NCBI GenBank assembly: GCA_002269645.1
Contig: NIVC01005014.1
Location: forward strand, 27,799-56,328
From: Macrostomum lignano
Taxonomy: Eukaryota
Reading direction: 5' to 3'
DNA: 28,530 nucleotides
In this document: positions 1-28,530 of the stretch, piece after piece
How positions within the stretch are numbered: the first letter of the stretch is position 1
Layout: the number at the start of each line of letters is the position of its first letter
Made by a program: the position numbers and the translations under genes
Notes under the pieces: generated by a model
Database searches by the model: none
Seen by the model: only the letters and a program-made list of their open reading frames with translations
What the model was told of the DNA's origin: nothing

Positions 1-2344
1 TGGTAATCTGCAGTAGCAGCTGAAAGCAGGCACAACAAGAATGCCCCTGGCAAGCATTTCAACTTGATTCATTTTTAATCAATATAATTATATAAAGCTA
101 TGCACAAAACTAGGTTTTTGGTTTTGGTGTTTGGAGGTTGCCAACTTGGTTGTTCAGAGTCAAATAATGAAAGGGGAGGGTGATCAGTAGATCTCACAAG
201 TTTAGGTGGTGAGGCAAACCCATAAAACTCCATTAAGAAGAGAGAGTAAGAAAGAAGGTTTAAAGTGGCAAACATTAAGAGACTGGGAAGAAAGAAGGAG
301 GTGTTGGCTAAAGTGACAAACATACAGAGAAGGGGGGAGTTAAATGGGAGTAGAATTAGATTTGCCTTTTGTTTTCTATATAAGTTTATTGGCTTATTAT
401 CAATTTATATAGATCGATTCACTAATTGTGATTATGGTATGTCTAGTATCCTGTCTATGCCCTAGCAGTGCCTAGTCTAGACTTTAGTGTTAAGGTAATA
501 AATCTCTGACCCACCTTCCAAGTTGTTTCTTTCCTACCCTGTTTTGACTGAGTCATTGTAGATTGCAAATTTAATTCAAGCATTCATCTGACCAATAATG
601 TCAAAATTAAGACATATCCAAACCTTTTATAGAAAGTGCAGTATGCATAGTAAACAGTTATAGGCTATTTCCACGAGTGTGACAGTCAAAGGTTGGTACA
701 TTAATTTCACAAAAAATATATGAAAAAGGGGTTTTGCAGCCTTTTTTCATCAAAAAAATAATAACCAACTAGATCTTTTGAACTTGTTAAACTTGTGACA
801 CAGAAGTTGTTGATTCTCAATTAATTCAGCTTATTGTGCATGTGATGGTCAAAGTTTAGAGAGCAGTTTAATATGTATGTACAACTAACAACTAACTTCA
901 ACTATTTTATCAATGCAGTTCTCATACAAGCTAGAAATAGAAAGTAGAAACCCAAATGATGCTCAAATTGGTTGAGAAATTGTTTTGTGGACAATGGAAA
1001 GCTTCCCGTAAATTTGTTTGTTCAATCCTGGGATTGGCCTGGGATCCCGGGATTGGGTCAATTTTTGTCCAAGATCCCAGGATTGTAAAATGTCCAGGAT
1101 TTAGGAACCCTACCATTAATAGTTAGGAAAAGCATTGGTTTCCCCATCCTAGGAAATTGTTAGACTTAAAAGTTATAGTTATGCTTGAGCTATCCCAAAA
1201 AGCCTATGCAGTAGTTTAGTTACCATGCCATACATATGCAACCTTTGAAATTATAGCATAATTTTTATTTTTTAGTAATATGATATAATTTGGTCTTGTG
1301 AAAAGGCCTTGCAAGAATTTTTTAACAAACTGATGTTTTAGTCTTATATTTGACATTATGAAAGTTTGACATTATAACTTTCAATTGATATATTGAACTG
1401 TAGAGGGGTTGTTTGATTCTTCCTATATGAATATTTAAGTATATAACATCTGAGTTTAATGCCAAGAAAATAATATATCCTAGGGAAATTAAAAAATGCA
1501 ATTTTAAGTTTAGGATAAGCCACATATACTAGAATAACTAGATTTGTCACTCGCAAAAAATGTGTTTCTCTACTCTTTTTTAGTAGCAAAATTAGCATTT
1601 TTTGCCTTTATAAAAGTGAAACTAAAATTTATCTACTTTTAAACAAAATTTTAAGTTTTTAAAGCTGCAAAATTTGTATGTGCCTTATTCTACAAGCAGG
1701 CTAATTAAATAAGCATGTCTGCTGAGTTTTACCAGTTCAAAAATAAATGAATTTAAGATTTAAGACTATAGAAAACTATAAAAATGTAAAATTTTCGAAT
1801 TAGTGCTGGCGCCCAGACATCTCTCTACTGCTCTCTCATTGGCTGAGCTAGCTTGGCCCTCCCCCTCCCCCTAGGCTGAGTTTTGTCCGTCTTGCGTTCA
1901 TTTGTGTACATTGAGTTAACAAATGCTTGTTCATTCTTAACCCCATATGCTCTTGAGGCCGCAAGCCCTGAGGAAGGAAAGGAATTTTACCTTCTACTAT
2001 CAAATTAAAATTACATTAGCGCAGACAACTGCTGAAAAGAGAGTAGAGGCTCTACTTTTTCACAATTTTAATTCCGAGTGACATATCTAGTTATTCTAAT
2101 ATCTGTGGGATAAGCTAGATTTGGCCACATTAGCAAAAAAGAAACTACAAAAGAAATTTCTATTATTGTGAACACATCTTGTCTCTCTCTAGCAGATCAC
2201 GTGTTTCCTTTTGTCAATTCAGGTTATAAATAGTTGAAAGAAAATTTAACACAACAATTGCCTCATTATTGCATGTAATTAGAGATACTATCAAAACAGA
2301 AGCACAGGTTGTAACTATCCAATTAACAACAGACAGTTGATGAA

Positions 2345-3061
2345 ATGTCGATCAACTCCGAGAAGCAGCAGTTGGTGTCCGGCTATGCAAGAGCGGCGCT
2401 ATTCTGTGCAGTGTTCAGTTTCGTATGCGTTTTATTGTCATTTGTGACGCCTTTCTGGCTGCAGAGCTGGCCAAGGGTGCACACGCCTATGGATAGGCTG
2501 GGACTGTGGGAATTCTGCCTAGATGGCTTAGTGCATCGCCTAGACCCCGAGATGCGCTCCTATTTCGGCTGTTGGTGGTCGTTTGCTCCAGAATTTTATC
2601 CTATTCGAAACTACCTGATGCCGCCTTGGTTTAGATTTGTACAGTTCTGCATCACGTTCGGCCTGATGCTGCATATTGGCGCTCTGATCCTGTGCGTCAT
2701 CTATGTTGTCAGGTGCGTTAATAATCCTGAGAGGCGAGCTCTGTTGAGCCAAGTCTTGGCCTATGCTATGCTGTTTATTGGCACCCTGCTAGGCGTTGGC
2801 ATCATCGTATTCGGCTCAAAGTGCTTAGATCCGTATTGGCTACCGAATCCTGAGCTCAACTGGCCATCTTGGAGCTTTGGTCTGGCTGTGCTATCAGTGA
2901 TCTTCTGCTTTTTCACCGCCTGTTTCATGGTGCCGCAGGTGAAATTAGATCGCGAATTGATGATACAGAGAGAGTACGCTTTCCCTATGTCAGCTGGCAA
3001 GTCAACTGACGAATTGATGATGCCCACACCGCCTGGCAGATCTTTGTCGTCTGTTATTTGA
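2345..3061 (+). CDS. Claudin-superfamily tetraspan protein, invertebrate septate-junction type (pickel/Megatrachea-like), single exon, 238 aa
   Basis: ATG at 2345 to TGA at 3059-3061. Four hydrophobic segments, and first-loop claudin signature W..(x)..GLWEFC..C (PFWLQSW...GLWEFCLDG...YFGCWW). Also P-W-F..VQ and NW.SWSFGLAV blocks typical of arthropod-type claudins. C-terminus SSVI is a PDZ-binding-type end. AATAAA at 3344-3349. Confidence 0.85.
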   Translation: MSINSEKQQLVSGYARAALFCAVFSFVCVLLSFVTPFWLQSWPRVHTPMDRLGLWEFCLDGLVHRLDPEMRSYFGCWWSFAPEFYPIRNYLMPPWFRFVQFCITFGLMLHIGALILCVIYVVRCVNNPERRALLSQVLAYAMLFIGTLLGVGIIVFGSKCLDPYWLPNPELNWPSWSFGLAVLSVIFCFFTACFMVPQVKLDRELMIQREYAFPMSAGKSTDELMMPTPPGRSLSSVI

Positions 3062-4477
3062 ACTTGCACATGGGTCAATTATAAATAGGTGAACAAAGAA
3101 GATTGATGAAGTGACAAGATGTTGTTTCGCGTGTACAGATAATGCAGCATTATAGTAGTAGGTTTTGCTTCCTTTTTTAACTAACTGTAAACTACGCTCA
3201 TTGATACTAATGTTTTAAAGTGAAAAAACGTATTTGAAAGCCTATATTTGCTTTATGAAGTCAAATTGGTTAGATGAGATAATCCCGTAAAGTAGCAAAT
3301 CTTCCAATGTACTTTTTTTCTTAGCGGGACTTTTTTGTCCCATAATAAAATACAAAACCTTCCAAAATATAAGCCTTCAACTAATGAAAAATAGCTGGTA
3401 AATAGAAAATCAAATTAAACTATAAATTTCCATTCCAAACGTTGTATTTTCTATTATCTACTTTATAGTTGTCTGTTTCCATCCATTCCAGTTGTTTTCG
3501 GATTTAAAAGTCCATGTGTTTTACATTGTAATCAGCTACTTTAGTACTCATTAAAACTGAAATGTTTATTAGAATCTGTTCCATCTTTGGAGCTCTATTT
3601 GTTGACAAACAAAAACTATGTATGTTACGCATCAAAGCAGTTTGCCACTACAATGTTAATCTGTCAGAAATTTATACAAATATACGACTTTGCTTGTAAG
3701 TTTATATCAGTCTGCGACTGGCACAAGTTGCTATAATCAATGGTTTTTTTTCTATTTTTTCCTAGGAAGTACATTTTTTGTTTGACATTGTTTTGTTATT
3801 AAATAAGCCATTGATATGCATAGAAAAGTACCTACTATTTTTTTCCAAAACGTCTCCTGCACCCTACTTTTAGTAGGCATATTGCAAAATACAAACCTTT
3901 GTTTTGCTCATTTCCTAATGGCCGCTGATATTATTTTTTATTTAACTATGTATAGTACTAACTATACTACTGGCTTGATAAGTAGTGTGTATCGTCGATG
4001 GCTTGCTAAATGGATTTTTGTCTCAATCTAGCTAAGCCTTTTTGTCTTTTTTGGTATGCGGTATGGCTTAAAAAATCCAGTGTAAATTCTGCATATTCGT
4101 ATTCTCATGCACATTCCTTCTCTAACACTTAGCTACCTTTTTTCTCCACCAAAATTGCTAACTCCACTAACTCTGTGGCTTAGACAGCCTCTATTATTGT
4201 ATAAGTATTATTTGAAATCTTTACCACCTCAATTATTATTAATAATCTACCTTTATCATGCGACAGAATGTCTAGCTTATTGTGATATAACTTTTCTGTT
4301 GGTTATTGTAATAATCAATCATATCTTATCTTATTTAATAACAAATAATTTTTACAGTTGCTTAAATAAAATCCCAGGCATTGCTTTATTTACTTGGGTT
4401 TTCTATGATGTTAACTAGCTTTCACTGACTTTACTTGGGGTTGTTTAATTAGGTTTAGTATTCTGTTCTTGCCATCA

Positions 4478-4910
4478 CCAGCCTCTCAGATCCTCAGTTG
4501 CTGGGCAAGCCTCCCAGATCTTCAGTTTCTGATCCAGCCTCCCAGAGTGTCAGTTGCTGGGCCAGCCTCCCAGATCGTCAGTTGCTGGGCCAGCCTCCCA
4601 GATCCTCAGTTGCTGGGCCAGCCTCCCAGAGTGTCAGTTGCTGGGCCAGCCTCCCAGATCGTCAGTTGCTGGGCCAGCCTCCCAGAGTGTCAGTTGCTGG
4701 GCCAGCCTCCCAGATCCTCAGTTGCTGGGCCAGCCTCCCAAATCCTCAGTTGCTGGGCCAGCCTCCCAGAGTGTCAGTTGCTGGGCCAGCCTCCCAGATC
4801 GTCAGTTGCTGGGCCAGCCTCCCAGAGTGTCAGTTGCTGGGCCAGCCTCCCAGATCCTCAGTTGCTGGGCCAGCCTCCCAGGTCCTCAGTTGCTGGGCCT
4901 CCACAGATCC
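4478..4910. repeat. 28-bp minisatellite (CAGTTGCTGGGCCAGCCTCCCAGAkysT)
   Basis: About 15 tandem units, ending ~25 nt before the inferred IMPAD1 acceptor. Confidence 0.95.
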
Positions 4911-4935
4911 CCAATTCTAAGTTACCCTAAAGCAG

Positions 4936-7757
4936 CAATATCAAACCCGTTGCCAACTGCTGGCGGTGTGCCGTCTCAGGCTAAACAAGCTGGGCATCTT
5001 CTGCCTGATAAGTGCAGCGGCACTGCTGTTCCTGCTGCGCACCGAGATGCCCCTGCTAGGCAGAGGCCGCGGCGTCTCAATCAAGGAGCTGCTGTCAGTC
5101 AGCATTGAGCTGTGCGAACGAGCTGGCCAACAGATTTTGCGGCATCGAGCGGCAGCAAAAATTAATAAATCCAGTGCTCAGATTAGCGACTCGGCGCCCC
5201 CAGTTACTAAGGCGGATTTAGCTTCGAATGCCGAATTAGTATTCGGATTTCATAAATCGTTTCCATGGTTACATGTTGTGTCGGAGGAGTCGCAATCGGC
5301 CCCAGTGGATTATCGGGCCCTGGCTTTGGCCAGTCATCGCCATCCAGATTTGGAGCCTTTGAGACACGACTTCTTTGTCAATTCTAACGATGTGCTGGTG
5401 TGGGTGGATCCGCTTGATGGTACGCAAGAGTTTACTGAGCACCTGCTGCAGTACGTGTCTGTTCAGGTGCGTTTTTAATTACCAAGCCGGCTTAACACTT
5501 ATTAATAGATGGCCAAAAAAACGAATAAACTTATTGACTTAGAGGCTTGAAATCTAACTGCTAATATGTGCTTATACGTGAGTAAAATATAGGAGCTATT
5601 GAGACCGGGATGTCAGGAAAAGCTAGACGCAGATGCCGTGAGATAGACAGAGATAGACGTTGCGATGAGGCAGAAAGACAGTGAGATAGAGGCAGAGAGA
5701 CAGTGAGATAGAGGCAGAGACAGTGAGATAGAGGCAGAGATATAGCGAGATAGAAGCAGAGAGACAGTGAGATAGAGGCAGAGACAGTGAGATAGAGGCA
5801 GAGAGAGAGTAAGATAGAGGCAGAGAGACAGTGAGATAGAGGCCGAGAGACAGTGAGATAGAGGCAGACAGTGAGATAGAGGCAGACAGTGAGATAGAGG
5901 CAGAGATATAGTGAGATAGAAGCAGAGAGACAGTGAGATAGAGGCAGAGAGAGAGCAAGATAGAGGCAGAGAGACGGTGAGATAGAGGCCGAGAGACGGT
6001 GAGATAGAGGCAGAGAGACAGTGAAATGCAGCATAGAGACAATGAGTTAGAGGGGAGAAAGAGATTTAGTTAATTAGTTAGAAATCGCACTTATGAAGTA
6101 ATAAGCAAGCAACAATACCTCTAAAACAGGTGTGCGTGGCCTACCGAGGCACACCCCTGCTAGGCGTGCTGCATTTTCCATTCGCTAATAAAACCTATTG
6201 GGCTTGGCGCAATTCTCGCGTATCCGACAGTCTAAAAGAGCAATTAAATTTACCTATTGTGCTGGATAAGCACGTATTAAAATCGGACTCACACATCAAA
6301 GGCGCCGCCGATAAGAGTCACCGACGAAGGCGGGTGCTGATTTCGCGCAGTCATCGGGGCGCTCAATTGAATAGCACGGCTAGAAAATTGTTCCCTAACG
6401 AGTCCGTCGACTTGTTATCGGCTGCCGGGGCGGGTTATAAACTACTGCTGCTTAGTAAGGTAAGAAAAAAGTTTGGAAATTTTACATGTAGTATATGTAG
6501 ACTAGTGTGTGTCCCTCTTCGGAGGATTGTGCAGTTTAACCACTTCAGGCTTGCACCGCGTGACAAGCCGTTTTCTATAAGTCTTGGTGTCTAAACACTT
6601 CTTTAGAAACTCTGGTATCACAGCGATTCCCCGTGAGCCACTTGGCGATTGCATCCTAGCGATTCCCCATGAGCCACTTGGCGATTGCATCCTAGCGATT
6701 CCCCATGAGCCACTTGGCGATTGCATCCTAGCGATTCTCCATGAGCCACTTGGCGATTGCATCCTAGCGATTCCCCATGAGCCACTTGGCGATTGCATCC
6801 TAGCGATTCCCCATGAGCCACTTGGCGATTGCATCCTAGCGATTCCCCATGAGCCACTTGGAATCCTAGCGATTCCCCATGAGCCACTTGGCATCCTAGC
6901 GATTCTCCATGAGCCACTTGGCGATTGCATCCTAGCGATTCCCCATGAGCCAATTGGCATCCTAGCGATTCCCCATGAGCCACTTGGTATCAGGGCGATT
7001 CCCCATGAGCCACTTGGCATCTTAGCGATTCCCCATGAGCCACTTGGCATCCCAGCGATTCCCCATGAGCTACTTGGCATCCTAGCGATTCCCCATGAGC
7101 CACTTGGTATCAGGGCGATTCCCCATGAGCCACTTGGCATCCCAGCGATTCCCCATGAGCCACTTGGCATCCTAGCGATTCCCCATGAGCCACTTGGCAT
7201 CCTAGCGATTCCCCATGAGCCACTTGGCATCCTAACGATTCCCCATGAGCCGTTTGGAATCATAGCAATTCCCTATAAGTCATTTTGTATTTTATAAACT
7301 TCATGTGAGTCATTCAGCATCTCAGCATCCGCTGACGGTTTTTTAGAATGAATTTTGCATTGTATCTGTAGTCTTGTAATCGACATGAGCCATTCGGGTG
7401 TCTTAAAAATTTGAGAGTGTTTCATATATTCATAGGTTATTAATCTAAATATACTAATATACTACTAAAATCCCCACTTGGTTGTTCATTCAGGGATTAG
7501 CTGACAACTATCTCCACGCGGGTCCGATAAAAAAATGGGATCTATGCGCTGGCCAGGCTATCCTAGAAGCCATGGGCGGCCGTCTCAACAGTCTGAGGTC
7601 AATGGGGACAGATTCAACCAGTTCAGGCCATCTGCATCGGATTAACTATGACAATGCCGAGCAGTACAAGCACTCCGATGGCTTCATTGCGTTTGCTCCG
7701 TCGCCGTCGCCTACACCTAAGCGTCCACCAACCAAAGATCCGCGTCTGAGTCAGTAA
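4936..7757 (+). CDS. IMPAD1: Golgi-resident PAP 3'-phosphatase / inositol monophosphatase 3. Exons 4936-5466, 6130-6459, 7494-7757 (~375 aa). No genomic ATG at the start.
   Basis: N-terminal signal anchor (RLRLNKLGIFCLISAAALLFLL) and FIG/IMPase motifs VVSEE, WVDPLDGTQEFTE, GAGYK and KKWDLCAGQAILEAMGG. Phase-0 GT-AG introns 5467-6129 and 6460-7493 join the frames cleanly. The exact 5' start is inferred (AG at 4934-4935). Confidence 0.9.
5638..6025. repeat. Purine-rich ~20-24-bp minisatellite (GTGAGATAGAGGCAGAGAGACA) in IMPAD1 intron 1
   Basis: Tandem units visible directly. Confidence 0.95.
6623..7275. repeat. 36/30-bp minisatellite (GCGATTCCCCATGAGCCACTTGG[CGATTG]CATCCTA) in IMPAD1 intron 2
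   Basis: Tandem units; the 36-bp form dominates at the 5' side and the 30-bp form at the 3' side. Confidence 0.95.
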
Positions 7758-8754
7758 CACGGTCGGTCATTGTATATTATTGAATCTAGGAAAATTTGGG
7801 GAATTTGTTTCCACCGTGACAGCAGCTGAGCTGTGATTTATTATATGTGTGTTCCTAGAATATGCAACAAATTTGTTCTCCAAAGTGTTGGAAATTTTAG
7901 TATATGTGGACTAGCTCAGCTTAAGTGTCCCTCTTCGGGGATTGTGCAGTTGAACCACTTTAGGCTCTGATGACTCTTACCATCCAGATTGACCAAGTGG
8001 ATTGGTTGTGCGATTTACACCTGTGGTGAGGGCCGCTTTACGCCCTGTGTGAGCTGTGTGTATGAGTGACGATGTTGGTGTGGTTCTTGGCATGAAAAAT
8101 TAACAAAGCTCTGTTTATTTAAAAGCTCATTTTTTGTTTCCCAGCAGAAAAAAATAATCTGTCAACTAACGTCCAGTCTGTACTACTTAATCTCGCCTGC
8201 CTGCTGAGTAGTATGTATACCGTAAGTGTTGCCTCGGTTCTTTATTTTTCAATCGCCTTTCTTGCTGTCTACTTATATTGACCAATTTGCTGAACACGCT
8301 TTCAAGCAAGTGACACTAGGGCTGTTGTCCTGTTGTTAGAATACTCATTTTTATGTGTATTATGTTTTTTATAATCTTACTTTTCCTGCTGTGTGCTTTT
8401 GCTGTTAATTTGTTGTTGTGCTAAAAAATCTGATTTCTCACATTTTTCTCTGCTTGCCTCTGTGTTTGTTTGTCCGTTAGCATCATCTTCTGCAAAACAA
8501 CGTAACTGAGTTTTTATTCAATAATAGCTCATGTTGGTTTCTGTCTGTCTATTTCTGTTTGTAAATATATATATATTTTTTAAATATAGATATCGCTTTA
8601 TCAGCAGGGTTGAACGAGATGTTTTGCTTCTGATTTATTCCGTTTTTACCTCGTTGAATTTAAACGGTCTTAGAAGTGATTTTGCGACTCTCTTGTTTAT
8701 TCAATTTCTGAAATTTGTACTGAATCGCCTTTGAAATCTGGTAAGGAGTGTAGG

Positions 8755-9597
8755 TGGTATCGTGCAAGTGGATGTAGGTGTCTTGTAGGTAGTGTAGGTG
8801 TCTTGTAAGTGGGTGTAGGTGTCTTTTAGGTGGGTGGTAGGTGTCTTTTAGGTGGGTGGTAGGTGTCTTGTAAGTGGGTGTGGATGTCTTGTAAGTGGGT
8901 GTAGGTGTCTTGTAAGTGGGTGTAGGTGTCTTGTAAGTGGGTGTGGGTGTCTTGTAAGTGGGTGTAGGTGTCTTTTAGGTGGGTGGTAGGTGTCTTGTAA
9001 GTGGGTGTGGGTGTCTTGTAAGTGGGTGGTAGGTGTCTTGTAAGTGGGTGTGGGTGTCTTGTAAGTGGATGTAGGTGTCTTTTAAGTGGGTGTGGGTGTC
9101 TTGTAAGTGGGTGTAGGTGTCTTGTAAGTGGGTGTGGGTGTCTTGTAAGTGGGTGTGGATGTCTTGTAAGTGGGTGTAGGTGTCTTGTAGGTGGGTGGTA
9201 GGTGTCTTGTAAGTGAGTGTGGGTGTCTTGTAAGTGGCTGTAGGTGTCTTGTAAGTGGCTGTAGGTGTCTTGTAAATGGCTGTAGGTGTCTTGTAAATGG
9301 CTGTAGGTGTCTTGTAAGTGGCTGTAGGTGTCTTGTAAATGGCTGTAGGTGTCTTGTAAGTGGCTGAAGGTGTCTTGTAAGTGGCTGAAGGTGTCTTGTA
9401 AGTGGCTGTAGGTGTCTTGTAAGTGGCTGTAGGTGTCTTGTAAATGGCTGTAGGTGTCTTGTATATGGCTGTAGGTGTCTTGTAAGTGGCTGTAGGTGTC
9501 TTGTAAGTGGCTGTAGGTGTCTTGTAAGTGGCTGAAGGTGTCTTGTAAGTGGCTGAAGGTGTCTTGTAAGTGGCTGAAGGTGTCTTGTAAGTGGTTT
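8755..9597. repeat. ~21-bp G/T-rich minisatellite (GTAGGTGTCTTGTAAGTGGsT)
   Basis: About 40 tandem units between IMPAD1 and PIGL. Confidence 0.95.
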
Positions 9598-9728
9598 TAG
9601 ATTGGCCTGTAATCCTGTAATAGGTATTGCATTACCCCAGGTATTTGGTAAAAAAAAGTCTGCAGTCTACTCGCTAAACACCGTTTTCAGTCCCAGCTAC
9701 CAAGTTCGGCAGGTGATTCCCCACTCAG

Positions 9729-11288
9729 CCGTCGCATCTGACGCTGTCAATTCTGTTAATATCTCTCACAGTACTGATTGTTGCAGTCTACCTGATAGCT
9801 TGTCGTTTGAGTAACAATTGCTTGCTGCGACTTGGCAACCAGCTAATTGGCTTGAGAGACCCGGTGAGGAGGTTTTTTATTTATCTGATATGGCCTTTTC
9901 TGTCGGCAAGAGTTCTCGAGGGTTTGTCACCCTCTCAGATTCTCAAACAGAGTCTGACACCCTCTCAGATTCTCAAACAGAGTCTGACACCCTCTCAGAT
10001 TCTCAAACAGAGTCTGACACCCTCTCAGATTCTCAAACAGAGTCTGACACCCTCTCAGATTCTCAAACAGAGTCTGACACCCTCTCAGATTCTCAAACAG
10101 AGTCTGACACCCTCTCAGATTCTCAAACAGAGTCTGACACCCTCTCAGATTCTAAAACAGAGTCTGACACCCTCTCAGATTCTCAAACAGAGTCTGACAC
10201 CCTCTCAGATTCTAAAACAGAGTCTGACACCCTCTCAGATTCTAAAACAGAGTCTGACACCCTCTCAGATCATCAAACAGAGTCTGACACCCTCTCAGAT
10301 CATCAAACAGAGTCTGACACCCTCTTGCATCCTCAAACTGAGTCTGACACCCTCTCAGATTCTAAAACAGAGTCTGACACCCTCAGATTCTAAAACAGAG
10401 TCTGACACCCTCTCAGATTCTCAAACAGAGTCTGACACCTCTCAGATTCTTAAACAGAGTCTGACACCCTCTCAGATTCTCAAACAGAGTCTGACACCTC
10501 TCAGATTCTTAAAACAGAGTCTGACACCTCTCAGATTCTAAAACAGAGTCTGACACCGTCTCAGACTCTCAAACAGAGTCTGACACCCTCTCAGATTCTT
10601 AAACAGAGTCTGACACCCTCTCAGATTCTCAAACAGAGTCTGACACCCTCTCAGATTCTTAAACAGAGTCTGACACCCTCTCAGATTCTTAAACAGAGTC
10701 TGACACCCTCTCAGATTCTCAAACAGAGTCTGACACCCTTTTTCGCACAGAGCGCAGCCACATCTGAACAGTCGCCTCTCCGGTTGCTATTGGTTACCGC
10801 TCATCCGGACGACGAATGCATGTTCTTTGCGCCTCTATTGTTGGCCCTATCCGCCCAGTCTGAGTCGCCTAGCAACCATCGTTGGGAACTGTATCTGGCC
10901 TGCTTATCCACCGGCAATTATTACGGACTTGGCGATATTCGCGTGTCCGAGCTGACACTCGCTTGGACCGAAGGGTTCGGACAGTCGGTCAATAGGCTTC
11001 GAATAGTGAACGATTCTAGACTTCCGGATAGCAACTCGATTGATTGGCAGGCGGCTCATATTGACGATTGCGTATCTGGACTGATTGACGAGTGGCAGAT
11101 TGACTGCTTAGCCACCTTTGACAGCGGCGGGGTGAGCGGCCACGCCAATCACAGGGCTTTGCAACGCTGGGCTCTGAGCCGCTGCGCCAGCCACCGACTG
11201 CGTCGGGATAGGCCTGTGCCTGTGCTGCTGCTGAGGACTGTCGGACTGGCTAGGAAGTATTCGGGTGAGCTGACTGTCTGTGTGTCAC

Positions 11289-11320
<32 letters not shown>

Positions 11321-11557
11321 TTGTGTGTCTGTCTGTCTGTTTGACTGTCTGTCTGTCTGTCTCTTAATGTCTATCTGACTGTCTGTCTGTTTTTCATGTC
11401 TGTCTGTCTGTCTGTCTGTTATGTGTGTCTGTCTGTCTCTTAATGTCTATCTGACGGTCTGTCTGTTTATCTGTCTGTCTGTCTGTCTGTCTGGTGTCTG
11501 TCCGTCTGGCTGTCTGTTCTGTCTCTCTGTCTGTCTGCCTGTCTGTCTGTCTTTGTG

Positions 11558-11594
<37 letters not shown>

Positions 11595-11986
11595 TAGTGT
11601 ATGTCTCCGTCTGTCTGCCTGCTTCTCTCTTGCTGTCCATTCTTTATGCTTGTCCGTGTTTCTCTGTCTGTCTGTCAATCAAGCGGCCGCTCTCACAACG
11701 CAGACACATCGTAGCCTAACCGAGCGCCACTCTTTTCGTTCACAAACGCCTTGCAGGTGTCCTGGCCATCCTGCCGGCCCTGCTGGAGCATTCTCTGTCG
11801 CATTCGGACCCCTCGCCGGCGACGGCCCTCTTCGTCACGCTTCCCAGCCGCCTCCTGACGCCGCTGCGCTGCATGCGGCACCACCTCAGCCAGCTGGTCT
11901 GGTTCCGCTATCTCTACTGCCTGTTCTCCAGCTACCTGTTGATTAATACGTTCGAAATTTATGGTCTCCATGGCAACGTTAACTAA
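9729..11986 (+). CDS. PIGL: GlcNAc-PI de-N-acetylase. Exons 9729-9863, 10751-11264, 11757-11986 (~293 aa). No genomic ATG at the start.
   Basis: Motifs LLVTAHPDDECMFFAP, CLSTGN, TFDSGGVSGHANH and RKY, plus C-terminal MRHHLSQLVWFRYLYCLFSSYLLINTF, all matching the PIG-L family. Exon 1 (missed by the ORF track) encodes a TM anchor, LTLSILLISLTVLIVAVYLIAC. Donors GTGAGG 9864 (phase 0) and GTGAGC 11265 (phase 1); acceptors CAG 10750 and CAG 11756; stop TAA 11984-11986. Confidence 0.9.
9928..10738. repeat. 30-bp minisatellite (CCCTCTCAGATTCTCAAACAGAGTCTGACA) in PIGL intron 1
   Basis: About 27 units, each with an imperfect internal palindrome TCAGATTC...GAGTCTGA. Confidence 0.95.
11272..11677 (+). 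repeat. Degenerate (TCTG)n microsatellite in PIGL intron 2
   Basis: Seen directly. Confidence 0.95.
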
Positions 11987-12393
11987 TATTAGTAGTAGCC
12001 CTAGTAACCATGGCGACAAGGCGACTCGAAAAGCCGCGCACGAAGCGTTCGTCTCGGGTCACGGCGGATGCAGTCTGGTGGAAATCTGGCTGCATCTCAC
12101 CCTGCCCTGTCTGCTGCTGGCGCTGACCGCTCAGCTGCGATGCTGTTGCCATGGCAACAGTCGTCTGTTGCGTCTGATTGGCTGGCTTGAAGCCGGTCTT
12201 CTCTGCTGCTCGGCGGTGCTGCAGCTGACAGTCCTGGCCGATCACGTGACCGAACTGGTCTGCGCCGCTGCCGCCTGCCTGCTGCTGCTGCTGCCCTTCG
12301 CTCAGCGGAACAACTTTGACTTTGTTGTCGAGCCGCCCCAGCCCAGGCCGCTGTTCAAGGAATTCCAGGTGCGTGACAGACAGACAGACACAC

Positions 12394-12436
<43 letters not shown>

Positions 12437-12439
12437 CAA

Positions 12440-12520
<81 letters not shown>

Positions 12521-12755
12521 AAGACAGACAGACACAGACAGGCAGACAGATAGACAGACAGACAGACAGGCAGACAGATAGACAGACAGACAGACAGACA
12601 GACACAGACAGGCAGACACAGACAGGCAGACACAGACAGACAGACAGACAGACAGACACAGACAGGCAGACACAGACAGGCAGACACAGACAGGCAGACA
12701 CAGACAGGCAGAAACAGACAGGCAGACACAGACAGGCAGACACAGACAGGCAGAC

Positions 12756-12810
<55 letters not shown>

Positions 12811-12823
12811 CAGACAGGCAGAC

Positions 12824-12854
<31 letters not shown>

Positions 12855-15800
12855 TAGACAGACAGACAGACAGGCAGACAGATAGACAGACAGACAGACA
12901 GACAGACACAGACAGGCAGACAGATAGACAGACAGACACAGACAGACAGAGGGACAGACAGACAGACAGGCAGACAGATAGACAGACAGACACAGACAGA
13001 CAGACAGACAGACAGATAGACAAGCAAATAGACAGACGGACAGACAGACGCACACTTCGCCCCAAGCACACAGATTCATCAAGAAAAGAGGTTACACGGA
13101 CAGTCCCCGCCCACCCTTCATTCCGCAGGCCCTCCTGCTGCTGCAGACATCCGTCGCCATTCTGGCCGTGGATTTCCCGGCCATGCCCCGCCGCTTGGCC
13201 AAGGCCGAGTCCGCCGGCGTCGGTCTCATGGACGTCGGCGCTCCGGCGTTTGCCTTCGCCAGCGGCTTGCTGGCGCCGGCGCCGACTCCGTTTTCAATGT
13301 CGCGATGGCGCCGATCCCTGGTTGGCGCCTGTCTGCCGCTGGCGCTGCTCGGACTGGCGAGGACTCTGGCTGTGAAGGCTTCGGATTATCAGGTAATATC
13401 CTGGGATCTTTTAAAGGGATTTTTCTATTCGAGGATTTTTGCTTGAGATTTGGATTTCTAATCTTGCGAATATTTTTGGGAATTTCCATCTTAGGGAAAT
13501 TTTGGGGATTTCCCATTTAAGGGATATTTTGGAAGATTTTTTCTTATTGGGGATTTCTCATCCTTAAGATATTTGGGGATTTCTCATCTTGGGGATATTT
13601 TTGGGGATTTTTCATCTGGGGGATCTTATTGGGGAATTCTCATCTTGGGGATATCTACAGGTATATCTATTAGGGATTTTTATGCTAATGATCTTGTTTG
13701 GAATTTTACATACATTCGAGGCGTTTTATTCCGAGGATGTTGTTGTGGATGAAGGCTAACAACCCCGCCTCCAACCAAACAATCCACGACACGCAGGAGC
13801 ACGTCACCGAGTATGGAGTGCACTGGAACTTCTTCATCACCCTGGCCTGTCTCCGAGCGGTCTGGCCTGCGCTGTCCGGCCGGCCGGGGCTCTGGTCGCT
13901 GGTTCTCGCCGCCGGACACTGCCTCCTGGTGCTGCCGTTCGGTGGGGCCGAGTTTCTTTTGGCTAGCGGCGATCGGCACCTGTTGTGGCCGCTGGTGGCC
14001 AACAAGGAGGGCCTGATGTCGCTGCCGCCCTACTGCGCCATCTATTGCGCCGGCGCCGCTATTGGTCGACGATTGCGCGTCGGAACTGAGTCGACTGCTG
14101 CAGGTGCGACGGGTTTCATTGCTAGGCTAGTATCTCTAGCGTGTCTAGAGATTGAGATCTTTCGACATCGTAAGACTGAGATCTTACTCTATGCGCAGCG
14201 TGTCTATAGACCATGCTCTATATAGCGTGTCTAAAGACCCGGATCTATATAGTATATCTATAGATTGGGATCTATATAGTGTATCTATACTCTATAGACT
14301 GGAATCAATATATGGCGTGTCTATAGACTGGGATCTATGTAGTGTATCTATAGACTGGGATCTATGTAGTGTATCTATAGACTGGGATCTATGTAGTGTA
14401 TCTATAGACTGGGATCTATGTAGTGTATCTATAGACTGGGATCTATGTAGTGTATCTATAGACTGGGATCTATGTAGTGTATCTATAGACTGGGATCTAT
14501 GTAGTGTATCTATAGACTGGGATCTATACAACAAAACAACAGAGTACGCTGCCGGGTCGTAAAAAGCAACGTCAGATGGCACGCTTCGAAGCTTGGGCGC
14601 AAACAAAGGCCGCACCGCCGGCAGAGTCCGGGGCGCCGGCGTCAGCCAGCAGACAGTCGACGTAGCGCCGTGTCCTCGCTTGTCCCCGCCGGTAGGGTGC
14701 CTGCAACGTAAGTAGCAGCACCTCCTGCACCGGCTCCGGACAGTAGGCCTCGGCGCGGATGACGTGGCCTGCCAGCTGGAGTCGCCAACGGCGCAGCAGA
14801 TCGCTAGGACGGGCCAGGCCGGCGCGATGGTAGAGCGCCATGTTGGTGACTCGCTCGTTGCCGATCTTGAAGGCGGCGCGCAGCAGGCCAGCGTGCGCCG
14901 CGTCGACTTGAGCCTCGAGCGAGTCTGTCAGCGTCCAGGTCTCGGCGTTGTATAACAGGACGGTTTCGATCACCGCCTGGAACAGCGCCGCCCTCTGGCG
15001 GTCCGGTAGGGCCTCGGACTGCAGGACTGACCTTATAGAACGAAAGGCAGCCCAGGCAAGTCCTCGGCGACGCCGCAGATCCTCGCGAACGTCGGGAACC
15101 AGACCGCCGAGGTAGACGAACTGCTGACATCTTGGAAGCTCACTCGCCTGTCCGTCAGCGCCTCGGCAGAAGATTGCAACCTCGGTGTCGTCCGGCACGC
15201 ATAGCACGACGGTCTTCTGCGTGTTGACCACCAGGCCGACGCTCGCCGCAACGGCAACCAGCCTATCCAGCTGTCGTTGGGCGCCCTCGACGGTCGAGGA
15301 CAGCAGGGCGAGGTCATCGGCGTAGCCAAGCACGCTGAGCCGTGTCTCCGGTTGGCGTCGACCCACGCGTCGCCGCAGCAGGAAGCCGTCGTCGTTGGAA
15401 GGCAGAGCAGTCCGTAGCACCCAGTCAAGCACCAGAATAATAGCGTCTATGTAGTGTATCTATGTAGTGGATCTATGTAGTGTATCTATAGACTGGGATC
15501 TATGTAGTGTATCTATAGACTGGGATCTATCTATATATAGCGCGTGTTTAGACTGGGATCTATTTATATATGGCGTTTTTTATACTCTAGGATCTATATG
15601 ACGTGTTTATAGACTGGGATCTCTATAGCGTTTCTATAGACTATGATCAATGTTGTCTATAAACAATCAATTTTTGTATTAGGATGTCTATATCATACGA
15701 TCTATAGTGATCTATAGCACAAGTTTCTGAAATAAACTAACAGTTAACCGCTACAATAGAATTATTCAATCCTCTCGTCATCCCAGACGCCAACCGCCTG

Positions 15801-16247
15801 ATCTCGTGGCCCCTGCTACTGCTAGCCATCGTGGCCCTGCCATGGGCCCTGACTGTGGCCTCTGTCAAGTTGCCGCCTATCGTAACTGAGCCTTCTCGGC
15901 TTCTGTTCAATGCCGGATTCCTGATCACCTGCCTAGCCGCCTGCTGTCAGGTGCTGTTGATGCTCACCATCGGCCGGCTGCTCTGCCTCGGCTCCATCGA
16001 TCGGTCGTGTTCGCCTGTGCTAGCTCTGATTGGCCGGTGTAGTCTGGCTTATTTCCTATTGGCTAATCTGCTTACGGGAGCCGTTAATCTGACTGTAGAT
16101 ACTGTGGCAATTAGCGACAAATTAGTTGCTATGGGGATTTTGATTGTTTACCTAATCTGTCTGGTTGGCTCGTTACCGTTGCTGTCTATGGTAATTGGGG
16201 CTTGGCAACAGCGTGGCCTTGCTGGGTCGCGCAGCAAGGCGGAGTGA
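11961..16247 (+). CDS. PIGW: GPI inositol acyltransferase (GWT1/PIG-W). Exons 11961-12368, 13129-13392, 13797-14103, 15787-16247 (~479 aa).
   Basis: Motifs HEAFVSG...LVEI, AILAVDFPAMPRRLAKAE..GVGLMDVG, YQ|EHVTEYGVHWNFFITL, NKEGLMSLPPY.AI, PSRLLFN and YFLLANLLTGAVNL. GT-AG introns 12369-13128, 13393-13796 (both phase 0) and 14104-15786 (phase 1) keep the frame. The start codon is uncertain (11961, 11970, or 12010 with an indel). AATAAA at 16893 and 16902. Confidence 0.9.
12375..13055 (+). repeat. Degenerate (CAGA)n microsatellite in PIGW intron 1
   Basis: Seen directly; it is the reverse complement of the 11272-11677 array. Confidence 0.95.
13401..13680. repeat. Degenerate TTGGGGATTTT-type repeat in PIGW intron 2
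   Basis: Recurrent GGGAT(T/A)TTT cores with irregular spacing. Confidence 0.7.
14130..15715. repeat. 27-bp minisatellite (TAGTGTATCTATAGACTGGGATCTATG) in PIGW intron 3, interrupted by the RTE-like fragment
   Basis: Units on both sides of 14529-15441, degenerating outwards. Confidence 0.9.
14529..15441 (-). mobile_element. 5'-truncated non-LTR retrotransposon (RTE-like), C-terminal half of the reverse transcriptase plus a short 3' tail
   Basis: Uninterrupted minus-strand frame IILVLDWVLR...LGYADDLALL...QQFVYLGG...DLRRRRGLAWAAF...VLLYNAETWTLT...LAGHVIR, ending in a stop at 14572. GC-rich island with sharp borders inside an AT-richer minisatellite. Minus-strand 3' end TGTTGTTTTGTTG. No clear TSD. 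Confidence 0.85.
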
Positions 16248-16371
16248 ACACCTCGTAAAATATGATGCACTGTTTTTTACAGTGGAACTCCTTGTTGCTT
16301 TTTTGACTCTTGATAATTCTCTTCTAAAAATTTCCCTAACTATAAAACTATCAGTCCAAGGGGGACCCAAA

Positions 16372-16845
16372 ATCATTTCTAGGATCGGACAAAATTACTT
16401 CTAGGATGAGTCATAATCATTTCTAGGGTGAGACAAAATCATTTCTAGGATGAGTCATAATCATTTCTAGGGTGAGACAAAATCATTTCTAGGATGAGTC
16501 ATAATCATTTCTAGGATGAGACAAAATCATTTCTAGGGTGAGACAAAATCAATTCTAGGGTGAGACAAAATCATTTCTAGGATGAGACATAATCATTTCT
16601 AGGGTGAGACAAAATCATTTCTAGGATGAGTCATAATCATTTCTAGGATGAGACAAAATCATTTCTAGGGTGAGACAAAATCAATTCTAGGGTGAGACAA
16701 AATCATTTCTAGGATGAGACATAATCATTTCTAGGGTGAGACAAAATCATTTCTAGGATGAGACAAAATCATTTCTAGGATGAGACAAAATCATTTCTAG
16801 TGTGAGGCAAAATCATTTCTACGGTGAACTAAAATCATTTTAGAG
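16372..16845. repeat. 22-bp minisatellite (GAGACAAAATCATTTCTAGGrT) downstream of the PIGW stop
   Basis: Tandem units. The rare variant AATCAATT recurs at a 132-bp offset, implying a 6-unit block duplication. Confidence 0.95.
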
Positions 16846-17189
16846 GGTGCCAAATAATCATCTATTCGATCGCTATGATTAACAGGTTAACTAATAAAAA
16901 CAATAAAAGTGCTTTCATACATGCACAATTAGCAGCTTATTTTGTTTTTGTTCCAATAGTTTCTGTTAGTCTTTTTTTGATTTCCACCGGCACAAAATAC
17001 TGTTCTTTTCTATTCGCAAAATCGTAAACCGAAATACACTGATGATAAGTTTTGTCATTTGTCAAGCGTAGCATTAAAAATGCTTGCATTTGTTTTTGCT
17101 GAAGCAGTGAAACAATTTACGACGTATTCTGTTTGAAATTTACTTGGCTTGCTTTGTTTTGGCTAAATATTTCAACAACCAGAAGAAAA

Positions 17190-18030
17190 TCATTCACCAT
17201 TGCACTTTCACATCATTCACCAATGCACTTTCACATCATTCACCATTGCACTTTCACATCATTCACCATTGCACTTTCACATCATTCACCATTGCACTTT
17301 CACATCATTCACCAATGCACTTTCACATCATTCACCATTGCACTTTCACATCATTCACCATTGCACTTTCACATCATTCACCATTGCACTTTCACATCAT
17401 TCACCAATGCACTTTCACATCATTCACCATTGCACTTTCACATCATTCACCAATGCACTTTCACATCATTCACCATTGCACTTTCACATCATTCACCATT
17501 GTACTGTCACATCATTCACCATTGCACTTTCACATCATTCACCATTGCACTTTCACATCATTCACCAATGCACTTTCACATCATTCACCAATGCACTTTC
17601 ACATCATTCACCATTGCACTTTCACATCATTCACCATTGCACTTTCACATCATTCACCAATGCACTTTCACATCATTCACCATTGCACTTTCACATCATT
17701 CACCATTGCACTTTCACATCATTCACCATTGCACTGTCACATCATTCACCATTGCAATGTCACATCATTCACCATTGCACTGTCACATCATTCACCATTG
17801 CACTGTCACATCATTCACCATTGCACTGTCACATCACTCATCATTGCACTGTCACATCATTCACCATTGCACTTTCAAATCATTCACCATTGCAGTCTGT
17901 CACATAATTCACCATCACACTGTCAAATTCACCAATAGATTGCTACACAATTCACCATCACACTGTCACATTCACCAATAGATTGCTACATAATTCACCA
18001 TCACACTATTCACCAAAACAAGTGCAACAT
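17190..18030. repeat. 23-bp minisatellite (CATTGCACTTTCACATCATTCAC)
   Basis: About 35 tandem units; explains the His-rich ORFs in all three frames. Confidence 0.95.
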
Positions 18031-18514
18031 GATTCACCATCAGGCTGTCACACGGTTATCAAGCTGGCTACTGCTCTTGCATGCTTGCCTAAAGACAGCA
18101 GAAATCTGTAAACAAAGGCCCATCTGCTTGCAAAAGCGACAACTTGTGTTTATGACACAAGAGTTAATCAACGTTGCCCGCAATTCCTTCGAGTGCCGAG
18201 CTCTCAATCAGTACTCGCTGTTGCGTAACCCACTCTCAGAGTCTGATTTCCCTCGACGCGCGATTTCCCGGATTATCGGTGAGAAACTCGAAGGAAAGAA
18301 AAAGCGATAAAAAATCATGGAACTCGTTGGATTGAAACCGTGACCGCGAGTGGTTGAAGTCGATTCGAATTCCATGAAACCAAGGCCCTGCAATCCGTTG
18401 AAATTGATGAAAGCCCATTGGGTTTGGGTTGGTGCCGGCCTGCTGGCGACCGCTCCGCCTGCCAATTGCTGATAAGAGCAAGTCAGTTTTCCCCCAGCAA
18501 CTAAGAGAAATGTA

Positions 18515-18632
18515 TATATATATCAGACAGTAGCGGCGCTAGTCGGACTTCACTGCCTTTCACCAAGTTCATCAATTTTCGATTCTGGCACCTTTCTGCG
18601 CATAATTTTTGTTGAACTAACTGTCTACCAAG
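18515..18632 (+). other. Probable non-coding first exon of the Arg-rich repeat gene
   Basis: TATATATATA near 18504-18513, an ATG-free stretch, then a consensus donor AAG|GTGAGT at 18633. The following region contains a minisatellite and ends at the CAG|ATG acceptor at 20842. Confidence 0.45.
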
Positions 18633-18747
18633 GTGAGTTGAACTACTCGTAATATCCTTTAAACTGAACTGCATATTGCACTTTAACCGGCAGGTTCACG
18701 GTGTTCTCCGTAGACTTAGTTCGTCTAGAGCTTTCCTGGAAATACGA

Positions 18748-20235
18748 GCAGATATGGAATCTTGCGATATAGATATGGAATCTTGCGATATAGATATGGA
18801 ATCTTGCGATATAGATATAGAATCTTGCGATATAGATATGGAATCTTGCGATATAGATATGGAATCTTGCGATATAGATATGGAATCTTGCGATATAGAT
18901 ATGGAATCTTGCGATATAGATATAGAATCTTGCGATATAGATATGGAATCTTGCGATATGGATATGGAATCTTGCGATATAGATATGGAATCTTGCAAAT
19001 AGATATGGAATCTTGCGTTATAGATATAGAATCTTGCGATATAGATATGGAATCATGCGATATAGATATGGAATCTTGCGTTATAGATATGGAATCTTGC
19101 AATATAGATATGGAATCTTGCGTTATAGATTTGGAATCTTGCAATATAGATATGGAATCTTGCGATATAGATATGGAATCTTTAATTGCGATATAGATAT
19201 GGAATCTTGCGATATGGATATGGAATCTTGCGATATAGATATGGAATCTTGCTATATATAGAATCCTGCGATATAGATATATAGAATCATGCGATATAGA
19301 TATGGAATCTTGTGATATAGATATGGAATCTTGCGATATAGATTTGGAATCTTGCGATATAGATATGGAATCTTGCGATATAGATATGTAATCTTGCGAT
19401 ATAGATATGGAATCTTGCGATATAGATATGGAATCTTGCGATATAGATATGGAATCTTGCGATATAGATATGGAATCTTGCGATATAGATTAGAATCTTG
19501 CGATATAGATATGGAATCTTGCGATATAGATATAGAATCTTGCGATATAGATATGGAATCTTGCGATATAGATATGGAATCTTGCGATATAGATATGGAA
19601 TCTTGCGTTATAGATATGGAATCTTGCGATATAGATATGGAATCTTGCGATATAGATATGGAATCTTGCGATATAGATATGGAATCTTGCGATATAGATA
19701 TGGAATCTTGCGATATAGATATGGAATCTTGCGATATAGATATGGAATCTTGCGATATAGATATATAATCATGCGATATAGATATGGAATCTTGCGATAT
19801 AGATATGGAATCTTGCGATATAGATATAGAATCTTGCAATATAGATTTGAAATCTTGCGATATAGATATATAATCATGCGATATAGATATGGAATCTTGC
19901 GATATAGATATGGAATCTTGCGATATAGATATAGAATCTTGCGATATAGATTTGAAATCTTGCGATATAGATATGGAATCTTGCGATATAGATTTGAAAT
20001 CTTGCGATATAGATTTGAAATCTTGCGATATAGATTTGAAATCTTGCGATATAGATTTGAAATCTTGCGATATAGATATGGAATCTTGCGATATAGATAT
20101 GGAATCTTGCGATATAGATATGGAATCTTGCGATATAGATATAGAATCTTGCGATATGGATATGGAATCTTTAATTGCGATATAGATATACATATAGAAT
20201 CTTTGAATATTGAAATATATCGAATCTTGCGAATG
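18748..20235. repeat. 21-bp minisatellite (GATATAGATATGGAATCTTGC)
   Basis: About 70 units, within the putative first intron of the Arg-rich gene. Confidence 0.95.
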
Positions 20236-20842
20236 ACTGCGGGCTAGGAGAGGAAAGAAGAGAAAAGGGAGAAGGGAGAGAGGAGATAGAGAGAAGAGAG
20301 GGGAGGAGAGTAGAAGAAAGAAGAGAGCTGAGAAGAGACCATCAGACTTGAGCGAAAAAACCTTCACGCGCGGGAGTTTGCCAACCCTTGCCTAAAATTG
20401 ACCCGGAGCCAGCAAGTATAGGCAAGCGGAGACACTGGTACAAAACGCATGCGGGTACTTTCTCATCGCCAGGCAAGTATTGTATACAAACTTCAGACCA
20501 GTTGTCGTCCAAGAGGCCTAGTGAAAATACTATATATGCCTATCAAGCCTAAGGTGCCCACTAAAGCTGGATCCTCTGATCCAGCAACCTTCCTGCAAAA
20601 CTACCTTTTTCCTATGTACTAAAAATGAGTTGTTTGTTTGTACGAAATCGATTTTCTCCTGAATGGCTTGACCGATTTTGTTCGAATTTGCACTGTTCGA
20701 TCAGAAATTTTCCCGGGACGGTACATGTATCTTGGCTAAGAAATTGATAAATGCTAAAGGGATTAAATATTCGAAAAACATGCTTTTTTGCAATACTAAT
20801 CTAAAAGCTGTCAAATTTTCTCAAACTTTTCTCCACTTCCAG

Positions 20843-23800
20843 ATGGTGGACGTCAAGCTGCTGCTGTTGATTACTCTGGTCTTCATGACCAGGAAGACAA
20901 TCGACTGTCACATCGCTGAAGTCGGAGTTAACGCCGGAGATGCCGCTCCTGCTGGACCACAGCCGGGCAGCCGCATCTCTGTGTCGGATGTCGGGAAGAC
21001 TTCGGTAGTGAATGACGCTCGTCAGTCAAGAGTTGATGTGCGAAGGCTCCCACAGAGCAGTCCGCTGTCACGAGAGCGTCGTTCCGTGTCGAACGATCGA
21101 CGCCTGACTAGAGCTTCTGAGCGTCGTTCCGTGTCGAACGACCGACGCCTCTCTAGGGCTTCTGAGCGTCGCGCTGTGTCGACTGACCGACGTCTGACTA
21201 GAGCTGCTGAGCGTCGCGCTGTGTCGACTGACCGTCGTCTGACTAGAGCTGCTAAGCATCGCGCTGTGTCGATGGACCGACGGCTGTCACGAGAGCGTCG
21301 TTCCGTGTCGAACGACCGACGTCTGACTAGGGCTGCTGAGCGTCGCGCAGTGTCGACTGACCGACGTCTGACTAGAGCTGCTGATCGTCGCGCTGTGTCG
21401 ACTGACCGACGTCTGACTAGAGCTGCTGAGCGTCGCGCTGTGTCGACTGACCGACGTCTGACTAGAGCTGCTGAGCGTCGCGTTGTGTCGATGGACCGAC
21501 GGCTGTCACGAGAGCGTCGCTCCGTGTCGAACGACCGACGCCTGACTAGAGCTGCTGAGCGTCGCGCTGTGTCGACTGACCGACGTCTGACTAGAGCTGC
21601 TGAGCGTCGCGCTGTGACGACTGACCGACGGCTGTCACGAGAGCGTCGTTCCGTGTCGAACGACCGACGTCTGACTAGGGCTGCTGAGCGTCGCGCAGTG
21701 TCGACTGACCGACGTCTGACTAGAGCTGCTGAGCGTCGCGCTGTGTCGACTGACCGACGGCTGTCACGAGAGCGTCGTTCTGTGTCGAACGACCGACCTC
21801 TGACTAAGGCTGCTGAGCGTCGCGCTGTGTCGACTGACCGACGTCTGACTAGAGCTGCTGAGCGTCGCGCTGTGTCGACCGACCGACGTCTGACTAGAGC
21901 TGCTGAGCGTCGCGCTGTGTCGATGGACCGACGGCTGTCACGAGAGCGTCGTTCCGTGTCGAACGACCGACGTCTGACTAGAGCTGCTGAGCGTCGCGCT
22001 GTGTCGATGGACCGACGGCTGTCACGAGAGCGTCGCTCCGTGTCGAACGACCGACGCCTGACTAGAGCTGCTGAGCGTCGCGCTGTGTCAACTGACCGAC
22101 GTCTGACTAGAGCTGCTGAGCGTCGCGCTGTGACGACTGACCGACGGCTGACTAGAGCTTCTGAGCGTCGTTCCGTGTCGAACGACCGACGCCTGACTAG
22201 AGCTGCTGAGCGTCGCGCTGTGTCGACTGACCGACGTCTGACTAGAGCTGCTGAGCGTCGCGTTGTGTCGATGGACCGACGGCTGTCACGAGAGCGTCGT
22301 TCCGTGTCGAACGACCGACGCCTAACTAGAGCTGCTGAGCGTCGGGCTGTGTCGACTGACCGACGTCTGACTAGAGCTGCTGAGCGTCGCGCTGTGACGA
22401 CTGACCGACGGCTGTCACGAGAGCGTCGTTCCGTGTCGAACGACCGACGTCTGACTAGGGCTGCTGATCGTCGCGCTGTGTCGACTGACCGACGTCTGAC
22501 TAGAGCTGCTGAGCGTTGCGCTGTGTCGACTGACCGACGTCTGACTAGAGCTGCTGAGCGTCGCGTTGTGTCGATGGACCGACGGCTGTCACGAGAGCGT
22601 CGTTCCGTGTCGAACGACCGACGCCTGACTAGAGCTGCTGAGCGTCGCGCTGTGTCGACTGACCGACGTCTGACTAGAGCTGCTGAGCGTCGCGCTGTGT
22701 CGATGGACCGACGGCTGTCACGAGAGCGTCGTTCCGTGTCGAACGACCGACGTCTGACTAGGGCTGCTGAGCGTCGCGCTGTGTCGACTGACCGACGTCT
22801 GACTAGAGCTGCTGAGCGTCGCGCTGTGTCGACTGACCGACGGCTGTCACGAGAGCCTCGTTCCGTGTCGAACGACCGAGGTCTGACTAGAGCTGCTGAG
22901 CGTCGCGCAGTGTCGACTGACCGACGTCTGACTAGAGCTGCTGAGCGTCGCGCTGTGTCGATGGACCGACGGCTGTCACGAGAGCGTCGTTCCGTGTCGA
23001 ACGACCGACGTCTGACTAAGGCTGCTGAGCGTCACGCTGTGTCGACTGACCGACGTCTGACTAGAGCTGCTGAGCGTCGCGCTGTCTCGACTGACCGACG
23101 TCTGACTAGAGCTGCTGAGCGTCGCGCTGTGTCGACTGACCGACGGCTGTCACGAGAGCGTCGTTCTGTGTCGACTGACCGACGTCTGACTAGAGCTGCT
23201 GAGCGTCGCGCTGTGTCGATGGACCGACGGCTGTCACGAGAGCGTCGTTCCGTGTCGAACGACCGACGTCTGACTAGAGCTGCTGAGCGTCGCGCTGTGT
23301 CGATGGACCGACGGCTGTCACGAGAGCGTCGCTCCGTGTCGAACGACCGACGCCTGACTAGAGCTGCTGAGCGTCGCGCTGTGACGACTGACCGACGGCT
23401 GACTAGAGCTTCTGAGCGTCGTTCCGTGTCGAACGACCGACGCCTCTCTAGGGCTTCTGTGCGTCGCGCTGTGTCGACTGACCGACGTCTGACTAGAGCT
23501 GCTGAGCGTCGCGTTGTGTCGACTGACCGACGGCTGTCACGAGAGCGTCGTTCCGTGTCGAACAACCGACGTCTGACTAGGGCTGCTGAGCGTCGCGCTG
23601 TGTCGACTGACCGACGTTTGACTAGAGCTGCTGAGCGTCGCGCTGTGTCGACTGACCGACGTCTGACTAGAGCTGCTGAGCGTCGCGCTGTGTCGACTGA
23701 CCGACGGCTGTCACGAGAGCGTCGTTCCGTGTCGACTGACCTGCGTCTGACTAGGGCTGCTGAGCGTCGCGCTGTGTCGACTGACCGACGTCTGACTAGA

Positions 23801-25012
23801 GCTGCTGAGCGTCGCGCTGTGTCGACTGACCGACGTCTGACTAGAGCTGCTGAGCGTCGCGTTGTGTCGATGGACCGACGGCTGTCACGAGAACGTCGTT
23901 CCGTGTCGAACGACCGACGCCTGACTAGGGCTGCTGAGCGTCGAGCTGTGTCGACTGACCGACGTCTGACTAGAGCTGCTGAGCGTCGCGTTGTGTCGAT
24001 GGACCGACGGCTGTCACGAGAACGTCGTTCCGTGTCGAACGACCGACGCCTGACTATGGCTGCGGAGCGAGTCCATTTGTCCAAGCAGTCAAAGCGCGTT
24101 ACCAATTTTGGCTCCCAGCCGGTGCTCAGCACAAAATCATCCAGCACTAAGTTCGACGTCGTTATTGAAGAGCCCTCCGTTCTTAACAGCTCTCGACTCA
24201 TCTCACTTGGCAAACCTGATCATCAGACTGTGTCGCTACCGAGTCAGCCGACCGTCAATTTCGACAAGACCTTGTCCACTTTGCTGGCCTCCGACGAACT
24301 GACCCGTCAAGTGCCGAGCGCTTCACTCAAACAGAAGATTCTGTGGCAGATTGGCTCAGCTGTGGGAGCTGTTTCGAGGTGGGTTTCATTGTGTCATCTT
24401 GTAGGGTGAGATTCAGGAACGCTCATAGGTGAGATTCAGGAACGCTCATAGGTGAGATTCAGAAACGCTCATAGGTGAGATTCAGGAATGCTCATAGGTG
24501 AGATTCAGCAATGCTCATAGGTGAGATTCAGGAATGCTCATAGGTGAGATTCAGGAATCTCATAGGTGAGATTCAGGAATGCTCATAGGTGAGATTCAGG
24601 AATGCTCATATATATGGGATTCAGGAATGGTAATATAAAAGATTCGGGAATGTTTCATATTCTGATATAGGAGATTCAGAAATTCAGATATATGAGAATC
24701 AGGAATCTTCATATATGAGATTCAGGAATGCTGATATATCACGAGTTTCAGGAACGCTCATAGCTGTTATTCTGAATAGGCTCCTGTATCTCATCCTTAT
24801 CTTCTAAGGCTGGAATTGAGACGGGATGTCTAATAAAATTTTGATCGAACTGCTTCAACAAATCTAGAAATACGCATGCAGGCACCGAATAATTTAAGCA
24901 CCCGGTTTCATCTTGCAGCTACTCGGCGGACTTCGCCCAATTTGGAATTGCCGGCGGCGCTGCCCTGGTTGCCATGGCAACCAATCGTCGGGGCAAATCG
25001 GTCCTCTGCTAA
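20843..25012 (+). CDS. Putative secreted or surface Arg-rich tandem-repeat protein (~1,210 aa). Exons 20843-24378 (or -24405) and 24919-25012.
   Basis: A pyrimidine tract and CAG acceptor lie directly before ATG 20843. Signal-peptide-like start MVDVKLLLLITLVFMTRKTIDC. About 3 kb of 45-nt and 39-nt units (RRAVSTDRRLTRAAE / RRSVSNDRR / LSRE) with no stop and many synonymous variants, then a unique C-terminal region. Phase-2 donor to acceptor TTGCAG 24918 gives YSADFAQFGIAGGAALVAMATNRRGKSVLC, stop 25010-25012. Confidence 0.7.
24403..24765. repeat. 23-bp minisatellite (AGGTGAGATTCAGGAATGCTCAT) in the last intron of the Arg-rich gene
   Basis: Tandem units, degenerating towards the 3' end. Confidence 0.9.
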
Positions 25013-25601
25013 TTTTGATAACGATTCTATTCGGTGACCTTAAATGACCTATTGGATTTGAACTGGATTGAGAGGATGAAATGTTTAACCAATTAAAACA
25101 AGTTTATCCAACGAGAGGGTTTATTTTTCATTCAATATCAACAACTTTTTGACGTGCTGCATTATTAAAACAAAAAGCAATATTATCGGCTCTTTTTTAT
25201 TTATTTCGACAGAAAAAACTTGGCTTTTTTGTTACAGTAGAAAAAATGATAGATAAAGAAATATCGATAGTTGATCAGATAAAGTCAACTGTTTGTTAGG
25301 AGACGAAATACAACAACAAATCGCTTTTGTTATACTGGAAGATTTTTTTTGAAATGGCAATGTTACTACTGAGCAAGATAAACAAGTAATGCTTTATGTA
25401 CAGATTTTGAATACAAATTACAAAACCCTTTAAAGTTTAAATGAGAAAAACTGTTAAAAGTACTAATTAAATAAAACTAGAAAAATGTACATGAAAATAC
25501 TTATTGTTATTGAATAATGCAAAGTTACATAAATTTGCTTAGACAAGATATACATTAATGTACATAAATGTTATAGTGAGGTATTTGTGGTGATAGTCAA
25601 G

Positions 25602-28290
25602 GAATTCCTCAGGTAAAACTGTGATTCCCAAATTCCTCAGGTAAAACTCTGATCCCCAAATTCCTCAGGTAAAACGATCTGATCCCCAAATTCCTCAGGT
25701 AAAACTCTGATCCCCAAATTCCTCAGGTAAAACGATCTGATCCCCAAATTCCTCAGGTAAAACGATCTGATCCCCAAATTCCTCAGGTAAAACTCTGATC
25801 CCCAAATTCCTCAGGTAAAACTCTTATCCCCAAATTCCTCAGGTAAAACGATCTGATCCCCAAATTCCTCAGGTAAAACTCTGATCCCCAAATTCCTCAG
25901 GTAAAACTCTTATCCCCAAATTCCTCAGGTAAAACGATCTGATCCCCAAATTCCTCAGGTAAAACTCTGATCCCCCAAATTCCTCAGGTAAAACGATCTG
26001 ATCCCCAAATTCCTCAGGTAAAACGATCTGATCCCCAAATTCCTCAGGTTAAACGATCTGATCCCCAAATTCCTCAGGTAAAACTCTTATCCCCAAATTC
26101 CTCAGGTAAAACGATCTGATCCCCAAATTCCTCAGGTAAAACTCTGATCCCCAAATTCCTCAGGTAAAACGATCTGATCCCCAAATTCCTCAGGTAAAAC
26201 GATCTGATCCCCAAATTCCTCAGGTAAAACTCTGATCCCCCAAATTCCTCAGGTAAAACGATCTGATCCCCAAATTCCTCAGGTAAAACGATCTGATCCC
26301 CAAATTCCTCAGGTTAAACGATCTGATCCCCAAATTCCTCAGGTAAAACTCTTATCCCCAAATTCCTCAGGTAAAACGATCTGATCCCCAAATTCCTCAG
26401 GTAAAACTCTGATCCCCCAAATTCCTCAGGTAAAACGATCTGATCCCCAAATTCCTCAGGTAAAACGATCTGATCCCCAAATTCCTCAGGTAAAACGATC
26501 TGATGCCCAAATTCCTCAGGTAAAACGATCTGATGCCCAAATTCCTCAGGTAAAACTCTGATCCCCCAAATTCCTCAGGTAAAACGATCTGATCCCCAAA
26601 TTCCTCATGTAAAACTCTGATCCCCAAATTCCTCAGGTAAAACTCTGATCCCCAAATTCCTCAGGTAAAACTCTGATCCCCAAATTCCTCAGGTAAAACG
26701 ATCTGATCCCCAAATTCCTCAGGTAAAACGATCTGATCCCCAAATTCCTCATGTAAAACTCTGATCCCCAAATTCCTCAGGTAAAACTCTGATCCCCAAA
26801 TTCCTCAGGTAAAACTCTGATCCCCCAAATTCCTCAGGTAAAACTCTGATCCCCAAATTCCTCAGGTAAAACTCTGATCCCCAAATTCCTCAGGTAAAAC
26901 TCTTATCCCCAAATTCCTCAGGTAAAACGATCTGATCCCCAAATTCCTCAGGTAAAACTCTGATCCCCCAAATTCCTCAGGTAAAACGATCTGATCCCCA
27001 AATTCCTCAGGTAAAACGATCTGATCCCCAAATTCCTCAGGTAAAACGATCTGATCCCCAAATTCCTCAGGTAAAACGATCTGATCCCCAAATTCCTCAG
27101 GTAAAACTCTGATCCCCCAAATTCCTCAGGTAAAACGATCTGATCCCCAAATTCCTCATGTAAAACTCTGATCCCCAAATTCCTCAGGTAAAACTCTGAT
27201 CCCCAAATTCCTCAGGTAAAACTCTGATCCCCAAATTCCTCAGGTAAAACGATCTGATCCCAAATTCCTCAGGTAAAACGATCTGATCCCCAAATTCCTC
27301 ATGTAAAACTCTGATCCCCAAATTCCTCAGGTAAAACTCTGATCCCCAAATTCCTCAGGTAAAACTCTTATCCCCAAATTCCTCAGGTAAAACGATCTGA
27401 TCCCCAAATTCCTCAGGTAAAACTCTGATCCCCCAAATTCCTCAGGTAAAACGATCTGATCCCCAAATTCCTCAGGTAAAACGATCTGATCCCCAAATTC
27501 CTCAGGTAAAACTCTGATCCCCAAATTCCTCAGGTAAAACGATCTGATCCCCAAATTCCTCAGGTAAAACACTGATCCCCAAATTCCTCAGGTAAAACTC
27601 TGATCCCCCAAATTCCTCAGGTAAAACTCTGATCCCCCAAATTCCTCAGGTAAAAATCTGATCCCAAATTCCTCAGGTAAAACTCTGATCCCCAAATTCC
27701 TCAGGTAAAACTCTGATCCCCAAATTCCTCAGGTAAAACTCTGATCCCCAAGTTCCTCAAATAAAACTCTGATCCCCAAATTCCTCAGGTAAAACTCTGA
27801 TCCCCCAAGTTCCTCAAATAAAACTCTGATCCCCAAATTCCTCAGGTAAAACTCTGATCCCCCAAATTCCTCATGTAAAACTTTGATCCCCAAATTCCTC
27901 AGGTAAAACTCTTATCCCCAAATTCCTCAGGTAAAACTCTGATCCCCAAATTCCTCAGGTAAAATGATCTGATCCCCAAATTCCTCAGGTAAACTCTGAT
28001 CCCCAAATTCCTCAGGTAAAACTCTGATCCCCAAGTTCCTCAGGTAAAACTCTGATCCCCAAATTCCTCAGGTAAAACTCTGATCCCCAAATTCCTCAGG
28101 TAAAACTCTTATCCCCAAATTCCTCAGGTAAAACTCTGATCCCCAAATTCCTCAGGTAAAACTCTGATCCCAAGTTCCTCAAATAAAACTCTGATCCCCA
28201 AATTCCTCAGGTAAAACAATCTGATCCCCAAATTCCTCAGGTTAAACTCTGATCCCCAATTCCTCAGGTAAAACTCTGATCCCCAAATTC
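25602..28290. repeat. 28/30-bp satellite (GATCCCCAAATTCCTCAGGTAAAAC[TCT/GATCT]) with a higher-order duplication
   Basis: About 90 units. Identical minus-strand ORFs at 26397 and 26948 mark a 551-bp block duplication. Confidence 0.95.
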
Positions 28291-28366
28291 CCCTGCTGAA
28301 CGTTAAATTCTGATCCTAAAAATTAGTCACAATTGATTAAGATATAATTACCTACTTAGCTAATAT

Positions 28367-28530
28367 TCAAGCCCTTAGATTTTCGTTAGCAATTCGCTCA
28401 ACAGCCTCCACGTCGCGGTCACCTGACCGCTGTTGTGGAAACTGACTGTGGTGTCGACGGCGCCGCTCGCAGCTGCCGCAACTCCGCCAGGCCATGTACA
28501 TCAACGCGATGGCCACGTTGATGCAGGCCA
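28367..28530 (-). CDS. C-terminal fragment of an unidentified membrane protein, continuing beyond the window
   Basis: GC-rich, exon-like sequence. Minus frame ACINVAIALMYMAWRSCGSCERRRRHHSQFPQQRSGDRDVEAVERIANENLRA*, a hydrophobic helix followed by a basic tail. Stop at 28367-28369. Confidence 0.6.
   Translation of the reverse strand, partial: ACINVAIALMYMAWRSCGSCERRRRHHSQFPQQRSGDRDVEAVERIANENLRA

What the first reader, a model, noticed from the sequence alone, without database searches (positions are those of the whole stretch)
9714..9863. PIGL has no genomic start codon; an in-frame AG suggests the AUG comes from the spliced leader
Seen: the frame encoding the TM anchor (PSHLTLSILLISLTVLIVAVYLIACRL) is closed upstream by TGA 9714-9716 with no ATG. 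The first in-frame ATG (10820) lies after the catalytic HPDDE motif, so it cannot be the start. CACTCAG at 9728 puts the next base exactly in frame. The nearest upstream strong donor (8741) is preceded in frame by TGA 8732-8734, so it cannot supply Met. Established: flatworm spliced leaders end in AUG, and in Schistosoma this AUG can act as the initiator. Inference: the mature protein starts M-PSHLTL, with translation dependent on trans-splicing.
Basis: partly seen in the sequence, partly recalled or inferred. Interest (0 to 1): 0.7.

Follow-up and report, generated by a model that had tools for sequence, protein, structure and literature searches.

The report
Flatworm PIGL gene lacking its own start codon

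Summary
The window is Macrostomum lignano, assembly Mlig_3_7, contig NIVC01005014.1 (identical over 13,061 nt).

TGA 9714-16 closes the frame of the TM anchor. There is no in-frame ATG before 10820, which lies after HPDDE. The AG at 9727-28 is in frame.

However, the three sister copies in the same assembly carry CCCCC where the window has CCCC (9719-9722). UniProt A0A1I8HWW2 matches the window's translation 418/418 once one C is added. Single-copy 1-bp homopolymer deletions, some frameshifting conserved exons, are common in these contigs, so the 4-C run is probably a consensus error.

With 5 C, TGA 9714 is out of frame. This site matches the published M. lignano SL-acceptor motif [T/C]TNCAG. 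The SL ends in ATG, giving M-SQLPSSAGDSPTQPSHLTL… There is still no genomic ATG, and two copies give an intact 305-codon ORF from this acceptor.

So the general idea is strengthened but the details change. There is no direct RNA evidence. A cis micro-exon (ATG TAT ACC|GTAAGT, 8213-8221) remains a rival. The mechanism has been known since Cheng et al. 2006, so interest is modest.

The parts
9685..9690 (+). TTTCAG, the consensus SL trans-splice acceptor ([T/C]TNCAG). The junction is 9690|9691.
   Evidence: The motif comes from PMC8629364. It occurs once per ~640 nt of non-repeat + strand. It is conserved in all four copies; L004 reads ATTTTCAG. The UniProt models start exactly here (FQ|SQLP).
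9691..9863 (+). PIGL first coding exon. It is 173 nt here and 174 nt (58 codons, phase 0) in the sister copies. It encodes SQLPSSAGDSPTQPSH, the TM anchor LSILLISLTVLIVAVYLIA and a linker. It contains no ATG in any frame.
   Evidence: mean Kyte-Doolittle hydropathy 2.81 over 19 aa. The donor is CCG|GTGAGG.
9719..9722 (+). C-run of 4 in this contig and 5 in L001, L002 and L004. This 1-bp deletion shifts the frame.
9714..9716 (+). TGA that closes the TM frame only in the 4-C version. It is out of frame with 5 C.
9722..9728 (+). It is in frame in every copy but does not match [T/C]TNCAG. It could be a minor alternative SL site.
9864..10750 (+). Intron 1, containing a 30-bp minisatellite (9928-10739).
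10751..11264 (+). PIGL exon 2. HPDDE is at 10802-10816 and the first in-frame ATG at 10820.
   Evidence: and (PF02585, E 2.6e-15).
11757..11986 (+). PIGL exon 3 with stop TAA at 11984-11986. Intron 2 is 11265-11756.
11950..11998 (+). 49-nt GT..AG segment. Its removal fuses the PIGL frame to the PIGW frame (…LLINT|PSNHGDK…), as in the UniProt models. It contains the PIGW ATG 11961.
11961..12368 (+). PIGW (GWT1) exon 1. It overlaps the end of PIGL by 26 nt. The full PIGW is 479 aa and ends at 16247.
   Evidence: (PAA46177.1; PF06423, E 2.8e-86).
8213..8227 (+). Rival cis micro-exon ATG TAT ACC followed by donor GTAAGT (8222-8227). It is in phase 0 with both acceptors.
   Evidence: In L004 the donor reads GTAAAT.
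8766..9594 (+). 21-bp minisatellite (39 copies) between the upstream gene and PIGL. Most units contain GTAAGT.
4921..7757 (+). Upstream gene, an IMPAD1-like inositol monophosphatase. Exons run …-5466, 6130-6459 and 7494-7757. It also lacks an ATG before its TM anchor. It is the preceding gene of the same transcriptional unit.

Best explanation
PIGL of Macrostomum lignano has lost its own initiator codon.

Proposed mechanism:
- The pre-mRNA is trans-spliced, probably as part of a multi-gene transcriptional unit that also carries the upstream IMPAD1-like gene and the downstream PIGW.
- The 35-nt spliced leader (…TTATTGCATG) is joined at the consensus acceptor TTTTCAG|TCC (window 9690|9691).
- The leader's terminal AUG then lies in frame with the first exon and starts the protein as M-SQLPSSAGDSPTQPSHLTL-[TM anchor]-…HPDDE….

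In this contig one C of a C5 run is missing. This is most likely a PacBio consensus error, or otherwise a defective copy. The deletion creates the apparent TGA closure and makes only the weaker acceptor at 9728 look in frame.

Shown: the absence of any genomic ATG, the in-frame consensus acceptor in 3 of 4 copies, intact ORFs from that acceptor, and the AUG-terminated SL of this species.

Inferred: that this mRNA is trans-spliced at that site and that ribosomes start at the SL AUG.
For: 1. Species and SL. The best protein hits are M. lignano. The window is identical to GCA_002269645.1 NIVC01005014.1. The SL is CGGTCTCTTACTGCGAAGACTCAATTTATTGCATG and the SL-acceptor motif is [T/C]TNCAG (PMC8629364).

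2. The C-run. L001, L002 and L004 have CCCCC; only the window has CCCC.

3. ORFs from the acceptor. Starting at TCC after TTTTCAG, L001 and L004 give an uninterrupted 305-codon PIGL ORF. Exon 1 is 174 nt, phase 0. The frame is closed upstream by TAG or TAA with no ATG between.

4. Published model. UniProt A0A1I8HWW2 equals the window's translation from 9685 with one added C, 418/418. It is a start-less fragment that begins at the TTTCAG hexamer. The independent UniProt model of the neighbouring IMPAD1-like gene also starts exactly 6 nt before an in-frame CAG| junction (LQ|AVCRL). This suggests both models derive from SL-bearing transcripts.

5. The 4-C run looks like an error. Outside repeats there are 21 single-copy gaps against 3 single-copy extra bases. 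L002 and L003 together carry 12 unique 1-2-bp deletions against 6 unique substitutions. Three of these deletions frameshift conserved exons, each in one copy only. GenBank's truncated products for L002 agree.

6. Operon context. GenBank names make the IMPAD1-like gene and the PIGL/PIGW gene consecutive members of one transcriptional unit: Mlig004071g8/g9 and Mlig007363g1/g2. In Wudarski et al. 2017 such units are cut into genes at SL and poly(A) signals.

7. Precedent. The SL AUG is in frame in 28% of S. mansoni trans-spliced mRNAs, and more than 40 cDNAs need it (Cheng 2006, cited in PMC9851317).

8. The rival donor is weakened. In the divergent copy L004 it carries +5 G>A (GTAAAT), while the acceptor is kept.
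Against: - No SL-containing read or cDNA was available, so the trans-splice site and its use are inferred.
- The window's own sequence puts the consensus acceptor out of frame. It would give MSQLPSSAGDSPLSRRI*.
- The UniProt models extend 6 nt upstream of the acceptor. This could also mean an unspliced 5' end.
- GenBank annotates no PIGL CDS at all in any copy.
- The putative outron contains a 21-bp minisatellite (about 39 units), most of whose units carry GTAAGT, plus other donor-like sites. These could favour cis-splicing.
- A phase-0 micro-exon with ATG (A at -3) and donor GTAAGT lies 1.47 kb upstream. Its ATG TAT ACC is conserved in all four copies.
- The four copies are too similar (98-99.9%) for conservation to discriminate. 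The residues SQLPSSAGDSPTQ show no variation, so coding constraint on them is untested.
Confidence: 0.6

Rival explanations
1. PIGL has an ordinary genomic start in a 3-codon micro-exon. ATG TAT ACC (8213-8221) with donor GTAAGT is cis-spliced to 9691 (MYT-SQLPSS…) or 9729 (MYT-PSHLTL…). The exon may itself begin at a TSS after the TATA-like TTTATTTAAAAG (8114-8125), or at the acceptor-like TTTTTTGTTTCCCAG|CAG (8130-8147).
For: Among all ATG-plus-GT combinations upstream, this is the only in-phase one with a consensus donor. The ATG has A at -3 and is the first ATG after 8145. ATG TAT ACC and the acceptor-like tract are identical in all four copies.
Against: - About four strong donors lie in the non-repeat intergenic DNA, and each has about a 1/4 chance of an in-phase ATG before a stop. 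One such hit is therefore expected by chance.
- In the divergent copy L004 the donor is GTAAAT. It loses the +5 G required by the species' GT[G/A]AG motif.
- The UniProt transcript-like models do not contain this exon and are start-less.
- No canonical poly(A) signal was found in the ~1 kb downstream of the IMPAD1-like stop, so the exon could lie inside that gene's 3' UTR.
Confidence: 0.17
2. The SL is joined at CACTCAG|CC (9728|9729) and the protein starts M-PSHLTL. The 4-C sequence of this contig is real.
For: It is the only productive in-frame acceptor in the window as given. The site follows a pyrimidine-rich stretch (TTCCCCACTCAG). It is in frame in all copies, so it could serve as a minor alternative site.
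Against: ACTCAG does not match [T/C]TNCAG, whereas TTTCAG 38 nt upstream does. The 4-C run is unique to one of four copies, in an assembly rich in 1-bp homopolymer deletions. The UniProt models include 9691-9728 as coding.
Confidence: 0.1
3. PIGL is neither started by the SL AUG nor by the micro-exon. Translation starts at a near-cognate codon (for example CTG 9738 or 9744) on a leader with no AUG, or the start lies in an unrecognised exon further upstream. Alternatively, the window copy is a real pseudogene.
For: From the acceptor, the mRNA body has no ATG in any frame for 239 nt. This is what a non-AUG start would need. The window copy is frameshifted as assembled.
Against: The ATG-free stretch is not significant against the gene's own ATG density: 5 in 918 nt gives P about 0.27. 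The candidate CTG has a poor context. Other copies are intact.
Confidence: 0.08

Closest known systems
[quoted passage not shown]
   Same: Both involve a flatworm SL ending in AUG and a conserved ORF open to an in-frame acceptor. In both, there is no genomic AUG before essential N-terminal residues.
   Different: The species is a free-living macrostomid and the gene is PIGL. Here there are no cDNA or transfection data. One assembled copy carries a frameshift that hides the arrangement.
slORFs: ORFs created by SL addition (Song et al. 2023, PMC9851317)
   Same: Both share the concept that the leader supplies the start codon of the translated ORF.
   Different: slORFfinder was applied to nematodes, ascidians and euglenozoa using ribosome footprints. 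No flatworm footprints exist, and none are available for this gene.
[quoted passage not shown] 2017, PMC5730564; Ustyantsev & Berezikov 2021, PMC8629364)
   Same: The genes are same-strand neighbours named as consecutive members of one transcriptional unit. A [T/C]TNCAG acceptor is present, and tandem repeats inflate the intergenic distance.
   Different: Those papers do not discuss use of the SL AUG as initiator. PIGL has no CDS of its own in that annotation. The PIGL and PIGW ORFs overlap, which is not the usual poly(A)-then-acceptor operon junction.
Canonical PIG-L (GlcNAc-PI de-N-acetylase) genes of other animals and fungi
   Same: PF02585 domain, HPDDE motif, a single N-terminal TM anchor and a C-terminal …NTF… tail.
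   Different: Orthologues start with a genomic Met a few to about 15 residues before the TM segment. The M. lignano gene has none.

Membership tests
Flatworm mRNAs initiated at the spliced-leader AUG | The organism's SL exon ends in AUG. | tested here: met
   The species was identified as M. lignano. The published SL ends …TTGCATG (PMC8629364; also PMC10468722). No SL RNA gene lies in the window.
Flatworm mRNAs initiated at the spliced-leader AUG | The mRNA is actually SL trans-spliced at an acceptor at the 5' end of the ORF. | not testable with these tools
   No RNA reads or cDNAs were reachable. The evidence is indirect only: a consensus acceptor at 9685-9690, UniProt models that begin at that hexamer, and transcriptional-unit naming.
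Flatworm mRNAs initiated at the spliced-leader AUG | The SL AUG is in frame with the conserved ORF, with no stop in between. | tested here: met
   At 9690|9691 this holds in L001, L002 (exon 1) and L004. In the window copy it holds only at 9728|9729.
Flatworm mRNAs initiated at the spliced-leader AUG | No genomic AUG can supply the N-terminus. | tested here: inconclusive
   There is none within the exon or between it and the upstream in-frame stop in any copy. The first in-frame ATG lies after HPDDE. A cis micro-exon at 8213-8221 cannot be excluded.
Flatworm mRNAs initiated at the spliced-leader AUG | Translation starts at the SL AUG. | not testable with these tools
   This needs ribosome profiling, N-terminal proteomics or reporter assays.
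PIG-L / LmbE deacetylase (PF02585) | A PIG-L domain with the HPDDE metal-binding motif, plus an N-terminal membrane anchor. | tested here: met
   PF02585, E 2.6e-15, residues 58-187. There are 774 homologues. HPDDE is at 10802-10816. TM hydropathy is 2.81.
SL-resolved operon (polycistronic transcriptional unit) | Same-strand neighbours are transcribed as one unit and separated by poly(A) and SL signals. | tested here: inconclusive
   Claudin-like, IMPAD1-like, PIGL and PIGW are all on the + strand. GenBank locus tags give consecutive gene numbers within one unit. No canonical AATAAA lies between the IMPAD1-like stop and PIGL. The signals themselves were not seen.

The most novel reading that the evidence does not exclude
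Several genes of one M. lignano transcriptional unit have lost their own initiator codons and depend on trans-splicing for translation. IMPAD1-like and PIGL both lack an ATG before their N-terminal membrane anchors. PIGL may in addition be spliced through a 49-nt intron into PIGW. That would give a roughly 750-aa bifunctional enzyme for steps 2 and 3 of GPI-anchor synthesis, whose only AUG comes from the spliced leader.
Probability: 0.25. Interest if true: 0.55.

Novelty: new member of a known kind. Interest (0 to 1): 0.33.

Why it matters
If confirmed, PIGL would be a clean case in a free-living, transgenesis-ready flatworm of a conserved housekeeping gene whose translation depends on SL trans-splicing. 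The neighbouring IMPAD1-like gene may be a second case.

This has a practical consequence for annotation. Gene callers that require a genomic ATG miss or truncate such genes. GenBank has no PIGL CDS in any of the four copies, and one UniProt model starts at the internal Met after the catalytic motif.

It is also a caution about assembly quality. Single-base homopolymer deletions in Mlig_3_7 can create false stops and false 'in-frame' or 'out-of-frame' calls. Fine-scale frame arguments should therefore be checked against the sister copies.

Tried and rejected
- Searches for transcript-derived PIGL proteins or fragments carrying an SL-derived Met found nothing from M. lignano beyond three UniProt models. 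The N-terminal-only search did not even return the known UniProt hit, so its negative result is weak.
- The look-up of P0001 found no encoding contig.
- A metagenome scan for the exon-1 DNA, allowing 4 or 5 C, gave 0 hits.
- Supplements of Wudarski 2017, Grudniewska 2016 and Grudniewska 2018 contain no PIGL, PIGW or IMPAD1 entry.
- The Wasik 2015 and Cheng 2006 papers are not held.
- ATG depletion of the 5' 239 nt looked suggestive: P = 0.014 (first-order Markov model of the CDS) and 0.036 (mononucleotide shuffle). It is not significant against the gene's own low ATG density, so I dropped it.
- Conservation footprinting between copies has too little divergence to separate the rivals: 98-99.9% identity, with about 9 substitutions in 580 nt even for L004.
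- The bacterial promoter/terminator scan is not meaningful for this eukaryote.
- Rfam found nothing in the window.
- Fusion of PIGL to the upstream IMPAD1-like coding exon was rejected, because the only in-phase donors there are non-consensus.

Full report
**Identity of the window**

A PIGL model was assembled from three exons: 9729-9863, 10751-11264 and 11757-11986. It hits PF02585 (PIG-L, E 2.6e-15). Its only close relatives are three UniProt entries of Macrostomum lignano, 97-100% identical; the next hit is 39%.

A look-up with the intact claudin-like ORF (2345-3058) returned three loci of the M. lignano assembly Mlig_3_7, GCA_002269645.1. The window is identical to one of them, L003 (contig NIVC01005014.1), over the whole 13,061-nt overlap. 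A fourth, more divergent copy, L004 (NIVC01004692.1), was reached through the PIGW protein.

The window holds four + strand genes in a row:
- claudin-like, 2345-3061
- an IMPAD1-like inositol monophosphatase, …4963-7757
- PIGL
- PIGW/GWT1, 11961-16247

Minisatellites fill almost every intron and spacer.

**The observation**

- TGA 9714-16 closes the TM frame.
- There is no ATG in that frame up to the donor at 9864.
- The first in-frame ATG is at 10820, just after HPDDE (10802-10816).
- CAG 9726-28 leaves 9729 in frame.
- TGA 8732-34 blocks the 8741 donor.

The in-frame AG adds little by itself. It is the only AG in the 20 nt between the stop and the TM segment, and any AG is in frame one time in three.

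**What changes the picture**

The UniProt models A0A1I8HSS1 and A0A1I8HWW2 begin FQSQLPSSAGDSPTQPSHLTL. In the window, FQSQLPSSAGDSP and TQPSHLTL lie in two different frames.

The sister loci explain this. L001, L002 and L004 read GATTCCCCCACT with five C, and only the window/L003 has four. Adding one C to the window, and removing the two introns plus a 49-nt segment, reproduces A0A1I8HWW2 exactly, 418 of 418 residues.

The missing C is probably an assembly error rather than biology:
- Outside tandem repeats, the three nearly identical copies show 21 single-copy gaps against 3 single-copy extra bases.
- L002 and L003 differ by 12 unique 1-2-bp deletions but only 6 substitutions.
- Such deletions frameshift conserved exons in one copy at a time: the IMPAD1-like exon 2 and PIGL exon 3 in L002, and PIGL exon 1 in L003.
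- GenBank's truncated L002 products (246-aa IMPAD1-like, 338-aa PIGW) reflect the same problem.

A real defective allele cannot be excluded without short reads.

**Anatomy with five C**

TGA 9714 falls out of frame. The PIGL frame now runs back through TTTTCAG|TCC (9690|9691) to an in-frame TAA or TAG, 13-22 codons further up, with no ATG.

From the base after that AG, exon 1 is 174 nt (58 codons, phase 0). L001 and L004 give an uninterrupted 305-codon ORF ending in the usual PIGL tail …NTFEIYGLHGNVN*.

TTTCAG matches the motif [T/C]TNCAG, reported as the top motif at 21,754 mapped M. lignano SL sites (PMC8629364). That motif occurs only once per ~640 nt of unique + strand sequence here.

The species' single SL is CGGTCTCTTACTGCGAAGACTCAATTTATTGCATG. 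Joining it at 9691 gives AUG UCC CAG…, that is M-SQLPSSAGDSPTQPSHLTL, followed by a strong TM segment (mean hydropathy 2.81). In the intact copies the 9728 acceptor, 39 nt downstream, is also in frame, so either site would work.

**Indirect RNA evidence**

No reads were reachable, but three observations bear on transcript structure.

1. The start-less UniProt PIGL models begin exactly at the TTTCAG hexamer. The UniProt model of the neighbouring IMPAD1-like gene (A0A1I8HWG3, LQ|AVCRLRL…) likewise begins exactly 6 nt before an in-frame CAG| junction. Two unrelated genes with the same offset to an acceptor suggest transcripts whose genome-matching part starts at the acceptor, as SL-bearing cDNAs do. 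This is my inference.

2. GenBank locus tags make the IMPAD1-like gene and the PIGW-containing gene consecutive members of one transcriptional unit: Mlig004071g8/g9, Mlig004071g4/g3 and Mlig007363g1/g2. In that annotation, units were cut into genes at SL and poly(A) signals (PMC5730564).

3. PIGL has no CDS of its own in any copy. This is expected if an ORF without an ATG shares an mRNA with the longer PIGW ORF.

**Rivals**

I enumerated every upstream ATG, GT donor and acceptor combination that keeps the PIGL frame. One has a consensus donor: ATG TAT ACC|GTAAGT at 8213-8221. It has A at -3 and sits behind a TATA-like box and a pyrimidine-rich CAG. It would give MYT-SQLP… or MYT-PSHL….

It cannot be excluded, for these reasons against and for:
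- With about four consensus donors in the unique spacer, and a 1/4 chance each of an in-phase ATG before a stop, one such hit is expected by chance.
- The divergent copy L004 has changed the donor to GTAAAT, losing the +5 G of the species' GT[G/A]AG motif, while it keeps the acceptor.
- The UniProt models do not contain this exon.

Non-AUG initiation has no positive support. The ATG-free 239 nt are unremarkable given the gene's low ATG density.

One caveat applies to trans-splicing. The putative outron carries a 21-bp minisatellite of about 39 units, most of which contain GTAAGT. These could compete as cis donors if the primary transcript starts upstream of the array.

**Comparison with what is known**

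All reported flatworm SLs end in AUG, and that AUG can serve as initiator. [quoted passage not shown] 2006, as cited in PMC9851317 and PMC12582326). For Macrostomum, the terminal ATG has been noted as a likely start codon (PMC10468722).

The finding is therefore a probable new example of a known mechanism, not a new mechanism. Membership cannot be declared, because two defining features could not be tested: trans-splicing of this mRNA and initiation at the SL AUG.

**Verdict**

It is real in this contig, but its key details rest on a copy-specific 1-bp deletion.
- Interest is modest, at 0.33.

Noticed in passing
window 4918-5050 (IMPAD1-like first coding exon): The upstream IMPAD1-like gene has the same peculiarity. 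Its frame opens after TAA 4918-20 and encodes a TM anchor (LGIFCLISAAALLFLL), and its first ATG (5047) lies after the anchor. GenBank calls the CDS 'partial', starting VCRLRL at 4966. The UniProt model starts LQ|AVCRL, which implies CTGCAG| before 4963, whereas Mlig_3_7 reads CTGCTG. In-frame AGs also lie at 4931-32 and 4934-35. This may be a second SL-AUG-dependent gene.
   Followed up: partly
window 11950-11998 and 11961-11986: PIGL and PIGW catalyse consecutive GPI-anchor steps. They overlap by 26 nt, with the PIGW ATG at 11961 and the PIGL stop at 11984-86. No poly(A) signal follows PIGL. Three UniProt models remove a 49-nt GT..AG segment (weak donor GTTCGA, branch-like CTAAT) and fuse the two ORFs (…LLINT|PSNHGDK…). 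GenBank instead starts PIGW at ATG 11961, inside that segment. The junction is identical in all copies. Whether this is a bicistronic mRNA, a fusion protein or both is open.
   Followed up: partly
window 2226-2275: TTATTGCATG, the last 10 nt of the SL, lies at 2266-2275, 70 nt upstream of the claudin-like ATG. With two 1-nt gaps the match extends to CTCA-TT-ATTGCATG. It is followed by TAA, and a TATAAATA box lies at 2226. The 10-mer occurs by chance in 7 of 100 shuffles. It may be a relic of a retroposed trans-spliced mRNA (the gene is intronless), or coincidence.
   Followed up: partly
L002 (window-equivalent 6356, 7396, 11806), L003/window 10, 591, 1581, 6051, 7936, 9718: Mlig_3_7 contigs carry many copy-specific 1-2-bp deletions, many of them in short homopolymer runs. 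Several frameshift conserved exons and produce truncated GenBank proteins (PAA48646.1 at 246 aa, PAA48645.1 at 338 aa). Frame-level arguments in this assembly need checking against sister copies.
   Followed up: yes
window 8766-9594; also 4478-4899, 9928-10739, 25603-28291; L004 about 3414-7021: Minisatellites sit immediately upstream of, or inside, every gene here. Most units of the 21-bp array upstream of PIGL contain a perfect GTAAGT. In the divergent copy L004, about 3.6 kb is inserted between IMPAD1-like and PIGL; it appears to contain copies of the 28-bp repeat family seen at 25603-28291, but its extent was not characterised. Array lengths differ between copies.
   Followed up: partly
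window 2345-3061 versus L001: The claudin-like gene differs at 7 nucleotides between L001 and L002/L003, yet encodes the identical 238-aa protein in all three loci. All seven changes are therefore synonymous, which indicates purifying selection on duplicated copies.
   Followed up: partly
window 14572-15432, minus strand: A 286-aa ORF with a weak reverse-transcriptase match (PF00078, 25.3 bits, below the 29.6 cut-off) lies inside a PIGW intron. It is probably a retroelement fragment.
   Followed up: partly
window 9650-9657: The A-run 34 nt upstream of the acceptor is 8 A in L002/L003 and 7 A in L001/L004, the two copies with intact PIGL ORFs. A 1-nt length difference there is consistent with non-coding outron upstream of 9691, or with further consensus errors.
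   Followed up: no

Follow-up and report, generated by a model that had tools for sequence, protein, structure and literature searches.

PIGL and PIGW, genes for successive GPI-anchor enzymes, probably form a spliced-leader operon without a real intercistronic spacer in Macrostomum lignano

The stretch of Macrostomum lignano contig NIVC01005014.1 analysed here (the window, 28,530 nucleotides) carries an IMPAD1-like gene, PIGL and PIGW in this order on the plus strand, on which all gene features given below lie. The PIGL-PIGW locus is carried by four assembly contigs, the window, L008, L002 and L003; a further record, L001, corresponds to window positions 1961-26247 with no differences. L008 is a 99.8% near-duplicate of the window, from which it departs chiefly in 23 small gaps over 14.7 kb; L002 and L003 are diverged copies, their exons differing by 0.4-2.6%. 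PIGL and PIGW are intact in every genomic copy, lie on the same strand and abut each other. An Rfam search of the window returned no matches, and an antisense ORF at 11693-12019 has no Pfam match.

The IMPAD1-like gene, of the inositol monophosphatase family (Pfam PF00459), spans 4966-7757 with exons at 4966-5466, 6130-6459 and 7494-7757. The L003 version of this exon model exactly matches PAA76378.1 (BOX15_Mlig004071g8). A genomic ATG was sought before its transmembrane (TM) helix and not found, and the NCBI coding sequence is marked 'partial' from its first codon (5'-partial).

PIGL consists of three exons. Exon 1 (9691-9863) encodes an N-terminal TM anchor and has an alternative start at 9729; exon 2 (10751-11264, splice sites cacag/ and /gtgagc) encodes the catalytic PIG-L domain with the AHPDDE motif; exon 3 (11757-11986, acceptor ttgcag/ at 11757) encodes the conserved SQLVWFRYLYCLFSSYLLINT motif followed by an 11-residue tail, and its 3' end reads GGC AAC GTT AAC TAA, with the stop codon at 11984-11986. 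The ORF at 10784-11344 matches Pfam PIG-L (PF02585) above the gathering score (E=7.4e-16), and VTAHPDDE is present. By these features and its C-terminal motif PIGL belongs to the PIG-L family of GlcNAc-PI de-N-acetylases. Identity to animal and fungal PIGL is 39-40%, and the C-terminus aligns with 14 homologues, including the conserved eukaryotic SQxxWFRxLYxxFSxYxxxN motif. Intron 2 is almost wholly a CTGT microsatellite (11270-11621), leaving ~135 nt of unique sequence.

As in the IMPAD1-like gene, no genomic ATG was found before the TM anchor in PIGL exon 1. The spliced leader (SL) of M. lignano is 35 nt long and ends in ATG (CGGTCTCTTACTGCGAAGACTCAATTTATTGCATG, 3' end …CAATTTATTGCATG), and its acceptors follow the motif YTNCAG (PMC8629364); an SL-like sequence was looked for in the window and none was found. 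TTTCAG at 9685-9690 fits this motif and is a candidate SL trans-splice acceptor of PIGL. If the SL is joined at TTTCAG/9691, its 3' AUG is in frame with a run of five C, giving MSQLPSSAGDSPTQPSHLTLSILL..., and two ML2 gene models, P0002 and P0125, start 6 nt upstream of this junction. A second acceptor, cag/9729, is in frame regardless of the version. The C-run at 9720-9723 has four C in the window and five in L002, L003 and L008; the window is probably one C short owing to an assembly indel.

PIGW follows with four exons. Exon 1, as annotated, spans 11961-12368, and its conserved core begins at 12030 (KAAHEAFVS); exons 2 (13129-13392), 3 (13797-14103) and 4 (15787-16247) complete the gene, which ends with TGA at 16245-16247. 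The GWT1 profile (PF06423) is matched by the four exons in succession at profile positions 2-90, 129-209, 206-304 and 323-432, which together cover positions 2-432 of 437. Identity to animal PIGW is 29-36% over ~90% of the length. With this full-length match and its N-terminal (K/H)ExFV motif, PIGW is classified as a GWT1/PIG-W family member. Its spliced model is 100% identical, over the full length, to PAA46177.1 (BOX15_Mlig010665g2), for which the annotated start is ATG 11961; P0001 is likewise 100% identical. The nearest poly(A)-like hexamer after the gene is TATAAA at 16341. All five bona fide introns of PIGL and PIGW have CAG at the 3' end and are 404-1683 nt long; three of their donors are of the GTG[AC]G type and the other two begin gtgcgt and gtaata.

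The junction between the two genes lies in one continuous exon block. HEAFVS (CAC at 12039) is read in a frame that opens at 11943, after a TGA at 11940-11942, and this frame contains two ATGs, at 11961 and 11970 (11961-11972), inside the PIGL coding sequence. The two coding sequences overlap in different frames, by 26 nt counted from ATG 11961 and by 17 nt from ATG 11970. A third ATG, at 12010 in AACCATGG, has a strong Kozak context and stands 23 nt past the PIGL stop, in a frame that differs from that of HEAFVS. The block from 11757 to 12368 can be read without an intron signal, and no AATAAA/ATTAAA-type hexamer occurs in 11800-12368, a result to be read with the reservation that the poly(A)-signal preference of the species may differ. 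All of this agrees with a preliminary description of the locus, which had reported the PIGL stop, the open PIGW frame with its two ATGs, the 26-nt overlap and HEAFVS at these positions, a continuous exon block without a poly(A) signal, and ATG 12010 only ~23 nt beyond the PIGL stop. The chance of a 22-codon open stretch upstream of the conserved PIGW start is ~0.35, so that the upstream in-frame ATGs are not by themselves evidence of use. Chance does not easily explain, on the other hand, why consecutive pathway enzymes abut on the same strand and have been kept so in three diverged copies.

What puts ATG 12010 out of the PIGW frame is an 8-nt tandem duplication at 12010-12025, ATGGCGAC/AAGGCGAC. 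All four contigs have the duplication, and 4.1 kb of exon sequence contains just one other event of this kind. When one 8-nt unit is deleted, AACCATGGCGACTCGAAAA… reads MATRKAAHEAFVSGHGG, restoring AACCATGG…MATRKAAHEAFVS, an N-terminus typical of PIGW. In homologues the start lies 7-8 residues ahead of the E in (K/H)ExFV, as in mollusc MATYKFHHEHFV, and the restored N-terminus fits the length and pattern of PIGW elsewhere (mollusc MATYKFHHEHFVAGHEG, amphioxus MSYKTEKEAFVS). We infer that the ancestral PIGW start codon stood 23 nt past the PIGL stop and was shifted out of frame by the duplication.

The preliminary description had instead considered a single base missing after 12014. Homopolymer indel errors do exist in this assembly, as seen in the gaps between the window and L008 and in the short C-run at 9720-9723, and with an indel at the junction the real PIGW would start at an in-frame ATG 12010. 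However, positions 11900-12080 are base-identical across the window, L008, L002 and L003, two of them diverged copies, bar one synonymous G>A in L003, and independent protein models from the older ML2 assembly run through the same junction bases, reading PSNHGDKATRKAAHEAFVS. Moreover, long-read errors do not typically take the form of an 8-nt non-homopolymer duplication like the one behind the offset. We therefore give up the missing base, and consider it extremely improbable that the junction is an assembly artefact.

Codon changes between the copies number 17 synonymous versus 10 non-synonymous in PIGW (binomial p=3e-5 against a neutral 25:75) and seven versus seven in PIGL (p=0.04). Neither gene contains a frameshift or a stop in L002 or L003. 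Judged from these changes, purifying selection acts on PIGL and PIGW in three copies, and both genes are functional. Given that the duplication is present in all four contigs and that selection has acted on the gene, PIGW has stayed functional with its present junction and must initiate in a non-canonical way.

How, then, is PIGW expressed? In the Mlig_3_7 annotation, transcriptional units were assembled and cut into genes at experimental SL and poly(A) peaks, with a common prefix per unit (PMC5730564). An exact look-up on three contigs gives the names of the IMPAD1-like gene and PIGW as Mlig007363g1 and g2, Mlig004071g8 and g9, and Mlig004071g4 and g3. In the transcriptional unit shared with PIGW, the IMPAD1-like gene comes first among the annotated genes, and PIGL sits between the two, unnumbered; at NCBI PIGL has neither a gene number nor a protein. 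Indirectly, this points to a single transcriptional unit comprising the IMPAD1-like gene, PIGL and PIGW that has been cut only once. The shared numbering marks one cut between the IMPAD1-like gene and PIGW, not its position; if the cut falls at the PIGL acceptor, the annotated mature transcript is dicistronic. The distance from the IMPAD1-like gene to PIGL is 1.9 kb, or ~1.1 kb after subtraction of a tandem repeat, which borders the published 1-kb operon criterion. As PIGL and the IMPAD1-like gene lack genomic ATGs, at least these two would depend on the SL.

A mature mRNA that is truly dicistronic and SL-capped would yield PIGW by termination-reinitiation, with ribosomes moving back to AUG 11961 or 11970, or by internal entry. 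Such an mRNA would be in keeping with an annotation that lacks a separate PIGL and runs the PIGW coding sequence from the first ATG of its open frame, with the lack of a poly(A) hexamer between the ORFs, and with the overlap of the stop and start regions. However, reinitiation after an ORF of ~300 codons is inefficient without dedicated signals, and a TURBS-type signal was not found: UGGGA, the TURBS motif 1 (TGGGA in the DNA), is absent in 11757-11990, and the AUGs precede the stop by 17 and 26 nt. SL trans-splicing is moreover already at hand in M. lignano to resolve such pairs, and a peak-calling pipeline could easily miss the low-abundance SL site of a weakly expressed gene. We regard a functional dicistronic mRNA as very unlikely.

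UniProt and WormBase ParaSite hold a fused PIGL-PIGW model (P0002). In this model, as in P0124 and P0125, a 49-nt GT..AG 'intron' at 11950-11998 (…LLINT/PSNHGDKATRK…) removes the last 11 codons of PIGL together with its stop, so that a bifunctional protein would be read through the in-frame join …LLINT/PSNHGDKATRKAAHEAFVS…. The GT..AG borders are present, the frames join exactly, and a branch-point-like CTAAT precedes the acceptor by 12-13 nt; a fusion would also account for translation of PIGW without a start of its own, for the lack of a poly(A) signal and for the lack of an SL cut in the annotation. The donor GTTCGA, however, is off the species consensus GT[GA]AG, and the real introns of these genes are 404-1683 nt long. 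The three models do not support the fusion independently, because they are the same prediction made on near-identical sequence. Among the best 120 PIGL and the best 120 PIGW matches, PF02585 and PF06423 are never combined elsewhere. The C-terminus of PIG-L is cytoplasmic according to the UniProt topology. PIG-L also works on the cytoplasmic face (PMC7125958), and the N-terminus of GWT1 is luminal by cryo-EM (PMC11502805); a direct fusion of a cytoplasmic C-terminus to a luminal N-terminus would therefore invert PIGW. Chimeric models are in addition a known artefact at flatworm operons, and indeed a recognised sign of them (PMC12582326). The 49-nt intron is probably an artefact of chimeric modelling, and a genuine bifunctional fusion seems distinctly unlikely to us. 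Cis-splicing from the donors of PIGL exons 1 and 2 into the junction was likewise considered; only the poor AAG acceptors at 12021 and 12034 keep the frame, the products would gain or lose TM segments, and this reading was set aside.

In M. lignano 30% of genes are trans-spliced and 15% lie in operons, whose modal repeat-adjusted spacer is ~100 bp (PMC8629364). Spacers of <=300 bp (PMC12582326) or of <1 kb after repeat adjustment (PMC8629364) have been used as criteria for operons. With the PIGL stop at 11986 and the PIGW coding start between 11961 and 12021, the pair falls within these short-spacer, same-strand limits. Given the documented SL operons of M. lignano and the shared transcriptional unit, a trans-spliced operon is therefore the best reading of the locus. 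We consider it probable that PIGL and PIGW are adjacent cistrons of one SL operon without a real intercistronic spacer, the order of the operon probably being IMPAD1-like, PIGL, PIGW. A single pre-mRNA would run across the genes and be processed by SL trans-splicing, and PIGL would initiate on the terminal AUG of the SL by way of its consensus acceptors. The preliminary description had proposed an operon or dicistronic mRNA resolved either by trans-splicing or by reinitiation; the former is retained on the grounds just given, while the latter loses its footing with the absence of UGGGA and with AUGs that precede the stop. The lack of a poly(A) hexamer for PIGL in 11800-12368 speaks against the operon.

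We listed every AG between 11757 and 12045 as a possible SL acceptor for PIGW. CTCCAG at 11926-11931 (exon start 11932), inside the last PIGL exon, is the sole match to YTNCAG between 11757 and 12219 and follows an 83% pyrimidine tract. This tract encodes the conserved PIGL residues YLYCLFSS; because conserved PIGL codons fully account for it, its acceptor-like character is not independent support. An SL joined at 11932 would read a five-codon uORF from its AUG (MLPVD, then a stop), after which AUG 11961/11970 is reached. Further downstream, a branch-point-like TTAACTAAT is followed by four TAG acceptors (11979-12004; AG at 11991, 11994, 11997 and 12003). A start on the SL AUG is ruled out at all four, as each meets an immediate stop (M-stop, M-stop, MP-stop and M-stop). 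The TAG arrangement would suit the ancestral ATG 12010, which now yields a 38-codon out-of-frame ORF. The only AG in 11757-12045 that brings the SL AUG into frame with PIGW is that of AAG at 12019-12020, where the product begins MATRKAAHEAFVS; as an acceptor AAG/12021 is weak, with 44% pyrimidine, the triplet AAG and a position downstream of the four TAGs.

Within the operon, PIGW could thus be reached by two routes. In route (a) the SL would be added inside the last PIGL exon, the best candidate being CTCCAG/11932, and after the short uORF translation would begin at AUG 11961 or 11970, within the final 26 nt of PIGL coding sequence. Each pre-mRNA would then give a PIGL mRNA or a PIGW mRNA, never both. 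In route (b) the SL would be added at AAG/12021, and its AUG would rebuild the ancestral N-terminus MATRKAAHEAFVS. All PIGW coding sequences in the annotation are complete ORFs that begin at 11961, in contrast to the 5'-partial IMPAD1-like one, so the 5' end of the annotated transcript lies upstream of 11961. Route (a) is for this reason slightly favoured over (b), and the upstream 5' end is a mild argument against a dominant SL site at 11993-12021. Only tentatively do we suggest that the products are mutually exclusive because an SL inside the PIGL exon destroys the PIGL message, or that the SL supplies the lost start at an AG which came into being at the site of the ancestral ATG (ATG to AAG, following the 8-nt duplication).

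Alternatively, PIGL and PIGW may be independent overlapping genes, with a PIGW promoter and transcription start in PIGL intron 2 or exon 3 and PIGL polyadenylated within PIGW. The PIGL poly(A) site would in that case lie inside the first exon or an intron of PIGW, and there would be no operon. In M. lignano 70% of genes are not trans-spliced, and AUGs 11961 and 11970 would be the first usable ones of a transcript beginning just upstream. PIGL-PIGW adjacency was looked for in Lymnaea, Lingula and Actinia and was not found; in Lingula and Actinia PIGW stands head-to-head with REX1B. The adjacency in M. lignano is therefore derived, not ancestral, and could reflect a chance rearrangement; the synteny check in lophotrochozoans proposed earlier thus came out negative in Lymnaea and Lingula. 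Separate genes are harder to reconcile, however, with the prefix and consecutive numbers shared with the upstream gene on three contigs and with the SL dependence of PIGL and the IMPAD1-like gene, which lack genomic ATGs; and a promoter would have to fit into the ~135 nt of unique sequence that the microsatellite leaves in PIGL intron 2. We hold independent genes to be unlikely.

A short ENA cluster member (P0126/L004) was discarded as a cDNA of the locus, its sequence being unrelated, and when the PIGW N-terminus served as a protein query for Logan/ENA cDNA fragments, distant homologues alone came back. Proteins of other flatworms or other Macrostomum species were absent among the matches listed. 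PIGL, PIGW and the Mlig identifiers are absent from the M. lignano paper supplements and full-text literature searched, and the supplementary text files of the parasitic-flatworm SL paper contain no GWT1, PIGW, PIGL or de-N-acetylase entry.

Functionally linked genes in one operon are rare in animals. Successive GPI-anchor enzymes in one operon would make a tidy case for the debate on functional grouping in metazoan operons. In GPI synthesis PIGL carries out step 2 and PIGW catalyses the step that comes next once flipping has taken place; the human genes are separate, on 17p and 17q (PMC7125958); the earlier placing of the two as consecutive steps encoded at separate human loci is essentially right. 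The junction is also a natural experiment, in which the PIGW start codon has been frameshifted by a duplication and the gene is still under selection. It illustrates how SL trans-splicing can buffer or rescue the loss of a start codon, through internal acceptors, minimal uORFs or an SL-donated AUG. If either of the mutually exclusive routes is true, the locus offers a concrete, datable operon junction that is evolving SL dependence for translation, and two successive pathway steps would be coupled in a hard-wired way. Public annotation is wrong or incomplete here: the NCBI set lacks PIGL, and UniProt shows it as a fusion with PIGW. M. lignano serves as a model for transgenesis.

How does this arrangement compare with known systems? 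Novelty was implied in the preliminary description, yet operons are already known in M. lignano, where two- and three-gene operons are usual (Wudarski et al. 2017; Ustyantsev & Berezikov 2021); only the PIGL-PIGW pairing and its junction are new. As in those operons, of the same species and with the same 35-nt SL, the genes are same-strand neighbours in one annotated transcriptional unit, and YTNCAG-type acceptors are present. In contrast to them, the spacer is ~0 (anything between a 26-nt overlap and +34 nt) where the mode is ~100 bp, there is apparently no annotated SL or poly(A) site between the cistrons, and the canonical ATG of the downstream ORF is out of frame. The overlap of the ORF1 stop with the ORF2 start region in another frame recalls calicivirus TURBS and RSV M2-1/M2-2, but PIGL-PIGW is cellular, its upstream ORF is long and the TURBS motif is absent, so that the likeness to viral termination-reinitiation is geometric only.

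The use of the SL AUG as initiator has been documented in flatworms, including Schistosoma (Cheng et al. 2006, as cited in PMC9851317 and PMC12582326). As far as those citing accounts describe it, the initiation reported by Cheng, Cohen, Ndegwa & Davis 2006 resembles that expected of PIGL and the IMPAD1-like gene, which lack a genomic ATG and have acceptors in frame; here SL-AUG initiation is putative in all three genes, and the PIGW acceptor AAG/12021 is non-consensus. In S. mansoni the spacer is at least 5 bp in 45/45 analysed operon pairs (PMC12582326). A similar geometry is that of the zero-spacer operons of the C. elegans SL1 type and of Ciona intestinalis, which, as outlined in PMC12582326 (Williams 1999; Satou 2006), have no intercistronic sequence; as in these operons, formation of the PIGL 3' end and SL acceptance by PIGW would need nearly the same place. 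In the C. elegans and Ciona operons, as described there, the acceptor directly adjoins the poly(A) site of the upstream gene, past the stop codon (PMC12582326), whereas in PIGL-PIGW the productive acceptor would lie inside the upstream coding sequence, or at a weak AAG 34 nt past the stop.

The 5' end (4930-4970) of the IMPAD1-like gene, whose exons lie at 4966-5466, 6130-6459 and 7494-7757 (span 4966-7757), contains no genomic ATG upstream of the transmembrane helix, and the NCBI CDS is labelled 'partial', with VCRL as its first residues. The gene model of the older ML2 assembly begins LQ|AVCRL, corresponding to CTGCAG|GCG, a consensus acceptor that puts the AUG of the 35-nt spliced leader (SL) in frame. 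At the position of this acceptor the AG is absent in all three contigs of the present assembly, Mlig_3_7, that cover the region (the window and its identical locus L001, the diverged copy L003 and the near-duplicate L008), which read CTGCTGGCG. A further in-frame candidate acceptor, aaagcag|, lies 30 nt upstream.

Homopolymer runs near the PIGL start vary in length between contigs. The C-run at 9720-9723 has four C in the window versus five in L002 (the other diverged copy), L003 and L008, and the A-run at 9640-9647 has eight A versus seven in L002 and L003. These differences, together with the 23 gaps over 14.7 kb that separate the window from L008, its 99.8% near-duplicate, show that indel errors remain in the M. 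lignano assembly. With the four-C version of the run, an SL-AUG joined at 9691 is out of the PIGL frame.

At the PIGL/PIGW junction, CCATGGC[A/G]AC occurs twice, 40 nt apart (11967-11976 and 12007-12016), and Met-Ala-Thr is the predicted peptide start from both copies as well as from the SL-AUG reading at 12021. The introns flanking the PIGL-e3/PIGW-e1 exon block are taken up almost wholly by microsatellites, (CTGT)n at 11270-11621 and (GACA)n at 12375-13049. These are mutual reverse complements, and the two introns could pair in the pre-mRNA, looping out the junction exon. Further downstream, PIGW intron 3 holds a minus-strand reverse-transcriptase fragment (14572-15432; RVT_1, scoring under the gathering score) with 27-nt tandem repeats on both sides (14203-14527 and 15446-15530).

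On the same strand as the IMPAD1-like gene and upstream of it lies a single-exon claudin-like gene (PF13903; 2345-3061), with an AATAAA 283 nt past its stop codon. This gene probably forms a unit of its own. A 1243-codon ORF at 20678-24409, with a GC content of about 62%, is built from a 45-nt repeat (…ERRAVSTDRRLTRAA…) that recurs about 68 times. It carries protein annotation in three contigs (979, 663 and 1018 aa), and its Pfam match is weak, no single stretch passing alone.

In Lingula anatina and Actinia tenebrosa (L006 4409-8634 and L007 6505-9507, respectively) PIGW stands head-to-head with a REX1B (PF14966) gene, and the two may form a bidirectional pair of ancient origin, which the M. 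lignano locus lacks.

What the first reader, a model, noticed from the sequence alone, without database searches (positions are those of the whole stretch)
20843..24405. Uncharacterised ~1,200-aa signal-peptide protein made of ~70 Arg-rich 13/15-residue repeats
Seen: modules RRAVSTD, RRLTRAAE, RRSVSND, RRAVSMD and RRLSRE are shuffled in frame over ~3 kb. About one third of residues are Arg, net charge is about +3 per 15-mer, and the repeats have essentially no Cys, Gly, Pro or aromatic residues. RR occurs every 6-8 residues, and RERR recurs. Established: RR and RxRR are convertase/furin sites, S-x-E is the Fam20C secretory-kinase motif, and cationic or phosphoserine-rich repeat proteins form invertebrate glues and secretory granules. 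Inference: either a phosphorylated polyampholyte for adhesive, mucus, rhabdite or egg-shell material, or a polyprotein releasing many short peptides (LTRAAE, AVSTD, SVSND, LSRE). I do not recognise the family.
Basis: partly seen in the sequence, partly recalled or inferred. Interest (0 to 1): 0.7.

Follow-up and report, generated by a model that had tools for sequence, protein, structure and literature searches.

The report
Orphan flatworm arginine-repeat membrane/secretory protein gene
This is a real but uncharacterised gene of the flatworm Macrostomum lignano, built from a 3-kb in-frame minisatellite, that encodes a 1,209-residue, extremely positively charged repeat protein with a signal peptide and a membrane anchor; it has no relatives anywhere else and its function is still a matter of inference.

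Summary
The window is the end of Macrostomum lignano contig NIVC01005014.1. An ORF starts at ATG 20843, directly after a TTCCAG spliced-leader-type acceptor. It runs through 69 in-frame units (50 of 45 nt, 19 of 39 nt; 21074-24064). A GT-AG intron (24379-24918) then joins it to a short exon ending at 25012. The product is 1,209 aa with 28.8% Arg and net charge +212. It has an N-terminal signal peptide and a C-terminal hydrophobic anchor. RNA-seq-based GenBank models (BOX15_Mlig000613g3/g4 and an N-terminal fragment) cover both ends and confirm the splice junction, but nobody has annotated the full length. Two large protein-collection searches, Pfam and PDB find no relatives beyond M. lignano fragments. 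The case for coding therefore rests on gene structure, transcript models and a modest synonymous excess. AlphaFold predicts the array as one long amphipathic helix with an arginine face. Nineteen furin-type RERR sites lie one per higher-order repeat. Best reading: a secretory-pathway polycation that binds polyanions, probably after convertase cleavage into 28-88-aa cationic peptides. Function is untested.

The parts
20837..20842 (+). Splice acceptor TTCCAG immediately before the ATG; a candidate spliced-leader trans-splice site
   Evidence: Sequence reads CTCCACTTCCAG|ATGGTG. This matches the M. lignano SL acceptor motif [T/C]TNCAG reported in PMC8629364. SL use at this site is inferred, not shown.
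20843..20908 (+). Start codon and predicted signal peptide (aa 1-22, MVDVKLLLLITLVFMTRKTIDC)
   Evidence: This is the highest Kyte-Doolittle 15-residue window of the protein, 2.31. AlphaFold models it as a helix, residues 2-27. The annotated fragment P0004 starts with exactly this Met. The cleavage position is a guess.
20909..21073 (+). Unique N-terminal region (aa 23-77). It ends in PLSR; with the ERR that opens the first unit (from 21074) this forms the first furin-type RERR site
   Evidence: Translation. Low AlphaFold confidence, pLDDT 47-59.
21074..24064 (+). Coding minisatellite: 69 in-frame units (50 x 45 nt, 19 x 39 nt) in 19 higher-order blocks. Encodes 997 aa, 33.6% Arg, net charge +203
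   Evidence: No stop in 997 codons although 279 codons are one substitution from a stop. Synonymous variants are in excess among units: 20 of 42 variants against 30.5% expected, p = 0.015. Both sampled stretches of the array (its first ~100 and last ~130 residues) are predicted as one continuous helix, pLDDT 90-98.
24065..24378 (+). Unique Ser/Thr/Pro-rich C-terminal part of exon 1 (aa 1075-1178 plus 2 nt). It contains the protein's only N-x-S/T sequon
   Evidence: Translation. Identical in P0002. Low AlphaFold confidence.
24379..24918 (+). GT-AG intron (AG|GTGGGT ... TCTTGCAG|C) containing a 23-bp minisatellite at 24405-24610
   Evidence: Sequence and TRF. The junction ...GAVS|SYSADF... is present in the annotated proteins P0002 and P0007; P0003 keeps only the exon-2 side (YSADF...), being frameshifted before it.
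24919..25012 (+). Exon 2: hydrophobic anchor FAQFGIAGGAALVAMAT (24932-24982), basic tail NRRGKSVLC and stop codon
   Evidence: Kyte-Doolittle 15-residue window of 1.62, the second-highest peak in the protein after the signal peptide. An alternative tail caused by a 1-nt deletion at 24981 is seen in two other contigs.

Best explanation
The region is a genuine two-exon protein-coding gene of the free-living flatworm Macrostomum lignano (transcript cluster Mlig000613). Most of its coding sequence is an expanded in-frame minisatellite.

Shown:
- The organism and the contig.
- The exon-intron structure.
- The 69-unit array and its higher-order organisation.
- The composition of the product.
- The absence of any relative outside M. 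lignano.

Inferred:
- The mRNA probably starts by spliced-leader trans-splicing at 20842/20843.
- The signal peptide takes the protein into the ER.
- The C-terminal hydrophobic segment, followed by a basic tail, holds it in the membrane as a type I protein.
- The roughly 1,000-residue array is a polycation (+203) that can form an amphipathic helix carrying five arginines per unit on one face.
- It therefore acts by electrostatic binding of polyanions, such as acidic or sulphated glycans of mucus or secretory granules, microbial surfaces or nucleic acids.
- Each higher-order block ends in a near-ideal furin site, R-E-R-R|S-V (19 sites). A furin-like convertase in the late secretory pathway therefore most likely cuts the precursor into about 18 cationic peptides of 28-88 residues (commonly 43 or 58), plus a 58-residue N-terminal propiece, leaving a 147-residue membrane stub.

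The gene would thus be a multi-copy factory for Arg-rich helical polycations.
For: Identity:
- The claudin-like ORF of the window lies on three contigs of GCA_002269645.1. L003 (NIVC01005014.1) is 100% identical to the window, which maps to its last 28,530 nt.
- Hits are named Macrostomum lignano.
- NIVC is the Mlig_3_7 assembly, whose annotation is built from RNA-seq (PMC5730564).

Gene structure:
- The ATG lies directly after TTCCAG, matching the SL acceptor motif.
- The annotated fragment P0004 has the same start and the first 7 units.
- P0002 (PAA51429.1) and P0007 (PAA52941.1) contain the last units, the unique region and the spliced exon 2.

Coding signal:
- Only 45- and 39-nt units occur.
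- There are 0 stops in 997 codons.
- Synonymous variants are in excess (p = 0.015; dN/dS about 0.5).

Product features:
- Hydropathy peaks occur only at the two ends.
- Net charge is +212, with 19 RERR sites, and the helical hydrophobic moment peaks at 100 degrees (0.57-0.66).
- AlphaFold gives a single helix at pLDDT 90-98 for both ends of the array.

Precedent: the same animal uses extremely cationic K/R-rich regions of the secreted protein Mlig-ap1 to bind anionic partners (PMC6410801).
Against: - No expression site, peptide or phenotype is known for this gene.
- The middle of the array has no direct transcript support. The annotated models break off inside it.
- The open frame and the synonymous excess are weak discriminators. 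Neighbouring non-coding arrays are also open, and the antisense frame that shares wobble positions shows the same excess with a single stop.
- The regular RERR spacing could simply be a by-product of amplifying a higher-order repeat that contains a 6-nt-deleted unit.
- The AlphaFold runs used no alignment, and such runs often draw long helices for charged repeats. With +3 per 15 residues and few i/i+4 salt bridges, the free chain may be disordered.
- The hydrophobic anchor is short (17 residues) and rich in Gly and Ala.
- The lack of any homologue means conservation cannot be used as evidence.
Confidence: 0.4

Rival explanations
1. The protein is an intact structural polycation and is not processed. 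It stays full length as a membrane-tethered cationic rod or brush about 150 nm long, or it is shed whole. It would serve as a cohesive or packaging component for anionic secretions (glue, mucus, rhabdite-type granules), much like the K/R-rich regions of Mlig-ap1.
For: - Signal peptide plus anchor, net charge +203, and a continuous predicted helix.
- Mlig-ap1 is a precedent in the same animal.
- A helical conformation, or O-glycosylation of the 20% Ser/Thr, could shield the dibasic sites.
Against: - 19 accessible R-x-R-R|S-V sites and 133 RR pairs would be hard to protect from convertases in the secretory pathway (established furin specificity; counts).
- None of the Cys-rich, lectin, vWD or EGF modules that accompany known flatworm adhesives are present.
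Confidence: 0.3
2. The array is a non-coding GC-rich minisatellite that merely happens to stay in frame. It would lie in a transcribed but untranslated or barely translated young locus, and the ORF would have no function.
For: - The window is about 45% minisatellites, and several are open in 1-3 frames across the whole array.
- The antisense frame has only one stop.
- The synonymous excess is modest and is shared with that antisense frame.
- Two large protein-collection searches find no homologue.
- Other contigs carry frameshifts.
Against: - The ORF begins outside the array with an ATG and a signal peptide at a consensus acceptor.
- It continues for 314 nt of unique sequence and then splices in frame to a hydrophobic anchor and a stop.
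- Two unit lengths occur, and both are multiples of 3.
- None of the 87 CGA codons has become TGA.
- The frameshifts in L005 are 1-2-nt indels with no substitutions, and the same kind of indel occurs in the intron. This is the pattern of assembly error.
Confidence: 0.1
3. Serines in S-x-E/D contexts would be phosphorylated by a secretory kinase, turning the polycation into a self-coacervating polyampholyte for adhesive or granule material.
For: There are 21 S-x-E and 86 S-x-[D/E] sites. Full use of the 86 would remove about 172 of the 203 positive charges. Coacervating cement proteins are known from other marine invertebrates (general knowledge).
Against: The canonical S-x-E motif occurs in the 13-mers, the few -RAS- variant 15-mers and the C-terminal region, only 21 sites in all. 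S-x-D is a poor Fam20C site (general knowledge). No evidence of phosphorylation is available.
Confidence: 0.1
4. Cleavage at every RR would release more than 130 tetra- to hexapeptides (LTRAAE, AVSTD, SVSND, LSRE) that act as signalling peptides.
For: There are 133 RR pairs at 6-8-residue spacing, and the same few peptides recur 18-36 times each.
Against: - There are no Gly-dibasic amidation sites (0).
- The products would be very short, and acidic or neutral.
- A C-terminal membrane anchor is atypical for neuropeptide precursors.
- The repeat is predicted to be helical.
Confidence: 0.05

Closest known systems
Mlig-ap1 K/R-rich regions (adhesive/cohesive protein of M. lignano; Wunderer et al. 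2019, PMC6410801)
   Same: Same animal. Both are secreted, have very long repetitive regions of extreme positive charge, and have no homologues in public databases. The proposed mode of action is also electrostatic interaction with anionic partners.
   Different: - No sequence similarity was detected.
- Mlig-ap1 repeats are Lys/Arg/Pro/Asn-rich (e.g. SRKPRRKNRKSRKP) and flank C-type lectin, vWD and EGF modules. This protein uses almost only Arg, has no known domain and has a C-terminal anchor.
- Expression in the adhesive glands has not been tested.
Furin-processed multi-peptide precursors of immune peptides (e.g. Drosophila Baramicin A; honeybee apidaecin precursors) - recalled from general knowledge
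   Same: Signal peptide, an N-terminal propiece ending in a furin site, then tandem near-identical cationic units each ending in R-x-R-R.
   Different: There is no homology. The units here are Arg-rich and helical, of variable length (28-88 aa), and themselves full of RR pairs. A membrane anchor is present. Neither processing nor antimicrobial activity has been tested.
Long single-alpha-helix / charged helical repeat proteins (ER/K SAH domains, trichohyalin) - general knowledge
   Same: Hundreds of residues of Arg-rich short repeats predicted as one uninterrupted helix.
   Different: Those proteins are cytosolic and nearly charge-balanced, with dense i/i+4 Glu-Arg/Lys salt bridges. This array has net +3 per 15 residues and few such pairs, and it is routed to the secretory pathway.
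Membrane-tethered mucin-type tandem-repeat (VNTR) proteins
   Same: Signal peptide, a huge tandem-repeat ectodomain encoded by a single exon as a coding minisatellite, a juxtamembrane Ser/Thr-rich stalk, a single anchor and a short tail. The array evolves by unequal exchange.
   Different: The repeats have almost no Pro, are 34% Arg and are predicted helical rather than extended and glycosylated. There is no SEA, EGF or other mucin module.

Membership tests
Convertase-processed polyprotein precursor | N-terminal signal peptide | tested here: met
   Hydropathy maximum of 2.31 at residues 1-15, with a 10-residue hydrophobic core. No dedicated signal-peptide predictor was available.
Convertase-processed polyprotein precursor | Tandem peptide units each bounded by dibasic or R-x-[KR]-R sites | tested here: met
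   19 RERR sites, one after each 13-mer and one at the end of the N-terminal region; 133 RR pairs.
Convertase-processed polyprotein precursor | Mature peptides detected; cleavage shown | not testable with these tools
   Needs peptidomics or western blotting.
Amidated neuropeptide precursor | Gly immediately before the basic cleavage site | tested here: not met
   0 G[KR][KR] motifs, and only 1 Gly in the 997-aa array.
Mlig-ap1-type flatworm adhesive protein | Sequence homology, or shared lectin/vWD/EGF modules | tested here: not met
   No Pfam domain. Only self-fragments were found in the protein searches.
Mlig-ap1-type flatworm adhesive protein | Expression in adhesive gland cells and a non-adhesive RNAi phenotype | not testable with these tools
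   No expression data could be retrieved. The gene ID is absent from the searched texts and supplements.
ER/K single alpha-helix domain | Long isolated helix | tested here: inconclusive
   AlphaFold single-sequence models give one helix at pLDDT 90-98. There was no alignment, and pTM is 0.36-0.41.
ER/K single alpha-helix domain | Near charge balance with dense i/i+4 acid-base pairs | tested here: not met
   5 Arg against 2 acidic residues per 15-mer, net +203. Few i/i+4 pairs by inspection of the consensus.
Membrane mucin / VNTR glycoprotein | Pro/Thr/Ser-rich repeats | tested here: not met
   S+T is 20%, but there are only 2 Pro in 997 residues.
Membrane mucin / VNTR glycoprotein | Signal peptide plus a single C-terminal membrane anchor | tested here: inconclusive
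   The hydrophobic segment FAQFGIAGGAALVAMAT is followed by NRRGK. It is short and Gly/Ala-rich, and its AlphaFold confidence is low.
Non-coding minisatellite | No constraint on frame, no gene structure, no transcript model | tested here: not met
   Only 45- and 39-nt units; ATG and signal peptide; in-frame splice; RNA-seq-based models P0002, P0004 and P0007.
Fam20C-type secretory phosphoprotein | Dense S-x-E/pS clusters in an acidic protein | tested here: not met
   21 S-x-E in 1,209 aa; calculated pI about 12.

The most novel reading that the evidence does not exclude
A species- or genus-restricted gene, born by expansion of a GC-rich in-frame minisatellite in a minisatellite-laden genome, encodes a new class of secretory polycation. 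This would be an Arg-faced amphipathic helix about 1,000 residues long (about 150 nm if fully helical), tethered to the membrane. Furin would cut it at higher-order-repeat boundaries into a graded family of Arg-rich helical peptides, used for defence or for condensing anionic secretions such as rhabdite or mucus material.
Probability: 0.2. Interest if true: 0.6.

Novelty: new variant of a known kind. Interest (0 to 1): 0.4.

Why it matters
If the protein is made, it would be one of the most arginine-dense secretory-pathway proteins described, and a clear example of a coding minisatellite giving rise to a lineage-restricted gene. M. lignano is a tractable model with transgenesis, RNAi and in situ hybridisation. 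Charge-based interactions are already central to its adhesion biology, so a second, unrelated polycation could be tested directly. It might bear on mucus or rhabdite composition, surface defence or bioadhesion. It is also a practical warning: the gene is split into 165-204-aa 'hypothetical protein' fragments in GenBank, because short-read transcript assembly and PacBio indel errors break long coding repeats.

Tried and rejected
- Full ORF as an exact product: not on record.
- Homology search with a query that contained 11 repeat units. The 8,000-candidate list was swamped by Arg-rich words and missed even the self-fragments, so it is uninformative. Repeating it with the unique ends only worked.
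- Reaching the copy on the 588-kb contig NIVC01000827.1 through a PIG-W protein anchor. Only a UniRef entry without a contig was returned, so an independent, diverged copy of the array could not be read.
- L004 (NIVC01003432.1). This is a contig end riddled with 1-nt indels, so it is unusable for dN/dS.
- Six-frame synonymous/non-synonymous test to tell the strands apart. It does not discriminate, because the antisense frame shares wobble positions. The strand was decided by splice sites and annotation.
- RNA-structure role. The array folds worse than shuffled sequences (z = +2.0) and the unit is not palindromic (22/45 matches against 21.4 for shuffles). Rejected.
- Rfam and tRNA scans of the window: nothing.
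- Pfam and PDB sequence searches of the repeat and the unique ends: nothing.
- Literature. No paper holds the gene ID or the repeat peptides, and supplements of three M. lignano papers have no entry.
- Egg-shell protein idea. Rejected on composition, since the array has no Tyr or Gly.
- GPI signal. Considered for the C-terminus but thought less likely, because 9 polar/basic residues follow the hydrophobic stretch.
Full report
**Where the window comes from.** The 238-aa claudin-like ORF at 2345-3061 is recorded on three contigs of assembly GCA_002269645.1. One of them, NIVC01005014.1 (56,328 bp), is 100% identical to the window over the 6 kb fetched. The coordinates place the window as the last 28,530 bases of that contig. 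The related proteins found are named Macrostomum lignano, and NIVC is the accession of the Mlig_3_7 assembly of that flatworm (PMC5730564). The other genes in the window are ordinary animal genes:
- an inositol-monophosphatase-family gene;
- PIG-L;
- PIG-W/GWT1;
- a reverse-transcriptase fragment.

About 45% of the window is minisatellite arrays with 21-30-bp units. This fits the paper's remark that the genome is unusually rich in simple repeats.

**Checking the observation.**
- TRF reports a 45-nt array from 21074 to about 24069, with higher-order periods of 129, 174 and 303 nt.
- Read in the frame of the ATG at 20843, the array consists of 69 units from 21074 to 24064. Fifty are 15-mers and 19 are 13-mers.
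- There are three DNA unit types:
  - ERRSVSNDRRLTRAA;
  - ERRAVSTDRRLTRAA;
  - ERRAVSMDRRLSR.
- The units are ordered, not shuffled. There are 19 blocks, each starting with an S-type 15-mer and ending with a 13-mer, followed by one final unit.
- The array is 33.6% Arg and contains one Cys, one Gly, two Pro and no aromatic residue. Its net charge is +203.

**Is it a gene or just a satellite?** An open frame is weak evidence here.
- Several neighbouring non-coding arrays are open across their whole length in one to three frames.
- One antisense frame of this array has a single stop in 997 codons.
- A six-frame test of variants among units shows an excess of synonymous changes in the sense frame, but an equal excess in the antisense frame that shares its wobble positions.

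What does discriminate is the gene structure.
- The frame starts outside the array at an ATG that directly follows TTCCAG. This is a perfect match to the [T/C]TNCAG motif reported for spliced-leader acceptors in this species.
- The first 22 residues are a typical signal peptide.
- The frame runs 314 nt beyond the array through unique sequence.
- A GT-AG intron (24379-24918, itself holding a 23-bp minisatellite) joins it in frame to a 94-nt exon. That exon encodes a 17-residue hydrophobic segment, a basic tail and a stop at 25012.

The transcript evidence comes from the RNA-seq-derived GenBank annotation.
- The spliced junction is present in the GenBank proteins PAA51429.1 (BOX15_Mlig000613g4) and PAA52941.1 (g3, partial).
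- A third model starts at the same Met and reads through the first seven units.
- Both edges of the array are therefore exonic on the + strand.
- The models break inside the array, as expected for short-read assembly, so the middle has no direct support.

Supporting points:
- only 45- and 39-nt units occur;
- none of 279 codons that are one step from a stop (87 of them CGA) has become a stop;
- 20 of 42 distinct variants are synonymous against 30.5% expected (p = 0.015; dN/dS about 0.5).

**Other copies.** Contig NIVC01003160.1 carries the same array with the same unit order. Over the 4.5 kb compared it differs from the window by seven 1-2-nt indels and no substitutions. Such indels also occur in the intron. 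That is the signature of PacBio consensus errors, not of pseudogenisation, and it explains why the ORF looks broken there. Contig NIVC01003432.1 ends inside the array and is full of 1-nt indels. Where it is readable, it has the consensus Arg at positions where the window has the rare P, G, K or H variants. A 1-nt deletion at 24981 is shared by both other contigs and by one UniRef model. It gives an alternative cytoplasmic tail, and it may be a real allele. I could not reach the more diverged copy on the 588-kb contig.

**Relatives.**
- A search of 5.8 billion clustered proteins with the unique ends found only four M. lignano fragments.
- An exhaustive HMMER scan of 1.84 billion representatives found only those same fragments.
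- Pfam and PDB gave nothing.

The gene is therefore an orphan, at least within the searched collections.

**What the protein looks like.** It has 1,209 residues, about 140 kDa, a calculated pI of about 12 and a net charge of +212. AlphaFold, run without an alignment, models the first ~100 and the last ~130 residues of the array as one uninterrupted helix with pLDDT 90-98. The unique N- and C-terminal regions have low confidence. The helical hydrophobic moment of the consensus peaks sharply at 100 degrees (0.57-0.66). On a helix, the five arginines of a unit fall on one face, and Ala, Leu and Val fall on the opposite face. The free chain may nevertheless be disordered, because it carries +3 per 15 residues and has few stabilising salt bridges. 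It may fold only on a polyanion. That is an inference.

Motif counts:

| Motif | Count |
|---|---|
| RR | 133 |
| RERR | 19 |
| S-x-E | 21 |
| S-x-[D/E] | 86 |
| RRx[S/T] | 66 |
| N-glycosylation sequon | 1 |
| Gly-dibasic amidation site | 0 |

The 19 RERR sites fit the furin consensus R-x-[K/R]-R with Ser-Val after the cut. They sit exactly at the end of the N-terminal region and at the end of every higher-order block, except one that has mutated to REPR. Cleavage there would give the following products:
- a 58-residue propiece;
- 18 cationic peptides of 28-88 residues, mostly 43 or 58;
- a 147-residue anchored stub.

**Most likely mechanism.** I commit to a secretory-pathway polycation that works by binding polyanions and is probably cut by a furin-like convertase at the block boundaries. 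The structural facts are shown. Entry into the ER, membrane anchoring, cleavage, helix formation and the polyanion partner are all inferred.

The main rival is the same protein acting intact as a tethered or shed cohesive or packaging component. This would resemble the K/R-rich regions of Mlig-ap1 in the same animal, which bind anionic partners during adhesion (PMC6410801). Mlig-ap1 is not related in sequence and has a different composition and domains.

A purely non-coding satellite is unlikely but not excluded. An RNA-structure role is rejected.

**Novelty and verdict.** The sequence is already in GenBank, but only as fragmentary hypothetical proteins. No paper mentions the gene or its repeats. 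It belongs to the broad, familiar class of lineage-restricted tandem-repeat secretory proteins encoded by coding minisatellites. Its particular combination of features matches no family I could test:
- an almost pure-Arg polycation;
- 13/15-residue units predicted as helical;
- furin sites at higher-order boundaries;
- a signal peptide plus a C-terminal anchor.

I rate it a new variant of a known kind, of moderate interest. The gene is real and odd, and its function is open and readily testable in this model animal.

Noticed in passing
window 4478-28291 (arrays at 4478-4899, 5638-6053, 6622-7273, 8766-9594, 9928-10739, 14203-14527, 16368-16840, 17189-17915, 18750-20171, 24405-24610, 25603-28291): About 45% of the window is minisatellite arrays with 21-30-bp units, mostly in introns or between genes. 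Several are open in 1-3 reading frames over their whole length, so mechanical ORF lists here are full of spurious repeat 'proteins'. The contig ends about 240 nt after the 28-bp array (25603-28291), which is probably why the assembly broke there.
   Followed up: partly
window 10784-11344 (PIG-L) and 13698-14225, 15831-16244 (PIG-W/GWT1): Two enzymes for consecutive steps of GPI-anchor synthesis lie next to each other on the + strand, immediately upstream of the target gene (Pfam PF02585 and PF06423). They could form a spliced-leader-resolved operon. Whether this is linked to the target's hydrophobic C-terminus is unknown.
   Followed up: partly
window 2345-3061: An intron-less claudin/PMP22-family gene (PF13903). 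The identical protein lies on three contigs of the assembly, consistent with the duplicated or redundant state of this genome.
   Followed up: partly
window 4966-5478, 6130-6594, 7482-7757: Exons of an inositol-monophosphatase-family gene (PF00459), with 28-, 22- and 30-bp minisatellites in or beside its introns.
   Followed up: partly
window 14572-15432, minus strand: A 286-aa ORF with a weak reverse-transcriptase match (PF00078, 25.3 bits, below the cutoff). It lies between the two PIG-W exons and is probably a retroelement fragment in the intron.
   Followed up: no
window 11270-11621 and 12375-13049: (CTGT)n and (GACA)n are the same tetranucleotide microsatellite in opposite orientation, flanking about 750 bp. 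This is a potential large inverted repeat.
   Followed up: no
window 24981; L004, L005: A 1-nt deletion (CC to C) is shared by contigs NIVC01003160.1 and NIVC01003432.1 and by UniRef A0A1I8FC25. It changes the C-terminal tail from NRRGKSVLC to IVGANRSSANFDNDSIR and lengthens the hydrophobic segment. It may be a real allele or a systematic error.
   Followed up: partly
window 21074-24064, minus strand: The antisense frame that shares wobble positions with the sense frame has only one stop in 997 codons and would encode a similar Arg-rich repeat (AALVRRRSVDTARRS). Nearly all of it is covered by no ORF that starts with ATG, GTG or TTG. It also has no splice or annotation support.
   Followed up: yes
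L005 (NIVC01003160.1) against window 20600-25100: Two contigs of the public assembly carry the same allele and differ only by 1-2-nt indels (no substitutions in 4.5 kb). These indels break the ORF and, together with short-read transcript assembly, explain why the gene is annotated only as 165-204-aa fragments.
   Followed up: yes
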